From positions 1 through 54,421 of the IMG/VR virus record IMGVR_UViG_3300021061_000218: a stretch of 54,421 nucleotides of DNA. One strand, written 5' to 3'. The notes beneath the pieces are model-generated. The model did not search any database and was not told the origin of the DNA. It saw nothing but the letters and a program-made list of their open reading frames with translations. The stretch is from a virus. Its lineage: Duplodnaviria > Caudoviricetes. Each line of letters begins with the position of its first letter. Position 1 is the first letter of the stretch. Below, piece by piece: positions 1 to 54,421 of the stretch. A program made the translations under genes and the position numbers.

Positions 1-408
1 GTCCCGGTGGATGCGGTACTGGCGTCTGAGCCGAAAGAAGGAGTCGCAACCCAGGATCTTCCGGTCACAAGCATCGGGAGCGATACGGCAATCTTCGACA
101 TCGGCTCCAACAGCGTGAAGCAGTACAAGGATGTCATCGCCAAGGCGGGCATGATCGTCTGGAACGGGCCTATCGGTTTCTACGAAGTCGAGGCGTTCGC
201 CGGAGCGACAAAGGAGCTCGCCACTGCCGTCGCAGCAGCCACTAAAAAGGGAGCCGTGTCCATTATCGGCGGAGGCGATACCTTGGATTTCCACGTCCGC
301 TACGGCTATCCCTTGGACGCCTACTCGTTTGTGAGTACCGGTGGCGGCGCGATGCTGGAGTTCATCGCCGGCAAAACGCTCCCGGCACTTGTGCCGCTTC
401 GGGCCTGA
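1..408 (+). CDS. pgk: Phosphoglycerate kinase, C-terminal part (truncated by window start); host gene
   Basis: DIG, VWNGPIGFYE, IIGGGDT, VSTGGGAMLEF motifs; ends in TGA. Confidence 0.97.
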   Translation, partial: VPVDAVLASEPKEGVATQDLPVTSIGSDTAIFDIGSNSVKQYKDVIAKAGMIVWNGPIGFYEVEAFAGATKELATAVAAATKKGAVSIIGGGDTLDFHVRYGYPLDAYSFVSTGGGAMLEFIAGKTLPALVPLRA

Positions 409-441
409 CGGGAGCCTAAATTCCTAGTATTATTCCAGCCG

Positions 442-2019
442 ATGATGACCGTCCAACTCCAGGTCCTCTTTCGGAAGGAAGAGGAGTCATGGTCGGCGTT
501 CGCACGGCGTGCCGTTGACGCGCATGGTGACGTGCTGCTCGTGCTCGGCGCATCGGAGGATTCACTGCAGCGGGAGGAACAGCGTCGTGCATTCCTAGAA
601 GAGATCGGCGCACATCGCACGCGAATCCGCCTGGCCACGCACGATGAAAGTCTCGCGGCGGCCGCCCGAAAGCATGGCGTGCGCGTTATCGAGAACACAC
701 GGGCTTTGCGGACGGCGCTCGCCGGACATGCGTCCATGAAGGAAGCTCTTCGGCTGTTCTCGCCGCAACTCTGGAGACAGGAATGGCGGTCGCGTCTGCA
801 GTCCATGGGCCTGCTTTCCCTTCCGAAACTGCGCATCTGGACGCTGATTCTGATGAGCGTCGGTCTCTTCCTGTTCGTGCTGTTCAAGCTGCTGCCGTCC
901 GCGGAAATCCGGATCTGGCCGCGAGGTGAAACCGCCAGCCAAACCACTAATATCTTCCTCGTCCAGTCCGGCGCGACGGTGCCGTCCCGCGCCCGCAGCT
1001 TGCCGCTGACACCCATCGACGTGACCGTACGCAAGTCGATCACGTTCGATCAAATCAGCAAACAATTCATCGGCACCAACGCGCAGGTCTCCATGACCGT
1101 CGTCAACAAGACGGACGAGGAAGTGTCACTGAAGGAGGGGACTCGCTTCGTGAACCAGGCAGGGATGGTGTTCAAGATCACGAAGAGGGCGACCGTGCCG
1201 CCGCAGGGGAAGATGGCCGTCCCTTCCAAAGCCGAGGATGAAGACATGTTCAACGAAATCATCGGAGAGCGCGGAAATGTTCCTGCCGGTTTGAAGTGGA
1301 CGATTCCGGCGCTCGATGCCGAGCTCCAGAAGGTTATCTACGGCGAGAACCGGGTGGCCGCCACGGGAGGTAGAACCGCCTATCGCACGGTATTGCAGCA
1401 GGGCGATCTCGACTTGGCTCGCAAGCGCCTGGAGCAGGAGCTGCTGGCGGAGGCGAGGAGTTTGGTGCAGGAAGAGCTCATCCAGATGAATCAGCGCGAT
1501 CCCACGCGGCAGCTCCGCCTGCTCTCCTACGACCAATTGGTGAAGCCGACCTACAGTGGTTTCGTGTTGCCGACGCATCAGTTGAATCAGCCCGTAAGTT
1601 CCATTTCCGCGCAGGGAACGCTGATCTACCGTGTCCTGGCGTACGACGCCCAATCCATACTGGACATCGTCGGCACCGATCTGATGGCGCACGTATCCGA
1701 CGGTAAGAAGATCATCGAGGACACGGTGAACGTCGATCACATTGAGCTGCGTGTGTTCGATTACGCCGATGATCTCTCCTGGATCAAGTCCACGGTAGAA
1801 CTGACGGCCACGGAACAGTACATCTTGGATCCGTTGACGCCGCCGGGAGCCAAATTCGCGAAGAAAATCCGCGACGCCGTGACAGGGGAGTCGAAGCAGG
1901 ACGCCCTGCGGATCGTGAAGAACCTGCCCGAAGTGGAGAAAGCCGAAATCAGCCTCTGGCCGCCCTGGGGAAACACGTTGCCCGACATTCCTTCGCATAT
2001 TTCCATCTCCATCGAGTGA
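442..2019 (+). CDS. Host single-TM hypothetical protein with baseplate-J-like middle region (type I recall as common in CPR genomes)
   Basis: 525 aa ORF with host-like codon usage; TM at ~130-150; GTRF, GERGNVPAG, TGG and C-terminal ISLWPPW..LP motifs. Confidence 0.65.
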   Translation: MMTVQLQVLFRKEEESWSAFARRAVDAHGDVLLVLGASEDSLQREEQRRAFLEEIGAHRTRIRLATHDESLAAAARKHGVRVIENTRALRTALAGHASMKEALRLFSPQLWRQEWRSRLQSMGLLSLPKLRIWTLILMSVGLFLFVLFKLLPSAEIRIWPRGETASQTTNIFLVQSGATVPSRARSLPLTPIDVTVRKSITFDQISKQFIGTNAQVSMTVVNKTDEEVSLKEGTRFVNQAGMVFKITKRATVPPQGKMAVPSKAEDEDMFNEIIGERGNVPAGLKWTIPALDAELQKVIYGENRVAATGGRTAYRTVLQQGDLDLARKRLEQELLAEARSLVQEELIQMNQRDPTRQLRLLSYDQLVKPTYSGFVLPTHQLNQPVSSISAQGTLIYRVLAYDAQSILDIVGTDLMAHVSDGKKIIEDTVNVDHIELRVFDYADDLSWIKSTVELTATEQYILDPLTPPGAKFAKKIRDAVTGESKQDALRIVKNLPEVEKAEISLWPPWGNTLPDIPSHISISIE

Positions 2020-2669
2020 TGCCGAGCATCGGTCGACTTTGGCGTTTCTTCTGGATGACAGTCCTGGGCTTGGTTGCACTCGCCGCGCTCACCTTCGGCG
2101 CAGTCCTCCTCTTCGTCGTGTCGCAGTTCGACGGTTCCGCCGATTTCCCTGCGGACTGCGGCGTGGTCTTCGGAGCCGCGGTCTGGCCCTCGGCCAAGGA
2201 CGCCAGCGGCGCGGTGGTCTTATCCCAGCCGGGGCCGGGGATTACCAGAAGGGTGCAGACGGCCGTGGATCTCTACAAGAACGGTCAATTGCGGCGCATT
2301 TTCGTCACCGGCGGCAGGGGAGACGGCATGCCGGAAAGTGAGGCGCAGGTGATGCGCCGTTTCGCGGTGCAACAAGGCGTGAAGCCGTCGGATGTGATGA
2401 TGGAGACGAATTCACACTCCACGGAGGAGAATATCGCCCTGACCCAAAACTTGACTTCCGACTGCTCCGATATCGTGGCGATCAGTGATCGCTATCATCT
2501 GGCTCGGATCTCCTACATTGCCTGGGTGGACGGTTGGCCTGTTGCCACGCATCCGGCCTCACGCGTGGCGACGAGACGCTTCGAAGTCTACAGCGTGGTG
2601 CGCGAGGCACTGGGAATCCTGCATTTCACGTTCGAGCGGATTACCGGCATCCGAATTCTCGAACCCTAA
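2016..2669 (+). CDS. YdcF/SanA (DUF218) family protein; host gene
   Basis: N-terminal TM, VVFGA, FVTGG, SEAQVM, SHSTEEN, SDRYHLAR, VRE motifs. Confidence 0.92.
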   Translation: MMPSIGRLWRFFWMTVLGLVALAALTFGAVLLFVVSQFDGSADFPADCGVVFGAAVWPSAKDASGAVVLSQPGPGITRRVQTAVDLYKNGQLRRIFVTGGRGDGMPESEAQVMRRFAVQQGVKPSDVMMETNSHSTEENIALTQNLTSDCSDIVAISDRYHLARISYIAWVDGWPVATHPASRVATRRFEVYSVVREALGILHFTFERITGIRILEP

Positions 2670-3139
2670 GAGTGTCGATCGGATTCGACAGCCCCTTGGA
2701 AGAGTTTTCCACAGGACGGTGGATACCGAGCTCGTTTCGAAGGGCGTTTATGTTAAGTATTAGGAGCTGCTCCCCGACCGGATTTCAGTATTCTTACTGT
2801 ATAGGCCGTTTCTCTAAGGTATTTTGGCACTTCTTCTATAAATGCCCTATAACGCGAGATCGTCTCTCGGACGACTCCGACTAGCCTGCCCCACGGACTT
2901 TTATGGGGTTCGCTCTAACTTTTTCCTCAGAGCGGGGAAGTCGGGGATGGGAGATGAAGAGGTGGGAAACCGAATGCATCTCGGTAGAAAACTCTCGAGT
3001 GGTGATCCGATGAGTGTTGATCATATGAATGATTATTCGTGCGTACGAATGAGGAGATATGTACGAGAGGAAACGGCAAAAGCAGCTCGGCTGTAGAGAG
3101 ACCATCCTGTTGACTGAAATGCCCTTGCATTTGAAATAA

Positions 3140-3167
3140 TGTTAACATAAAATGCATTATGTAAACC
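3140..3167 (+). other. dif-like recombination site (attL)
   Basis: TGTTAACATAA-AATGCA-TTATGTAAACC: 11-6-11 layout with inverted XerD-type arms; identity with the window-end copy begins exactly at the 6-bp core. Confidence 0.85.
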
Positions 3168-3277
3168 AAGCCCTAGACAGATCCCAACATTCCATAAGCC
3201 CGTCCCCCTCCTGCGACTCCCCCATCTTCCTAACCGTTGGGAGGGGCCGGCTACTTCATTCCACGTTGAGGCGTGGA
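3151..3277 (+). repeat. 127-bp direct repeat, copy 1
   Basis: Identical to 54295-54421. Confidence 0.97.
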
Positions 3278-3342
3278 TACTGCGCACTTCAGGGTAACCC
3301 CGCAGGACGACCCCTCCCACCACAATATGTCTTCTCCAAAAC

Positions 3343-4353
3343 ATGTTGACTCCCCTGTCCACCCCGAGGATCATTCTGAGTTCTATGATTATACCATCAA
3401 ATCCTCTCATGCAAGCTATCGAGAGATACCTGCAGTTCCTGAAGGCGGAGCAGAATAGATCCCCGCTCACGGTCCTGAGCTATGCCGATTCCCTCACGTT
3501 CGTCTGCAAGCACATTGGGGTCTCCTCCCCGCTGGAGATCAGCAAAGAGGTCGTGCGGAACTTCAAGGGGGAGCTGCATGAGTTTAAGAAGAGAACCGGT
3601 GGGCGGCTGTCTACTCGGACGAAGAACCACCACTTAACCGTCCTCCGTGCCTTCCTTCGCTACCTGATCCGGGAGGAGGGCGCCATTGTGTACTCGCCTG
3701 ACAATATCTCCTTGTTCCACGAGGAGGAGCGGCACGTGAAGTTCCTCTCGAAAGAGGAGATGCAGCGCCTCATCGAGGCCCCCAACAGGATGACAAGAGA
3801 GGGAATGCGGGACGCAGCCATGCTCAACCTCTTCTTCTCAACAGGACTCCGCCTCCAGGAGCTTCGCCTCCTCAATAGGGATGACGTGAACCTCGAGAGC
3901 TGTGAGATGAGCATTCGGGGCAAGAGAGGGAAGGTGCGGGTGGTCTTCCTCTCCCCATCCTGTGCGGAGGCGTTACGGGACTACCTTTCGGTGCGGATCG
4001 ACCAGCTCCCCGCCCTCTTCATTCGCAGGCTCGGGTCTGCTGCGTGGAATCCTGTTAAAGGGGAGGATTACCGCCTCTCCCGGCAGTGGATCAATCAGAT
4101 GGTGAAGAAGTACGCCCGTCAGGCGGGCATCACCTGCTCCCCCTCGCCCCATACGCTGCGCCACTCCTTTGCCACCGACCTTTTGAGTAACGGGGCGGAC
4201 CTGCGTAGCGTGCAGGAGATGCTGGGGCATGCGGATCTCTCGACAACCCAGATCTATACCCATGTGACGAACCCGCAGCTCAGAGAGACGCATAAGAAGT
4301 TCCATTACGACCCCCATCTCCCGAAGGTCACCCTGCCTTCTTCCGGGGCCTGA
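3343..4353 (+). CDS. XerC/XerD-like tyrosine recombinase (phage integrase); true start may be ATG 3385 or 3409
   Basis: RD..L.LFFSTGLR..EL, GKRGKVR, SPHTLRHSFATDLL.NGADLRSVQEMLGH...TTQIYTHV. Confidence 0.95.
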   Translation: MLTPLSTPRIILSSMIIPSNPLMQAIERYLQFLKAEQNRSPLTVLSYADSLTFVCKHIGVSSPLEISKEVVRNFKGELHEFKKRTGGRLSTRTKNHHLTVLRAFLRYLIREEGAIVYSPDNISLFHEEERHVKFLSKEEMQRLIEAPNRMTREGMRDAAMLNLFFSTGLRLQELRLLNRDDVNLESCEMSIRGKRGKVRVVFLSPSCAEALRDYLSVRIDQLPALFIRRLGSAAWNPVKGEDYRLSRQWINQMVKKYARQAGITCSPSPHTLRHSFATDLLSNGADLRSVQEMLGHADLSTTQIYTHVTNPQLRETHKKFHYDPHLPKVTLPSSGA

Positions 4354-4825
4354 ACTGGCGCAGTTGCGTTGCTCGTACCGTATACACCTCCCTGCCGTAT
4401 AAAAAGAGCGGGGACTTCAGCTCATCGAACTCCCCTCTCGAAATCCACCCCAGTACCTCCGCCTCTTCCTGGCTGGGGTCTAGTCTCATGAGGATGTAGC
4501 GCTTGGGAGATTTCCGCTCCCACTCCCTCTTTTTTACGATGAGGAGAGGGTTTCTGTCCTTGCACATCCTCGTTTTGATCTCCAGCGTGCCGAAGTCTCC
4601 CCTATCCCCTCCTGCATAGATTTCCTCGTTGATGGGCATCCCCGTGATCTTCGAGAAGGCCATCTCCCCGAGGAGCCCGATCATGTGGGGGTACCAGCGG
4701 TGGGGATTGTCGTGGTAGCCCGAATCGTTGAAGCGGATGTGCTTGGGCTTGGCTTGGACTCTCTTCTTTGCCAGTTTCTCAGCATGCTTACGGTCTTTGA
4801 GTGTGAGAAGAACGGTGTGAGACAT
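4328..4825 (-). CDS. Phage protein, possible PD-(D/E)XK nuclease fold
   Basis: GLLGEMAF...GD...EIKT pattern; ATG 4825 chosen as start. Confidence 0.55.
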   Translation of the reverse strand: MSHTVLLTLKDRKHAEKLAKKRVQAKPKHIRFNDSGYHDNPHRWYPHMIGLLGEMAFSKITGMPINEEIYAGGDRGDFGTLEIKTRMCKDRNPLLIVKKREWERKSPKRYILMRLDPSQEEAEVLGWISRGEFDELKSPLFLYGREVYTVRATQLRQFRPRKKAG

Positions 4826-4911
4826 CTCACAATCCGAAGGTAGCAGATTAGGCCACAAACTTCAATTTCCCTCTATGGACGCAGCGGGGAAAAAGATGTA
4901 TATACGAAATC

Positions 4912-5115
4912 ATGGATCGCAACTACGAAGACATGCTCGAAGCAGCTGAAATCATTCATGATCACCCGTTCGTTCCCGAGAAGCCTCGCATCGCTCAGGA
5001 GGCGGCCTTTGAGGCGGATGAGGCCTTCGCACGTAATGAGATCACTACCGAGCAGCTCATCCGTCTCTACGCCCTTCTGGGAGTCTCCCCTTCTGCCCCT
5101 TCCCAAGCGCACTGA
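4912..5115 (+). CDS. Hypothetical protein
   Basis: 67 aa ATG ORF with phage-like codon usage. Confidence 0.55.
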   Translation: MDRNYEDMLEAAEIIHDHPFVPEKPRIAQEAAFEADEAFARNEITTEQLIRLYALLGVSPSAPSQAH

Positions 5116-5219
5116 TGAGTAACTACAAAACACCCCGCAAGTCGGCCAGACGACGTCTCGCCCCGACAAAGAGGGCGCTGACAGGCCGAAAGGTTGGTCG
5201 AGGGGCGAAGAGGCGCTGA

Positions 5220-5426
5220 TTATCTGTGCGCCCGGTCGTAGTCCTGAAAAAGGCCTACCAAAGTTTGGAGGCCTACATTCCAGGATTCCGCTGCTGTCTC
5301 AGTGAGTGCTCTGTTGAACACCCGCTGAGCGTCTTCTACTGCCGCCTCCCAATGTTCTTCGCATTGGCTTTTGGCTCTCGTGATCTTTGCGCTGTGCTCG
5401 AGAGCCGCTTCATTGAGGACGTCCAT
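5220..5426 (-). CDS. Hypothetical protein at the end of the lysis cassette
   Basis: 68 aa, abuts the upstream gene in the operon. Confidence 0.6.
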   Translation of the reverse strand: MDVLNEAALEHSAKITRAKSQCEEHWEAAVEDAQRVFNRALTETAAESWNVGLQTLVGLFQDYDRAHR

Positions 5427-5427
5427 A

Positions 5428-5628
5428 TCATAGCTTGGAACTGAACTTGGAAAGAGTCTTGAGGAGAGCTGCGATGACGACCGTGGCGACTTCTTCGTAT
5501 TGACCGAAGTCCACAGCGTCTACTTTCTGAAGGACCGCAACGAGGCCCGCAGAGACGCCGACAATGACAAGGGTCTTGAAGCCGGAGATGATCTTCGCTT
5601 TGTGGTTAAACCAGAACTGAGAAAACAT
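5428..5628 (-). CDS. Putative holin / small two-TM protein
   Basis: Two hydrophobic helices; directly after the endolysin; ATG preceded by ATTCCTAACACACAC. Confidence 0.6.
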   Translation of the reverse strand: MFSQFWFNHKAKIISGFKTLVIVGVSAGLVAVLQKVDAVDFGQYEEVATVVIAALLKTLSKFSSKL

Positions 5629-5635
5629 GTGTGTG

Positions 5636-6082
5636 TTAGGAATAATAATAAACAATGTAAGGCTCCACGTTCGTGAGCACCCATCGCCCCTTCTTCAGCA
5701 CCCAGTACTCCCAGTGGAGATGGACGTTTGTGGAGAAGCCTGTCGTGCCCATCACCCCCACGGGATCCCCCATGTGGACGAACTGCCCGCTCTTCACCCC
5801 TACCTTCTCAAGGTGGGCGTAGATGCTCTTTCGCTTCTCCCCTTCTACGGTGTAGGGCTGAGAGATGATGCTGATGTAGTTGCCCAGATCCTTATCCTTC
5901 CCCACCTTCACATACCCCTCGTGGGCAGCCTTGAGCACAATCCCCTTCTCTCCCGGAGCCTTGGGGGCGATATCGAGAGCGCCATGTATACCGCTCGCCG
6001 TATAGCTCACAGGGGTGTGAAACCGCTGCATGATCCGGAAGTCCTTTCCGTCCTTGCCGGCGAGAGGATTGATGACGCTCAT
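5636..6082 (-). CDS. M23 family peptidase, putative endolysin
   Basis: HGALD, GNYI, YAHL, MGTTGFST..HLHWE. Confidence 0.92.
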   Translation of the reverse strand: MSVINPLAGKDGKDFRIMQRFHTPVSYTASGIHGALDIAPKAPGEKGIVLKAAHEGYVKVGKDKDLGNYISIISQPYTVEGEKRKSIYAHLEKVGVKSGQFVHMGDPVGVMGTTGFSTNVHLHWEYWVLKKGRWVLTNVEPYIVYYYS

Positions 6083-6351
6083 TACTTGATGAGAACGAGA
6101 CTGAGGAGAGCCGTGATGATCCCCACGACCACCACTCCCCCCACCACTTTCATGGTGCTGATGTAAGGCTGGATCTTGTCTTCGAGGTTCTTCAATTCGC
6201 CCTTCGTGGCGAACTTCTCATCGAGGGTAACTTTTATCTCCTTCATCTCCCCGCTCAGGGCGTCGACACTTTGTTTGGTAAGGAGGATGAGCTCTCTGTC
6301 TGTGTATTCCGGATGGTCCATGTCTATATTTGGGTTATGTGCCGACTCCAA
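6082..6351 (-). CDS. Holin-like protein (coiled coil plus C-terminal TM)
   Basis: C-terminal VVGGVVVVGIITALLSLVLIK; immediately upstream of the endolysin; start may be 6321. Confidence 0.6.
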   Translation of the reverse strand: MESAHNPNIDMDHPEYTDRELILLTKQSVDALSGEMKEIKVTLDEKFATKGELKNLEDKIQPYISTMKVVGGVVVVGIITALLSLVLIK

Positions 6352-7009
6352 GAAGTAAAAGGCGGCGAGGGGCAGCCGCAGCGACGGACGGGGCGATGGA
6401 TGCGATCATGAGGGCGTTTCTCGTCGAGCCCGTCCAGGTGATGTTGAGTGAGTGTGAGCCTGCCGGTGTCTTGGCTCCGTTGCTGTCGATGAAGGTGTTG
6501 TTCGTCTGGCCGGAGGCCGTTTCGTTGAAGACGATGGAGGTTCCTGCTCCTGCTGTGGGGTTGGAACCGTTGTTGGTGATGAGCCAACCTACCAGCCAGC
6601 AGTTATCATCAATGGTCGTCACCGACTCCGTCTGGGAGGTGCCCGTCGTGAGGGAGTTGGAGTTCTCGGCGTCCGGCTGTCCTGATTGCTTCGCTCCTGT
6701 GTAGGACGAGGAAACGGCGAGGATGGTTCCCGACGCCGGGCAGCTGATGGAGATGTCGTTCGCTCCCGTGCTCGGGTTAATGAGATAGTAGAGATATCCT
6801 CTCGGTGTCGACGTTCCCGCCTGCTCCGTGTTGATCCGAGTCATTGCGACACCGTTGTAGGTCACGGTAGAGACGTTGTCCCCTCCCGCCCCTGCGTACG
6901 TGGTGATGCCCACCAAGAGAATCCGATCCGATCCGGAGCACGTGTGAGAGAAGGTTAAGTTGAAACCAACGCTCGTCCCTGTGCTGTTGGCATCACGGGC
7001 AATGGCCAT
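6335..7009 (-). CDS. Tail fibre-associated / virion beta-rich protein
   Basis: T/S/G-rich; TFSHTCSGSDRILLV, VTYNGVAMT; C-terminal LLLGVG. Confidence 0.7.
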   Translation of the reverse strand: MAIARDANSTGTSVGFNLTFSHTCSGSDRILLVGITTYAGAGGDNVSTVTYNGVAMTRINTEQAGTSTPRGYLYYLINPSTGANDISISCPASGTILAVSSSYTGAKQSGQPDAENSNSLTTGTSQTESVTTIDDNCWLVGWLITNNGSNPTAGAGTSIVFNETASGQTNNTFIDSNGAKTPAGSHSLNITWTGSTRNALMIASIAPSVAAAAPRRLLLLGVGT

Positions 7010-7011
7010 TG

Positions 7012-10000
7012 TTATTTGTAGAAGATGTTCACGATGCAGGCGTTGGCAGCGGGGGCTCCGGTGTCGTTATCCGCAAGGCCGGTTGTCACAGCCGCCGAGA
7101 TAGCGGTGCTGAAAGACACGGGGTACGGGAAGCCGACGTGAGCTGCAGCCCCTGCGGGGATCGGGAAAGTCATCACCGGAGTCGTCGTCCCGACCGTCGT
7201 GTTCGCTGCGGTTGCGTTGTAGAATTTCAGGTAGTGGATCGAGGCTGCGGCGTTGAATATGTAGTAGCCGTAGACGTTTCCTGCGGTGGCCTTCACCTCT
7301 TCCTCCGACTCATCGAGATCGATGGAACGGAAGATTGAGCATCCGCTCGTGGTTGTGGGTGTGAGAGTCGCCCAGATGGCTCCTTCGGCAGAGGCATCCA
7401 TTGTTGCCCAGTCCCCGGAGGTACCGGCACTCGTGGCGGCAGTGTCGATTCTGCGAACGCCGTTCACGGTGAGGGCTTCCCCAGCGATGTGTGCGACGTC
7501 CTCGGGGACCGTTCCGGCAACCCAAAGCTTGCGGAAGTTATCAACGATCGGCGTTGTATAGTCACCGTCGTTGGAGACGCTTGCGTTGGCGATAGGGAGA
7601 TCCTGTCGAACAGCCATGATGGCAACGCCCTGATCGCCTGCGGCAGAGGCAACGTCCTCCGCCTTCATCGGGCCCGTGGTGCCTGCTCCGAGAGCGGAAA
7701 CGGTAGAGACCGTGGTAACGGTGGAGATGACGCCCGTGCCGTTCGTGGGCAGCTCAACTCTGAGCGCACCCGTTGCCGTTCCGGAACCCGTGACAGGCTG
7801 CGAGCCGTTCCAGTCGACGGAGTGTGAGTCACCGCTGTCGAAGATCTCCACCTTCAGACGCCCGTTGGCGTCCATCTGGAGAGGGCCGATCTCGTTGGTG
7901 GTGTCGACGAGGGTGGTGTCTGCGTCTCTGCGGACTGCGCCAATCACATTCCCCTTCGTCGTCGTCTCTGTGTACGTGGTTGTGCCGAGTGTGGCGACAG
8001 TATCGTCAATGAGCTGCAGGGCCGTGAGGGCGGAGCCGTCTACTTGGACGGCAAAGGTTCCTGCATTGGTAACCGGGCCCGCAATCGCCAGCTGGTTGCT
8101 GGCGTTCACATTGACGCCTCTCTCGTTGCCAGCAGCGTCACGGATGGTCGTGTAGATGTTCCTATTCGCCGACATGCGAGCCGCCCCCGCATCCCCTTCG
8201 TCAACTGAGTCGGGGCTTCCATCATCGAACTCGAAGCCCGCCATCATCACCTTTGTGGTGGCCGGCGTAAATGCGGCATCGTCTTGTTTAATCGCATCGT
8301 CAATCAGCTCCACAGAGGTCTGAATGGCTTCCTCTGCGGCGATTTGCTGCGCCTGCGAAGCGGCTGTCGCAACCCCGGAAACTGATACTGTGCCATCAAC
8401 CGTGATCGTGTTCCCCCCGTCATCAATCGAGATGTTCCCGCCGTTATCCGTTACAGGGATCGCATCGACATGCTTTACGTAGAGCTCACCCTTATCCGTT
8501 CCACGGGCAGCCACGTTGTCCCCATCATCCGAGGTAACTCCGGCGAGTGCATCTGCACGGATGAGGTTCAGGGCGGTGCCCACGGGGTTCCCTGCCGCTG
8601 CCGCATCCTCTGTGTACTGCGTCCCCCCTCCCCCGCCGGAGAGGACATCTACTTGGATGTGTCCGTCCGCATCGACAAGAGGTACATACGAAGTCCCCGA
8701 TCCATCCTTCGCCGTGTTGGCGTAAACGAGGATGTCGTCGGAAGCTTTGTCGATATCTCTAATGTCGAGGTTCGTGGCCTGGACGGTGACCGTCGGCATC
8801 GTGATCACGTCCACCTGCATTTCCGTACCTGAGACAGCGCCGGCAAGAGTGCTCGTGTCCGCATCTATCGTCGTGAGTAACGCCTCAATGCCGTCGACGT
8901 GACCAATGATCGTGTCCTGCTTCGCACTCGTCGCAGCCCCCGTGGGGAGAGCAGACGAGAGAACGTCCACGTCACCGATGTTGTTCGTGCCTGCTGGTAG
9001 AGCCGCATCGATGGTGGCAGAGGTCTTGAGTCTGCGAGTCTCCGTGATCCCCACCACACCCAGATCTCCGTCCGTGACGGATGAAGGAGACGATTCGTAG
9101 ACACCCATGGCAGGTGTGCCGGGGGTCGTGCCGTCCGTGAAATCCGCATCGTCTGCAGCTGACGTCCCTCCGAAGGAGATGTCGGAGGTCTTGATGTTGA
9201 TGTCGAGCTTGTCTGAGTTGATGGCTGCAGCGAGTTCCGTGAGAGCTCCATGGGAGATAGGCTGCGTAACTGCGGATCCATCAACCTTCAGGGCCGTCAT
9301 GGATGCGATACCCTGCACTGTGATGACATCGGCTGAGGCCGTGCCAGCCGTTCCCAAGGCCGGCTGCTTCGCTGCTGTTGCCGCTCCTGTGGGGAGCGCT
9401 GAGCTCAGGACATCGACCTGCATCTCCGTGCCGGAGACCGCTCCTGCGAGCGTGTCGACCTTCGTGGAGATGTTTCCGGTGTCCCCATCGATGGTCGTGA
9501 GGAGCCCCTCGATCCCATCGACATGGCCGATGATGGTGTCTTGCTTGGCGCTGGTGGAGACGCCTGTAACCGTGAGTGCATCCACGTGCTTCACGTAGAC
9601 CTCTCCTTTGTCAGTGGCCCGGAGGGCGATGTTGTCCCCGTCTGCGCTTGTGACGCCTGCCAGGGAGTCCGCACGCACGGCCATCGCCATTCCCCCAGAG
9701 GGGTTCGCTGCTGCCGCTGCGTCTTCGGTGTACTCCGTCCCTGACGAGGATCCTGCGACGATATTCACTCGAACGGCATCGTTCGTGTCGTCCATCGCTG
9801 AATCCCCTGTCGGGGTCTCGATCGTGGTGTAGAGGCCTCTCTTCTGCGTCATGGCCAAGGCTCCTGCATCACCATCGTCTACGGAGTCCCTCGTGGATCG
9901 GTAAATACCGCCGGCGGGGGTGATAGCCCCGCTTCCGACCGTGAAAGCGGCGTCGTCCGTCATGGACGTGCCTCCGGACCCCGCTCCGCCCGTCAGGAAG

Positions 10001-10140
10001 ACCTTTAACTCTCCGAGGTCGGTGAGCTGCAGGGCTCCTGCCCCCAGGCTCTCCCTGATACCGGAAACGACACTCTGTGTGCCGGTATTGGCTCCGCCAC
10101 TGAGGACGTGGTGCGGTGTTGGATTCCGGTTAATGCTCAT
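7012..10140 (-). CDS. Large repeat-rich virion protein (tail fibre-like), 1042 aa
   Basis: A/G/T/D-rich with duplicated internal modules; in the late operon. Confidence 0.75.
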   Translation of the reverse strand: MSINRNPTPHHVLSGGANTGTQSVVSGIRESLGAGALQLTDLGELKVFLTGGAGSGGTSMTDDAAFTVGSGAITPAGGIYRSTRDSVDDGDAGALAMTQKRGLYTTIETPTGDSAMDDTNDAVRVNIVAGSSSGTEYTEDAAAAANPSGGMAMAVRADSLAGVTSADGDNIALRATDKGEVYVKHVDALTVTGVSTSAKQDTIIGHVDGIEGLLTTIDGDTGNISTKVDTLAGAVSGTEMQVDVLSSALPTGAATAAKQPALGTAGTASADVITVQGIASMTALKVDGSAVTQPISHGALTELAAAINSDKLDINIKTSDISFGGTSAADDADFTDGTTPGTPAMGVYESSPSSVTDGDLGVVGITETRRLKTSATIDAALPAGTNNIGDVDVLSSALPTGAATSAKQDTIIGHVDGIEALLTTIDADTSTLAGAVSGTEMQVDVITMPTVTVQATNLDIRDIDKASDDILVYANTAKDGSGTSYVPLVDADGHIQVDVLSGGGGGTQYTEDAAAAGNPVGTALNLIRADALAGVTSDDGDNVAARGTDKGELYVKHVDAIPVTDNGGNISIDDGGNTITVDGTVSVSGVATAASQAQQIAAEEAIQTSVELIDDAIKQDDAAFTPATTKVMMAGFEFDDGSPDSVDEGDAGAARMSANRNIYTTIRDAAGNERGVNVNASNQLAIAGPVTNAGTFAVQVDGSALTALQLIDDTVATLGTTTYTETTTKGNVIGAVRRDADTTLVDTTNEIGPLQMDANGRLKVEIFDSGDSHSVDWNGSQPVTGSGTATGALRVELPTNGTGVISTVTTVSTVSALGAGTTGPMKAEDVASAAGDQGVAIMAVRQDLPIANASVSNDGDYTTPIVDNFRKLWVAGTVPEDVAHIAGEALTVNGVRRIDTAATSAGTSGDWATMDASAEGAIWATLTPTTTSGCSIFRSIDLDESEEEVKATAGNVYGYYIFNAAASIHYLKFYNATAANTTVGTTTPVMTFPIPAGAAAHVGFPYPVSFSTAISAAVTTGLADNDTGAPAANACIVNIFYK

Positions 10141-10158
10141 TGGTGTTGGTGTTGGTGT

Positions 10159-10398
10159 TTAGAGCTTCTCCACGACCTTCTCCATTTCCTCGATGAGGAA
10201 CGTGATGCTTTCTATTTTTGCCTCCGTCTCCACAACCTCTGCCTCAGCCTTTGTCTTCGTAGATTGGAACTTCGACTGAAGGAGCCTCGTTGCGATGGCG
10301 AGTTTAATTTTCAGCTTATTGAGCTCCGCCTCGTTGTCCTTGAGGATGTTGAGGAGTTCTCCTTTTAGCGTGTCTGGGTGTGTGTATTTCGTATTCAT
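10159..10398 (-). CDS. Coiled-coil hypothetical protein
   Basis: 79 aa, coupled to its neighbours. Confidence 0.65.
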   Translation of the reverse strand: MNTKYTHPDTLKGELLNILKDNEAELNKLKIKLAIATRLLQSKFQSTKTKAEAEVVETEAKIESITFLIEEMEKVVEKL

Positions 10399-10646
10399 GA
10401 GATGTGTTGGGAGTCGATATTTCTCTCGAAGGTCACGGTGACCGGGAAGGTGACATCTGTACGAGCCAGGCTCACGAGACTGGTGCCGTCCTTGTCTCGC
10501 ACATTGACCGGGACCTCTTCCCCTTTCGCATCGGAGCTCGAAGCCGTGAAGGCCCTGTTGATGAGGGGGACGATGATGTACGTGGAGTCCCCTTCGGCGA
10601 AGTAGATCGTGACTGCCTCTTCTGATGCCTCAGTCTTATTGGGCAC
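10395..10646 (-). CDS. Hypothetical protein (probable GTG start at 10646)
   Basis: Fills the gap between coupled genes; the further-upstream part of the ORF overlaps the previous CDS. Confidence 0.5.
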   Translation of the reverse strand: MPNKTEASEEAVTIYFAEGDSTYIIVPLINRAFTASSSDAKGEEVPVNVRDKDGTSLVSLARTDVTFPVTVTFERNIDSQHIS

Positions 10647-11505
10647 GCTTGAAGAGGAAGCGGACGGAGCAAGGAGCAGTGACTTCGACAGTGATGAGTT
10701 CATCCATGGCGACCGTGTCTCCAGTGTTTTTGGAAGACGAGACCGCACATGCGCCGCTCTTCTGAAGGGCTATGCCAACCACCTCTACGATCTTCATGCC
10801 GTCGCACTTGCGGGGCACGTGGATGCGGGAGGTGCCTCCCTGAATCTCTCTCGTGATTTCGACAGTCTCTTCGGGAAGGACGGGGATGGACTTCTCAACT
10901 TCTCTAACTCTGGCTGAGAGATCTCCAAGCGCTTCTCGGCTCTCTACACCGTTTCTTGTAAGGGTGTCCCAGTATGCAGCCAGGCGGGCCTCTGCCATTT
11001 GCACTCTCTCATCGCTTGCCTTCTTAGAAAGCCCCTCCCGGATCTCCTGGAGGACCGACGTAATCTCCGGATGGTCGTGGCTGTCGTGAGAGAGGCCGAG
11101 GGAGTAGACCACGTCCTTTACGAACGTGTTCAGGCCCACAACGTCCTTCGGCTCATGGACATGGAACTTCTCCGCATGTGATTCCCTGCTCTTGGACTGC
11201 GCAATTGCGGACTCAATCTCCTCCTTGAGCCCCAGCACATCCCCCTTCTCGTGCGTGTGCTTCGTGGGGGCGCAGACACGGAGAACGTAGTCTCGCAGCT
11301 CCGTGAGCGCTTCCACGATGTAGTCGAAGAGCTTCACGCCATTGTAGGTCGTGGAGCTGATGTCTTTGACTTCCCGGATGGAGAAGCCGCTGGCGATCAG
11401 ATCCCCTGCCAGTGCTGGGCGTGGATCGTCAGCAAGCCGAGAGGGTACTTTTACCTCCTTCGTCACAATCTGCACGTCGGGGCTTACCTTTTTTACATTG
11501 GACAT
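10636..11505 (-). CDS. Virion/tail fibre-associated protein with His-containing repeats
   Basis: HTHEKGDVLGL and HVHEPKDVVGL, resembling HxH...D.GL tail-fibre repeats. Confidence 0.65.
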   Translation of the reverse strand: MSNVKKVSPDVQIVTKEVKVPSRLADDPRPALAGDLIASGFSIREVKDISSTTYNGVKLFDYIVEALTELRDYVLRVCAPTKHTHEKGDVLGLKEEIESAIAQSKSRESHAEKFHVHEPKDVVGLNTFVKDVVYSLGLSHDSHDHPEITSVLQEIREGLSKKASDERVQMAEARLAAYWDTLTRNGVESREALGDLSARVREVEKSIPVLPEETVEITREIQGGTSRIHVPRKCDGMKIVEVVGIALQKSGACAVSSSKNTGDTVAMDELITVEVTAPCSVRFLFKRAQ

Positions 11506-11520
11506 GTGTGTCGTGGGGAA

Positions 11521-11931
11521 TTAGCAGCAGACGTGACCGGAGTGCGGGTAGAGCGTGATGGTTACGGCTCCGAAGAAGCTGTCCGTCGTCGCAGATTCTT
11601 TCGCCTTCACTCGGATCCAGCGGGCCTTCAGGTTGTCGAGGACGAGAGTGACATTCGGCTTGGCCTGTACGATTCCGTAGGTCGTTTCGGTGAAGACACC
11701 AGAACCGGCCGTCACCGCCCACTCTCCATACGGGTCCCATGTGGTGCCGTCCGTGCTCGTTTCAACTTGGAATTCGCACGTTGCGGAGGCGGAAGACGCA
11801 TGCGGTGCGTATTTAGCATGAATCGTCACTCCGTTTGCAGAGCGGAATTCATAGGCGCTAGAAGTAGCCCCTGAGTAGGCGGCGGTCAGGACGTCAGCGT
11901 CCAGAGCCAAAATTTCATCATTGGATTGCAT
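11521..11931 (-). CDS. Small virion beta-sandwich protein
   Basis: VETSTDGTTW...ARWIRVK pattern. Confidence 0.65.
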   Translation of the reverse strand: MQSNDEILALDADVLTAAYSGATSSAYEFRSANGVTIHAKYAPHASSASATCEFQVETSTDGTTWDPYGEWAVTAGSGVFTETTYGIVQAKPNVTLVLDNLKARWIRVKAKESATTDSFFGAVTITLYPHSGHVCC

Positions 11932-12035
11932 GTTTGTGTGTTGTTATTAATTAAGGATATAACAGAATTCGGTGTTTTACGGTAGAGGGCAGGTTAAGGC
12001 TTGTTGACTGATGAGGATGGGCGTAAGTTGTTGGT

Positions 12036-12116
12036 ATGTGGCTTGGAATTGCGCTCTCGTTTCTTATCGGCGGTATCTACTTCTGGGACGACTATAAGAA
12101 GAGGCACAGGGATTAA
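12036..12116 (+). CDS. 26-aa membrane peptide MWLGIALSFLIGGIYFWDDYKKRHRD (not in the ORF track)
   Basis: TM helix plus charged tail; TTGTTG-17-TAAGTT ends 6 nt before the ATG; convergent with the late operon. Confidence 0.5.
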   Translation: MWLGIALSFLIGGIYFWDDYKKRHRD

Positions 12117-13972
12117 TTTGTTATTGAATTCAGCAACTCGAAGATTGCTGCTTTTTCAGCAGGGGCAGCCTTTTCAAGAAGTTTTGTAAGAGCCTTCCCC
12201 CCGGCGCTTTGAGCCAATCTCCCCCCGAGCATCGCCCCCTTCCCAACCACGACGGGGGACGTCGCAGCCATCATTCCAGCAGCGCCAATTCCTCCTAGAA
12301 TCGCCCCATTTACTCCTGTTTGGAGGCCGCCAATTACCGGCGCTGCGCTCGCAGCCCCTCTGACGAGGAATGAGCGGATGATATCTGCGGTTCTCGGTCC
12401 TGTTTCTGGGAACAGTTGCATCAGCTTCTGTGCGTCTTCAATGAACTGCACCTGGTTCGTAATGTCCATTCCCAGGTGCTCTTCGAGTTCCTGTACGATC
12501 CTCCGTCTCTCTCCCCTGTTCTTTCCGGCAAGAGACTTGAGGAACGTGGAGGCCTGGTCGGACGTGAGTTTCTTATTGCCCACCTTCTGAATGAACTTCC
12601 TTCCGAAGGTGTCTTGCATGATGGCGGACTGAGCGTACGCCTTGTAGGCATCTTTCAGTTCGGTAGGCATCGCTTTCATGATCTTCTCGTCTGCAATGCC
12701 CTTCAGTCTCGTGAGGATCTTGTGATACAACTTCGGACCTCCCGTGTTCGAGAGTTCTACTTCGTCGTACATACGGCCGAAGAATTTGCGGAGATCGATG
12801 CCGTCATCCACGGAGTACTTCTTCGCCTCTGTGAGCTTCGTGATCACCTGCTGCAGGAGGTCCACCTCCTTCTTCACGAGAGGCTCCGCCTGCCCCTGAG
12901 ACAAGACAACTCCCTTCGGGGCTGTCCCCTTCTTCAGGATAGCCTTGCCGGCGGGATTCAGAGGCGGCTTCACGCCTGTCAGGTTGAATTCTTTCAGTGC
13001 TGCATTGACCTCGTCCAAGCTCTGCGAGAAATCAAAGGAGGCGTCGGGATAGGCCTCTTTGAAAATGTCCTTCCCCTTAATGAACTTCTTCTTCGCCTCC
13101 TCTCTCAGCGCAATCATCTTCTTGGAGATGTCATCGGCAAGATTGAGGAAGGGCTCCTTCACGTTCTTGGAGACCTTCGTGATTGCATCCGACATCATGT
13201 TCGGGTGGTTCCAGGCACGCTCGAGCACGTCGTCTGCAAGGTTCGTCATCTTTGCTCCTGCCTTGATGAAGGCGGGCTTGAGGACCTTGGCCCCCTGCGA
13301 GATAACCCTTCCTCCGACTTCGGAGACCGCACCGATGGCACCTTCTTTCGCTACCTTCCCCAAGGAGATGGGCGCAGCTGTGGGATCGCCATACTTTTCA
13401 TTCACTTTGAAGAGATCTCCTACCATCTGCCGTCCTCCTTCCATGGCAGAAGCTCCAGCTCCAGCTCCAGCGGCAGCCCCTAGGACTGCTCCGGGCCCTG
13501 TGGGGGCCGTGACAATGCCTCCTGCCGCACCTCCTGCGAGGCTGCCGATGAGAGGCAAAGATGGGCCCACAACGTCCGCAATGTCGCCCGGCAAGTCAGC
13601 CAGATCGAACCCCTTACTCGTCTCCGTGCGCCCTTCCCGTACTTGGTCTGAACCAAAGCCTCTTGCCAATCGTTCTCCGGAGCTCTTGAAGCTGTCCCCC
13701 AGCCGGCTGAAGAACCCCTTCTCTGGCGTGACATCGGCGGGAGAGGAGAGATCCACTCCCCCGTTCACGAGCTCATTCAGTGAGGCCGTAGAGAGCGGGA
13801 TTTCATTCCCAGTCTTGTCTTTGTATCGCACTCCCTTCTTCTGAGCCTCTTGGTATCGGCTGGCGAATGAGGAGTCATATTTGCTGTAGTACTTCACGAT
13901 CGCATCGTCTGGCATCTTCTGACGAAGCCTCGTGAGCTTATCCGGTGTGAGTTTAGGTTGCGTCTCAGGCAT
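12113..13972 (-). CDS. Putative internal virion / DNA-ejection protein
   Basis: G/A-rich hydrophobic segments and helical K/E-rich middle; position after tail genes; ATG 13972. Confidence 0.7.
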   Translation of the reverse strand: MPETQPKLTPDKLTRLRQKMPDDAIVKYYSKYDSSFASRYQEAQKKGVRYKDKTGNEIPLSTASLNELVNGGVDLSSPADVTPEKGFFSRLGDSFKSSGERLARGFGSDQVREGRTETSKGFDLADLPGDIADVVGPSLPLIGSLAGGAAGGIVTAPTGPGAVLGAAAGAGAGASAMEGGRQMVGDLFKVNEKYGDPTAAPISLGKVAKEGAIGAVSEVGGRVISQGAKVLKPAFIKAGAKMTNLADDVLERAWNHPNMMSDAITKVSKNVKEPFLNLADDISKKMIALREEAKKKFIKGKDIFKEAYPDASFDFSQSLDEVNAALKEFNLTGVKPPLNPAGKAILKKGTAPKGVVLSQGQAEPLVKKEVDLLQQVITKLTEAKKYSVDDGIDLRKFFGRMYDEVELSNTGGPKLYHKILTRLKGIADEKIMKAMPTELKDAYKAYAQSAIMQDTFGRKFIQKVGNKKLTSDQASTFLKSLAGKNRGERRRIVQELEEHLGMDITNQVQFIEDAQKLMQLFPETGPRTADIIRSFLVRGAASAAPVIGGLQTGVNGAILGGIGAAGMMAATSPVVVGKGAMLGGRLAQSAGGKALTKLLEKAAPAEKAAIFELLNSITN

Positions 13973-13982
13973 GGGTGTTGGG

Positions 13983-16586
13983 TTACTTTTTGGCGAATGT
14001 CTTCTTCGTGAACTCCTTCTCCGGATCGATGAGCTTTCCATCCTTCCTCACTTCGTAGTGAACATGGCTCCCGTCTCCGCCGGAGCCTGAGAGGACGTGG
14101 CCGCTGTTGCCTACGTCGGCGATTCTCTGCCGGGGGGAGATCTTATCCCCTTTCTTCACGTGAGTCTTATTGAGGTGGCCGTAGCGGTGCACATAGCCCT
14201 GCTCGTCCATGACATCGACGTAGAGGCCGTAGCCTTTCTTCCCCTGGTCTACGATGTCAACGACCGCCCCCCCTCTGAATGCTGGCACCGGATCCCCGAT
14301 CTTCCCGTCGTAATCGATACCTCCGTGTGTCCCGCTCTTCATGTAGTTCACGGGAGTGTCGAAGCGCTGAGTGATGGCGGAGTATTCGTTAGCGTATTCA
14401 TCGGGGCCGCCGTAGTCCCCCATCTGCTCATTGAAGATGCTGTCGAAATCGTTCTCGAAGTCATTGTCGTCCTCAACGTCGAATTTTGTTGATTGGTCTC
14501 CAAATCCCAGGCCGCTCATTTTCTTGTAATTCCCCTTCCCGAGGATTTTGTCATACCGCCTCTCAAGTGCACGGGTAGAGAAGCCACGGAGACTATTAAT
14601 CTTCACAAGCATTTCCTCGGCGTTATCTACTTTGGTATCAATAAGGAATGTATTTGCTCTCTCTAGCTCGCCCTCAGTGAGGTTTGCACCATAGAGCTGA
14701 TGGATAAGCTGGGCCTGATAAGCCTGGATGTCGCCGATGAGACTCAGGAACTCTTTATCACGAGTAACATTTGAAACCGGCTTGGCGCTTTCTTTTGCCG
14801 CTTTCCACACACCTCCGAATTTCTTATCGAGAGTGGCGAGTTGGCCCTGTACGAAGCCTGTCTCTGTGATTGTGTCTTCCAGCATATCGAATTGGCCCTT
14901 CTTCCCCTCGCCAAGACTTTCGTAAGCGTTGATGAGAACACTGTCCTTGAACTCATCAATCCTCCCCTGTGCGAGCAGAGCTTCGCCCTGAGCGATGGCT
15001 GACCGGCGTCTCTTGTCATCACCCTGGCCACGGACTGCATTCGAGAGGATGAGACCGTAGTCTGTTCCGTCCTTGGAGTCTCGGTACTTGCCAATGAGAG
15101 CGAAGGCGGCGTTATCAGCGATGGCCTTCTCCTCCTCCTTCATCTGGTTGATGGTCATGAGGTCATCCGGCAGCGGGTCGAGACCGAGATCCGATCGCCT
15201 GCGGTTGATGCTGGCGAGCCAGTTCTTGTTCGTGTGCAAGCCCTGCGTAATGCCGAACTCGACGTCTTGATTGAGATCGGAGATGCGGTCTCGCTGCTCC
15301 CCTCTCGCAAGGCGGGCCTGCTCGACAACCCACTTCGTGTTCTCCTCTGCGGCTTCGGCCCTGGCCTTGGCCAGCTCGCCAAGAGCGTCTGCCGTCTTCT
15401 CCATGAGATCTTTCTGGGCCGTGATCATCTCCTTCCCGGTGTCGAGGATCGTCCCATCCGTCTTCTCTGCTGCTTCAATGAGCTTGTCGAAGAGGATATT
15501 GGACTCCGTCATGTAGGCATCGTGTGCAGCTACCTGATTGGCGTGGTAGGTGTTTTCGATGTCCATTAACTTCTCGTCCCAGACTCGACCTGCGTAGACC
15601 TTGTCCACACGCATGTCCATGATCGTGTCTTCCCCCTTCTTGAGGGCGAAGTACACATTGCCGACCTTGCTGGACGCTCTCCAGCCGCCGGAGATCCCAA
15701 GGCCCAAGAGCAGGTCCTTCCTGTCTTTAGACTGCTGCATCTCCGCATCACGGATCGCCCTCTGCATCTCCATCTGTTCAGCCTCCTTGCTGGCAGCGGC
15801 GAGGTTGCGGTTTCGTTCATACGTATTCTTCGCCTCCTGTAACTTGCGTTCCTCAATCTGCTTATTCACAGCGTCCCACCGAGCCTGCTGGGCCCGGAGG
15901 TCTGACTGCGTATTCTGCAGCATCGTCTTCATGTTCTCGCCGATCTGCGTGATGGCGGCGATGGTCTCTGTCTTCCCGTCCTGAAGGACGGCCTGTTGTT
16001 CTTTGATGTACTTGTCCCACGGAGCCATGAGGGCTTCGGCTTGAGCCTGCTGCTCTGCTGGAAGCCCCTTAATAACGGCATCAGTAGCCCCTGTGTCAGG
16101 AGTAGTAGACGGATCCGCAGTTGCGCCGGCCTCCTCTGGGGCAGCGGGATGGTCATGCTCATCCCCCTCTGCGCTCGCAACGAGGTTTGACGTATCAGTC
16201 GGCTCCTCTTCCTTCTCTGGGGCGGACGTCGGGGGCGGGATGGAGTTCGGGATGCTCGGCGCACTCGTCTCCCCTACCACCGCATTGCCGTGGATATCCG
16301 TCATGTTGGCGTCAGCCGGCGTCATGACAGGATCCCCTGCCATTGGGGTCGTGGGGCCTCCTGGCACCTTTGTGGGGTCCACGGAAGCAACGGGGGTTGT
16401 CCCCTTCTTTACTCGTGCGGCTCGGTTCTTCGAGATGACGCCTGCGGCGGGAGCCGTGGTCACCGGGAGCGTTGCTCCCGTGCCCGTGGATGGAGTGGCC
16501 CCCTTCTTCGTGAGGCGCTTCTTTGCAGCGGCCTCGATGGCTCCTCCTGCAGCCAGTCCCCCGGTCTTTTTAGCTTTGATAGGCAT
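13983..16586 (-). CDS. Putative internal virion protein with C-terminal M23 peptidase domain
   Basis: Long coiled coil; C-terminal HGGIDY, GYGLYV, YGHL, GNSG, HVHYEVR. Confidence 0.85.
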   Translation of the reverse strand: MPIKAKKTGGLAAGGAIEAAAKKRLTKKGATPSTGTGATLPVTTAPAAGVISKNRAARVKKGTTPVASVDPTKVPGGPTTPMAGDPVMTPADANMTDIHGNAVVGETSAPSIPNSIPPPTSAPEKEEEPTDTSNLVASAEGDEHDHPAAPEEAGATADPSTTPDTGATDAVIKGLPAEQQAQAEALMAPWDKYIKEQQAVLQDGKTETIAAITQIGENMKTMLQNTQSDLRAQQARWDAVNKQIEERKLQEAKNTYERNRNLAAASKEAEQMEMQRAIRDAEMQQSKDRKDLLLGLGISGGWRASSKVGNVYFALKKGEDTIMDMRVDKVYAGRVWDEKLMDIENTYHANQVAAHDAYMTESNILFDKLIEAAEKTDGTILDTGKEMITAQKDLMEKTADALGELAKARAEAAEENTKWVVEQARLARGEQRDRISDLNQDVEFGITQGLHTNKNWLASINRRRSDLGLDPLPDDLMTINQMKEEEKAIADNAAFALIGKYRDSKDGTDYGLILSNAVRGQGDDKRRRSAIAQGEALLAQGRIDEFKDSVLINAYESLGEGKKGQFDMLEDTITETGFVQGQLATLDKKFGGVWKAAKESAKPVSNVTRDKEFLSLIGDIQAYQAQLIHQLYGANLTEGELERANTFLIDTKVDNAEEMLVKINSLRGFSTRALERRYDKILGKGNYKKMSGLGFGDQSTKFDVEDDNDFENDFDSIFNEQMGDYGGPDEYANEYSAITQRFDTPVNYMKSGTHGGIDYDGKIGDPVPAFRGGAVVDIVDQGKKGYGLYVDVMDEQGYVHRYGHLNKTHVKKGDKISPRQRIADVGNSGHVLSGSGGDGSHVHYEVRKDGKLIDPEKEFTKKTFAKK

Positions 16587-16604
16587 GGATGTTTGTGTTG
16601 AGGT

Positions 16605-17978
16605 TTAGAACGGTGTCGTGGCGATCCTGGTGATCTTTCCGGAGCGCAAAGTCGTTGTATTGCCGCCGTTTGAGGTTCCGAAGGTCGCCTTCAGCGTGAA
16701 GGCGAGAGTGCCGTTGGTTGCGACGGTGGGCTGGGTCGGGAGCGTTGTGTGCGTGAACGCCTTGTACGTGCCGCCAGTAATCGTTCCCATTTCGCCATTG
16801 ATGTTGCCGACAACAGCGACAGAAGCACCTGCCGCTGCCGTGCCATTGATGGATCCATGCACCCGGAATTGGAGGTTGTTGGCATCTGCGGTAAATGTTC
16901 CGCTGACGATCTCCGTTGCACCGAGGTAGATTCCCAAGACAAACGTGCTCGATGCCCCCTTCTCGATGTTCCCCTTCAAATCAAATTCCAAGGCGGTTGA
17001 GCCTGTCAGGAAGTTTGCGGGGACCGTGTACGTATAGGTGTCGTACGCCGTGGCCGATGTGGGGTTCGTGAGGACCCCGGAGGCTGTTCCGGAACAAAGC
17101 TCGACTCTTTCGAAGTAGCTCGCTGCCGGTAGGGCTTGGTATGTCGCAATAGCGCCGGCTCCGTTGCTGGTCAGGACGTGGCCGATCGTTCCTACCGCAC
17201 CTGACTGGAGAGCTCCTGTAGCCGTCGTTCCGCCGAAGAGAGGGGCGAAGGCGGTGAAGGAGGTGGCTGCTGTGCCTCCACGAGCAATCGTGACGGGGCC
17301 CGTCTCGGAGATCGTGAGGGTTTCATTCCCCCCGTCGTTGTTCTCGGTGAGCGTGATGCCTGTCCCTGCGACGAGCTTGCCGTTGGCGAACCCGGACGTG
17401 GTGTCGTTGGCGGAGATGCGCACCTTGGTATCGGTTCCCGCTGCGGCTGCGAGAGCCGACAGACTGGTTTCAGACGTGCTCGCATCTTTGAAGAGGATGT
17501 TCGTTCCCGAGTCGATGGTCTTGATGTAGGCAGAACTTCCGCCGAACTTCAGGGAGTACGTGTTGTCGATGGTTTGATCGGCCGTGAAGGTGTTCGCCCT
17601 GTCTTTGTTCGCCTTCCCGTTGAGAAGAAGGTGGGAGTCGACAATGCGGACCTCTGCGTTCTTCGAGAAGGCCTGGCCCGTCCCCGAGCCTGTCGGCGTC
17701 GCTGCGGTACGGGAGACGTCTCGCTGCAACCCAGTGCCCGAGCAGACGAAGTTGTTGTCGTCGTCGAAGGTCCCCGAAACGACGTAGATCCATTCTCTTT
17801 TCGTCGTGTTGTCTTGTTCCTCGATGATCTCTGCAATGAAGGGGCCGGTGTTGGCGATGCGAGTCGTTGCTCCATTGATATCCATCGGGGCGAACTTGAT
17901 CCCCGTGGTCTGTGTGGAGTTGATCTTCACCGCAAGTTTCGTGCGGTCGCCGGAGGAAATTTCGTAGGTGTTTGCCAT
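16605..17978 (-). CDS. Tail fibre/spike-like protein
   Basis: VRISANDTTSG...KLVAGTGITL, IARGGT, GHVLTSNGAG fibre motifs. Confidence 0.75.
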   Translation of the reverse strand: MANTYEISSGDRTKLAVKINSTQTTGIKFAPMDINGATTRIANTGPFIAEIIEEQDNTTKREWIYVVSGTFDDDNNFVCSGTGLQRDVSRTAATPTGSGTGQAFSKNAEVRIVDSHLLLNGKANKDRANTFTADQTIDNTYSLKFGGSSAYIKTIDSGTNILFKDASTSETSLSALAAAAGTDTKVRISANDTTSGFANGKLVAGTGITLTENNDGGNETLTISETGPVTIARGGTAATSFTAFAPLFGGTTATGALQSGAVGTIGHVLTSNGAGAIATYQALPAASYFERVELCSGTASGVLTNPTSATAYDTYTYTVPANFLTGSTALEFDLKGNIEKGASSTFVLGIYLGATEIVSGTFTADANNLQFRVHGSINGTAAAGASVAVVGNINGEMGTITGGTYKAFTHTTLPTQPTVATNGTLAFTLKATFGTSNGGNTTTLRSGKITRIATTPF

Positions 17979-17999
17979 GTGTGTTTGTGTGTGGTGGTC

Positions 18000-20063
18000 T
18001 TAGTAATGTTTCGAGGCTGATTTCATGTTTGTGACGTATTCGATCTCGAAGGCGTCCAGCTTCCATCCAACTCCTTCTGCGTTGCTATAGAGGGAGTGGC
18101 TGAAGTCGATGCCCCTCTTCCCCAGGAGGAAGTAATAGTCGAAGCGTTCGAGAGGATCGCCTGGGGCTCCTCCCGATCCCACGACCGTTTCCCCCGGGAC
18201 CCCCTCTCCGACATCCTCTGCGGCCCCTGCGGGGCCCATGTGGGCATCGGTAATCATTCTGGCCCCTCCGAATTCGATGCCATCAATGTAGGTCTTGTAG
18301 GTGAGCTTGCTCCCCCGTGTCTTCTTCCCTCGGAGGTGTCCCCGCAGGTAAAACTTCTGCTCGGGGGAGTTGTTGCTGAGACGCCCAGAGAGGTACCTTC
18401 GGGCAATCGTGTGATCCCCTGCGTCGTACCCAACCCCGTCCTTGTAGACGATGTCATCATCCGGATCTCCGAAATACATGTTCCGATCCATGATCACGGA
18501 GCAGGACAGATCCGTGTCCTCCGGGCCCGTGAAGACCTTGGGCTTGTTGTCGTAGACCACTCCCGTTCTCACGCCATTCGCCATGTAGATGAGGAGTGCT
18601 TCTTTCGTGAGGGGGTTGTAGGTAAGTCGTGCATTCGACTGATCAACGTCCGCATCCTTGAAGATGGGCATGACTTGCAGGTCGAACTCGTCATCGGCTT
18701 GCTGGATGTTGCCGGCGGAGTCGTAGGCAATGCGGATCAAGCGATTCCCCGTGAAGACGAGGATCGAGTTCTCCATCAAGACGGCGCAGAACTGATTGGC
18801 GCAGCCGTAGTTGCTCGTGAAGAGTTCGGGTGCCGAGAAGGAGGCCGTGCCGTCGGAGTCCCGCACCTCGTAGATGTAATAGATACCCTTCGTCGTGAAG
18901 ACGTAGAGACGCTTCTCTGTGGCGAGGAGGGCTGTCCCCTCTCCGTAGTCGCCCACGATCATGTTGTTCCCCTGCGAGAAGTCATTCACGTTCTCGAGCG
19001 TTCCGACAGTCGAGATCGTCTCGCTGTGGCGCAAGATATTGGGCTCGCCTTTGATCCCCCAAAGCCAAAGCGTTGAAGCCCAGAAGGCCAACGATTTCGC
19101 TTTGATGGATCCTGCATTCTCCGGAGGCGTGAGGGAGACTTTCTGCGTCACATACTTCCCTGCAGCATGCGTCGATGCGACGTTCGTAACACCTGTGAGC
19201 AAATCCCCATCGCCCCCCTCGGAAACGAAGAGGTAATCCACCTCGTCACCCTCGATGTAGACCTTGTCGGTGGCGTTATTAAATCGCATCCCCTCAGAAT
19301 CCTGCAGCTCCAAATAGGCCCCGAAAGTGGCCTGTACATAGTCGAGGACTTTTAGATCCGGGTCAGTGGAGTCGGAGAGGCGGACGTAAACAGTGTTGTA
19401 GTCCAGTGAGTCCGAATTTCCATAAGCCCACTCCCCTGCGGCGAGGTTTGGCAAGGTGCCCGGGGTCATCGCCACCCCGTTCTGGAGCACCGTCGAGGGC
19501 TGGTTGATGTCGGGGTTTAAGCTGTCGATTGTTCGCAGGAAATAGACGTTCGTACCCTGGCTCGAAATCGTCCAAGAGTACGAATCGTTCTTGATGCTGA
19601 CCGTGAGCGTGGGGGGAGACGTGGTGAGCTCCGCATTGAGTTTGCCGATAGGGATTCTTCCCGCATCGTCTTCTCCGTTGGCGTAGTAGAGATTGCCTCG
19701 GAACTCTCTAAAGAGCACCGGGTGACCGGCCGTAAGATCAAGTCCCGGATCTGCCTCGTAGACCGTTGCAGTTGCCTGCGGGGAGATGGACTCATCGACG
19801 TACTTCACCTTCCCGTTGACCGCCGCAAAGAGCAGGTCTGGGTAATTCTCCGCCCTCCCGAGGCCATCGATACCATGTCCCGACTCCCCCCAGTTCCACC
19901 CGGGATCAATGTGCCCCGGGGGCGTGCCGATTCCCCCTTCGGTGAAGCAGCGCAGGTTTCGGGATTCCCGGTTCTGGGACGGATCCAGGTTGCGTTCGCC
20001 TGTCGTGAGGGCTCGGCCCCCACCGACGTGTCGTGCCTCGATCTTGCGTCGATACGTAGGCAT
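18000..20063 (-). CDS. Tail hub/nozzle (P22 gp10 / T7 gp12-like stabilisation protein)
   Basis: 687 aa beta-rich; YYANG.D and NYGC motifs; position after the adaptor. Confidence 0.65.
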   Translation of the reverse strand: MPTYRRKIEARHVGGGRALTTGERNLDPSQNRESRNLRCFTEGGIGTPPGHIDPGWNWGESGHGIDGLGRAENYPDLLFAAVNGKVKYVDESISPQATATVYEADPGLDLTAGHPVLFREFRGNLYYANGEDDAGRIPIGKLNAELTTSPPTLTVSIKNDSYSWTISSQGTNVYFLRTIDSLNPDINQPSTVLQNGVAMTPGTLPNLAAGEWAYGNSDSLDYNTVYVRLSDSTDPDLKVLDYVQATFGAYLELQDSEGMRFNNATDKVYIEGDEVDYLFVSEGGDGDLLTGVTNVASTHAAGKYVTQKVSLTPPENAGSIKAKSLAFWASTLWLWGIKGEPNILRHSETISTVGTLENVNDFSQGNNMIVGDYGEGTALLATEKRLYVFTTKGIYYIYEVRDSDGTASFSAPELFTSNYGCANQFCAVLMENSILVFTGNRLIRIAYDSAGNIQQADDEFDLQVMPIFKDADVDQSNARLTYNPLTKEALLIYMANGVRTGVVYDNKPKVFTGPEDTDLSCSVIMDRNMYFGDPDDDIVYKDGVGYDAGDHTIARRYLSGRLSNNSPEQKFYLRGHLRGKKTRGSKLTYKTYIDGIEFGGARMITDAHMGPAGAAEDVGEGVPGETVVGSGGAPGDPLERFDYYFLLGKRGIDFSHSLYSNAEGVGWKLDAFEIEYVTNMKSASKHY

Positions 20064-20854
20064 TAGAAGCCAGGCCGGAACATGTTTTCGGTGCTCGTGT
20101 CTTGTCTGGCAAAGTGCGCCTTTGCGGACTTCTTAATAGTCGCTGCCATCTGCTCGTACTCTTGAGCACGGTCAGAGTCGTAGAGGACTCTGTGGCCTCT
20201 AGCCGTGCCCTTGGCGATGACGTACTGGTCCCAGATATCGGCAATGTCCAGGGTGTCTGCGGCAACCAAGTCGTCTGACCACTTCTTGTAGAAGTGGACG
20301 ACGACCTTCTGGTCTCCCGATGTCGCAACGGGCAGGATGAAGAAGTCGCTGTAGATGATGTAGCTCTGCGGAGGAACATTCTGCAGATCTCCCCTGCGGG
20401 CAAGCGCATACTTCGTCCCCTCAACGAAGAGAGACTGCGGGCGCAGGAAGGTCGATGGGACCGGATATCCCAGCTGTACCACCGCTCCCGAAGACAGGAC
20501 GCAGGGGGCGGCTGGAATCGTGAGAGTGGTCCCTGACCTCGTGAATGTAAACGGAATGTCCGCAATGACGCAGAGCCCGGAGGCGGGCCAGCCGGATGAG
20601 GACGTGATGGTGGCGGATACGCCGCCTGACGCCACCTCGGCGGAGAGAGTCGTGTCGGAGACTGTTACGAATCCGCTCGTCGTCTCCCCCGTCTTCATGC
20701 GGACGTCATCGATGAACTCCTTTCTGTCTCTATTGGCCCACTTCTCAACCACCTCCTGGGAGAGACCGGGGAATGAGTTCCCCGAGTCCACCCCCAGTTC
20801 GGAGAAGATATCGTCTACGACTTCGCCGAAGGTGTTGAAGAGATAGGTGGCCAT
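20063..20854 (-). CDS. Head-tail adaptor-like protein
   Basis: TFGEVVDDI..ELG N-terminus, helical C-terminus; synteny. Confidence 0.6.
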   Translation of the reverse strand: MATYLFNTFGEVVDDIFSELGVDSGNSFPGLSQEVVEKWANRDRKEFIDDVRMKTGETTSGFVTVSDTTLSAEVASGGVSATITSSSGWPASGLCVIADIPFTFTRSGTTLTIPAAPCVLSSGAVVQLGYPVPSTFLRPQSLFVEGTKYALARRGDLQNVPPQSYIIYSDFFILPVATSGDQKVVVHFYKKWSDDLVAADTLDIADIWDQYVIAKGTARGHRVLYDSDRAQEYEQMAATIKKSAKAHFARQDTSTENMFRPGF

Positions 20855-20863
20855 GAGTTCTTA

Positions 20864-21469
20864 TTAAATTTGAACGAGGAGGTCCTCAGTCGGAGCTCCT
20901 ACGGGTGTCTTGTTGCCGTCTTTCTCGGAATCATCGCCATCGGAGAGGTCATCGCTCCCCGTCACCTTCGCATTCGCCGCCGCTTCCGCAGCGGCTACGA
21001 TGTTCTCGTGCGGATTTACGGGCTCAGCGACAACGGGGTTGTGTTTCTTCCCCGTCTGCGCCTCAAAGCTCTGGACTCGCTGGTCCCATTCCATCTTCTT
21101 CACTTCAACCTTGGCCTGGAGCTCTTGAGCCTGTTCCGTCACGACCTCCATCGCCTTCTCATTCAAGCCCAGACCGTGCTCCTTGAGCGCAGCCCTCAGG
21201 CCATCAATGCCTCCCATCGCCGTGAATTCGACGTCGGACATCTTGCTGTTCGCCAAACGCTGCACCCGATCTCCAGCGACCCTTTTTCGATGCGCCACGA
21301 GGTTGGGATGGTTGTAGGTTCCCGTCTCTCGATACTGCGGGAGGTGATGACGGCCCGGAGTCTTCTGCAACTTCTCGTTGCCTCCGAAGAAAATTTCAGC
21401 GGGGAGCTCGATGGGCGGACGGCCCATCTTCTCCAATTGCTGTACCCTGTCGTAGGTCAGCTTAGACAT
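20864..21469 (-). CDS. Hypothetical protein
   Basis: 201 aa; preceded by ATTCCTAACC. Confidence 0.75.
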   Translation of the reverse strand: MSKLTYDRVQQLEKMGRPPIELPAEIFFGGNEKLQKTPGRHHLPQYRETGTYNHPNLVAHRKRVAGDRVQRLANSKMSDVEFTAMGGIDGLRAALKEHGLGLNEKAMEVVTEQAQELQAKVEVKKMEWDQRVQSFEAQTGKKHNPVVAEPVNPHENIVAAAEAAANAKVTGSDDLSDGDDSEKDGNKTPVGAPTEDLLVQI

Positions 21470-21556
21470 AGAATATGGTTAGGAATGAATAAGCGATTTG
21501 AGGCAGGGGGACTTCTCCCTCCTCTCCGAAGAGAGGATGGGAAATCCCCGAGAGGA

Positions 21557-22480
21557 TCAGGAAGCGGCCGTCGCACCTGCGACGCCGAGTTGACCACCCG
21601 CACCGTCGTTACCGATGGACGAGTTGACGTCGATGAAGAACTTGTCGGACATGGTTCCCCACGTCTTCGCCTCCGTGACATCATCCGCACCGGGGATGAT
21701 GAAGAAGCAGTTCTGCGCACCTCCTTCCATGGCTGCAACCTGGATGAACACCTCGGCTCCAGAGAGGAGCTGGGTGCCGTAGCAGTTGCGGAGCCAGACG
21801 TTTTTGGCAGCCGTCGTCTTGTTATGGACGATGGCGGACTCAAAGTTTCCGTAGAAGTAGCAGTCCTCGATGAAGAGGTCTTCGCTATCCACGAGATAGA
21901 AGCATCCCGTTGCCGCAGCACCATCCGTACCCGCCGGATCGGTGGGCTGGATGAACTTGCAGCGACGGAACGTGAAGCCGTCGATCGTGGTCGCCAGGTT
22001 CACGAAGTTCACGATTTCCTTCGTCGAGGAAGAAACGAATTCGCAGTCCTCGCAGACGAAGTTGCCGGCGTTCACGTCCAAGACGACAGCGAGGCTATCG
22101 ATGTTGGACACGAAGCGCAGGTTCTTGATGGTGATGTTCGCAGCATCAATGTCGATATCAGCCGTGGTGGCCGTATCGAGGGTGATGGTCGGACGGTTGG
22201 AGCCGTTGCCCATACCGATGACCGTCACTCCTGCAACGTCGGCAACGATGCCGGCAGCAGCAGAGATGGTCTCCGTGTGGCCCGGGAGGACCACGATCAC
22301 GTCGCCAGCGGAGAGACCCGACTTGTTGAAGGCGGCCTCAATCGTGGAGAACGGGCGGAGAGACGAACCGTCGCCTGAGACGTTACCCGTTGCCGAGCTC
22401 ACGAAGACGACGTCTCCGACAGCCTCCGGGAGTTGTCCCTTCAGCGTGGTCGGAGTGAGATTATAAGGATTGATAGGCAT
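21557..22480 (-). CDS. Right-handed beta-helix (pectin lyase-like) virion protein
   Basis: GDG.SLRPFSTIEAA, GDVIVVLPGH.E, GVTVIG.G, ANITIKNLRF. Confidence 0.75.
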   Translation of the reverse strand: MPINPYNLTPTTLKGQLPEAVGDVVFVSSATGNVSGDGSSLRPFSTIEAAFNKSGLSAGDVIVVLPGHTETISAAAGIVADVAGVTVIGMGNGSNRPTITLDTATTADIDIDAANITIKNLRFVSNIDSLAVVLDVNAGNFVCEDCEFVSSSTKEIVNFVNLATTIDGFTFRRCKFIQPTDPAGTDGAAATGCFYLVDSEDLFIEDCYFYGNFESAIVHNKTTAAKNVWLRNCYGTQLLSGAEVFIQVAAMEGGAQNCFFIIPGADDVTEAKTWGTMSDKFFIDVNSSIGNDGAGGQLGVAGATAAS

Positions 22481-22546
22481 GTATGTTTGTTGGAGTGGAT
22501 GAAGTTAGTCGAAGGGGGCCGAAGCCCCCTTCTCCAGGTTTCAAGA

Positions 22547-23539
22547 TCAAACGGCGGCGGAGCCGACCACGAAGTGACCGTCCAGGTGGCCGATGTCGTA
22601 ACGCATCTTGGCCTTGAACTGGATGGAGTTGTTGTTCGGATCGACCGTCGGAGCCTCCGGGTCCGGCATCGTGCGGATCGAGGAGATCAGCTGACCGTCA
22701 GCCTTAGCAAGGTTCTCGTCGACAATGAACCAGTAGCGGGACTTCGCCGTGTTCTTGGCGCCGGCAGCCGTGGTGTCCAAGTAGGGCAGCATGACGTGGC
22801 GGTACACACCCTGGTACGGGTTGATGTCGTTGAGATCGGAGCCAACCTGAAGGTTCTGCTTCGACAGGCGCATCGCCTGGTGGCGAGTGCCTGCGTGCTG
22901 ACCCGTGACGAGGGCCGTGAATTCCGGAGCGACGAGTTCGCCGTTCTGGTCCACCATCGCAGCGCCGAGGTCCTCAGCGTCCTCGAGGGACGACTCGGAC
23001 AGACGGGCGACGAGCTTGTTGTCGTACGTGTCACCGTTGTTGAGGGTGTGCGTATCGGCACACATGGCCGCAGCGTCGCCGCCGACCGTGGACACCGTGC
23101 GTCCGTCACGATCCGTGTAGGACGTGTCGAAAGCGAAGGTGAACTTGTGGGTCAGGTCGAGTGCGTAACCACGCCAGAGCTTCGTGCCGGTCTTGCGAAG
23201 CAGGGCACCGATCTGGGCGTACTTGTTGAATTCAATCAGGTCTTCCGTGATCTTCCGGCGGGCGGTGCGCTTCACCTGCGTGAGCGTGATGGTGTCGCCT
23301 TCCGTGTCGGACACGAGAGCGTAGTCCTCGTTGTCACCCGTGACGTGCGAGAAACCAGACTCGTTGAAACCAGCGTGAGCCTCAGACAGCTCAGGAGCCG
23401 ACTTCTCGTAGAAGAGAGAGCGGACAGCGAGCGTCTTGGGAATGGACATCGAGGCTCCCTCGTGCCAGTTCACAATCCCGATCTTCACCAGGTCATTGAG
23501 CTGACCCAGGTTGTACGGGTTAAGAAGTTGAGTAGGCAT
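22547..23539 (-). CDS. Major capsid protein (HK97 fold, Mu gpT-like)
   Basis: 330 aa; ITEDLIE, C-terminal KMRYDIG...FVVGS; follows scaffold and decoration genes; strong codon bias. Confidence 0.85.
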   Translation of the reverse strand: MPTQLLNPYNLGQLNDLVKIGIVNWHEGASMSIPKTLAVRSLFYEKSAPELSEAHAGFNESGFSHVTGDNEDYALVSDTEGDTITLTQVKRTARRKITEDLIEFNKYAQIGALLRKTGTKLWRGYALDLTHKFTFAFDTSYTDRDGRTVSTVGGDAAAMCADTHTLNNGDTYDNKLVARLSESSLEDAEDLGAAMVDQNGELVAPEFTALVTGQHAGTRHQAMRLSKQNLQVGSDLNDINPYQGVYRHVMLPYLDTTAAGAKNTAKSRYWFIVDENLAKADGQLISSIRTMPDPEAPTVDPNNNSIQFKAKMRYDIGHLDGHFVVGSAAV

Positions 23540-23588
23540 ATTTCGTTGTTAGGTTTGTGTGTAAAAAAGTTCGAAAGGATCAGTCAGA

Positions 23589-24020
23589 TCACTCTCCAAC
23601 ACGGATCATGAAGCGAACGACGGCGGACGCCGTGGACAGGATCTTGTCGATGTAGAGATCGTTATTCGAAGCGGTGTCAGCAGCAGCGTTCACCTGGCCC
23701 GAGGACACAGAGGTGAGGTCGCACTGAACATCCGTCGAGGCGAACGTGCCGGAACCGGCGCCGCAGCGGAACTGCGTGCTCGGCAAGACCTTCGTGGCCA
23801 TGCGGTACGTGTTCGAAGCGTAGTCGGAGTCCGTGGACACCTTCTCCTTGTCGGAGAGGACGTAGCCAACGGCTTCGTTCGTCGTGGCAGGCTCCCAGGT
23901 CTGAGCCGTGGCGGTGCGCTTGAGCGGGCAGCCCGGCTTCACAGCCGTGGACGCCTTGATCAAGATGGGCTCCTGGATGAGTTCTCCATCGTGATAATGG
24001 AAACCAGTAATGGTAGGCAT
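23589..24020 (-). CDS. Capsid decoration/cement protein
   Basis: 143 aa between scaffold and capsid genes. Confidence 0.6.
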   Translation of the reverse strand: MPTITGFHYHDGELIQEPILIKASTAVKPGCPLKRTATAQTWEPATTNEAVGYVLSDKEKVSTDSDYASNTYRMATKVLPSTQFRCGAGSGTFASTDVQCDLTSVSSGQVNAAADTASNNDLYIDKILSTASAVVRFMIRVGE

Positions 24021-24084
24021 AATGTGTGTTTAAAAATGAAAGGTACAAACGGGTAATCCCGTGATGACGGGGCCGTGTAGCTTT

Positions 24085-24948
24085 CTATCTTGCGAAGCGA
24101 AGAGTTTCGCTCAGGATCTGATCGATGTTCGGGTCGAGGTATTGCTCGGCCTTCGCAGGATCGACGCCTGACTCTCTTATGCGCTTTGCGAGTTCCGCAG
24201 ACAGGAGCGGTCTCTTTTCAGTTACCGTCGTGGCTCTCGGAGCAGAGATAGAACCCTCTGCTACATTCAGCATGTCGAGCGCCATGTCATTGGCGGTCGT
24301 GGTCTGGGATGTTTTCCCGGAGAGTACCCTGGCGAGTTCGTACTTCTTCTCGAGCGGGAATTTCTTCTCGTCGGAATAGTGCGGGTCGCTGTATACCTCT
24401 CGGAACGCTTCCTCCAGTTCACCCGTAAGGTCCGGGTGCACACTTCGCAATCTTTCGACTTCCGAATCGAGCAGCTTCTTCTCAATCGCCTGGAAACGCT
24501 TGTCCTTCTGGACTTCTTTCTTGATGTCCTCGGGCTTCGCATCGGGATTCTCCTTTCGTTGCAGAAGCTCTTCCAAAGTCTCGACTCCATAGTCGAATTC
24601 CTTGAGAAGCTTCTCTGCGACTTCCGGTTCCTCCTCGGCTATTTTGTAGATATTGTCCTGATCGGACTCGACAGCGATCCGGGCGTACTTGAGCCGCTTC
24701 TCGCTGAGATCTCCGATCTTCTGTGCTGCGTGTCGGTCGTCTTTTGTCTGTGGCTGCACGACTGGGGCCGGCTGAACATGGCCCTGAGTCACAGGTACGG
24801 CAACAGAGGCTTTCGCTACTGGGGCATTGAGTGCTCCCACCTGCGTAAAGTCCTGAGTCTGAACCTGTCCCCCGTTTCCACTCGGAGTGAGTGTCTGTGG
24901 CTGCCCCGCTGAATCGGCAGGGTTCACAGACGCATTTTGTGCGGTCAT
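24085..24948 (-). CDS. Scaffolding protein
   Basis: Disordered N-terminus, acidic helical body; position between portal and capsid. Confidence 0.7.
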   Translation of the reverse strand: MTAQNASVNPADSAGQPQTLTPSGNGGQVQTQDFTQVGALNAPVAKASVAVPVTQGHVQPAPVVQPQTKDDRHAAQKIGDLSEKRLKYARIAVESDQDNIYKIAEEEPEVAEKLLKEFDYGVETLEELLQRKENPDAKPEDIKKEVQKDKRFQAIEKKLLDSEVERLRSVHPDLTGELEEAFREVYSDPHYSDEKKFPLEKKYELARVLSGKTSQTTTANDMALDMLNVAEGSISAPRATTVTEKRPLLSAELAKRIRESGVDPAKAEQYLDPNIDQILSETLRFAR

Positions 24949-25106
24949 AAGATTGTTTGTGTGTAGGCTGAGACATCATTTCCTGATGGCTCTATGCGCC
25001 TCTCCAGCCCACGTTGGGGCGACTCGAGAGGCTGATGCAACCATCAGAATGACGTTCAGTGAAGTAAAAGAACTATTTTCGGATATAACAAGAATTCAAA
25101 ATTGGG

Positions 25107-25460
25107 TCAATAGATACGACGCCTGTTCTGGCTTTTGTTCATCGCATGCTGTTGCAACTCTTGGAAGAGCGCTTGCTCTTCCTGTTCCTCTTCCTCAAAA
25201 GTCTTGAGTGATTCCAGGGTCTCCGGAGTGCCGAGGTTCTTATTGAAGTCCACGGGCTTCGTGTATCCACGCATCCGCATGTGCCCGCAATGCCCCATCC
25301 AGTACACCCGGTACGCCTGGGTTCCATCGACGGCGGGAGTCGAGACTTTCGTGTACAGATACGTGTCCCCTCTCACTGGATACGGGATCTTGCACTTGCG
25401 GCAGGCGTAGTGCGTATTCGGCTTCCAGAGCTTGAAGTTCTTGTGGAAGATCGGCTTCAT
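25107..25460 (-). CDS. Hypothetical protein with CxxC / CxH motifs
   Basis: ATGA overlap with the upstream gene at 25457-25460. Confidence 0.65.
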   Translation of the reverse strand: MKPIFHKNFKLWKPNTHYACRKCKIPYPVRGDTYLYTKVSTPAVDGTQAYRVYWMGHCGHMRMRGYTKPVDFNKNLGTPETLESLKTFEEEEQEEQALFQELQQHAMNKSQNRRRIY

Positions 25461-25813
25461 ATCTTGGCGGGGATGGTCGGCTGCGCATCTGCGTCTTTGA
25501 CCTGCTTCCACATGGAGGCGAAGTCATGCGTGATTTCCGACACCATTTCGACACCTCCGGCGCACACCGTAGCCTCCGTCGTCTTCCCCACGATCGTAAA
25601 GCCGTGGGCCTTGTCTCGCTTGCGATCCGCCTTCCACAGAAGGTACTTCTCTAGCAGACGGAACTCCGGCTGGGAGATCAGGTGGCAGATCGCCTTCATT
25701 TCATCGAGCTTGGGTTCCTTGAAGCCGGCAGTCGTGAACACGGGGTCCACAACGGCGCCCTGCTTTGCGGGACCGAAGAGTCCTCTAATCCACTCGATGA
25801 ACTTTTGCATCAC
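25457..25813 (-). CDS. Hypothetical protein following the portal
   Basis: Coupled to the portal stop codon. Confidence 0.7.
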   Translation of the reverse strand: MMQKFIEWIRGLFGPAKQGAVVDPVFTTAGFKEPKLDEMKAICHLISQPEFRLLEKYLLWKADRKRDKAHGFTIVGKTTEATVCAGGVEMVSEITHDFASMWKQVKDADAQPTIPAKI

Positions 25814-27873
25814 TGAAGTTGGTTAAGCATGGAAAGCTGGTCAGTTCCACTCATAGGCGGCTGTGCTGGACCCTGCGGCATCCCCTCTTCTTGGGGCATG
25901 GCCTGGGGCTCAGGTGACTTAAACGTCTGTTGGAACTTCTTTTTCAGCTCTTCCATGGCACTCGTGGCGGACCTCCCCTCGTCTCTCTGCTCGCTCACGA
26001 TGACCTTCTTCACGGGCAAATCATTGACCTCGGCCAGCTCCTTCGAGAGGGCTTCCAGGTCCCAGACCAGCTTCCCGCTAGCAACCCCCGTCTCCGGATT
26101 CACCTGGAGAGAGGAGCCGTTCACGGTGATGGCGGTGTTCAGCAATTCGCTGAGCGTCAGCTTCTTGGCCTCCTTCGAGGATCCCATGGCGCTCGGGCGC
26201 ACGGCACGGACATCCAGTCTCGATTTCGTGCGGATGTACTCCGGGCGGGCGAGGATGTAGCTGTTGCCCGAGGGGTCCAGTCGCAGGGAGAAAGACTTTT
26301 TGCTCTTGTCCTCCTCTTCGATGATCTTCATGCCGTCCATCGGGATCTTCCTCTTTTCGAGCTTCGCAATCGGATTCTTGTCTTTGTCACGGACAATCTC
26401 ATCTTCCTCAAGGTCCGAGATGTCTTCCTCAGCCATCAGCCTCCTTATCTTGGGGGCCGGGAAGTACTGCATGATGTCTTGGATCAAGAGGTTGCCGAGA
26501 CGCACGATGAAGTTCGCCTCATTCTCTCGGAGGTTGGCGTTCACTCTTGCGAGCATTCCCTCTTTCTTCAGGGCCTCGATGCCCACCCGTTCCGACTGCT
26601 CACCGAAGAGCTGCTGGTAGTTGATGCCCGTCACCCAGATCAGAAGCTCCTCGATCTTGTCTTTCAACTTGTAGCTCTCGCCGGGCACGGAGCCCAGCTG
26701 CATCAGTTCGATGTTGTCTTTGGCCCCGTCTAAAACGACGCCCGGATAGGAAGCGATGGATCTGGGGTCGACGACCGAGTCGTCGGAGGTCGCAAGGATC
26801 GGGAAGGCGAGTTTCGTGGCCCGCACCTCCGCCTGCATGATGGCGTTGTAGGCGGCCTCAAGCGATTCGATGAGCTTGGGGATCCCCTTGCTGTAGAACG
26901 TGTGAGGACGCCGGTGCATGTGGAGCACGGCGAAAGGCAGTTCCTTGTGGTCGTCTAAGAGGCAGGTCGGGCGGATCAAGACGTTGTTCGCCATTACAAC
27001 GTATTCGTCTCGGTACTTATTCCAGTACTCGAGAACCACCACTCGCTTCGTCTCATCGGGGATGAGCGAGAGCGGGGACGTCAGCATGTGCTTGTCATCC
27101 AGGCGGTAAGCGCAGCCAGGCTGCACGTACTCGATATTCTGGTATCGCTTGTCGTGCTGGACCATCTGCTTGAACTGAGCCCAGCTCATCTCCGTCTCCA
27201 GCATGCAGTCTTCCGCTTCGTCGATGTCTTTCGCCGCATCATCGATTAAAAACCTCTTCGGGTTATCGATAATCTCGATCTTGATGTCGTCCCAGGGGTA
27301 GTCGATCACTTCCTCCGTCTTAATCGTGATCCCATCATCCCCCTTCACGGGCTTGCGCTGCTTGATGATGCGAGTCTCCCGGCAGAAGTAGATGCGCACG
27401 GGGACGTGGCCGTAGACTCTCCTGAGTCGCAGCGCCTGCTGCTTCACCTTGTCCCAATTCGTGCGGGAGAGGGCGTACTTCTTGGCCGCATCGATCAGCG
27501 GCAGCTTCTGTTTGTCGGTGGCTTCCTGGGTATCGACAGCGATATCCGGGAAGGCATCGAGCTCTTCGGCTACAGCCGTATCAATGATCGTGTGGGACCA
27601 CGGAATACGGAAACGCTCCTTGGTGTTGGTCGGGTCCTCGGGGATCTCCGCCTCGAGGATAGTGATGGCGTCATCCCATTCCTGGTGGTAGTGCTGCTGG
27701 GCAACCACAAGATCTTGGTGTCGACGAAGGAGGCGCTCCACGATGGAGCGCTCCTCGTCTGTAGGCTGCCAGACCTTCGGAACCTCGTTCTGCTTCTCTT
27801 CTAAATTCGGAACCTTGTTCTTGTCAGTATACGTGACTTTGTTTTCGGGGTTCAGGGCAGCAGCCTTGGGCAT
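25810..27873 (-). CDS. Portal protein
   Basis: ~687 aa; VLEYW, ELPF, FYSKGIP; directly downstream of TerL; ATG 27873 after an A/C-rich leader. Confidence 0.85.
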   Translation of the reverse strand: MPKAAALNPENKVTYTDKNKVPNLEEKQNEVPKVWQPTDEERSIVERLLRRHQDLVVAQQHYHQEWDDAITILEAEIPEDPTNTKERFRIPWSHTIIDTAVAEELDAFPDIAVDTQEATDKQKLPLIDAAKKYALSRTNWDKVKQQALRLRRVYGHVPVRIYFCRETRIIKQRKPVKGDDGITIKTEEVIDYPWDDIKIEIIDNPKRFLIDDAAKDIDEAEDCMLETEMSWAQFKQMVQHDKRYQNIEYVQPGCAYRLDDKHMLTSPLSLIPDETKRVVVLEYWNKYRDEYVVMANNVLIRPTCLLDDHKELPFAVLHMHRRPHTFYSKGIPKLIESLEAAYNAIMQAEVRATKLAFPILATSDDSVVDPRSIASYPGVVLDGAKDNIELMQLGSVPGESYKLKDKIEELLIWVTGINYQQLFGEQSERVGIEALKKEGMLARVNANLRENEANFIVRLGNLLIQDIMQYFPAPKIRRLMAEEDISDLEEDEIVRDKDKNPIAKLEKRKIPMDGMKIIEEEDKSKKSFSLRLDPSGNSYILARPEYIRTKSRLDVRAVRPSAMGSSKEAKKLTLSELLNTAITVNGSSLQVNPETGVASGKLVWDLEALSKELAEVNDLPVKKVIVSEQRDEGRSATSAMEELKKKFQQTFKSPEPQAMPQEEGMPQGPAQPPMSGTDQLSMLNQLQ

Positions 27874-28001
27874 ACAGGTGTTGTTGTTTGTGTTTGTGTT
27901 CTTCCCACCCTCAGTGAGAGGCAAAGGCCTGGACGGGCCTAACGCCAATTTCTGAACGTAACAGATGACGATTCTGTCGTCTATGGTTTGGCACTATGAT
28001 T

Positions 28002-30506
28002 TTAGAGGCCCCAGCCGGCTCCCAGGATCTTCGAATGTCTGTCTGCCGGACGTCCCAAAAATCCATAACGATCCCGCAGTGACGCCGCTCTCTTCTTGGA
28101 CTTGCCGCCGCCTTGGGTCTGCAGGATGGCGTAGACCAGGGCGTCACAGTTGTGAGTTAACACACCATTGGCAAAGTACTCGGGCGCCCCCTCAACCGCT
28201 AGGGAGTAAACGGGAGATCTTCTTTCCTCTTCTCGCAAGCCCACCACAAACACGGGAGCAGTATCTTGTCTTTCTGAAGCGGCTTCTGGCGAAAGTCTTC
28301 TTGCAATGCTCGCAAGTACGGACTTCGTCATCTTTACCGCTTTGTCTACGGTCTTTTGCGCAGCAGGCTCGGGAGCAAAATTTTGCCCGGGGAAAGAAGG
28401 CAGTGAATTCTTCTTTGCATACGGAGCACTTGGCCCTAGCCCCCTTTCTTCCCTCCCAGCACTGTCGGCCATGTTCCCTGTGCCACCTTTTTCCTGCTTC
28501 TGTTCGGTGCCAGAGGCCTGCTGCAGGCCTGATGGATTCCAAGTGTCGGAGCATTCTTTCTGACGTTCCCCGGTGGCGCCTCCGGTGCTCGGCAGATGTA
28601 ATGCACTCCAGATTTGAGAGATCATTGTTGAGGGGGTTTTCATCTGAATGGTGGATGTGATAACCCTTGGGGATCGGTCCATTTTCTTTTTCCCAAATGT
28701 ATCGATGTAGGTAGAGAACAGGCCCTTTATTCTCTTTGTGAATCTGGAAATACCTCCGGTGATTGAGACGAGGACTGTCCGGGTAGCGGCGGAAGCGCAT
28801 CCCATCCAGTTCGAAGATTTCAATTTTTTGTTTTTGCATGTGAACATTATATCTCCATAAACGAGTGAATCAAGACGGGTAAATCCCGCTCCCTCTACCC
28901 AAACAGGGTGGTTGGGGGTCCCTGTAAGGGAGGTTCCATCCGAAAGACTTGCTGTGATTACGTGTGCAGAGGGATTCGTCATTCCTGCGGCGACAACCCT
29001 TCTCAGGCCCCTCCGGGTCGATACCAACTCGCCAGGCAGAATATCCTCGATAGTCTTTGGCCCCTTGGAAGTTTCTACCATCGTTCCAGGAACTAGGCAC
29101 ATATCATCGTGCTTCCCTCGTGGGAACGACAGGATCTCGTGCATGAAATCCCCCAGGTAGGGCGCTCCCTCCCGGAGGATCACTCTGCCGGCCTGGACGT
29201 ACCCTGACGCAGCCTGGGCCCTCTGCAGCTTCGACTTTCCAATCTCTGTGAGCGGGTCTAGCGGCATCACGGGCAGGGCGCTCTCTTTCCGAAGCGCCTG
29301 CAAAACGGATGTCCCGGATACCCTGTCCTCAATCATCACCCGGGAGATCGGGAAGTGATTGCTCCAGTGCTCGTGCAGGTTGTACATCTTCTGCTTCAAG
29401 TCAGGGAAGTTCAGGTGAGCACGATAGACGTCTGCAATGAAGAGGCCGTCTTTGGTGACGTAGGCTGTCACGCACGCCGAGTAGTCACTCTCCTCCTTCT
29501 CGGTTAAGGCCGTGTCCCAGATCTGGATCCCCCTCGTAATCTCGTCTGGGTGCGGGAGCCTGCCATATCTGAACCAACCCTCCTGAAAGACATCCCCTTC
29601 GGCAGAGGTGGGACGCTGCTGATAGAGAGCGTTCCACTGCCTTGGGGTTAAGACCGACTTCGTGTCGTTCAAGGCAACAGCATCGAATCTCTCCGGCCAG
29701 AGCGGCTCCCCCACGGGGCGCTTTAAGGGGTCATTGTCTTCAGCGAAGGCCGGGAGGTTGATGACCGTCCAGTTACCCGGGTTCTGCTCGAGGATACGGC
29801 CGACGAGATCGTCTTCATGCCAGCGGGTGCACATCACAATGACCGCTGCGCCTTTGTGTAATCGTGTGTAGGCCACGGAGGTGTAGAAGTCCCAGACCTT
29901 GTCCCGCATCACCTCCGAGTCGGCTTCTTCGCTGTTTTTGATGGGGTCATCGATGATCAGGAGGTCGGCTCCCCTACCCGTGAGTGCTCCTCCGACACCA
30001 ACAGCTGTCAACCCCCCTCTCCTCCCTCCGATGTCCCAGCTCTGGAGCTTTCTTCGCTCTGGGTCGACAGAAACTGCGGCTCCGTCCTCCGTCAAAGCAC
30101 GGAGAGAGGTCTTGCCGAAGATCACTTGGAACTCGGGCCCCTCGATGACACTTCTCACCTGCCTCGAGAAGTCTTCTGCGAGTTCTGCTCCGTACGAAAC
30201 CTGAACAACTTTTTTGTCCGGGTTACGCCCGAGGAACCACGCCGGGAAGCGGATGGAGACTTTCTCACTCTTCCCATGTCTCGGCGGGAGCGTGACGATC
30301 AGCCTCCCAATCCCCTCCTTGCCCTCCGTTGCTACATATCTCTCTACCTGTTCCAATTTCTCATTCAAGAGATCCTGGTGCCGGGCATTCTGATAGCCCG
30401 GGAAGGTGAACGTGGTGAAATCCCGCAGGTGACGTCTTGCGAGCTCTCTCCTGGCTAAGATCGAGCGGATCTCGTCAGGCGTTGGGAGTTTCTCTTGTGT
30501 GGGTAT
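28002..30506 (-). CDS. terL: Terminase large subunit with intein; probable ATA start at 30506
   Basis: PPRHGKS Walker A, LIIDDP Walker B, TRWHEDD, YQQRP, WDTA..DYS, FP.GKHDD/DA; frame open upstream to a TAA at 30519-30521. Confidence 0.95.
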   Translation of the reverse strand: MPTQEKLPTPDEIRSILARRELARRHLRDFTTFTFPGYQNARHQDLLNEKLEQVERYVATEGKEGIGRLIVTLPPRHGKSEKVSIRFPAWFLGRNPDKKVVQVSYGAELAEDFSRQVRSVIEGPEFQVIFGKTSLRALTEDGAAVSVDPERRKLQSWDIGGRRGGLTAVGVGGALTGRGADLLIIDDPIKNSEEADSEVMRDKVWDFYTSVAYTRLHKGAAVIVMCTRWHEDDLVGRILEQNPGNWTVINLPAFAEDNDPLKRPVGEPLWPERFDAVALNDTKSVLTPRQWNALYQQRPTSAEGDVFQEGWFRYGRLPHPDEITRGIQIWDTALTEKEESDYSACVTAYVTKDGLFIADVYRAHLNFPDLKQKMYNLHEHWSNHFPISRVMIEDRVSGTSVLQALRKESALPVMPLDPLTEIGKSKLQRAQAASGYVQAGRVILREGAPYLGDFMHEILSFPRGKHDDMCLVPGTMVETSKGPKTIEDILPGELVSTRRGLRRVVAAGMTNPSAHVITASLSDGTSLTGTPNHPVWVEGAGFTRLDSLVYGDIMFTCKNKKLKSSNWMGCASAATRTVLVSITGGISRFTKRIKGLFSTYIDTFGKKKMDRSPRVITSTIQMKTPSTMISQIWSALHLPSTGGATGERQKECSDTWNPSGLQQASGTEQKQEKGGTGNMADSAGREERGLGPSAPYAKKNSLPSFPGQNFAPEPAAQKTVDKAVKMTKSVLASIARRLSPEAASERQDTAPVFVVGLREEERRSPVYSLAVEGAPEYFANGVLTHNCDALVYAILQTQGGGKSKKRAASLRDRYGFLGRPADRHSKILGAGWGL
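28192..28839 (-). CDS. HNH homing endonuclease nested out of frame inside the intein
   Basis: LHRYIWE..NGPIPKGYHIHHSDENPLNN..SNL plus two CxxC...CSxxC zinc modules. Confidence 0.9.
   Translation of the reverse strand: MQKQKIEIFELDGMRFRRYPDSPRLNHRRYFQIHKENKGPVLYLHRYIWEKENGPIPKGYHIHHSDENPLNNDLSNLECITSAEHRRRHRGTSERMLRHLESIRPAAGLWHRTEAGKRWHREHGRQCWEGRKGARAKCSVCKEEFTAFFPRAKFCSRACCAKDRRQSGKDDEVRTCEHCKKTFARSRFRKTRYCSRVCGGLARRGKKISRLLPSG
28846..28873 (-). promoter_or_regulatory. Sigma70-type promoter for the nested HNH gene (leaderless)
   Basis: TTGATT-16-TATAAT, then 6 nt, then ATG 28839. Confidence 0.65.
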
Positions 30507-30779
30507 TGGCTGTTTACTTTAAGACGATAGCGGCGTGAACTGTGACCGGATGGTGATGTAGAGGACCAGGGAGATAATGCTTAGGACGTGGGCCCAGCGC
30601 ACGGCCTTATGACGGGCTTTCGCCCACGTGTGTTCGAATACCATACTGAAAGTTGGGAAGGATTCCTGCTGCCTCTCGCCTCTGCAATCTCACTTCTCTG
30701 TGGGTGCCTTCCTGCAATGTTCCTTGGCATCAATTTCGAAACGTAGCACACATCAAAAAACAATTCAATGACTGGTCAC

Positions 30780-30808
30780 TTGCGCACTTCTAAATTCTTT
30801 GCTATGAT
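30780..30808 (+). promoter_or_regulatory. Sigma70-type promoter
   Basis: TTGCGC-17-TATGAT with TG extension. Confidence 0.5.
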
Positions 30809-30840
30809 TGTTACTAGAGAATCCCGGGGAAGTGCTAGGT

Positions 30841-31025
30841 GAGAAAGAGAGACGAGAGAGAGGGAAGAAAGAAAGAACCAAAGAAAGAAGTCCAGAGAGA
30901 GGAGAGAGAAAGAGCCCCTAGCTCTTTCGAATCTCCTCCTGTTCTCTAGAGTACTTAAAACAGTTAAATACAGGCGTTAGACATGATAGTCATGGCTAAC
31001 GCTTTTCTTTTGTTACTTTTCTTTT
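30841..31025. repeat. Bipartite homopurine mirror-repeat element 1
   Basis: Long mirror 30841-30914 with GAACC loop; hairpin 30974-31002; short opposite-strand mirror TTTTCTTTT-GTTAC-TTTTCTTTT 31003-31025. Confidence 0.85.
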
Positions 31026-31113
31026 AAACGAGCACACAATTGCGCCAATCTCCATTGAAGCAGGAGGTTAAAGTACGTTCAAAGAGACGAACACAAAAGT
31101 TACTCAGGAGAGT

Positions 31114-31296
31114 TCAAAACACGAAGTCATCAGCTGCATCGGGGTACTGTCTTCCCCCTCGTTCTGACTCCGCTCCGATCTGGTACTGAAAGCCGCACCA
31201 GCTACAGACTGCGTACTGCTTTCCGGACGGGGTCGTCCAAATGCCGTTGGGCTTCGGCGTGTGTGAACTGCACTTTCTGTTACGGGTGGGGTACAT
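31114..31296 (-). CDS. Small Cys/His hypothetical protein
   Basis: CxxH and CxxC; GCTTCCTAACC motif 7 nt upstream of the ATG. Confidence 0.55.
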   Translation of the reverse strand: MYPTRNRKCSSHTPKPNGIWTTPSGKQYAVCSWCGFQYQIGAESERGGRQYPDAADDFVF

Positions 31297-31350
31297 ACCA
31301 AAGGGTTAGGAAGCACCACGCACTCTACCACATTCACACCTCTCCAACAA

Positions 31351-31397
31351 TTGAGGAAACACGAATATTGTGCTAGGATATGCGCAACTTCCTAACC
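31351..31397 (+). promoter_or_regulatory. Promoter plus ACTTCCTAACC leader motif
   Basis: TTGAGG-17-TAGGAT, motif at 31387-31397, ATG 31405. Confidence 0.65.
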
Positions 31398-31404
31398 ACG
31401 GCTG

Positions 31405-31734
31405 ATGCCAGAAAAGATGTCTTTGAGTGAGAAGCAATTGCGGACTCGTTTGACCAAAGCCTACGGAAAGAAATACCCCGTCATCGCTGCCCAAGCCGGC
31501 AAGTATTTGCAGTGCCGGGAATGCGGAGGTGATACGCACTTCCTGATCCTTCACCGCTGCGAAAGAGACTTCAAGAAGTATCTTGAGAGAAAGGTCTCCC
31601 TCACGGAAGAGGGCTTTTACTCAAACCTTAAGAGACTCACGACGCCCACCTACATGAACTTCGAGCTTCGTGAACGCCTCCGAGAGGGCAGAAACAAGAA
31701 ACCTCTTCCCCCACCCAAAGATGGCGAAGCGTAA
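31405..31734 (+). CDS. Hypothetical protein with CxxC
   Basis: 109 aa directly after a promoter. Confidence 0.75.
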   Translation: MPEKMSLSEKQLRTRLTKAYGKKYPVIAAQAGKYLQCRECGGDTHFLILHRCERDFKKYLERKVSLTEEGFYSNLKRLTTPTYMNFELRERLREGRNKKPLPPPKDGEA

Positions 31735-31963
31735 GCTCATCGGCGTTAAGCAGAAGGTCTATGCCCGTGTCCACATGGACGTGCTCGAGAAGTACCCGCA
31801 GGTGATCGAAGCGATCTCTGAGGGCGATCTGGAACGCATCCAGAAGCGATGTGAAGAGATCCTCTTAAACGAAGAGGCGAAGGCTGCACACCCCATCGCC
31901 ATCGATCTCCTCCGTCTCTGTATCACTCTCCTTGTGGTTGAGGCAGAGAACCCTTTTGCCTAA
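31721..31963 (+). CDS. Hypothetical protein
   Basis: ATG 31721 (MAKRKL); operonic. Confidence 0.65.
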   Translation: MAKRKLIGVKQKVYARVHMDVLEKYPQVIEAISEGDLERIQKRCEEILLNEEAKAAHPIAIDLLRLCITLLVVEAENPFA

Positions 31964-32292
31964 TGCCCTGTCTTGGCCTTCATCCGTCGGTTAAGACGCC
32001 CTGTGATACGTGTTACGGGGAGTTTGGAAGAGCCCGATGGTTTGTCACCGAAACTCATCTCTATGCGTGTGACCACTGCGCCCCCTTTCAGAATGGTGTT
32101 GAAGAGTACGCTCCAGAAATTGTCACGGTGAGGAGGGCCTTCAGGCTTCTGTGGGTCAGGTGGAAATTCAGGGGGTACAAGCTCTGCGGCAAGTGGAGGA
32201 AGGGCGCACACCATTGGACGCTTCTCAGTGCCCCTGCCTGGAAGTGCTTACTCAAGAAGCTTCTTCGATATTTCTTCCCCCGTTCTTCATGA
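31963..32292 (+). CDS. Hypothetical protein with two CxxC motifs
   Basis: TAATG coupling with the upstream gene. Confidence 0.6.
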   Translation: MPCLGLHPSVKTPCDTCYGEFGRARWFVTETHLYACDHCAPFQNGVEEYAPEIVTVRRAFRLLWVRWKFRGYKLCGKWRKGAHHWTLLSAPAWKCLLKKLLRYFFPRSS

Positions 32293-33122
32293 TCTGTGAG
32301 CCGTATATCTGTCTCGAGTCAAAGATATATCCGATTGGGGACATCCAATATCTCGATGTTCGAGAAGCGCACACAAGGCGGCCGTTTGGTCGCCCGGATA
32401 TCTACGTGAATCACGATAACACCTGGCAGAGATACGCAGACTTTGAGCGGGAGAAGCTGCGAGAGCTTATCGGGCCAGTGAAGATCGACATCGACTACTC
32501 CGGAGGTTATCGCCTCGTGAGAGAGAATGAGATCAGCGGACCGCTGATGGCAACGGAGAAGACGGCGAAGATCTGGCTCTCCGAAAAACTCACTGGCTAC
32601 TCCACCAAAGATTACAAGAACGACACCGAAGCAGACCGCCTCCTCATGAGAGCTGAGTTCCTCAAGGCTGTCTGTCTCAAGGAGGGGCTCTCGTGGCCAG
32701 GCGTAGAAGAGCCAAAGAGGATTTCCTCAGGAGGTGTCGATCTCGACTGGGGGGTCTATTGCCCCCCGGCAGAGAAGAAGGAGACCACGGCCAGCGAAGA
32801 GACCAAATTAGGTGATTTCTGCAGCATAATAGGCGTCAGTGAAGCCACGCCTGAGAAGGGGCTTACAGTCTGGGATTATTCCCGGGATGCTACGGGAGCA
32901 GACGGGAATGGAGAACTTGTGCTCGCCCCCAGGCGGGAGCCGTTCTGGCAGCGCATGAAGTTTGGGGCTCCGGTTTACAGGGACGACGCTGTGAACACGT
33001 ACCCGAGCCCGCCAGCCTCGGCTTTCATAAAAACACTCGTAAAAAGCTACTCTCTTGAGGAGTGGAAGGCGCTCATGGGAGAGAAGGAAGAGGTGGACTA
33101 CCTCCCCTTCCTGAAGAAATAA
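32289..33122 (+). CDS. Hypothetical protein
   Basis: ATGA coupling at 32289. Confidence 0.7.
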   Translation: MICEPYICLESKIYPIGDIQYLDVREAHTRRPFGRPDIYVNHDNTWQRYADFEREKLRELIGPVKIDIDYSGGYRLVRENEISGPLMATEKTAKIWLSEKLTGYSTKDYKNDTEADRLLMRAEFLKAVCLKEGLSWPGVEEPKRISSGGVDLDWGVYCPPAEKKETTASEETKLGDFCSIIGVSEATPEKGLTVWDYSRDATGADGNGELVLAPRREPFWQRMKFGAPVYRDDAVNTYPSPPASAFIKTLVKSYSLEEWKALMGEKEEVDYLPFLKK

Positions 33123-33181
33123 TTTATTATAGAAACATGGGACCCCTTTCCTGCCTGCCGGGGGAGGGGTACTTTTGAAAC

Positions 33182-33451
33182 ATGCTGAATAACGGGAAGC
33201 TCATGGAAGAAGCGAAGGCGTACCTCACGCCTGAGGAGATAGCGATGGTAGAGGGGTGGGTGCCGCAACCTGGCACGACAAAGCTAGCGCACCTCGAGAT
33301 GGCCTCTGCGGTCGTTACAGCGGCGATGCATCGTCGTGCGCTTCTAGAGAGCGAGGAGAGAGGAAGAGCGTCCACAGCCCAAGCAAATCGCATAGCGGGG
33401 CTCGTGGGGATCGCTGTGGTCCTGCAGGCAATAGTGACTCTCTATTTCTAA
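33182..33451 (+). CDS. Hypothetical protein with C-terminal TM
   Basis: IAGLVGIAVVLQAIVTLYF. Confidence 0.65.
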   Translation: MLNNGKLMEEAKAYLTPEEIAMVEGWVPQPGTTKLAHLEMASAVVTAAMHRRALLESEERGRASTAQANRIAGLVGIAVVLQAIVTLYF

Positions 33452-33584
33452 TTTTTTATTTCTGGCTGTGTGAGGGGGGTGGCTCCAATTAAACACCGGG
33501 GGTGGCAAAACACAAACAGACAAGTGCAATTCCGGACTGCAAACATGGCTTGCTGCTGCGCAACTGTGGGCCTTTTCGCCAATT

Positions 33585-33612
33585 TGTTTACATAATATAG
33601 ATTAGTGAAAGT
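33585..33612 (-). other. Internal dif-like site
   Basis: ACTTTCACTAA-TCTATA-TTATGTAAACA, close to B. subtilis dif ACTTCCTAGAA-TATATA-TTATGTAAACT. Confidence 0.75.
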
Positions 33613-33637
33613 ACATTCACACACAAGTGTGTTGTAC

Positions 33638-34063
33638 TCACACGTCTACTGCATTCTCCTTCGCCTTCTGCTTCTCCTCTGCCTCTAGCATGCGTCGCAG
33701 TTCTTCCTCTGGAAGATGAGCCGGATCGACTCTTAAGAGGTTTATGGTGGTCTTCTGTGCGTCGCTGCCTATGAGCTCTGCGAACTTCGCCAAGTTCTCT
33801 GATGCCTTCATTTGATCTGAGTGCTTCACGTCGTCTTTCACATCTCTCTTCAAGATCCCAAGCCAGTAATCGAGCACTCCTGCTCCAATTTCACGCTTGA
33901 GCGCCGCATTCCCCAATTTCGCCTCCAAATCAGCTATACGTGCCCCCTTCGCCAAAGGAGCGTGGCCGCCGTAGTAGTAGGGTGGCGTATGCGGCGGGGT
34001 CCCCTTCTTACTCCCCGCTGGCACCACCTCAGGCCACTTATGCTCGTCTCCAGCTGGCGTCAT
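33638..34063 (-). CDS. Putative terminase small subunit
   Basis: VLDYW..I...D.MKASENLAK and C-terminal L.EEELRR pattern; same strand as and upstream of TerL. Confidence 0.6.
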   Translation of the reverse strand: MTPAGDEHKWPEVVPAGSKKGTPPHTPPYYYGGHAPLAKGARIADLEAKLGNAALKREIGAGVLDYWLGILKRDVKDDVKHSDQMKASENLAKFAELIGSDAQKTTINLLRVDPAHLPEEELRRMLEAEEKQKAKENAVDV

Positions 34064-34172
34064 AATGTGCGTGTGTGTGAAATTTCTCCTCCTATGTACC
34101 ACACTTGCCTAAAGCCTGCAATCCCCCTCTCTTTATACTTAGCTATTATACCATATTATTGATATTTTGTCC

Positions 34173-34217
34173 TTGACACTCAAGGGAGGAGGTATATACT
34201 AAAGATACTTCCTAACC
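34173..34217 (+). promoter_or_regulatory. Near-consensus promoter plus leader motif
   Basis: TTGACA-16-TATACT, 6 nt, then ACTTCCTAACC. Confidence 0.75.
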
Positions 34218-34490
34218 GTTCTGGTTGTCATCACCGCCAAGCAGGTCACACCGTAAGACTCAACCTGCACACCTCAATCGGACTAGAGAGCGCTACGTGC
34301 CAAGCGTAGCACATGAGATAGGAACGACTATCGTCCTCATTGCCTCGCTCTTGTCGCCACTGAGGGAAGAATAAGCTGCACCACTCGGTGCCGCTTTCGC
34401 TTCCCTCTTTTTGCCGTTCCACATTCCTGTGTGGGACGAGTAACTTCCTTGGTCCTTCGGACCTCGGAAGAACGCCCATCCGGGCGAACT
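34207..34490 (+). ncRNA. Structured leader RNA / possible attenuator
   Basis: Successive hairpins including GAGGGAAG/CTTCCCTC plus T5 and a cUUCGg loop; no convincing ORF. Confidence 0.5.
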
Positions 34491-34507
34491 TCCTACCCCC
34501 TCTCTAT

Positions 34508-34642
34508 ATGACGTGCTTCACGTCTCGTCTCTTTATCGTTCTGTATGGTTCTGCGCTGATTGCGCTTGTACTCGCAGGGGCTCTCGGGCCTATCGACTTG
34601 AGCCCCTCTCCGCTCGCCTCTCCGTTCATTGATCTTCTGTAA
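34508..34642 (+). CDS. Small membrane protein
   Basis: One TM helix; ACTTCCTACCC motif upstream. Confidence 0.5.
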   Translation: MTCFTSRLFIVLYGSALIALVLAGALGPIDLSPSPLASPFIDLL

Positions 34643-34663
34643 ATCCCCTCCCCGTCCTAGACT

Positions 34664-35005
34664 ATGACAATGCAAACGAGACCTCCCACCGCTGAAGAGC
34701 TGAAGGCATTCGTTCAGATTCATGCACACCAGAACCAGACAAGCCTTGTGTTACTCCTTCTCGAAAGCGTGGTCATAACGCACGATGATATCCGCAATCT
34801 CTACGTTGAAACTCCAGATGGCGGCGAAGACGAGCAAGACATTACTGAATGGATCGTGGTGAGCTCAAAGCTCCTCGAAACCCTCGAAGCCCTCGGGCAA
34901 CCTGTTCTCATCTCTGACCTAGGCTCCTGGTGGGGCAGGATGGAGTCAGGTCATGACATCTCTGAAGACAAGATCATCAAAGAAGCCTGGCTCAAGATGC
35001 AATAA
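34664..35005 (+). CDS. Hypothetical phage protein
   Basis: EWIVVS...WWGR..SG pattern. Confidence 0.75.
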   Translation: MTMQTRPPTAEELKAFVQIHAHQNQTSLVLLLLESVVITHDDIRNLYVETPDGGEDEQDITEWIVVSSKLLETLEALGQPVLISDLGSWWGRMESGHDISEDKIIKEAWLKMQ

Positions 35006-35057
35006 GCCCCCTCACTCATACAAACATTTATCTCCGTCCTCCCTTTCCCTCTTTCGT

Positions 35058-35360
35058 ATGTTCACCTTTAAGTTTTACGTGAACGTGAAGACTGACAAAC
35101 ACGGCCGCAAATTAGACGATCTTGATGCACGCACCTCTCGTGCCCTGGACTACCTCTCGTCTCTCTACGGTCACGTCACCTATTCCCTGGACCGTGGTAG
35201 CTACAAGATCGGCCGAAAAACACACAGATCTGAGCCCTGCGTGGTCTTCACTGTCACCACCTCATTGACGCTTGATCATGGCGAGAGCTCTGCAAAGGCC
35301 CTCAAAAACATCTTCGACCAGATGCACATTCTCTTTGTCTACGAGAAGCAGAAGAAATAA
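35058..35360 (+). CDS. Hypothetical protein
   Basis: ATG after a pyrimidine-rich leader. Confidence 0.7.
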   Translation: MFTFKFYVNVKTDKHGRKLDDLDARTSRALDYLSSLYGHVTYSLDRGSYKIGRKTHRSEPCVVFTVTTSLTLDHGESSAKALKNIFDQMHILFVYEKQKK

Positions 35361-35498
35361 CGAATCCGCATTTGCGCACTCCTCCTTTATCCCCCCTCTA
35401 TGTCGAATGACGTGGACTCTTTGGGCGATGTTCGTCGCTCCTCCCAACTCCCAACTTCTATGCCCCTTCCCACCGGAACGGGCTACTCCCATCAGCTT

Positions 35499-35819
35499 AT
35501 GCCCCAACCCATTACCCCCGGCCTCTGGCACGTAGACGAGGACGGCCTGAACTACGCCATCGTGGCCCCGAATAAGCCTGTCTCCTTCCTCACGCACGAG
35601 AAGCCCATCATTGCCATCTGCCAGCTCAGAAGTGATGCGCAATTGATGGCCGCCGCTCCCATCCTCCTCCAGCGCCTGAAGATGTCTCTCAAAGATGCCG
35701 AGGACGCCATTGAGAGTCCGTCAGCTGCGGTTCATTTCAATTGGGTGAGCATTGCAGAGGATATCCGATACGTGATTGCTCTCGCTGAATCTCACTTCCC
35801 CTTTAATCACCATGAATAA
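35499..35819 (+). CDS. Hypothetical phage protein
   Basis: TPGLW...DAQLMAAAP, the common phage TPGPW/NARLIAAAP pattern. Confidence 0.75.
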   Translation: MPQPITPGLWHVDEDGLNYAIVAPNKPVSFLTHEKPIIAICQLRSDAQLMAAAPILLQRLKMSLKDAEDAIESPSAAVHFNWVSIAEDIRYVIALAESHFPFNHHE

Positions 35820-36015
35820 CAATCGCACTGTCCAAGACTTCTTAAACGATGTCCCGGATCCCATGCCGCCTATGACGCTCTCTATGTCTCGGCGTGAGCT
35901 TCTAGGCCGCTCTCGACTCGTCACACCCCCAACCCCATTCATCCCCTTTGGCCCTGCCCTCTTCATGGGGCTCTGCGCCCTTGCGGTCTCGTCTCTCTTT
36001 TCATTCATCTTCTAA
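35812..36015 (+). CDS. Small protein with C-terminal TM
   Basis: Operonic; hydrophobic tail. Confidence 0.55.
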   Translation: MNNNRTVQDFLNDVPDPMPPMTLSMSRRELLGRSRLVTPPTPFIPFGPALFMGLCALAVSSLFSFIF

Positions 36016-36037
36016 TTCCCCACTCCCCCTTATCATT

Positions 36038-36235
36038 ATGGTTACCCTCCTCACCGCTGGAATCCTCGTCTTTGGTCATCTGGTCCCCCTCACCTTCTGC
36101 CAGGGCACGACAGCCTCTGGCCTCTCTTATTCCGCCTACATTGAGGCGCATGCTACGACTCCTCAGCATAAGCAGGTTTGGACGGAGCAGGTAAAGCGTG
36201 GACAGATCCACATCTGTGGTAATTCCACTCTTTGA
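36038..36235 (+). CDS. Hypothetical protein
   Basis: ATG after a pyrimidine-rich leader. Confidence 0.5.
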   Translation: MVTLLTAGILVFGHLVPLTFCQGTTASGLSYSAYIEAHATTPQHKQVWTEQVKRGQIHICGNSTL

Positions 36236-36302
36236 GAGACACGTCAATTATCATTTACGAAATACAATGGTACGGTATCACAGAACTTTCCCACTTCACC
36301 GC

Positions 36303-36674
36303 ATGCCCCGACGCAAGATTAGACTCCCCGCCCCCGAGGAGGACGTCATTCGCAAGCCCCCCGTCAAAGCCCTCATCCGTAAATGGAAGAAGGGTGTGCA
36401 TCAGGGCGGTATCGTTGTCGTCTTCCCGGAGGTCCCAACCGATATCCCAGAAACTTGTAAGATCTATCAGCACATCCCCGATCTCGGTGCTGCCTCCTAT
36501 CACGCCATTGAGTCCATGACGGTCCAGGCTACGGAGAAAGAAGCCCGCCAGTACTTAGTCGAGCTCGCCCGCATGGGCATCCACTTCGAAGTCGCCAAAC
36601 GCATTTCTAAGAAGATGGACGAAGTCAGAAAGCGCAGATTCGAGAGCCGGGACTTCGGGATGATGCTGGTATAA
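36303..36674 (+). CDS. Hypothetical phage protein (start uncertain)
   Basis: IRKW...VVVFPE...YQH pattern. Confidence 0.7.
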   Translation: MPRRKIRLPAPEEDVIRKPPVKALIRKWKKGVHQGGIVVVFPEVPTDIPETCKIYQHIPDLGAASYHAIESMTVQATEKEARQYLVELARMGIHFEVAKRISKKMDEVRKRRFESRDFGMMLV

Positions 36675-36696
36675 TACCCGCCCATCCACCTCTCTC

Positions 36697-36879
36697 ATGC
36701 TCGGAACAACCATCAAGTATCAGAAGAGAAACGTCTACGGAAAGATCCGCATGTACATCACCACCGCACACCGGGAGCCCATCTCATTTCTCACGGGCTC
36801 CCCTTCGATTACGTTAAACGATATAAAGGCTCTCCAAGCCCTCGGCTTTACGGTTGAGGAGGAGATAAAGCCTGAATAA
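36697..36879 (+). CDS. Hypothetical protein
   Basis: 60 aa; RNVYG...ALQALGF. Confidence 0.7.
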   Translation: MLGTTIKYQKRNVYGKIRMYITTAHREPISFLTGSPSITLNDIKALQALGFTVEEEIKPE

Positions 36880-36939
36880 GGAATGCCCTACCCTTTGCTC
36901 GGCCATTAGGCCGCAGTGTAATTCTTCCTACCCACACCA

Positions 36940-37236
36940 ATGCTAAAAAAGATTGCGCCGCTCTTTGCGGTGTTGTTTGTTTTCGCTCTCTTCATCATCA
37001 TCGGAGGCCGCACATTCGCCACAAGCGAACTGGAGGCGGCTAAGCAGCGCTACATCGAATCTGTTCGTGGCAGCTGCATCACTATCGCAAATCGCACGCT
37101 CGACTGCTACGAAGGAGACAAGAGCGAGTGCGAGAAGCTGAAAGACTCCCAGAACTGGTTCATGTCTGAATTCGGGAAGTCTCCCGACTTCGTGTGTCAG
37201 GACCCCGGGGCGTATTTTTTAGTCTTCGGGGCCTGA
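36940..37236 (+). CDS. Membrane-anchored/secreted Cys-containing protein; probable N-terminal part of a frameshift fusion
   Basis: Signal-like N-terminus; ends just after T TTT TTA. Confidence 0.75.
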   Translation: MLKKIAPLFAVLFVFALFIIIGGRTFATSELEAAKQRYIESVRGSCITIANRTLDCYEGDKSECEKLKDSQNWFMSEFGKSPDFVCQDPGAYFLVFGA

Positions 37237-38135
37237 TCAAACCCCTGACAACAATCGTCGTGCACCACACGGCGGTAGAGAGGGAGGACCAGCGAGCAGT
37301 CATAGAAGGAGCTCACCTTGGGCGTGGTTACGCCGAGGGGTGCACAGGCTCCCATATCGCCTATCACTTCTCTATCAACAGTAAAGGAAAGATTGATCAG
37401 AACCGTTGCCCCCAGGAGCGCAGCATCCACACCCGCTGTGGCCTGGGGATGGAGCAATGTCTGGGAGATGAAAAGGACATCAATAACGAGTCCCTCGCTA
37501 TCGTCCTTGAAGGCGACTTCACCAATCACCTCCCGCCCCCTGAGCAGCTCACGGCGCTTCAGAACCTCATCGCCTTCATTAAGGCGCAGTACCCCTCCGT
37601 TACGCACGTCATCCCCCACAGAGAAGCCAGCGCAACTGCGTGCCCGGGAAAGAAACTCTCTGACTGGCTTGGGGCGAAGTATCCCCAGCCGAAGCCAGAG
37701 CCGCCGCTACACAAGGCAGCCCCTCTCCCAGACGATGTCTGGAGGATCACCCGCTACTATTCCCCGATCGTAGGCCAACCTCGCTACTACATGGGCAAGA
37801 CCTACTTAGAGGATGTACGGATGAACTGTGGGCTTAATAAAGATGGGACCGCAGGCGACTGCTATCACACAGCTGATGGAAGCGATGTCCGCAATTACGC
37901 ACCGCTCACGTTGGCAGCATGCCCCCCTTCAATCCCGCATGGCACCAAGCTCAAGATTGAGATGTACGGCATCGTGGAGTGCCACGACAGGGGCGGGGCC
38001 ATCAAAGAGAAGCGTATTGACCTCTGGGCAGGACTTGGCATGGACGGCCTCGCCGTCCTCGCAGATAAGAAGTACGCCTGCCCTGGCGGTGCTACGAAAG
38101 ACGGCTGTCCTCTGAAAGTAGAAATCATGAAGTAA
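37194..38135 (+). CDS. N-acetylmuramoyl-L-alanine amidase (Amidase_2) plus 3D domain cell-wall hydrolase
   Basis: IVVHHTA, AYHF.I, HREA..TACPG; then ITRYY, A.P..IPHGT, HDRGGAIK.KRIDLW. Confidence 0.9.
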   Translation: MSGPRGVFFSLRGLIKPLTTIVVHHTAVEREDQRAVIEGAHLGRGYAEGCTGSHIAYHFSINSKGKIDQNRCPQERSIHTRCGLGMEQCLGDEKDINNESLAIVLEGDFTNHLPPPEQLTALQNLIAFIKAQYPSVTHVIPHREASATACPGKKLSDWLGAKYPQPKPEPPLHKAAPLPDDVWRITRYYSPIVGQPRYYMGKTYLEDVRMNCGLNKDGTAGDCYHTADGSDVRNYAPLTLAACPPSIPHGTKLKIEMYGIVECHDRGGAIKEKRIDLWAGLGMDGLAVLADKKYACPGGATKDGCPLKVEIMK

Positions 38136-38138
38136 GTA

Positions 38139-38166
38139 AAAAGCCCCTCCTCACGGTGGGGCTTTT
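38139..38166. terminator. Bidirectional intrinsic terminator
   Basis: AAAAGCCCC...GGGGCTTTT between convergent operons. Confidence 0.8.
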
Positions 38167-38175
38167 ATTGTGCCC

Positions 38176-38385
38176 TCAGATGCGAATCAGCATCCGTCCG
38201 GCACTATCCCTCACTCCTCGGTCCCATTCCGGGGCGAAGAGTCGTTGATCCCCTTCCGCCTCGATGTCGCTCTCACGGAAAGAGTGTTCGAGCGAGACCA
38301 AGCGGGAGAGGTCGCCTTCGGCGAAGCCCTCTTCTTCTGTTTCCATGTCTGTGTCTAATTCAAGTTCATCCACTTCACACTGCAT
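38176..38385 (-). CDS. Acidic hypothetical protein
   Basis: ACTTCCTAACC motif 6 nt upstream of the ATG. Confidence 0.6.
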   Translation of the reverse strand: MQCEVDELELDTDMETEEEGFAEGDLSRLVSLEHSFRESDIEAEGDQRLFAPEWDRGVRDSAGRMLIRI

Positions 38386-38467
38386 AATAGTGGTTAGGAA
38401 GTGGACGGAATAATGCCAGATAAGTTACGAATGATCAAATGACAGAACTCTTCATTTGTTTCGTAAC

Positions 38468-38851
38468 TCAGAGGAGACTCACGTCCATCTTGGCGTAGTA
38501 GAGCCTCTGTCCTCCCGGGAGGTAGGCAGTCACAAGAACCTTCATCTGCAACTGCTCCACGATGTCTTGAGCGATGGCGACGAGAGCAGGTAAGGGCACC
38601 GGGATTCCCTCTTCGAAAAGAAACCCAGCAAGGCCTGTCGGATCGTTATTGATGATGAAGACCTCTCCCCTGTCATCAATGGCTGTCGTGATGGATTCAA
38701 TGATCTTCACGAGGAACGCATCTGCGCAGATCTCCAGTTGATCCACAGGCATGGAAGCCAGCTCTGGATACGCCTCAATGGCGTCGAGCTTCGAGGCAAC
38801 AGCGTTCGTTACGGCGAGGACGGAACTCATCTCATCTCTGCAAGATAACAT
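38468..38851 (-). CDS. Hypothetical protein
   Basis: 127 aa ATG ORF. Confidence 0.7.
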   Translation of the reverse strand: MLSCRDEMSSVLAVTNAVASKLDAIEAYPELASMPVDQLEICADAFLVKIIESITTAIDDRGEVFIINNDPTGLAGFLFEEGIPVPLPALVAIAQDIVEQLQMKVLVTAYLPGGQRLYYAKMDVSLL

Positions 38852-39037
38852 CGTGGGGCTGGAGGAGATAGATAGGGGTTTAGGGCTTCAACAACTTGTC
38901 TTGTACGTTCTTGGGCAACTCTGAAAGAGCCTTCTGAATGTCATAGGTGATCTTTTTCATCATCTTGTTAGTCCAGAACATCCTCTCGGCATGACTTCCC
39001 GCCCTCATCGCCATCAGCATGTAGATTTCTGAGTCGG

Positions 39038-39496
39038 TCATTCTTTCGGGAGAAGGCTATAGGCCGTGTCGATGGTCTTGGCAGCGTTGCCCTCCGTGGC
39101 TAGCCAGGCGTCGAGAATCCGTCGGGCCGCCTCACGCCAGCCCACGCTGATGATGATTACCCGCTGAAAGTCATGTTCTTCTTCCCCGAGGTCCACGACG
39201 AACGTATCGCCAGGGAGAGCGTTTGTGATGATGCCCGTGCTGGGGTCTTTAACAGGATCGAAGGGCTCGTAGCGATTCTTCTCCTCTCCATACGCCGCCT
39301 TCAGCCCAGCGGGATCGAGGAGGCCTTCAAGTATGTATACTGATGAGCCCGCTCCGGGGAAGAGGCGGCTATACGACTTCACATACCGTGTTTCCTCTAC
39401 GAATATTTCACGGCCGTCATCAAACACGTCATAGAGATCGTATCCCCCTTTCACCTGAGCCCGGATAATCGCCTGTAGTTTTTGTGCGGTGGTCAT
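39038..39496 (-). CDS. Hypothetical protein
   Basis: ATGA coupling. Confidence 0.7.
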   Translation of the reverse strand: MTTAQKLQAIIRAQVKGGYDLYDVFDDGREIFVEETRYVKSYSRLFPGAGSSVYILEGLLDPAGLKAAYGEEKNRYEPFDPVKDPSTGIITNALPGDTFVVDLGEEEHDFQRVIIISVGWREAARRILDAWLATEGNAAKTIDTAYSLLPKE

Positions 39497-39634
39497 GGCT
39501 GTCTCTGGTAACCAAGAATCCATTCGAGATACATTCCTGTCACCAAGAATTTAAGAGCGATAACCTGCAGCTTCTGCTTGTCGGGGGTGGTCATAAGCTT
39601 CATTGGCTCCCCTCTTAAGGGAAGCACTAGAAAC

Positions 39635-40507
39635 TTACGCATCGTCATCTTCGTCTTCGTCCTTGCGGGCCTTGATGATCTTCTTAGCCTCGGCAACGAG
39701 CTCGGCCTTGTGCTTGTCTGCGAGGAGCTCTAAGAGAAGTTCCGTGCCCTCTTCGGTGAGGCCGTCTTCGTCTTTAATGTCGGCCTTACGGAGGACACGC
39801 TCTTCGGAACTGAGTCTGCTGTTACGATACAGAGAACGGATAGACATACGTTTGGATGGGGAAGAAGAAATTGAAGATCCTGATGCACAGGAGACAGTAA
39901 ACGAATATTTATTAGAGGAGACGGGTGAGGGTATGGAGTGGGTACAAGTGTCGGTGGTGTAGAAGCCCTCATCATCCGAAGGCTTGGACTCATCCACCTG
40001 CCTTGCAAACTTCTCTTCGGGGGGTGAGCACTTGCGGTAGTTTTCCCGAGGAACGCTAGAGATCTGCCAAGCCACAAGGCCATCAGGCTGGGCAAGGCGG
40101 AGGATCGTCCCCATATTGGTTACACTGAAGACCTGGCACCTGGCTCCTCTTGGGTAGATGTAATCAACTCCAGGGGCACTGAAGGATTCGGTGATCTCCA
40201 CCCAGTCCCCCACCTTAAATCGGTGTTTGGGGTCCTTATCAATCCCCTGCTCTTTCTTGAATTCGGCGAGGGTGAGGATGCGGTAGCCCATGTTTTTGTA
40301 CCACTCCCTCCCGGTATACTCGAGCGGGTCCCCAGCACGAATACACAGCTGATCTTCATACACCTCCCAAGCGGGTCTGTATTCAGTCGGCCGCTCTCCG
40401 TTCCCGAACCATACCCACCCTCCCTCTTCACAGAGACGGAGGTACTCATCTCTCTCTGCCTCGGTCTTGAGGTGAACGACGGTATTTTCAAGCTCACGCA
40501 AATGCAT
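39635..40507 (-). CDS. Multi-domain hypothetical protein
   Basis: FKVGD.V SH3-like middle; C-terminal domain resembles 46536-46895. Confidence 0.75.
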   Translation of the reverse strand: MHLRELENTVVHLKTEAERDEYLRLCEEGGWVWFGNGERPTEYRPAWEVYEDQLCIRAGDPLEYTGREWYKNMGYRILTLAEFKKEQGIDKDPKHRFKVGDWVEITESFSAPGVDYIYPRGARCQVFSVTNMGTILRLAQPDGLVAWQISSVPRENYRKCSPPEEKFARQVDESKPSDDEGFYTTDTCTHSIPSPVSSNKYSFTVSCASGSSISSSPSKRMSIRSLYRNSRLSSEERVLRKADIKDEDGLTEEGTELLLELLADKHKAELVAEAKKIIKARKDEDEDDDA

Positions 40508-40528
40508 GATGAAACAAGCGGAAGAAAA

Positions 40529-41125
40529 TTAGATCGTGCCGAGGAGCGTCTCTGCGTGCTGTGCCTCCGTAAGAGCGATAGCTCTTGCCTTCTCTACCCC
40601 TCCGGGGGTATTGAAGTCGACGTTGCCAGAGGACAGAAGAGCATTCAGGAAGCCGCAGTAGCTCTTGATCTTCCCGAAGTCGGATCCAGTCAGATTGCGG
40701 CCGGTAGCGGGGGCGTAATGCGTGACAGGCTCATTGCTGAAGGCAGACTCGACGTCGGCGGGGGTGAGCGAGGGTGCACGGCTAAGAGTCTCTGGCGTTG
40801 GCTCTGCATCGTAGTAATCTCGTCCGCCTTCCTTCGTGTTTCGCTTGAATTGCACATCCAATTCATCGCCCACCTTGGCCGTCCAGCGGACGGTCGTCTT
40901 CTGCTTCGTCGCAGGGTCGTAGTTGTATTTCGTCATGAGGCGGTTCTTCTGGTCCTCGTTGAGGTCCCAGAAATACGTCTCGCCGTTGTAGGTCAGACGG
41001 AACGGATACTTCGCTCCGAACTTTCCGTCCTTCGCAGCAGACGGGACATGGGCAATCGTCAGGCGGCGGGGAGTGTTCATCAAATACGTCCCGTCTTCCT
41101 GCTTGAAAAGATCTTGGACCTTCAT
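40529..41125 (-). CDS. Hypothetical protein, possible ssDNA-binding OB fold
   Basis: Beta-rich N-terminal half, KVGDELDV; leader motif upstream. Confidence 0.6.
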   Translation of the reverse strand: MKVQDLFKQEDGTYLMNTPRRLTIAHVPSAAKDGKFGAKYPFRLTYNGETYFWDLNEDQKNRLMTKYNYDPATKQKTTVRWTAKVGDELDVQFKRNTKEGGRDYYDAEPTPETLSRAPSLTPADVESAFSNEPVTHYAPATGRNLTGSDFGKIKSYCGFLNALLSSGNVDFNTPGGVEKARAIALTEAQHAETLLGTI

Positions 41126-41157
41126 AAAACGTGTGGGGTTAGGAAGTTACTCCCTTC

Positions 41158-41340
41158 TCAGGGCAGACGGATATTATCAGAAAACCACAGATCTCGCAAT
41201 TTACGGATCCGAGGTTTGTTATGAAACATGAATGCCCAAACTTCACGCTTGTTGAACGTCCCGATTTTTCTGTATTCAGTGTATTTGTATCCCATCCGCA
41301 CCAGTGAGTGCGCTAGTTCTCCGTCTTCAATTGGCAGCAT
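41158..41340 (-). CDS. Hypothetical protein
   Basis: 60 aa, overlaps the upstream stop. Confidence 0.55.
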   Translation of the reverse strand: MLPIEDGELAHSLVRMGYKYTEYRKIGTFNKREVWAFMFHNKPRIRKLRDLWFSDNIRLP

Positions 41341-41704
41341 CTGGTGTTGGTGTGGGGGGCGGAGGTGGCGGTGGTGGACTGGCGTACGTCTGAATTCCCA
41401 TCTGCTGAATTTCTTCGAACGTCGGGAAGATGTCTGTCGGGAATTGCAGAGAGTCGTTCCACGGGAACGTGATGCCCCGGGGGAATAACAGCCGCCTGTT
41501 CCTGCGAGCTCTGTCTGGCGTCACTTCGAGGTAGCCTTTCTTCACGAGTGCCTTGAGCTTGATGCCGTAGGCCTTGTCCTTGCCGCCGAGGAAATCGGCC
41601 AGGTCCGCTTGCGTGGGTGAGAAGCGGAACCGGAACTGGATCATCCTGACGGCGTAGAGAATTTGCTTCTCACGCTCTGTGAGCTCGGGTTTGATGTTCG
41701 ACAT
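41327..41704 (-). CDS. LexA-like winged-helix regulator (DNA-binding domain only)
   Basis: LTEREKQIL...SPTQADLA...LKALVKKGYL...R; no peptidase domain. Confidence 0.8.
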   Translation of the reverse strand: MSNIKPELTEREKQILYAVRMIQFRFRFSPTQADLADFLGGKDKAYGIKLKALVKKGYLEVTPDRARRNRRLLFPRGITFPWNDSLQFPTDIFPTFEEIQQMGIQTYASPPPPPPPPTPTPDAAN

Positions 41705-41812
41705 AGTGGCTAGGAAGTTAAGGCTCAAGGTAACACAGTTCTTTATTTTTTTCAACGAGCCCGCAATGACGCCTGCTCTCTGTCCCAAGAGTTGCGCCGT
41801 TGTGGGCCCGTC

Positions 41813-41972
41813 AAAAAGAAAGTACCAAAGAAAAATTAATACTGTTATTAAACTGTTTTTATACTAGATACTTAAAACCCTAAGAGGGGTTTTAAGTATT
41901 TCTCTTTTGCTTCTCTCTCTTCTTCTTTCTTTTGGTACTTTTCTTTCTTCTTCTCTCTCTTCATTTTCTCTT
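41813..41972. repeat. Bipartite homopurine mirror-repeat element 2 (candidate origin)
   Basis: Short mirror 41813-41835; 13-bp inverted repeat 41868-41899; long mirror 41900-41972 with GGTAC loop. Confidence 0.9.
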
Positions 41973-42125
41973 AAACACGTCGAAAAAAGTGGTGCCCCCG
42001 CAGTAACTTCCTAACCGCTATGGCTGTTGCCAATGCAGTGAAGGCTACTACGCCTTCGTTGCTCGGGAGCACCACTTTGCTTCCGTCGCACTAGTGACAG
42101 CGGTTAGGAAGCATTAGCAAGATAC

Positions 42126-42154
42126 GCCCTCTGCTGTTTAAGTCAACAGAGGGC
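42126..42154. terminator. Hairpin downstream of the primase-helicase gene
   Basis: GCCCTCTG...CAGAGGGC. Confidence 0.45.
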
Positions 42155-42173
42155 ATACATGTTTTGTTCGAGG

Positions 42174-44012
42174 TTATTTGCCTGTTTGTAGTGCGTGCGC
42201 CACGTTCGCAGCGTCATCGCTAGACCCCTCAAGTCGGAAGGACGAATGCTTCCAGTCGTAGATCATGTTCAATCTCACACGACGCTGGAGCGTCTTGCTC
42301 TTGCGAACATCGACGATGCAGTGCGGGTCGTAGGTGCCAAGAGACTTGTTTCGGCTGATCAGGATCGACACGTCTGCGGACTGGTTCAGCGGCCCCCCGC
42401 CCTCGAACGGGATATAGCCCTGCTGTTCGTGCAGGTCGGTTAAGCCTTCTTTGCCGAGCTGACACACGTCGATGATGGCAACGTCATGCCGCTGGGCGAG
42501 TGACTGCAGGTTCTTGCCGTACTCTCTGGCCCAGTTGTAAACCTCGGGCTTCATGTCGATCATCTGGCTGTAGTCCAGCATGATGAAGTCCACGCCCCCG
42601 TCGGTCTTCGCCTTCGCAATCAGGTCTTCCATCTGGCGCAGGGAGTTGCTGGTGTGACGCACGTCGAAAATCTTCAGGCCAGAATAGATTTGCAGCGATG
42701 CCTCTGACGGGCTTCGCTTCTGCTCCAGGATGTCCATGTACTTGCAGCCAAGCTGGATCGAGATCAGGTGGGCCAGGACTTCGGTGGTGTCCACTTCGGT
42801 CGAGAAGATAATGCCCCGGTAGCCACTGCGAAGCAGCTGGTCTGCTAGGAAGTAGCCGAACTTGGATTTGCCGGTGCCGAAGAGCGCCCCGATGCGGGTG
42901 ACTTTCTTGCGAGCCAAAAGCCGGAACGGGGTGAGCTCCGGATTGATGTGCAGACAGTTCGGCGGGGAGGACTGGAGTTCCTTCAGGATCTCCTCGATGC
43001 CGTACGAGGTGTTTTCGGCCCCAGGCTTCTTGTCGATTCTGACCTGCGGGTAGTGGTCCTTGAACCAGAAGAACGTGTCTCGGGTGGAGAGGCCTTTCAC
43101 CGCCTTCACGAACTCGAACGGCGCAAAGCCGTTCGCAGTCTTCGGGATGTGGTCAGAGCCGCCGTGCATGACGATATTTCGTTCTGGAATTATGTAAGTG
43201 GCCTTGTGCTTGCCGCCGGAGGGGTCCCGGAAATTCTTGCCATTCGGCATTAGCTCCCAGCCCATTACCCGGCAGACAATCTCGCTTATCGGCAGCTTTT
43301 GGATAGCATTGTAAGTATCATTGCGAACTTTGTCTTCGGGTGGCGAAGATTGAGCCGCAGTCTCACGCCTCTCAGTGATACGTCTCTCCCCCGTCGCAAC
43401 CATCTCCGAAAGACTTATTTTCGTATCCTGGAACTTTAGGATCCTAACTTGCGATGGGGGGTTGTGCTTTCGGTTGAAGGATCCCGGCAGCCGTCCGATA
43501 CGGGCAACGTTCACACACGAATTATCAAGCTTCTCATCGGTAAGCAGCTCCGCCTGTTCGATGAGCACCCGGAGGCCTTCTTTCCAGGCATTTTTGTCTG
43601 AAATCTCTATGGCTTGTTTGCCAAAGTAGTAAACATGAATGCCGTTCCCGGAGAAAATTATATATCTCCATTTCGCCAAGACCGCATCTGCGCTGAGGAG
43701 CTCAGGGAGCGTGTTCTCGCCCCAGTAGACAATGTCCTCGTCTTCAAGATATGGCGAGCCTTTGCGGATATCGAAGTCGAAGTAGAAATAGTTCTTGAGC
43801 TTGATATCGTCATCCTCGGCCCTCTCGTTCCTAATGCCCGGGGAGTCTTTAACCCCCGCCATAAAGAACAAGTTGCTTCTTGGATTTGCCTCCACGAACT
43901 TCTCGAGCTCCTGAGGAGACCAGCTTTTTATACAAGCATCGACCCTGTTCAGTGGGCCTGCCTGGATGACGCAACCGGGAAGTGAAATGTCTGTCAGAAA
44001 CTTCTGCAGCAT
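42174..44012 (-). CDS. Primase-helicase fusion (AEP/RepB-like primase plus DnaB-like SF4 helicase)
   Basis: YFDFD, SGNGIH.Y, RLPGSFN.K; Walker A GALFGTGKS, MLDYSQ, CQL, QSAD. Confidence 0.88.
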   Translation of the reverse strand: MLQKFLTDISLPGCVIQAGPLNRVDACIKSWSPQELEKFVEANPRSNLFFMAGVKDSPGIRNERAEDDDIKLKNYFYFDFDIRKGSPYLEDEDIVYWGENTLPELLSADAVLAKWRYIIFSGNGIHVYYFGKQAIEISDKNAWKEGLRVLIEQAELLTDEKLDNSCVNVARIGRLPGSFNRKHNPPSQVRILKFQDTKISLSEMVATGERRITERRETAAQSSPPEDKVRNDTYNAIQKLPISEIVCRVMGWELMPNGKNFRDPSGGKHKATYIIPERNIVMHGGSDHIPKTANGFAPFEFVKAVKGLSTRDTFFWFKDHYPQVRIDKKPGAENTSYGIEEILKELQSSPPNCLHINPELTPFRLLARKKVTRIGALFGTGKSKFGYFLADQLLRSGYRGIIFSTEVDTTEVLAHLISIQLGCKYMDILEQKRSPSEASLQIYSGLKIFDVRHTSNSLRQMEDLIAKAKTDGGVDFIMLDYSQMIDMKPEVYNWAREYGKNLQSLAQRHDVAIIDVCQLGKEGLTDLHEQQGYIPFEGGGPLNQSADVSILISRNKSLGTYDPHCIVDVRKSKTLQRRVRLNMIYDWKHSSFRLEGSSDDAANVAHALQTGK

Positions 44013-44112
44013 GGCGAATAGTGGTTAGGAAGTCCCCGCATTCTAGCACGGCGCAGTTGTGGTTCCAATTCCCACAAGACAATTAATATTGGTTCCTCGC
44101 AAATGCAGAAAA

Positions 44113-44158
44113 TTGAAAAAAATGTCGAAGCGTGCTAAGATGTTCGCACTTCCTAACC
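44113..44158 (+). promoter_or_regulatory. Promoter plus leader motif (a divergent partner lies at 44023-44045 on the minus strand)
   Basis: TTGAAA-17-TAAGAT, 6 nt, then ACTTCCTAACC. Confidence 0.7.
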
Positions 44159-44167
44159 GTTCATTCC

Positions 44168-44494
44168 ATGCAGCTTGAGGTAGAATTTAGCCCGCTCGGT
44201 GACCATGTGCTTGTCGAGCCTTTAGACAAGACGCAGGTGACGGCGTCGGGCATTGTCCTCACGGCAGCAGCGAATGACGAGATGCCGGAACAGGCCACTG
44301 TCGTTGCCGTCGGGAGGGGCGGAACGTACAAGGACTGTCCGGATCCCTCACAGTTTCTCACGGACGGGCAGACCGTAGTGATCAACAAGTGGGCCGGCGA
44401 GGAGATGAAGATCAAAGACCTGCAGGGCAAGGAGCACACGTTAAAGCTCCTGCACCTTGCGCAGATTTACGGTATTTCGAAGAAAACGAAGTGA
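44168..44494 (+). CDS. groES: Co-chaperonin GroES
   Basis: PLGDHVLV, TASGIVL, VVAVG.G, KWAG.E. Confidence 0.92.
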   Translation: MQLEVEFSPLGDHVLVEPLDKTQVTASGIVLTAAANDEMPEQATVVAVGRGGTYKDCPDPSQFLTDGQTVVINKWAGEEMKIKDLQGKEHTLKLLHLAQIYGISKKTK

Positions 44495-45288
44495 GTCCTG
44501 TCGATCTTTCACAGAAACGCTGTTTCGTAGACAAGAGGTTCTATCCGCTCGTCCATCCGGAGACCGGGGAGAGCAAGAAGGGCCCCTCTGTCACCACTAT
44601 CCTGGATTTCGTCCGTGAGAAGGGATTTCTGGACCAGTGGGAAAGCGAATTCATTGAACTGTGGGGAGTCGACGGCTACAAGAAATTCCTCGAAAAGAAA
44701 GCCGCTGAAGGGACCATGCTCCACTCGCTGATAGAGCTCTATCTGAATCGAGTGTTGCTGAAGGACCCCACCCCGATCGAATGGACGGAGGGTATCTCCG
44801 GTTTTGTCTGGAAGAAGTTCCTCAACTTCAAAGCTTGGTTCGAGGAGCATCGACCGAACATCCTCTGGATGGAGCGAACAGTGCAGTCTTGGGAACTTGG
44901 CTACGGCGGGAGGGCAGACCTCGGCCTAGAAATGACCAGGGACACTGACGACTACAAGAAGGGGCAACTCTTCGTCCACGATCACAAGTCATCGAAATCT
45001 GCGACGTCGAAACATCTGGAACAGGATGCAGCCTATATCTACGCCCTGGAAGAAGAGACGGGGCTGAAGTACCACGGAGTTGTAGTGCCGTTTGGAACGC
45101 CGACGAGAAAGGGTTACAAGCCGGTCTACGTGCGCCGTGATGTCCCCTACCAGAAGGGAAAGACGAAGTCTGAATACGAGTATTACCTAGAGGCGTTCCT
45201 CCTGAAAAAGAAGCTCTTCGATCACTACTTCGACGAGATGTTGCCGGAGGATCAGTGGCTGGATGTGTTTGTTACCCCGAAGTTCTGA
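44491..45288 (+). CDS. PD-(D/E)XK phage exonuclease
   Basis: PSVTTIL, GT.LH..IE, YGGRADL, DHKSS, Q.AAY. Confidence 0.85.
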   Translation: MSPVDLSQKRCFVDKRFYPLVHPETGESKKGPSVTTILDFVREKGFLDQWESEFIELWGVDGYKKFLEKKAAEGTMLHSLIELYLNRVLLKDPTPIEWTEGISGFVWKKFLNFKAWFEEHRPNILWMERTVQSWELGYGGRADLGLEMTRDTDDYKKGQLFVHDHKSSKSATSKHLEQDAAYIYALEEETGLKYHGVVVPFGTPTRKGYKPVYVRRDVPYQKGKTKSEYEYYLEAFLLKKKLFDHYFDEMLPEDQWLDVFVTPKF

Positions 45289-46196
45289 TGTTCAAGAAGT
45301 ACCCGCACCTTGAAAGATTCGGCACGGATGAAGTGGAGGATATCCAGTTCGGCGAGTGCTATGTCTTCCCGAAGATCGACGGCACGAACGCCCAGCTGTG
45401 GAGCGAAGAGGGATTGCTAAGAGCAGGCAGCCGCAACAGAACGCTATCACTCGACAGTGACAATGCTGGCTTCTGCGCCTATGCGGTCTCGAATCAAAAG
45501 ATTGTGAAATTCTTAGAGAACAATCCACAATTGCGCCTCTTTGGAGAGTGGCTCGTCCCCCACTCGCTTAGGACCTACAGAGAGGAGGCCTGGAGGAAGT
45601 TCTACATCTTTGATGTCGCAACGGTGACAAGAGAGAGCGGAAATGACGAGCAGATCTATTTCATGCCCTACGGAGAGTACAAACCCCTCCTTGAGGCCGC
45701 CGGCCTCGACTACATTCCGGCGCTCTGCAAGATCACGAATGGCACTCTAGAGCAGTTCGAGGAAATGCTAGAGAAGAACACCTTCCTCATTAAGGACGGA
45801 GAAGGATTCGGCGAAGGCATCGTTATAAAGAACTACGCCTTCAAGAACAAGTTCCATCGAACCACCTGGGCAAAGATCATTCGCAATGAGTTCAAAGAGA
45901 CTCACGCTCACGCCTTCCGGTTGGCAGCGATAACCGGACAGAAGCTCCTTGAAGAAGAGATTGCAAAGGAGTTCGTCACGAAGTCTCTTGTGGAGAAGGA
46001 ATACGAGAAGATCAAGCTAGAGGATGGATGGAGCTCGAAGCTCATTCCCCGCCTCCTCAACACCGTCTTCCACAACATCGTGACAGAGGAAACGTGGAAC
46101 ATCTTAAAGAAGTACGAGTCTCCGAAGATCGACTTCAAGATGCTGCGCACCTACACATACAGGGTAACGAAAGAAGTTGCTCCCCATCTATTTTAA
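45288..46196 (+). CDS. RNA ligase, Rnl2-like
   Basis: KIDGTN (motif I), GSRNR, LFGEW, FYIFD, EGIVIKN, WAK. Confidence 0.88.
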   Translation: MFKKYPHLERFGTDEVEDIQFGECYVFPKIDGTNAQLWSEEGLLRAGSRNRTLSLDSDNAGFCAYAVSNQKIVKFLENNPQLRLFGEWLVPHSLRTYREEAWRKFYIFDVATVTRESGNDEQIYFMPYGEYKPLLEAAGLDYIPALCKITNGTLEQFEEMLEKNTFLIKDGEGFGEGIVIKNYAFKNKFHRTTWAKIIRNEFKETHAHAFRLAAITGQKLLEEEIAKEFVTKSLVEKEYEKIKLEDGWSSKLIPRLLNTVFHNIVTEETWNILKKYESPKIDFKMLRTYTYRVTKEVAPHLF

Positions 46197-46531
46197 TGGA
46201 GAACACTGCCGACCCCGTCGATCTCCAGCCGACCAAGAAGCCTTATAGGGATCTTGGGATCGAAGTCGGCGAATTAGTGCAGGAGAAAAACGAGGCTTAT
46301 GGGGATAGCTTTGGCAAAACTCCGGCAGTTTTGAAGATTATGTACCCGCAAGGCATCCGGCCCGATCAATACGACGATGTTCTCACCCAAATCCGAGTCC
46401 TGGATAAGCAATTTCGAATTGCTACGGACAAGGATGCCCTAGGAGAAAGCCCGTGGATGGATGTCGCCGGTTACGGGCTCCTTGGGTGGTCAAACGATAT
46501 AAAAGCAAAAGAATCATCTTCCAATAGTTAA
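46196..46531 (+). CDS. Nucleotide-modification-associated domain protein (DUF1599-like)
   Basis: KNEAYGDSF...R..DK..R...ESPW.D.AGY. Confidence 0.75.
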   Translation: MENTADPVDLQPTKKPYRDLGIEVGELVQEKNEAYGDSFGKTPAVLKIMYPQGIRPDQYDDVLTQIRVLDKQFRIATDKDALGESPWMDVAGYGLLGWSNDIKAKESSSNS

Positions 46532-46535
46532 GTGT

Positions 46536-46895
46536 ATGGCAGAACCGTACTACAACAACTTCACATACTCCGGCTTCTCCGACTGGGCCATCGCATCAGT
46601 CAGCTACGACGGCACTTGTACCGTCTCTTTCTCTACCCCTTCCCCCCTTTCCTTTCTTATGGGCACCTGTACAGATCTCGTAAAGAAATTCCGTAACTTC
46701 CTCTCCGACGCAGACACGAAGGTCTTAAAGAAGCAGAACTTCTTGGATGACTGTGGCAACATCACCGATGCCGGCATCCGAGTCTGGCTTGAAGATCAGA
46801 TGCGCAAAGAGGAGGTGAGAGCTCGCCTTGTCGAGATTGCCAAAGACCTCCAGAAGGAGGACGACAAAGATGCGAAGAAGTGCACGGACTGTTAA
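46536..46895 (+). CDS. Hypothetical protein
   Basis: C-terminal domain resembles that of 39635-40507. Confidence 0.7.
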   Translation: MAEPYYNNFTYSGFSDWAIASVSYDGTCTVSFSTPSPLSFLMGTCTDLVKKFRNFLSDADTKVLKKQNFLDDCGNITDAGIRVWLEDQMRKEEVRARLVEIAKDLQKEDDKDAKKCTDC

Positions 46896-46918
46896 TAGCA
46901 TTCGGACACGAAGCGAAG

Positions 46919-46949
46919 GAGCGGACAATTGAGAGTCCGCTCTTTTTTT
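46919..46949 (+). terminator. Intrinsic terminator
   Basis: GAGCGGAC/GTCCGCTC followed by T7. Confidence 0.8.
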
Positions 46950-46974
46950 GCTATAGTATGTTCACTTCCTAACT
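46929..46974 (+). promoter_or_regulatory. Promoter plus leader motif, overlapping the terminator
   Basis: TTGAGA-17-TATAGT, 6 nt, then ACTTCCTAACT. Confidence 0.65.
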
Positions 46975-47062
46975 GCTGCCGCCAATGTCGCAATTAAGCG
47001 TTTCATCGGTCCCGCTTTCAGGAAGCTGGCTGTCTCTACAAAGAGAGAGCTGCTGATCTTTG

Positions 47063-47555
47063 AAAGCACCGGACGCATTGAAAGTGTATTTAAACGGGGC
47101 GTGGCGGAATAGGTAGACGCTAGGAAAATGGGCGGCAGCCGCAAGGCTGTGTCGAGCCTAACGAGTCTCCATCGCCTGCGAGCGCATTACGGTGCCTTCG
47201 CAAGGCTGGAGACATGTAGGGTGACAATACGAGTTTTGGCTTAACGAGGACTGTCCTAGCCCAACAGCGAAAGCACACTTGTTACTCGTCAAATCCCTGC
47301 CGCCCCTATTAAAGAGCCCCGACTCTGGATTCCCGCCCACTGATCAGTTCCCCCCACGGGGGGATCGGGCGGCAGGGAAGGGGCTTCAAAGACCTCCAGA
47401 TGATTCCACTCCTGAGCCACGAAACGTAGATGAGTGGTGACCCGTACATGACGACGGATCCTCCGAATAGGCGGCGTCTGACTGCTGGCGGTGGAATCTT
47501 CGGGGGCCTTCATCCCCCATGACTCCCAGGTGGGAGAACTTGCGTCCGGTGTTTT
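47063..47555 (+). ncRNA. Large structured ncRNA
   Basis: Closed by a 15-bp stem, 47063-47077 with 47541-47555; many internal helices; no convincing ORF. Confidence 0.7.
47095..47308 (+). ncRNA. tRNA-like domain with expanded anticodon region and interrupted T loop
   Basis: GGGGCG-TG-GCGGAATAGGTAGACGC at the 5' side; GTAGGGT...CAAATCCCTGC-CGCCCC at the 3' side; no anticodon assignable. Confidence 0.7.
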
Positions 47556-47590
47556 TGCACCTTGTCTTTATTCATTCATTTTCTTTCTCC

Positions 47591-47845
47591 ATGTCTAAGA
47601 AGAAAGTCGAAAAGAAGAAGCCCGCAGTTGCGCAGCCTCCTGTGGCACCCGAGAAGAAGGCTCCTCAGACTCTAGAAGAGCACATCCATTTCGCTATCGA
47701 TGATGAGCTCTTAACGCTCCGTGAGAAGTACAAGATCGACAACGGGTCCATCTTCGCTCTCCAGATCATTCGCAACCAGAATAAGCAGCTCTCCTTCTTC
47801 CTGCGCCAGAGCCAGGTGAAGGCTTCCCAGGTAAATCAGAAGTGA
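47591..47845 (+). CDS. Hypothetical protein
   Basis: ATG after a pyrimidine-rich leader. Confidence 0.7.
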   Translation: MSKKKVEKKKPAVAQPPVAPEKKAPQTLEEHIHFAIDDELLTLREKYKIDNGSIFALQIIRNQNKQLSFFLRQSQVKASQVNQK

Positions 47846-48366
47846 GCTCCACCTTCACCTTCATGGGCATCGACCCGGGGCAGAACGGGGCAGTGGCTCT
47901 CCTAATGCCTGACGGCAGAACGGAGATCCATGACTTCCCTGTCTACCACGTGAAGGAGGGAAAGATGAATCGGGGGTACTACGACCTCCCAAGGCTCGTT
48001 GATCTCTTCGAGATGATCCTCGTGAAACACGCTCCAGTCCTCGCCATGATTGAAGACGGCATTGCGATGCCGAGTCAGAGCAGTGCCTCTACCAAGAGCA
48101 CGTTCCTCTCAATTGGGGCGCTCTGGGGCATCCTCGCAGCCTTGAAGGTGACGATGTACAGAACGAAGCCAAGTGCATGGAAGAAGTACTTAGGGCTATC
48201 CGAGAAGAGGGCGAAGGGAGAAGCCAAAGCTACCTCCAAAGAGAAGAAGGAGGATGCCATCGCCCTTGCCAAGAAGCTCTACCCCAAGGCTGACATTACG
48301 AAGAAGAAGCATGACGGGAGGGCAGAGGCTCTTTTAATCGCACATTTCCTCAAGAAGGTTATATGA
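47842..48366 (+). CDS. RuvC-like Holliday junction resolvase
   Basis: GIDPG..GA, IE, P..WKK, DGRAEALLIA. Confidence 0.9.
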   Translation: MSSTFTFMGIDPGQNGAVALLMPDGRTEIHDFPVYHVKEGKMNRGYYDLPRLVDLFEMILVKHAPVLAMIEDGIAMPSQSSASTKSTFLSIGALWGILAALKVTMYRTKPSAWKKYLGLSEKRAKGEAKATSKEKKEDAIALAKKLYPKADITKKKHDGRAEALLIAHFLKKVI

Positions 48367-48785
48367 CGCCGCTGCGATTCAGAGGGTGGAATATAGACAA
48401 TAAGGAGATGGACAATTTTGGTGATTACCTTTATTGGTTTGAGGAGAGAGGTATTGCGAGTGAAAAAGAAATTGGGATTTATGGATGGGTCATCATGCAA
48501 TCCACCGGCCTGAAGGACAAGAACGGGGTGGAGATATTTGAGGGGGATATCGTCGCTGACAGATTCCCGGCGGGGGAAGATATCGGAGAGGTCAAATGGG
48601 GAAACTTTTATGATATGGACGGCGAGTATTACCCGCAGATTAGTGGGCATCACGTACAGTGGCACAAGAAATGCTATGCCCCGAGCGATGAAACATTTAC
48701 CGATCATCTGTTGGGGCAGGTTAAGGCTCTGGAGGTGATAGGGAATATCTACGAGAACCCAGAGCTCCTTCCCGCCGCCAAATGA
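48363..48785 (+). CDS. YopX family protein
   Basis: FRGW, MQSTGLKDKNGVEIFEGDI, EVIGNIYENPELL. Confidence 0.93.
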   Translation: MTPLRFRGWNIDNKEMDNFGDYLYWFEERGIASEKEIGIYGWVIMQSTGLKDKNGVEIFEGDIVADRFPAGEDIGEVKWGNFYDMDGEYYPQISGHHVQWHKKCYAPSDETFTDHLLGQVKALEVIGNIYENPELLPAAK

Positions 48786-49288
48786 GCCCAGCCCTCTCTT
48801 CTCCCCTACCGGGATTTGGCGAGATGGAGTTCGCTCCTATTGATGTGGAGCGGTGCGTCATTGTGGACCTCGATGGCACACTCTCTAATCCCAAGAGCCG
48901 TATCCATCTTGTAACCGGAACAAAGAAGAAGGACTGGGATCAGTTCTTCAAAGAGGCCATTAATGACCCAGCCCACCACTGGTGCGTCCATCTCGTACGG
49001 ACTCTCTATCTCTGTGGCTATGACGTGAGCATTGTGACGGCACGGCCGGAGCGATGCCTGGATGACACGCTGGCATGGCTAGAGAAATACGGAGTCACCT
49101 ACGACACGATCTTCATGCGGAAGGATGGAGACAGGAGGCCTGACCATGTCGTAAAGAAGGCCATCTTCTTAGAGCACCTCCAAGGCAAGAACATTGAGTT
49201 CGTGATCGATGACCGGGAGGAGGTGGTGAAGATGTGGAGGGGGCTTGGATTGCAGTGTCTTCAGCCGAATCCTCACGACTTTAATTAA
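48782..49288 (+). CDS. HAD phosphatase, polynucleotide kinase 3'-phosphatase domain-like
   Basis: DLDGTL, TARPE, MRK.GD.RPD..VK, DDR..VV.MWR. Confidence 0.9.
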   Translation: MSPALSSPLPGFGEMEFAPIDVERCVIVDLDGTLSNPKSRIHLVTGTKKKDWDQFFKEAINDPAHHWCVHLVRTLYLCGYDVSIVTARPERCLDDTLAWLEKYGVTYDTIFMRKDGDRRPDHVVKKAIFLEHLQGKNIEFVIDDREEVVKMWRGLGLQCLQPNPHDFN

Positions 49289-49452
49289 TGGAAATACCAG
49301 ACCATATCGGCGCAGCCATTGATGGGGAGTGCATGCGAGTCTGGGGCGTCATCTCTCACTACAACAGGACGAGAGACACTGCTTACACCATGGAATCCAT
49401 CTTCAGTGAACATAAGACGAAGCTCAAAGAAATCTTCTCTTTCACCCCCTAA
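49288..49452 (+). CDS. 54-aa hypothetical protein (not in the ORF track)
   Basis: TAATG coupling; fills the operon gap. Confidence 0.55.
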   Translation: MEIPDHIGAAIDGECMRVWGVISHYNRTRDTAYTMESIFSEHKTKLKEIFSFTP

Positions 49453-49455
49453 TCC

Positions 49456-49749
49456 ATGTCCAAGTCCATCCGTACCGAATGCAAGAACCTCTCTGATGAA
49501 GAGCTGTATCAGAAATATAAGAACAGCTATTCGACTGATTATGATTTGTTCTGGCTGGATAAGTCGAAAGCCGAAGAAATAGCAACAGAGCTGGGGACCT
49601 CACCCTACATTCTTGAAAAGATCATCAGGCTGGAGAGCAGGGGAAGCAAGAAGCATTCCCAGTTTTCAGGGATAAATGTTGAGGCCCTGATGGCAGTGGG
49701 GGTCATTTTAGTTTTATTAAGCTCAGTCGTTTATTCCATAGGTTTATGA
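49456..49749 (+). CDS. Hypothetical protein with C-terminal TM
   Basis: Operonic; hydrophobic tail. Confidence 0.7.
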   Translation: MSKSIRTECKNLSDEELYQKYKNSYSTDYDLFWLDKSKAEEIATELGTSPYILEKIIRLESRGSKKHSQFSGINVEALMAVGVILVLLSSVVYSIGL

Positions 49750-49901
49750 CCCCCAAAAAGAAAGCACCGGCCCCGAAGCCCTGTCATTGCATGGGCCAAG
49801 GCTGCAACGCAAAGCCCGAGAATCCCTGCTGGTGTGACTGTCACTCCTCAGGTGCAGAGGGGTGCATGGGCGTTCCATTTTGTTCCTGCCTCAAGCGATG
49901 A
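49746..49901 (+). CDS. 51-aa Cys-rich peptide (9 Cys; not in the ORF track)
   Basis: ATGA overlaps at both ends. Confidence 0.6.
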   Translation: MTPKKKAPAPKPCHCMGQGCNAKPENPCWCDCHSSGAEGCMGVPFCSCLKR

Positions 49902-50410
49902 CCCACCTCTCCGCTTCGGACGTTGCCGAACCCCGTTCGGCTTGCTGTCGGGCTCCCGTGACCTCTGAGCCATGCTCTTGTTACTCCTCTACGATTGACA
50001 CCTGTCAGAAATGTCAGAGGCGCTGTGACCTCCTCCCCACCGAGCCCGAGGACCACACACTCACGATTCCCGCCGGAACGCTGAAGGAAGGTGAAGCGTT
50101 CAGATTCACAGCCGGTGGCGAACCCGACGACATCGAGAAGAGAATCGCTGCGCTTGAAAGCGAGTGTGGGAACCTGACGGACCTCTATTCGTTCAGCGAC
50201 GAGAAGCTGTTCGTTACTGCCACTCACGTTCCTTGGCTCTTGGCCCAGCTCCACGCATCGAGGCAGCGGGAGAAGAGGTATAGGGAGTCTCTGCATGACA
50301 TCGTCTTCTACGAGAAGGAGGTCCACGACTACGAGCCCCTGGATGCGAAAGCTGCCGACGAAATCGTGAAGATTGCTAAAGCCGCCCTATCCCCCCGACC
50401 CCATGAGTAA
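49898..50410 (+). CDS. Hypothetical protein with N-terminal Cys cluster
   Basis: S.CC.A...C.KC...C. Confidence 0.7.
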   Translation: MTHLSASDVAEPRSACCRAPVTSEPCSCYSSTIDTCQKCQRRCDLLPTEPEDHTLTIPAGTLKEGEAFRFTAGGEPDDIEKRIAALESECGNLTDLYSFSDEKLFVTATHVPWLLAQLHASRQREKRYRESLHDIVFYEKEVHDYEPLDAKAADEIVKIAKAALSPRPHE

Positions 50411-50693
50411 CCACTACGCAGCAGGAGACTATGCCGGACTCTCTGGCGGCGGATTCTCGTTCTATTACGGCTACGAGGAAACGAAGGATGATGACTGGGC
50501 GTTTGTGATGCGGAAAGACGACGTGGATGGCCCCAAGGAACTTGTCCGCTTCTCGGCAACCGAACTTGGAGTGCGCAATGGCGATGATCCGACAGAAGGT
50601 TTGCTGGCCGGAATCGCAAGAGCGTTAGATTTCCTCTACCGGAAGCCATCCCCCCCACCCCCATGCAGAGTGAACTCACCGACTCAGAGCTGA
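50403..50693 (+). CDS. Hypothetical protein
   Basis: Operonic. Confidence 0.65.
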   Translation: MSNHYAAGDYAGLSGGGFSFYYGYEETKDDDWAFVMRKDDVDGPKELVRFSATELGVRNGDDPTEGLLAGIARALDFLYRKPSPPPPCRVNSPTQS

Positions 50694-51040
50694 TCGAAGC
50701 CGTCGCCACGAAGCGTAAGAAATGGGATCGGGCGTACTACCAGCGGCACAAGGCGAAGATCCTCGCCCAACAGGCAGAGTACAGCCGGACGAAAGCGGGA
50801 CGTGGCGCCGAATACCGCAAGGCCAGAGCGTACGCCGCTAGACACCCTGAGAAGAGGTGGGCGCACGAGAAGGTGAAGGATGCTCTCCGGCGTGGAGACC
50901 TCATGAAAAGCCCGTGCGAAGAGTGCGGAAGTCTCAACGTTCAGGCGCACCACGACGATTACACGAAGCCGCTCTCGGTGCGATGGCTCTGCCGGAGGCA
51001 CCATCGTGCGTTTCATTCCGATCTCATCCATGCTGCATGA
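50663..51040 (+). CDS. HNH-type endonuclease
   Basis: PCEECG...AHHDDYTKPLSVRWLCRRHH. Confidence 0.85.
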   Translation: MQSELTDSELIEAVATKRKKWDRAYYQRHKAKILAQQAEYSRTKAGRGAEYRKARAYAARHPEKRWAHEKVKDALRRGDLMKSPCEECGSLNVQAHHDDYTKPLSVRWLCRRHHRAFHSDLIHAA

Positions 51041-51374
51041 AGAACTCACCGATCAACAGCTCATCTCTGAAGTCGCCACCCATGTGATGGGGTGGAAGAT
51101 GGAGGAGGGGTCATGGTTCGATATGAAGCGGCCAGAAAATCATTGGTGGGTCTCTGACTGTAGAGACTGGAACCCCCTCACCGACTGGAACCACTGGCGA
51201 GAAGTCGAAGAGAAGCTGATGGAGCGTACGTCGGTGTTCTGGAGATTCGTGGACGAGATACTGAAGATCGGAAATCGAGGACCAAACTACTACCCCCCGG
51301 AGTTTAATTCTGACCTCCGCACCCGCTGCCTCGCCGCCCTTGCTGCTGTTTCCCCCCAGACCAATGCCCAGTGA
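51030..51374 (+). CDS. Phage ABA-sandwich-like protein
   Basis: VA..VMGW, WNPLTD, CLAAL. Confidence 0.6.
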   Translation: MLHEELTDQQLISEVATHVMGWKMEEGSWFDMKRPENHWWVSDCRDWNPLTDWNHWREVEEKLMERTSVFWRFVDEILKIGNRGPNYYPPEFNSDLRTRCLAALAAVSPQTNAQ

Positions 51375-51810
51375 GCCCAAGTCAAAAGTCTGCCCATGCT
51401 GCGGCCTGACCGAGAACGGCATGACGCCTGATGAGGAAGCGGAGATCTTGCGGAGGTCCAAGGAGACCGACGGCTGGTCCTCCGCCAGCGCCGAGGAATT
51501 GCACGACGATATTCTGTCGGCACCCCGCACCCTGAGAGACGAGATTCTGGAGTTTGAGGGAAGTTTCGTTCGAGAATGCACTCACAGAAACCCCGATTCC
51601 CCAGAATTTGACGACATGGACGAATGGTATTTTTGTCAGACGTGCTTCGTTCAATTCATCCAGGGGATCATCGACCGTGAGAGACGCAAGGGCTTCCGTG
51701 CTGGATGGGATATCACGGGCGAAGGCTACAACGCCGAGTGCGCCAATATCCTGGACTATGACGCCCACCTTGACGAGAAGTACTCCGAACTGTTCCCCCA
51801 GCCAGAATGA
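51364..51810 (+). CDS. Hypothetical protein
   Basis: Operonic; GW..TGEGYN.E. Confidence 0.7.
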   Translation: MPSEPKSKVCPCCGLTENGMTPDEEAEILRRSKETDGWSSASAEELHDDILSAPRTLRDEILEFEGSFVRECTHRNPDSPEFDDMDEWYFCQTCFVQFIQGIIDRERRKGFRAGWDITGEGYNAECANILDYDAHLDEKYSELFPQPE

Positions 51811-51893
51811 AGACCCCAGACTTTCTCATCGCACTGTTTGGCTCCGTGGCCGTGCTTCTCACCCTCTACATTTCCGTTCTGATCCTCGTATGA
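51807..51893 (+). CDS. 28-aa membrane peptide (not in the ORF track)
   Basis: MKTPDFLIALFGSVAVLLTLYISVLILV; ATGA overlaps at both ends. Confidence 0.55.
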   Translation: MKTPDFLIALFGSVAVLLTLYISVLILV

Positions 51894-52291
51894 AGACCCA
51901 GCTCGAAGAACTCAAAGCCTCACAGCTTCAACAAGTAACAGAGGCCATCGTGAAGGCGGTGCCGGAGATCGTGAACAGGCGCCATTCCGAATCTGACATT
52001 GAGGAGGGTTATCACGGCTGGTGTCGGAGGTGCGGCAAAGAGTTGGTTACGAGAAATGACGAAGATGCTGACTGTCTCCGCCCCATCCTCTTTGAAGACG
52101 TGCTGAGGGCAGCGTGCGCAAAGGGCGTCCACACCAGGTACGGTGACTGGAAGATCCACGGCACCATCGACGAGAAGGCGTGCTTCTATGCAGCGGACGG
52201 TGAAGCATTGGGGAACTGGACCCTCGGCCAGCCTCTCTCCTCCCAGCCCCCAGAGACCATTGCCTTCCTTCACTCCCTCCTCATCCCATGA
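51890..52291 (+). CDS. Hypothetical protein
   Basis: ATG 51890; RPI..EDVL, W.L..PL..Q. Confidence 0.7.
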   Translation: MKTQLEELKASQLQQVTEAIVKAVPEIVNRRHSESDIEEGYHGWCRRCGKELVTRNDEDADCLRPILFEDVLRAACAKGVHTRYGDWKIHGTIDEKACFYAADGEALGNWTLGQPLSSQPPETIAFLHSLLIP

Positions 52292-52569
52292 AGACCCCTC
52301 AGGACATCATCGAAATTGTTAAGGAGCTGCAAGACTTCATGGAGACGGGCAAGAAGGTCTCCCGGACCGAAAAGACAGTGCAATGCCGAGAGGTCCCGGA
52401 ATCGTTGTATCTATTCTGGCAGCACGTCACGAAGCATTTCCCCGCCATCGCAGAAGCCCTTCAGATCGCCGTGGAGGCGCTGGATTTCTACGAGAGCGAG
52501 TACGACAACGGTATAAATACAACCGCTGACATAGCGCTCCAGAAGATCCGTTCCCTTCAGACCCCATGA
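52288..52569 (+). CDS. Hypothetical protein
   Basis: ATGA coupling. Confidence 0.7.
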   Translation: MKTPQDIIEIVKELQDFMETGKKVSRTEKTVQCREVPESLYLFWQHVTKHFPAIAEALQIAVEALDFYESEYDNGINTTADIALQKIRSLQTP

Positions 52570-52961
52570 AGCCCGAAGAGATCCAGAAGCTCCTAACGGA
52601 GATCGGCGAGTACGGCAGCTACGACCTGAAGGTGTCCGAGAACTTCCCGGAATGGCCCAAGCTCCTCGCCTACATCCGCCAGTTGGAGCAGGCCAATGAG
52701 GAATTGCGTTTATTGAACAACTCCGTGTTCAACGTCTCTCGACGAGAGGGATTAGCCCAGAAGCAACGCAGTGACGAAGTGGATTCAGTCCTCCAGATGG
52801 CGGTAGAGGCGCTGGAGGACATTGAAATTGAACATGATGACTTTGATGGTGAAACGGAACCAGATTATGAGGACTGGGAAGAGTATCTGATGTCGATGGA
52901 GACGAAGAGGCAACTGGCGATTATGGTCCTCCAGAAGATCCGTTCCCTCCAGGCCCCATGA
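52566..52961 (+). CDS. Hypothetical protein
   Basis: ATGA coupling; C-terminus paralogous to the previous gene. Confidence 0.7.
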   Translation: MKPEEIQKLLTEIGEYGSYDLKVSENFPEWPKLLAYIRQLEQANEELRLLNNSVFNVSRREGLAQKQRSDEVDSVLQMAVEALEDIEIEHDDFDGETEPDYEDWEEYLMSMETKRQLAIMVLQKIRSLQAP

Positions 52962-53158
52962 CCGCCCCCACACCGAAGGCAGAGGACGTGAAGCCCTACG
53001 GTTTCATGTTCATCGAGGGGTACACCTGCAAACACTGCGGGAACACTCTGCTCTCAATCTACGGCTTCGCCAGACAGACCGGAGAGGACGAACCCATCGA
53101 CAAGCAGCTCTCTGAGTTTCGTGCCTGCCCCTGCCGTCTTTCCCCTCCCTCAGCATGA
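52958..53158 (+). CDS. Small zinc-ribbon-like protein
   Basis: CxxC and CxC. Confidence 0.6.
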   Translation: MTAPTPKAEDVKPYGFMFIEGYTCKHCGNTLLSIYGFARQTGEDEPIDKQLSEFRACPCRLSPPSA

Positions 53159-53475
53159 GCGACTACCAGGACAACGACAGCGGCCCCTTCGTGACCCCCC
53201 AGAGCTGTAAGCACGAGCGGACGCATTCTGAATTCAGCACCTACCCCATGGTGGAAGTGAAGAGGGTGTGTACCGAGTGTGGCTCCGTTCTCTTAGACAT
53301 CCTCAAGCAGAAGCCCCCCGACTGGATTCGGGAGAGGGCCAGGGAGCTGGAAAGAGAAGACTGGGAAAAGAGAGGCCGAAAAGGCCCCCGCCCCTTTGAT
53401 CATTGGCAATCATTTGAGCGTGATGCGGTCTTCGAATACCTCGACTCCCAAGCCGGATTCCCCCCGAAGGGATGA
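53155..53475 (+). CDS. Hypothetical protein
   Basis: CxH...CxxC; ATGA coupling. Confidence 0.65.
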   Translation: MSDYQDNDSGPFVTPQSCKHERTHSEFSTYPMVEVKRVCTECGSVLLDILKQKPPDWIRERARELEREDWEKRGRKGPRPFDHWQSFERDAVFEYLDSQAGFPPKG

Positions 53476-53786
53476 AGAGTGAAGATAGGCTGCTGGCAAT
53501 GCTGGACTCTATTGAGGGCGGCGAGGGTGCGGATGAAGATGGCATACAAAAAAAGCGCCCTCAAAAGAGTAGAGTACAAAAGACTCCAAAGATAAGCTGG
53601 TGGACTAGAGAGGAGGGGTTCACTCGAAAGAAGTGGCTGTATTTCGCATGGCAGGGGTGTAGTTATAGAGTGGAAAATGCAAAAAGGATCGAGAACGGGA
53701 AATGGAGACAGATTCTTTCTTTCTGCTTCCAGCTGCGGCACTTCCCCCTTCTCCTCCCAAGGCCTCTTGCTAAATCCCGTAAATAG
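53472..53786 (+). CDS. Hypothetical protein
   Basis: ATGA coupling, but atypical codon usage. Confidence 0.45.
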   Translation: MKSEDRLLAMLDSIEGGEGADEDGIQKKRPQKSRVQKTPKISWWTREEGFTRKKWLYFAWQGCSYRVENAKRIENGKWRQILSFCFQLRHFPLLLPRPLAKSRK

Positions 53787-53789
53787 TAT

Positions 53790-53817
53790 TTGACAAGGAG
53801 GAGAGTGACGCTATTCT
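53790..53817 (+). promoter_or_regulatory. Promoter
   Basis: TTGACA-16-TATTCT. Confidence 0.55.
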
Positions 53818-53836
53818 GCCGCCCTTTTTTTGATTC

Positions 53837-54226
53837 ATGAAGGTTTACGAGCCAAGAAAGGCACTTCCAGTCTGTACTGATTCGGCAGTACATAGCGAAA
53901 TTCGAGACCTCCTCAAGAGGTATCCGAAGAACGGGCCTGACCTGGTCTATCAGCTCTTCTTATACGTCGTAAAGGTGCGTACGAACGTCTATAAAGACTA
54001 TATCGACGGATTTATGCGGCAGGCAGAGAAAGATCGGAAGATGATGCTGAAGATGGCGAAGAAGCTGGGGAAGAAGGCGCCCAAAGAGCTATTGAAGGAG
54101 GGGGAAGACGAGACCGCAGAGGAGTCCACGATGGACTCCGCAATGACGCAGGCTCTCTCGGGTAACATAACGGAATGCTCAGCAAGTGACTTTAATTGCT
54201 CCCCTGCCGCTGTTTCTGTATTGTAA
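53837..54226 (+). CDS. Hypothetical protein next to attP
   Basis: 129 aa with its own promoter. Confidence 0.7.
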   Translation: MKVYEPRKALPVCTDSAVHSEIRDLLKRYPKNGPDLVYQLFLYVVKVRTNVYKDYIDGFMRQAEKDRKMMLKMAKKLGKKAPKELLKEGEDETAEESTMDSAMTQALSGNITECSASDFNCSPAAVSVL

Positions 54227-54264
54227 AAGGCATTCGCAGCAGAGACGGCGGGAACTACACGGGG

Positions 54265-54311
54265 AGTTTACATAGTGCGGAATAGCGGAAAGATAATGCA
54301 TTATGTAAACC
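54265..54311. other. Composite dif-like attP
   Basis: AGTTTACATAG-TGCGGA-ATAGCGGAAAGAT-AATGCA-TTATGTAAACC. Confidence 0.7.
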
Positions 54312-54421
54312 AAGCCCTAGACAGATCCCAACATTCCATAAGCCCGTCCCCCTCCTGCGACTCCCCCATCTTCCTAACCGTTGGGAGGGGCCGGCTACTT
54401 CATTCCACGTTGAGGCGTGGA
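54295..54421 (+). repeat. 127-bp direct repeat, copy 2 (probable assembly overlap at a circular/tandem junction)
   Basis: Identical to 3151-3277 and runs to the end of the window. Confidence 0.95.

What the first reader, a model, noticed from the sequence alone, without database searches (positions are those of the whole stretch)
3140..4353. Tailed prophage integrated at a dif-like site using its own Xer-type recombinase
Seen: the host/phage boundary is an 11-6-11 site, TGTTAACATAA-AATGCA-TTATGTAAACC, and identity with the phage-end copy starts exactly at the first base of the 6-bp core. The adjacent integrase has XerC/D-type motifs (HTLRHSFAT.LL.NGADLR.VQ.MLGH) and no obvious N-terminal arm-binding domain. 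Established: tyrosine recombinases cut at the edges of the core, and the known dif-integrating elements (IMEXs such as CTXphi, TLC, the gonococcal genetic island) rely on host XerCD. Inference: a 51-kb dsDNA phage of a probable CPR host captured a Xer and targets chromosomal dif, leaving an attL with two XerD-like arms.
Basis: partly seen in the sequence, partly recalled or inferred. Interest (0 to 1): 0.8.

Follow-up and report, generated by a model that had tools for sequence, protein, structure and literature searches.

The report
Tailed phage with own Xer in dif
A 51-kb tailed phage of an uncultured Peribacteria (CPR) bacterium sits inside the host's chromosome-unlinking site (dif) and carries its own divergent copy of the host's single Xer recombinase, whereas described dif-invading elements borrow the host enzyme.

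Summary
The 11-6-11 site is at 3140-3167, and identity with the second copy starts at 3151.

One correction: the second copy is the last 127 bases of the record. It is a phage-end-to-phage-start junction (attP), not attR.

Contigs of two runs show attL and attR at host depth, and attP and the phage unit at 3-5 times that depth. The prophage is therefore real, and free or replicating phage DNA is also present.

The host is a Peribacterales (CPR) bacterium.
- In 28 of 28 relatives that reach far enough, a palindromic site with core AATGCA lies just upstream of the xer gene.
- The site's central 14-mer occurs once in 119 of the 120 genomes holding it.
- It lies 0.5 and 2 kb from the GC-skew maximum in two genomes.

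This is an undescribed one-recombinase dif-xer module.

The window's xer belongs to the phage. It sits on the phage-depth contig, is 55-60% identical to host Xers (host pairs 61-92%), and forms a long sister branch to them. The host's own xer starts right after attR.

Which Xer performs the integration is untested.

The parts
1..408 (+). Host gene, 3' part: phosphoglycerate kinase C-terminus
   Evidence: Pfam PGK, E 3.1e-34. Matched in 31 of 31 Peribacteria loci in the same order.
442..2019 (+). Host gene: conserved 525-aa protein of unknown function
   Evidence: 46-59% identical to 31 loci from Peribacteria/Peregrinibacteria assemblies. Its identity to relatives (median 49.1%) is typical of host-host pairs (median 47.6%).
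2016..2669 (+). Host gene: DUF218 (SanA/ElyC-like) protein, the last host gene before the site
   Evidence: Pfam DUF218, E 7.4e-22. Matched in 27 of 31 loci between the 525-aa gene and the site.
3131..3160 (+). Promoter-like match (TTGAAA, 18 nt, CATTAT) with its -35 in host DNA and its -10 in the core and right arm of attL
   Evidence: Consensus scan only, 9 of 12 matches. Weak evidence.
3140..3167 (+). attL, a hybrid dif: host left arm 3140-3150, central region AATGCA 3151-3156, phage right arm 3157-3167
   Evidence: Sequence read directly. The left arm matches the relatives' consensus. In runs X1 and X2 the attL contig carries host letters before 54295 (= 3151) and runs on to 3180.
3151..3162 (+). 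12-bp stretch shared by attP and the host site (AATGCATTATGT); the crossover must lie within it
   Evidence: The phage contig of runs X1 and X2 spans 3151 to 54306. The attL/attP branch lies before 3151 and the attP/attR branch lies after 54306 (= 3162).
3151..54294 (.). One phage genome unit, 51,144 bp
   Evidence: Repeat spacing. A single 51,156-bp contig at depth 100.1 (X1) and 39.8 (X2), against 20-22 and 8-9 for the host flanks.
3343..4353 (+). Phage-borne Xer-type tyrosine recombinase (336-aa ORF; database protein P0001 starts at 3409 and has 314 aa)
   Evidence: Pfam Phage_integrase plus SAM_1. NCBIfam XerD 228 bits, XerC 223, XerA 194, all below cut-off. It is the only tyrosine recombinase in the record and there is no serine recombinase. 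It lies on the phage-depth contig. It is 54.7-60.3% identical to 28 host Xers. In the tree it is a long-branch sister of 31 host Xers.
25810..27948 (-). Portal protein (weak match)
   Evidence: PHROG 1216, E 2e-9.
28002..30368 (-). Terminase large subunit
   Evidence: PHROG 38, E 7.7e-107.
37194..38135 (+). Endolysin (amidase plus peptidase parts)
   Evidence: PHROG 822, E 1e-17, and PHROG 1493.
42174..44012 (-). DnaB-like helicase/primase
   Evidence: PHROG 19, E 1.7e-14.
54161..54170 (-). Arm-like 10-mer (1 mismatch), 125 bp left of the attP core
   Evidence: Script scan. Only 9 such sites at 1 mismatch or fewer occur in the whole window, and 6 of them are at attL or attP.
54266..54275 (-). 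Arm-like 10-mer (1 mismatch), inverted relative to the right arm and 19 bp left of the attP core
   Evidence: sequence read.
54284..54311 (+). attP junction: degenerate left arm AGCGGAAAGAT, core AATGCA, right arm TTATGTAAACC
   Evidence: A 48-bp junction contig, 54277-54324, has depth 55.3 (X1) and 31.3 (X2).
54295..54421 (+). Terminal 127-bp repeat of 3151-3277 that ends the record
   Evidence: all columns identical; the window is the whole record. That 127 is an assembler word length is my recollection, not a tool result.

Best explanation
A temperate tailed phage with a 51,144-bp unit infects a Peribacterales (CPR) bacterium and is integrated in the host's chromosome dimer-resolution site.

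The host module. In this order the site is a near-palindrome: 11-bp arms and a 6-bp core AATGCA. It lies at the replication terminus, immediately upstream of the host's single XerD/XerA-like recombinase gene.

The phage module. The phage carries a half-mimic of the site, with the same core, one good arm and one degenerate arm. Next to it is its own divergent paralog of the host Xer.

The crossover. It fell inside the 12 bases that attP and the host site share. This leaves attL as a complete two-armed dif next to the phage xer. It leaves attR as a one-armed site directly in front of the host xer start codon.

Shown: the three junctions, their depths, the conservation, copy number and skew position of the site, and the origin of the phage Xer within the host-lineage Xer clade.

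Inferred:
- Recombination is Xer-type strand exchange at the edges of the core.
- The phage Xer is the integrase, possibly together with the host Xer.
- attL still serves the host as dif.
For: Junctions (runs X1 / X2):
- Phage contig of 51,156 bp covering 3151-54306, depth 100.1 / 39.8.
- attP junction contig, depth 55.3 / 31.3.
- attL contig (5,581 / 2,710 bp), depth 20 / 9.3, with host-left letters before 3151.
- attR contig (10,229 / 3,739 bp), depth 21.6 / 8.3. It leaves the phage after 54310 with one differing letter.

Host xer at attR: the first unlike letters of the attR contig are T followed by a reading frame that I translated by eye as MVSLSASTPL. These are the first 10 residues of P0011. 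P0011 is a typical host Xer: 85% identical to the L026 Xer and 61% to the window Xer.

The site is dif-like:
- Present in 28 of 31 relatives. The other 3 contigs end before it.
- Core AATGCA in 25 of 28. The arms are palindromic and vary together in two types.
- It always lies upstream of xer (28 of 28).
- The central 14-mer is found in 120 of 200 order genomes, once in 119 of them. The reversed control is found in 1 of 200, and the single second copy is a chance match inside an ORF.
- The cumulative G-C maximum lies 492 bp (G207) and 2,038 bp (G324) from the site.

One Xer per genome: 189 of the 192 genomes with a match have exactly one.

The phage Xer:
- It is the only recombinase in the record.
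- It has two domains and no arm-binding domain.
- It forms a clade with 31 Peribacterales Xers (SH-aLRT 100), with a branch of 0.99 against a median of 0.24.
- It is at most 34.7% identical to anything in 50,697 deposited phage records.
Against: No assay shows which enzyme acts. The host Xer is 61% identical to the phage Xer and recognises nearly the same arm, so it might do all of the recombination.

Runs X1 and X2 are probably the source of the record. The junction contigs are therefore a second assembly of the same reads, not independent samples.

The skew is noisy in 2 of the 4 relatives examined. In G153 and G188 the site lies only at a local maximum.

The actual host genome could not be read, so the terminus position is inferred from relatives with about 50-60% protein identity in the flanking genes.

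The position of the single attR/attP mismatch (54307) is inferred from where the contigs branch; it was not printed.

No second phage of this kind was found, so this rests on one lineage.

Tail genes were not recognised. Only 8 of 20 large ORFs matched a PHROG family.
Confidence: 0.6

Rival explanations
1. The phage is a true Xer-exploiting element: the host Xer performs integration and excision at dif. The phage-borne Xer has another job. It may replace the host xer, which integration cuts off from whatever promoter lies in or upstream of dif, so that dimer resolution survives lysogeny. Or it may resolve multimers of the circular phage genome at attP, as Cre does for P1 (recalled).
For: The host Xer and phage Xer are 61% identical. 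attP has the host's exact core and an arm that differs from the host's by one letter over its first 10 bases. The same arm variant occurs in the left arms of L002 and L004. All described dif-integrating elements that I read about use the host enzyme (passages of PMC5357621 and PMC12715192). The host xer start codon directly follows the right arm at attR, so insertion must separate it from upstream signals. A promoter-like match spans attL. Le Bourgeois et al. proposed this vulnerability for difSL-xerS (passage of PMC1914069).
Against: A phage that needs only the host enzyme has no obvious reason to keep a 1-kb recombinase gene beside attP. That gene is the phage's only recombinase, and a recombinase gene next to attP is the usual integration-module layout. 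The long branch of the phage Xer suggests it has diverged for a task of its own. The promoter evidence is a 9-of-12 consensus match only.
Confidence: 0.3
2. The conserved palindrome is not the dimer-resolution site. It is only an operator or recombination site tied to the neighbouring recombinase gene, and the phage simply uses it as an ordinary attB.
For: Function at the site is untested. dnaA lies only 97-126 kb from the site in 4 genomes, which at first sight does not fit a terminus. Skew is noisy in 2 of 4 genomes.
Against: The skew passes through dnaA without switching in G207, so dnaA is not at the skew origin. The authors of the complete Peribacteria genomes also located origin and terminus by skew and wrote that they are not apparent from the gene predictions (passages of PMC4736985). 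The site lies within 0.5 and 2 kb of the skew maximum in G207 and G324. Its central 14-mer occurs once per genome in 119 of the 120 genomes holding it. It carries the ATAA-N6-TTAT arm ends common to dif sites. It sits beside the only Xer-family gene of the genome, as in the XerS/difSL module.
Confidence: 0.07
3. The xer at 3343-4353 is the host's own gene and the host-phage join is an assembly chimera through a shared repeat.
For: The gene sits exactly where all 28 relatives have their xer. The record ends in a 127-bp repeat typical of an unresolved assembly graph.
Against: The gene lies inside the single contig that has phage depth, 5 times the host depth, in both runs. Separate attL and attR contigs at host depth exist, and attR leads into a different, typical host xer. 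The window Xer is less similar to every host Xer (54.7-60.3%) than any two host Xers are to each other (61.0-91.7%), while the flanking genes are typical.
Confidence: 0.03

Closest known systems
IMEXs (integrative mobile elements exploiting Xer): CTXphi, VGJphi, TLCphi, gonococcal genetic island, EludIMEX-1
   Same: They integrate at chromosomal dif through a dif-like attP. One junction regenerates a usable dif. As in TLCphi and the GGI, one arm of attP is degenerate (passages of PMC5357621).
   Different: IMEXs encode no recombinase and hijack host XerC/XerD. This element carries its own Xer paralog, is a 51-kb tailed phage, and its host has a one-recombinase system.
dif-type double jelly-roll (PM2-like) Vibrio prophages with 17-bp one-armed dif-like attP
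   Same: They are dsDNA phages that insert at dif with a half-site attP made of core plus one arm (passages of PMC12715192). I did not see that paper's supplements.
   Different: Those phages are tailless, about 10 kb (size recalled), lack an integrase and use host XerC/D.
XerS/difSL module of streptococci and lactococci, and XerH/difH of Helicobacter/Campylobacter
   Same: For the host part: one recombinase, with dif immediately upstream of its gene at the terminus (passages of PMC1914069; PMC5357621).
   Different: The Peribacterales enzyme is XerD/XerA-like in sequence: XerD 228 bits and XerA 194 bits against XerS 114 bits. PDB matches are XerA and XerD at about E 1e-32 against XerH at E 1e-14. 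The site is a 28-bp near-palindrome, not the 31-bp asymmetric difSL. No phage carrying a copy of XerS or XerH into dif appeared in my searches.
Phage integration modules with Xer-like (two-domain) tyrosine integrases targeting tRNA genes
   Same: The recombinase gene lies next to attP, and the enzyme has a SAM-like plus catalytic architecture (example passage in PMC10011098).
   Different: Those target tRNA genes, and their enzymes are not close paralogs of the host's housekeeping Xer. Here the best deposited phage match is 34.7% identical, against 55-63% to host Xers.
Earlier notes of this scan: integrase-free tailed prophages at dif (e1-4345874, e1-1398481, e1-2994956)
   Same: Tailed prophages sitting in dif-like sites with half-mimic attP. 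One of them is in a Patescibacteria host.
   Different: Those notes, which are unchecked by me, report no recombinase in the phage. This phage has one.

Membership tests
IMEX (integrative mobile element exploiting Xer) | Integrated at the chromosomal dif site | tested here: met
   attL and attR contigs. The site is conserved, its central 14-mer occurs once per genome in 119 of the 120 genomes holding it, and it lies at the skew switch in relatives.
IMEX (integrative mobile element exploiting Xer) | attP is a dif mimic sharing the central region | tested here: met
   attP shares the core AATGCA plus 6 further bases with the host site. Its left arm is degenerate.
IMEX (integrative mobile element exploiting Xer) | Encodes no recombinase of its own and depends on host Xer | tested here: not met
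   The phage unit encodes a full-length Xer-type recombinase at 3343-4353, on the phage-depth contig.
Xer-type tyrosine recombinase (XerC/XerD/XerA kind) | Two-domain architecture (SAM-like N domain plus catalytic domain) without an arm-binding domain | tested here: met
   Pfam residues 26-111 and 133-309. The XerD model positions 1-287 of 290 align to residues 27-321.
Xer-type tyrosine recombinase (XerC/XerD/XerA kind) | Catalytic motifs: R in box I, HxxR, H/W, and Y | tested here: met
   In the alignment to XerA 4a8e, the stretches GLR..EL, HTLRHSFAT, LGH and TQIYTHV are all conserved. Which residues are catalytic is recalled knowledge.
Xer-type tyrosine recombinase (XerC/XerD/XerA kind) | Scores above the NCBIfam equivalog cut-off for XerD, XerC or XerA | tested here: not met
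   XerD 228.3 bits against a cut-off of 329.6; XerC 222.7 against 335.15; XerA 194 against 220. It is therefore Xer-like, not an equivalog.
Xer-type tyrosine recombinase (XerC/XerD/XerA kind) | Groups with chromosomal dimer-resolution Xers of the host lineage | tested here: met
   It forms a clade with 31 Peribacterales Xers (SH-aLRT 100) against 17 Xers of other orders. The tree was built by the 'quick' method, and the tool warned that long branches meet.
Single-recombinase dif-xer module (XerS/difSL or XerH/difH kind), for the host | Only one Xer gene per genome | tested here: met
   192 of 200 order genomes match at E <= 1e-30, and 189 of these match once. The 3 second matches are fragments on 1.5-1.9-kb contigs.
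Single-recombinase dif-xer module (XerS/difSL or XerH/difH kind), for the host | The site lies directly upstream of the recombinase gene | tested here: met
   True in 28 of 28 loci. The distance from the site to the aligned start is 25-166 bp. In the actual host the start codon follows the right arm directly (translation by eye).
Single-recombinase dif-xer module (XerS/difSL or XerH/difH kind), for the host | The site is at the replication terminus | tested here: inconclusive
   Clean in 2 of 4 genomes, 492 bp and 2,038 bp from the cumulative skew maximum. It is only a local maximum in the other 2. The host's own genome was not available.
Single-recombinase dif-xer module (XerS/difSL or XerH/difH kind), for the host | Sequence membership in the XerS or XerH family | tested here: not met
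   XerS model 114.1 bits against a cut-off of 267. XerH structure 5jjv matches at E 1.4e-14, against E 1e-32 for XerA and XerD.
Single-recombinase dif-xer module (XerS/difSL or XerH/difH kind), for the host | Resolves chromosome dimers, under FtsK control | not testable with these tools
   Needs genetics or biochemistry.
Temperate tailed phage (Caudoviricetes) | Terminase large subunit and portal | tested here: met
   TerL 359.8 bits; portal E 2e-9.
Temperate tailed phage (Caudoviricetes) | Recognisable capsid and tail genes | tested here: inconclusive
   Only 8 of 20 large ORFs matched any PHROG family, and none was a named capsid or tail protein. An 867-aa protein carries an M23 peptidase end, as tail-associated lysins do.

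The most novel reading that the evidence does not exclude
The phage takes over an essential host module. By crossing over inside dif it cuts the host's only xer from its upstream signals and puts its own xer behind the regenerated dif. In the lysogen, chromosome dimer resolution would then depend on the phage enzyme. The prophage would be hard to lose, a form of addiction. One protein would serve as integrase, excisionase partner and housekeeping resolvase. It would also be a live counter-example to the proposal that a dif placed next to xer protects against invaders.
Probability: 0.25. Interest if true: 0.85.

Novelty: new variant of a known kind. Interest (0 to 1): 0.7.

Why it matters
Integration at dif is known for filamentous and tailless phages and for islands, and these elements borrow XerC/XerD. 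This case differs in three ways.

First, the invader is a large tailed phage. It carries a diverged copy of the host's own dimer-resolution enzyme beside a half-dif.

Second, the host is a CPR bacterium. Its dif/Xer system has not been described in the papers I could search. That includes the paper on the complete Peribacteria genomes, which has no occurrence of 'Xer' or 'recombinase'.

Third, the host site abuts the start codon of the single xer. The insertion therefore necessarily rewires that gene.

The case gives a sharply defined pair of substrates and two related enzymes. These allow a test of how a one-recombinase Xer system is redirected from resolution to integration. It also bears on the idea of Le Bourgeois et al. 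2007 that dif-xer linkage guards against insertion. Finally, it supplies a ready marker for the replication terminus in Peribacterales genomes.

Tried and rejected
- tRNA, tmRNA or another RNA gene as the target: none in the window.
- Exact junction words in viral contigs: no match.
- Close relatives of the phage Xer or terminase in viral contigs: none for Xer, and one 34%-identical terminase.
- Metagenome scan with the Xer: 11 loci, all only 24-31% identical. The record's own source or near kin may be left out by the tool.
- The host species among 401 class genomes: best DNA match to the host flank was 66%.
I used the search for related loci instead, as the message advised.
- A second site copy in G236: a chance 14-mer inside a 1260-aa ORF, without arms.
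- Genomes with two Xer matches (3 of 192): the second matches are gene fragments on short contigs. They are no closer to the phage Xer than host Xers are over the same residues, and they have no phage genes beside them.
- Repressor, excisionase or Xer-activation factor near either phage end: 9 of 10 small ORFs had no Pfam match, and the tenth is an M23 peptidase. ORFs 4328-4858 and 4873-5169 also had none.
- A conserved -35 at sigma-70 spacing from the CATTAT in relatives: no better than at control offsets. The promoter idea therefore rests on the window's own 9-of-12 match and on the closeness of the start codons to the site.
- An empty host site (attB) could not be looked for, because only the right end was laid (one call allowed). 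The unbranched attL contig suggests it is rare, but contigs cannot show absence.
- Run X3 holds only a 232-bp piece at depth 2.7 and says nothing.
- Earlier scan notes on this genome: none.
Full report
**What is in the sequence**

The site TGTTAACATAA-AATGCA-TTATGTAAACC is at 3140-3167. Core plus right arm occurs twice, at 3151 and 54295. From 100 shuffles, 0.04 matches are expected and none had two.

The two copies are identical from 3151 = 54295 onward and unrelated before that point. However, the window is the entire record, a 54,421-base virus record. The second copy is its last 127 bases, identical to 3151-3277, and it runs off the end.

The right-hand junction therefore joins the phage right end to the phage left end. 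It is attP, from a circular, concatemeric or tandem form. It is not attR. There is no tRNA, tmRNA or Rfam family anywhere in the window.

**Host and phage parts**

Bases 1-3150 encode three host proteins:
- a phosphoglycerate kinase C-terminus,
- a 525-aa conserved protein,
- a DUF218 protein.

The rest is phage. It has a large terminase (359.8 bits), a weak portal match, an endolysin, a DnaB-like helicase, an exonuclease, an RNA ligase and an 867-aa protein ending in an M23 peptidase. Only 8 of the 20 large ORFs I searched matched any PHROG family, and no capsid or tail protein was named.

The 525-aa protein found 31 loci in reference genomes at 46-59% identity. Nearly all are titled Candidatus Peribacteria or Peregrinibacteria.

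**The host has a dif-xer module**

- In all 28 of the 31 loci that extend far enough, the gene order is PGK, 525-aa gene, (DUF218), palindromic site, xer. The other three contigs end first.
- The core is AATGCA in 25 of 28. It is inverted in one and has a single substitution in two.
- The arms are 8-11 of 11 palindromic and come in two types, TTAACATAA/TTATGTTAA and TCAAGATAA/TTATCTTGA. The two types change together on both sides.
- The distance from the site to the aligned Xer start is 25-166 bp.

Across the order:
- The central 14-mer is present in 120 of 200 genomes and occurs once in 119 of them. A reversed control pattern occurs in 1 of 200. The single second copy is a chance match inside a 1260-aa ORF.
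- 192 of 200 genomes have a Xer match at E <= 1e-30, and 189 of these have exactly one.
- The three second matches are fragments on 1.5-1.9-kb contigs and are uninformative.

By sequence the enzyme is XerD/XerA-like, not XerS or XerH.

**Position at the terminus**

I read 200-280 kb around the site in four relatives.
- G207: the cumulative G-C maximum lies 492 bp from the site.
- G324 (a 1,248,026-bp contig): it lies 2,038 bp from the site, with mean skew +0.051 to the left and -0.045 to the right.
- G153: coarse sampling of the 1.24-Mb contig shows positive skew from about 300 to 680 kb and negative skew from 700 kb onward, with the site at 709,966. The fine profile is noisy, and the site lies at a local maximum.
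- G188 is also noisy.

dnaA lies only 97-126 kb from the site in four genomes, and the skew does not switch there. The authors of the complete Peribacteria genomes likewise located origin and terminus by skew. They wrote that these are not apparent from the gene predictions. Their text never mentions Xer or a recombinase (passages of PMC4736985).

**Whose xer is at 3343-4353?**

It sits exactly where the host gene is expected, so I tested the idea that it is the host gene. Five results say it is not.

1. It is 54.7-60.3% identical to the 28 host Xers. Those are 61.0-91.7% identical to each other (median 70.5). The flanking 525-aa and DUF218 proteins are typical members of their sets.
2. In a tree it forms a clade with 31 Peribacterales Xers against 17 from other orders (SH-aLRT 100). 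Within that clade it is sister to all 31 (support 91, not starred), with a branch of 0.99 against a median of 0.24. This was a quick search, and the tool warns that long branches meet.
3. In the protein database its only close match is itself, P0001, seen on two contigs, the longer being 1,174,142 bases. All other hits are at most 63% identical and are Peribacteria-type.
4. P0011 shares that same longest-contig length. It is a typical host Xer: 85% identical to the L026 Xer and 61% to the window's.
5. The deposited phage collection has nothing above 34.7%.

**The junctions in reads**

Two runs hold the sequence. They are probably its source, so this is a second assembly of the same reads rather than an independent sample. 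I laid their contigs on 53222-54421. Depths are given as X1 / X2.
- A 51,156-bp contig covers 3151 to 54306 at depth 100.1 / 39.8. It contains the xer.
- A 48-bp contig bridges attP at 55.3 / 31.3.
- A contig of 5,581 / 2,710 bp at 20 / 9.3 ends at 3180. It carries the host-left letters before 3151. This is attL.
- A contig of 10,229 / 3,739 bp at 21.6 / 8.3 starts in the phage right end. It matches up to 54310 with one differing letter, then continues with unlike letters. This is attR.

The branch points lie before 3151 and after 54306. They define a 12-bp stretch, AATGCATTATGT, shared by attP and the host site. They also place the differing letter at 54307; this is my inference from the contig ends.

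The unlike letters are T followed by a frame that I translated by eye as MVSLSASTPL. These are the first ten residues of P0011. The host's own xer therefore begins directly after the right arm at attR.

Integration is therefore real. The phage is about five times as abundant as the host, which points to free or replicating phage DNA. The xer in the window belongs to the phage.

**How it most likely works**

attP has three parts: the host's core, one arm that differs from the host right arm by a single letter over its first 10 bases, and a left arm with little resemblance (4 of 11, my count). Tyrosine recombinases exchange strands at the edges of the central region (established knowledge). The 12-bp shared stretch contains that region.

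The products are:
- attL, with two good arms. It is a plausible working dif and now lies 175-241 bp upstream of the phage xer.
- attR, with one good arm, abutting the host xer start codon.

The Xer is the phage's only recombinase and lies beside attP, as in an integration module. I therefore favour it as the integrase, alone or with the host enzyme. This step is inferred, not shown.

Two further arm-like 10-mers lie 19 and 125 bp left of the attP core. Only 9 such sites, at 1 mismatch or fewer, occur in the 54-kb window, and 6 of them are at attL or attP. They may be accessory binding sites.

**The main rival**

The main rival is that the host Xer does the recombination and the phage copy compensates for the host gene. 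Insertion separates the host gene from anything upstream of dif. A promoter-like match spans attL. I found no conserved -35 at that spacing in relatives. Le Bourgeois et al. proposed that placing difSL next to xerS might prevent insertions for this reason (passage of PMC1914069).

**Comparison with what is known**

- The reviews and papers I read in passages describe dif-integrating elements as lacking a recombinase and using host XerC/XerD. These include filamentous phages, the gonococcal island, EludIMEX-1 and tailless PM2-like Vibrio phages with 17-bp one-armed attP sites (PMC5357621; PMC12715192). I could not see supplements.
- Phage Xer-like integrases are reported at tRNA sites (PMC10011098).
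- Seven literature searches returned no paper on a tailed phage that carries a Xer paralog into dif, and none on dif/Xer in CPR bacteria. The library lacks most subscription journals.
- Earlier notes of this scan, which I did not check, report integrase-free tailed prophages at dif, one of them in a Patescibacteria host. Tailed phages at dif may therefore be less rare than the literature suggests. A phage carrying its own Xer copy is what distinguishes this case.

**Verdict**

I rate it a new variant of a known kind, with interest 0.7.

Noticed in passing
G153:C1, G207:C1, G188:C1, G324:C1 (relatives): dnaA lies only 97-126 kb from the dif-like site in four Peribacterales genomes. The GC skew does not switch at dnaA, so in this order dnaA is far from the skew-defined origin and close to the terminus.
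   Followed up: partly
L001-L004, L007, L009, L011, L012, L017, L020, L026, L031, 14-25 bp upstream of the site: 12 of 28 relatives have a third arm-like 9-mer in direct orientation at fixed offsets (-21, -14 or -25) upstream of the left arm. In L003 and L020 it follows the variant arm type. It may be an accessory Xer-binding site. The window's host flank has none within 60 bp.
   Followed up: partly
L008 (= G236:C2), site at locus position 11977: In this one relative the asymmetric core is inverted relative to the flanking genes (TGCATT instead of AATGCA), and the DUF218 gene is missing between the 525-aa gene and the site.
   Followed up: no
window 53222-54421 as laid on runs X1 and X2: Phage depth is about 5 times host depth, and the attP junction about 3 times, in both runs. 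The lysogen population was therefore producing or carrying free phage DNA when sampled.
   Followed up: partly
window 5636-6082 (-) and 13983-16586 (-): The phage encodes two M23 peptidase domains. One is a 148-aa protein similar to a host-encoded domain found 4-7 kb upstream in 25 relatives' loci. The other is the C-terminal end of an 867-aa protein.
   Followed up: no
window 45255-46196 (+): An RNA ligase homolog (PHROG 548, E 1.2e-41) lies next to an exonuclease in the replication region of the phage.
   Followed up: no
whole record: The public record is classed as linear with an estimated 49% completeness. The 127-bp wrap-around and the 51,156-bp contig show that it holds one complete phage unit plus 3,150 bases of host DNA.
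   Followed up: yes
L011 (record titled Kiritimatiellales) and L017 (titled Patescibacteria group): Two of the 31 syntenic loci come from assemblies not labelled Peribacteria. Their Xer proteins sit together inside the Peribacterales clade, so the Kiritimatiellales label looks like a binning or naming error.
   Followed up: no

What the first reader, a model, noticed from the sequence alone, without database searches (positions are those of the whole stretch)
41813..41972. Bipartite triplex-prone mirror-repeat element, copy 2, beside the primase-helicase (candidate origin)
Seen: 41910-41933 and 41939-41962 form a perfect 24-nt homopyrimidine mirror around GGTAC, extending to 34-nt arms with one mismatch. 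A 9-nt mirror AAAAAGAAA-GTACC-AAAGAAAAA faces it on the other strand, with a perfect 13-bp inverted repeat ATACTTAAAACCC/GGGTTTTAAGTAT between them. All four mirrors in the genome have 5-nt loops GTACC, GAACC or GTAAC on the purine strand. Inference: a structure-defined cis element in which H-DNA exposes single-stranded DNA for helicase/primase loading.
Basis: partly seen in the sequence, partly recalled or inferred. Interest (0 to 1): 0.75.

Follow-up and report, generated by a model that had tools for sequence, protein, structure and literature searches.

The report
Triplex-prone mirror repeats flanking meltable DNA
A soil prophage carries two copies of a composite DNA element built from mirror-symmetric purine/pyrimidine tracts around its most easily melted DNA, a symmetric design that recurs in unrelated phages and looks like a DNA-opening site, possibly a replication origin.

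Summary
The arms 41910-41933 and 41939-41962 form a perfect 24-nt pyrimidine mirror around GGTAC, and 33 of 34 positions match over 41900-41972. A 9-nt purine mirror (41813-41835) and a 13-bp hairpin (41868-41899) accompany it. A second, inverted copy lies at 30841-31025.

The DNA between the two mirrors of copy 2 is the least stable duplex in the whole 54-kb window.

The same GGTAC-centred pyrimidine mirror recurs in unrelated viral contigs. Of 17 distinct cases, 16 are perfectly symmetric at the unconstrained positions. Most records carry one copy. In 5 of 8 other phage genomes it lies within about 260 bp of the least stable 100 bp. Bacterial genomes hold a multi-copy three-strand variant, which adds a complementary purine arm.

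The neighbouring 612-aa protein combines an AEP primase fold with a DnaB-like helicase.

Against a dedicated origin: relatives of this helicase lack the element, several viral copies lie upstream of terminase genes, and nothing was tested experimentally.

Best reading (about 0.4): an H-DNA-prone DNA-unwinding module, with copy 2 as the candidate lytic origin. I found no published description. Two earlier notes of this scan describe similar phage mirror repeats on other DNA.

The parts
41813..41835 (+). Copy 2, small homopurine mirror AAAAAGAAA-GTACC-AAAGAAAAA
   Evidence: It is 81% complementary over 21 nt to the centre of the large mirror (I2).
41836..41867 (.). Copy 2, A+T-rich spacer, the core of the least stable duplex in the window
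   Evidence: Nearest-neighbour energies. The windows 41830-41869 (40 bp), 41816-41875 (60 bp) and 41813-41912 (100 bp) each rank first in the 54-kb window. The 100-bp value is -113.0 against a mean of -146.7 (sd 7.2) kcal/mol.
41868..41899 (.). Copy 2, perfect 13-bp inverted repeat with a 6-nt loop. It contains TACTTAAAAC on both strands.
   Evidence: (I6). The consensus scan flags it on the + strand as terminator-like.
41900..41972 (+). Copy 2, large homopyrimidine mirror. Arms are 34 nt (33 of 34 match, the inner 24 perfect) and the centre is GGTAC.
30841..30914 (+). Copy 1, large homopurine mirror with centre GAACC. It is imperfect: 31 of 35 aligned columns match.
30908..30928 (.). Copy 1, hairpin GAAAGAGC-CCCTA-GCTCTTTC, overlapping the end of the large mirror
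   Evidence: Read.
30929..31002 (.). Copy 1, spacer. It holds TACTTAAAAC (30952-30961), AACAGTTAAATACAG and the hairpin GCGTTAG...CTAACGC (30974-31002).
   Evidence: (I1). The window 30929-31028 is the third least stable 100 bp in the window.
31003..31025 (+). Copy 1, small homopyrimidine mirror TTTTCTTTT-GTTAC-TTTTCTTTT
42174..44012 (-). 612-aa primase-helicase. The N-terminal part has an AEP (Prim-Pol / RepB'-like) fold. The C-terminal part is DnaB-like.
   Evidence: Pfam DnaB_C, E 1.3e-9. PDB profile hits to DnaB only. AlphaFold model of residues 1-335, pLDDT 85.7. Best Foldseek hits: S-2L PrimPol AEP domain (E 2.3e-6) and RSF1010 RepB' (E 3e-5).
41978..42112 (-). Candidate about 130-nt structured RNA between the helicase gene and the large mirror. 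It is preceded by the promoter-like site TTGACT-16-TATCTT (42146-42119) and ends in U6.
   Evidence: The fold is -65.4 kcal/mol, z -6.7, and 0 of 200 shuffles do as well.
41327..41704 (-). Gene for a LexA-DNA-binding-domain-like protein, downstream of copy 2. The likely ATG is at 41704, directly behind the leader CTTCCTAGCCACT.
   Evidence: Pfam LexA_DNA_bind, E 1.1e-6. Promoter and leader.

Best explanation
Each composite element is a DNA-level, structure-defined module. Two homopurine/homopyrimidine mirror repeats of opposite strand polarity bracket a short A+T-rich stretch that is the easiest DNA in the prophage to melt.

Under negative supercoiling the mirrors can fold into intramolecular triplexes (H-DNA). 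That would leave half of the purine strand single-stranded on opposite strands at the two sides of the meltable spacer, and would help keep the spacer open.

Copy 2 lies about 200 bp downstream of the AEP-primase/DnaB-helicase gene. It is the best candidate for the lytic replication origin, or at least for its DNA-unwinding element, with the exposed strands serving as entry and priming sites.

Shown here: the symmetry, its recurrence in unrelated phages, the low duplex stability, and the nature of the neighbouring enzyme.

Inferred: that a triplex forms in the cell, that the helicase loads there, and that replication starts there.
For: 1. Symmetry beyond chance in the window.

2. The motif recurs in viral contigs with controls.
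- The 21-mer mirror with the GGTAC centre gives 21 loci in viral contigs.
- A version with direct-repeat arms gives 2, and a version with the reversed centre gives 4.
- Perfect arms run past the forced 8 nt to 27, 18, 17, 16 and 13 in five different contexts. All 4 reversed-centre controls stop at 8.

3. With five free pyrimidine positions on each side, 16 of 17 distinct viral hits are perfectly mirror-symmetric. All 8 informative cases are mirror, not direct. Mirror symmetry is the requirement for H-DNA (review PMC11667243, passages read).

4. Copy number is low. Fifteen other viral records hold 19 matches to Y8-GKTWC-Y8, against 2 for the built-in backwards control. Eleven of the 15 hold exactly one.

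5. The mirror sits next to meltable DNA.
- In this window the least stable 40-, 60- and 100-bp windows all lie between the mirrors of copy 2. The copy 1 spacer ranks third.
- In 5 of 8 other genomes (G003, G006, G008, G010, G013) the genome-wide least stable 100 bp lies within about 260 bp of the mirror.
- G004 is in the top 1.4% and G005 in the top 4.1%. G012 is not (9%).

6. In 4 of 8 genomes (G004, G005, G008, G010) the mirror lies within about 1 kb of the cumulative GC-skew minimum. In G004, G005 and G008 it also lies within about 1.5 kb of the switch from minus-strand to plus-strand genes, and in G010 about 2 kb from it.

7. Flanks often carry tandem or iteron-like repeats. In L017 the mirror sits inside a DnaD-like replisome-organiser gene, next to (TAATGC)5.7 and three CCGATTCG-type repeats.

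8. The neighbouring enzyme has an AEP fold most like S-2L PrimPol and RSF1010 RepB', plus a DnaB-like helicase.

9. Orientation relative to the nearby terminase gene is mixed (2 one way, 3 the other). That fits a DNA-level rather than an RNA-level signal.
Against: - No experiment or read-level data bear on structure or replication. Only assembled contigs of the runs could be laid.
- The element is absent from every relative of the primase-helicase that I could find. These were G001, complete at 52.5 kb and syntenic for helicase then LexA-like gene, and 26 metagenome loci. This enzyme family therefore works without it.
- This prophage has two composite copies. The second lies upstream of the terminase gene, not near replication genes.
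- In the four large genomes annotated around the mirror, 0 of 4 had a recognisable replication gene within about 6-7 kb. The neighbours were terminase, portal, an integrase-like protein and GroEL.
- GC-skew minima coincide with switches in transcription direction, so they are confounded. In 4 of 8 genomes the mirror is not at the minimum.
- No iterons for an initiator were found at copy 2. The repeated 13-mer there is a promoter-linked leader motif found all over the prophage.
- Many viral mirrors have arms of only 8-12 nt, which is short for stable H-DNA (recalled knowledge).
- The pattern searches sampled only arms of the T4-C type.
Confidence: 0.4

Rival explanations
1. Transcription barrier or insulator. 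Each composite blocks RNA polymerase coming from either side. From each side the first mirror met gives a purine-rich transcript, which can form an R-loop-stabilised triplex. The element would thus separate transcription units: helicase and small RNA from the repressor-like gene at copy 2, and the leftward promoter from the terminase operon at copy 1.
For: - Copy 2 lies between a terminator-like end of a structured RNA (U6 at 41988-41983) and the promoter of the LexA-like gene.
- Copy 1 lies between the leftward promoter (start near 31314) and the terminase operon.
- H-motifs stall RNA polymerases, with a strand bias toward purine RNA (PMC11667243, passages).
- The opposite polarity of the two mirrors in each composite gives this two-sided logic.
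Against: - A block in front of the terminase operon would need an anti-termination device, and none was identified.
- Most other phage records hold a single mirror and no pair.
- In L009 the mirror lies upstream of the terS promoter-like site, not in the transcript.
- The link with the least stable DNA is not explained.
Confidence: 0.2
2. A selfish or REP-like repeated element. The phage mirrors would be relatives of the multi-copy three-segment repeats of bacterial genomes (Y arm, GGTAC, Y arm, loop, complementary purine arm, GTAC). These fold as intrastrand triplexes or hairpins and spread within genomes. The prophage would have acquired two copies with no role of its own.
For:
- Of 124 distinct contexts, 91 have all three segments. 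Watson-Crick stems are 11-27 bp, mirror arms 7-23 nt, and there are 36 distinct arm sequences.
- There are many copies in single assemblies, for example a Selenomonadaceae assembly and several Melainabacteria assemblies.
- The element is absent from the relatives of this phage.
Against: - None of the 17 distinct viral hits of that pattern has the adjacent purine arm by the script's criterion.
- Viral records mostly hold one copy.
- Viral copies favour divergent intergenic regions: 5 of 13 intergenic cases, against 3 of 89 in bacteria.
- The two copies here share architecture but little sequence, so they are not recent transpositions.
- No terminal repeats or target duplications were seen. The flanking inverted 16-mers are promoter leader motifs.
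Confidence: 0.15
3. A packaging-related site, either a pac or cos accessory or a terminase-binding region.
For: - Copy 1 lies about 470 bp upstream of the large terminase gene.
- Viral mirrors lie upstream of terminase genes in L005, L009 and L016, and 5 kb upstream in G005.
- L015 lies next to an HNH endonuclease gene.
Against: - Copy 2 is 11 kb from the terminase gene.
- Orientation relative to the terminase genes is mixed.
- In G008 and G004 no packaging gene is near.
- A protein site would not need mirror symmetry.
- No read-start data could be had, since only contigs were available.
Confidence: 0.1
4. A by-product of low-complexity sequence evolution, with no selected role.
For: Purine/pyrimidine tracts can grow by slippage, and microsatellite-like tracts are trivially mirror-symmetric.
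Against: - The arms are not simple microsatellites. The spacing of C residues runs 4,3,2,2,1,1,1,2 outward on both arms.
- Symmetry holds in 16 of 17 independent viral cases around a fixed asymmetric centre.
- Controls with the reversed centre do not extend.
Confidence: 0.05

Closest known systems
H-DNA-forming H-motifs (homopurine/homopyrimidine mirror repeats)
   Same: Strict purine/pyrimidine strand asymmetry, mirror symmetry and a short 5-nt centre. This is the sequence requirement for an intramolecular triplex (PMC11667243, passages read).
   Different: Known H-motifs are mostly eukaryotic tracts or cloned repeats, studied as obstacles and sources of instability. Here a fixed asymmetric centre (GGTAC and close variants) recurs across unrelated phages. 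The element is usually single-copy, sits beside the most meltable DNA, and in this prophage comes as pairs of opposite polarity.
IncQ (RSF1010) oriV with ssiA/ssiB and the RepA, RepB' and RepC proteins
   Same: - Two single-strand initiation signals lie on opposite strands beside an A+T-rich region (recalled knowledge).
- The primase is an AEP-like enzyme and the helicase is a DnaB-like hexamer.
- The N-terminal domain here matches RepB' by fold (E 3e-5).
   Different: ssiA and ssiB are hairpins, not mirror repeats. IncQ needs the iteron-binding RepC, and no iterons or initiator were found here. Primase and helicase are fused here. This is likeness in logic only, with no sequence relation between the sites.
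Origins placed just downstream of, or inside, phage and satellite replication genes (SaPI pri-rep-ori, lambda ori inside gene O, ori inside replisome-organiser genes of Gram-positive phages)
   Same: The position of copy 2 directly after the primase-helicase gene. The position of the L017 mirror inside a DnaD-like gene next to tandem repeats.
   Different: Those origins are defined by iterons bound by an initiator (recalled knowledge). No published one that I know of, or found in five literature searches, is built on a mirror repeat.
Intrastrand triplex motifs of bacteria (Holder et al. 2015, PMC4666352)
   Same: Three consecutive blocks able to fold into a single-strand triplex, abundant and non-random in bacterial genomes (abstract and sections 15-16 read). 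The bacterial three-segment GGTAC elements found here are of this general kind.
   Different: That paper characterises a G/C-rich purine-motif element (TMECO). The sections I read do not mention the T/C-rich GGTAC-centred form, and its supplements were not opened. The phage elements lack the third block.
RNA-based origins (ColE1 RNA II; extrachromosomal mycobacteriophage prophages, PMC7157519)
   Same: A promoter and a structured about 130-nt RNA point into the large purine-strand mirror of copy 2. Read-through would give a purine-rich RNA prone to form a stable hybrid.
   Different: The RNA appears to end in a U-tract before the mirror. No such RNA is evident at copy 1. I read only the abstract and outline of PMC7157519.

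Membership tests
H-motif (H-DNA-forming sequence) | Homopurine/homopyrimidine tract with mirror symmetry and a short spacer | tested here: met
   All four mirrors qualify. The large mirror of copy 2 has 24 perfect positions and 33 of 34 overall.
H-motif (H-DNA-forming sequence) | Supercoil-dependent transition to a triplex with a single-stranded half strand | not testable with these tools
   Needs chemical or S1 probing, or 2D gels.
GGTAC-centred pyrimidine mirror of phage genomes (class defined here and noted earlier in the scan) | Pyrimidine arms in mirror symmetry around GGTAC or a one- to two-base variant | tested here: met
   The centres are GGTAC twice, GGTTC and GTTAC. Sixteen of 17 viral cases are symmetric. 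A GTTAC centre is also seen in G015.
GGTAC-centred pyrimidine mirror of phage genomes | One copy per genome | tested here: not met
   There are four mirrors in two composites here. Eleven of 15 other records hold one and 4 of 15 hold two.
GGTAC-centred pyrimidine mirror of phage genomes | Lies beside the least stable DNA of the genome | tested here: met
   The copy 2 spacer ranks first and the copy 1 spacer third. This holds in 5 of 8 other genomes.
Replication origin | DNA-unwinding element | tested here: met
   By nearest-neighbour calculation only.
Replication origin | Repeated initiator-binding sites (iterons) | tested here: not met
   No iterons at copy 2. The repeated 13-mer is a promoter leader found at 15 sites.
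Replication origin | Supports autonomous replication, or is the start of nascent strands | not testable with these tools
   Only assembled contigs of the sequencing runs were available.
Replication origin | Strand-compositional switch at the site | tested here: inconclusive
   The window's cumulative skew minimum is at about 39 kb, and copy 2 is at 41.9 kb. Skew follows gene direction.
Three-segment intrastrand triplex repeat of bacteria | Complementary purine arm directly after the second pyrimidine arm | tested here: not met
   No such arm follows 41972 or precedes 30841. The small mirrors are only 73-81% complementary and lie 91-117 nt away.
Intrinsic terminator | G+C-rich hairpin followed by a U-run, downstream of a gene in the same direction | tested here: inconclusive
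   The + strand hairpin 41866-41901 plus its T-rich tail passes the consensus scan. However, it points antisense to the neighbouring genes and has only 4 G-C pairs.
Known RNA families (Rfam 15) | Match at the gathering score | tested here: not met
   No match in the window or in 15 loci carrying the element.

The most novel reading that the evidence does not exclude
GGTAC-centred mirror repeats are a natural family of triplex-forming nucleic-acid elements.

In phages, a mirror, or a pair of opposite polarity, beside the most meltable DNA would act as an initiator-independent origin opener. Supercoil-driven H-DNA would hold the duplex open and present single strands on both sides. An AEP-primase/DnaB-helicase could enter and prime there, as it does at ssiA and ssiB of IncQ plasmids.

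The multi-copy bacterial form with an added purine arm would be the same fold made by one strand.

This would give H-DNA a selected function in prokaryotic biology.
Probability: 0.2. Interest if true: 0.9.

Novelty: new variant of a known kind. Interest (0 to 1): 0.68.

Why it matters
Whether H-DNA has any selected role in living cells has been debated since the 1980s. Most work treats it as a hazard.

This is a compact natural case. The symmetry that a triplex needs is kept across unrelated phages around a fixed centre, next to the DNA that melts most easily. A clear set of mutations is available: break the symmetry, then restore it.

If the element opens DNA for replication, it would be a new way to build an origin and a useful part for phage and plasmid engineering.

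The three-segment bacterial repeats found in passing are an unexplored repeat class. They may fold as single-strand triplexes.

Tried and rejected
- **Close relatives.** None in cultured phages by DNA, and none for two other mirror-bearing loci. Protein searches gave only distant DnaB and terminase hits.
- **Relatives of the primase-helicase.**
  - A first viral-contig scan with the single protein found nothing.
  - A genome-contig scan found nothing.
  - A profile scan gave one viral locus and 26 metagenome loci, none with a long purine/pyrimidine mirror.
- **RNA genes.** No tRNA and no Rfam family.
- **MITE-like reading of copy 2.** Rejected. The flanking inverted 16-mers are copies of the promoter leader motif.
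- **RNA-level signal for the late operon.** Rejected because orientation relative to the terminase genes is mixed.
- **Small mirror pairing with the large one as a conserved stem.** Weak. Complementarity is 81% in copy 2 and 73% in copy 1, and the centres do not match in copy 1.
- **Sequencing runs.** No RNA holder was listed. Three soil metagenome runs are kept as contigs only, so they show no read starts, no strand and no expression. The contigs bridge both copies without variants.
- **Literature.** Five searches found no description of such a phage element. The library lacks most subscription journals, and I opened no supplements.

Full report
**What is there**

- A 23-bp purine mirror, AAAAAGAAA-GTACC-AAAGAAAAA, lies at 41813-41835.
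- A 32-bp A+T-rich stretch follows.
- A perfect 13-bp inverted repeat lies at 41868-41880 and 41887-41899.
- A 73-bp pyrimidine mirror lies at 41900-41972. Its inner 24 nt on each side of GGTAC are perfectly symmetric, and 33 of 34 positions match over the full arms.

A second composite lies at 30841-31025 in the opposite orientation. It has these parts:
- a 74-bp purine mirror around GAACC, with 31 of 35 aligned columns matching;
- a hairpin;
- the shared decamer TACTTAAAAC, which occurs at only these two elements in the window;
- an AACAGTT-type stretch and a second hairpin;
- the pyrimidine mirror TTTTCTTTT-GTTAC-TTTTCTTTT.

The window holds 12 mirrors with arms of 9 nt or more, 6 of them pure purine or pure pyrimidine. 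Thirty Markov simulations gave means of 2.2 and 0.1 and a longest arm of 12. A fifth small purine mirror (47597-47619) lies in coding DNA and is probably chance.

**Setting**

The window is an integrated prophage, not a bare phage genome.
- Bases 1-3150 encode the end of a phosphoglycerate kinase and a DUF218 protein.
- Bases 3151-3277 are identical to 54295-54421.
- A tyrosine integrase gene follows at 3343-4353.
- Contigs of two soil metagenome runs, each 51,156 bases long, start exactly at base 3151. These runs may be the source of this DNA.

Gene map around the elements:
- Structural genes run leftward from the large terminase gene (28002-30368, which carries an intein).
- Copy 1 lies about 470 bp upstream of the terminase gene.
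- Copy 2 lies about 200 bp downstream of a 612-aa protein (42174-44012, minus strand) and upstream of a gene for a protein with a LexA-like DNA-binding domain.

The 612-aa protein has a DnaB-like C-terminal half. A model of residues 1-335 (pLDDT 85.7) matches AEP primase folds. The best hits are the cyanophage S-2L PrimPol AEP domain (E 2.3e-6) and RSF1010 RepB' (E 3e-5). The label 'primase-helicase' is therefore justified.

**Transcription map**

A 13-nt motif, CTTCCTAACCRYT, occurs 15 times, against 1.2 expected. Most copies lie a few bases behind a TTGAAA-17-TAnnAT promoter-like site, and several are followed at once by ATG.

Around copy 2:
- A promoter-like site (42146-42119) points leftward into a strongly structured stretch of about 130 nt (-65.4 kcal/mol, z -6.7). 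That stretch ends in U6 ten bases before the large mirror.
- A second promoter and leader lie after the small mirror, directly before the ATG of the LexA-like gene.

Around copy 1, the divergent promoters lie at about 31314 and 31388. The element therefore sits between the leftward promoter and the terminase operon.

The two copies have opposite orientation on the chromosome and opposite orientation relative to local transcription.

**Physical property**

By nearest-neighbour energies, the least stable 40-, 60- and 100-bp windows of the whole 54 kb all fall between the two mirrors of copy 2. The 100-bp window 41813-41912 scores -113.0 against a mean of -146.7 (sd 7.2) kcal/mol. The spacer of copy 1 ranks third at 100 bp.

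**Recurrence elsewhere**

The central 21-mer of the large mirror occurs in 21 loci of the viral collection, with GC contents from 26% to 59%. By eye these are about 16 different contexts.
- A control with the arms as direct repeats gave 2 loci. A control with the centre reversed gave 4.
- In the real hits the perfect mirror runs beyond the forced 8 nt to 27, 18, 17, 16 and 13 nt in five contexts, and to 9-12 nt in most others. The four reversed-centre controls stop at 8.

A second scan left five pyrimidine positions free on each side. It gave 23 loci and 17 distinct contexts.
- Sixteen of the 17 are perfectly symmetric at the free positions.
- All 8 cases where mirror and direct order can be told apart are mirror.
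- The one exception looks like coding DNA.

Fifteen other viral records hold 19 matches to Y8-GKTWC-Y8, against 2 for the built-in backwards control. Eleven records hold one match and four hold two. Two of the pairs are of interest:
- G013 is a complete 39-kb genome. Its two GGTAC mirrors lie 134 bp apart, each preceded by a TA-rich run.
- G015 pairs a GGTAC centre with a GTTAC centre, the centre seen in copy 1 here.

**Context in other phages**

I fetched eight records whole.
- In G003, G006, G008, G010 and G013 the genome-wide least stable 100 bp lies within about 260 bp of the mirror.
- In G004 and G005, both very A+T-rich, the adjacent DNA is in the top 1.4% and 4.1%. In G012 it is not (9%).
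- In G004, G005, G008 and G010 the mirror lies within about 1 kb of the cumulative GC-skew minimum. In G004, G005 and G008 it also lies within about 1.5 kb of the switch from leftward to rightward genes, and in G010 about 2 kb from it.
- In G003, G006, G012 and G013 it is not at the skew minimum.
- Skew follows gene direction, so this is weak evidence for an origin.

Flanks often carry tandem or iteron-like repeats. The neighbouring genes are mixed:
- terminase genes in L005, L009 and L016, and 5 kb away in G005;
- an integrase-like gene in G008;
- GroEL in G004;
- an HNH endonuclease in L015;
- RusA and lysis genes in L007.

In L017 the mirror lies inside a DnaD-like replisome-organiser gene, next to (TAATGC)5.7 and three CCGATTCG-type repeats and followed by a DnaC-like gene. 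From recalled knowledge, that is where some phages keep their origin.

No replication gene was recognised within 6-7 kb of the mirror in any of the four large genomes annotated.

**Relatives of this phage**

The nearest viral relative is G001, a complete 52.5-kb genome whose helicase is 35% identical. It keeps the order helicase then LexA-like gene. It has only a promoter-like site between them, and its few pyrimidine runs of 18 nt or more look like ribosome-binding sites. Twenty-six metagenome loci with related helicases show no mirror beyond weak 10-11-nt matches. The enzyme family does not depend on the element.

**Bacterial variant**

- Of 124 distinct contexts, 91 have a third block: a purine arm that is the exact complement of the second pyrimidine arm, ending in GTAC.
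- One strand could therefore fold into a hairpin, with the first pyrimidine arm as the third strand.
- Stems are 11-27 bp, mirror arms 7-23 nt, and there are 36 distinct arm sequences.
- The elements are multi-copy in single assemblies, including a Selenomonadaceae assembly, several Melainabacteria and relatives, Clostridia and Bacteroidota.
- They are rare between divergent genes: 3 of 89 intergenic cases, against 5 of 13 for the viral set.
- None of the 17 viral hits of that pattern has the purine arm by the script's test. Two viral loci from other scans (L019, L120) do, by eye.
- No Rfam family matches.

Holder et al. 2015 describe intrastrand triplex motifs as abundant in bacteria and study a G/C-rich one. 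The sections I read do not mention this form.

**Reading**

Mirror symmetry has no meaning for a protein dimer on duplex DNA. It is exactly what a fold-back triplex needs (PMC11667243). Its upkeep with different arm sequences around one asymmetric centre is the sequence-level sign of a selected structure.

The steady link with the most meltable DNA, the low copy number and the indifference to orientation point to a DNA-level unwinding or opening role. In this prophage the two mirrors of a composite have opposite polarity. H-DNA would therefore expose single strands on opposite strands at the two sides of the meltable spacer. That arrangement recalls ssiA and ssiB of IncQ plasmids, whose primase fold the neighbouring enzyme shares.

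I rate an origin or unwinding module at about 0.4, with copy 2 as the candidate lytic origin. Every mechanistic step is inferred. The rivals are:
- a two-sided transcription barrier (0.2);
- a selfish repeat related to the bacterial form (0.15);
- a packaging-related site (0.1);
- neutral low complexity (0.05).

**Novelty**

Five literature searches found no description of such a phage element. The library is incomplete, and I opened no supplements.

Two earlier notes of this scan, e1-5967198 and e1-5359414, describe selected purine mirror repeats in other phages. One of them is said to occur once per genome, at the divergence of gene blocks in crAss-like phages. They agree with this reading but are not independent evidence.

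New in this report:
- the fixed GGTAC-type centre;
- the paired, opposite-polarity design;
- the measured link to minimal duplex stability;
- the three-segment bacterial variant.

Noticed in passing
window 3226, 31301, 31388, 34208, 38389, 41134, 41705, 42007, 42099, 44020, 44149, 46965, 54370 (and weaker 34489, 36046): A 13-nt motif CTTCCTAACCRYT occurs 15 times, against 1.2 expected. It lies 7-9 nt behind TTGAAA-17-TAnnAT promoter-like sites and is often followed at once by ATG. It looks like a conserved transcript leader without a Shine-Dalgarno sequence, or an operator, possibly for the LexA-like protein.
   Followed up: partly
window 41978-42112 (minus strand): A candidate about 130-nt structured RNA with its own promoter-like site (42146-42119) and a terminal stem plus U6. 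The fold is -65.4 kcal/mol with z -6.7. Its 5' leader motif pairs with an inverted copy at 42007-42019.
   Followed up: partly
window 1-3277 and 54295-54421: The window is an integrated prophage. It has bacterial flank (phosphoglycerate kinase, DUF218), 127-bp identical repeats at both ends (att-like) and a tyrosine integrase at 3343-4353. A 51,156-base contig starting exactly at 3151 stands in two soil metagenome runs. CheckV's 49% completeness is probably an underestimate, since a relative is complete at 52.5 kb.
   Followed up: partly
loci L356-L435 and further (bacterial genome contigs): A multi-copy repeat of three blocks: pyrimidine arm, GGTAC, mirror pyrimidine arm, loop, complementary purine arm plus GTAC. 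It is able to fold as a single-strand triplex. It occurs in assemblies of Selenomonadaceae, Melainabacteria and relatives, Clostridia and Bacteroidota. Ninety-one of 124 contexts are complete, and there is no Rfam match.
   Followed up: partly
window 28002-30368 (minus strand): The large terminase gene carries an intein (Hint and intein-splicing domains after residue about 423).
   Followed up: no
G013 (L481) 10069-10223: A complete 39-kb phage has two GGTAC-centred mirrors 134 bp apart in direct orientation. Each follows a conserved CCAATAAATAAAG plus TA-run unit, at the least stable DNA of that genome.
   Followed up: partly
L017 1500-1595: Inside a DnaD-like replisome-organiser gene of a prophage, a 9-10-nt purine mirror around GTACC is followed by (TAATGC)5.7 and three CCGATTCG-type repeats. 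This may be an origin embedded in the gene.
   Followed up: partly
window 44132-46196 and 48782-49288: The phage encodes a GroES-like co-chaperonin, an exonuclease, an RNA ligase and a polynucleotide-kinase-type phosphatase domain. The last two may form an RNA-repair set.
   Followed up: no
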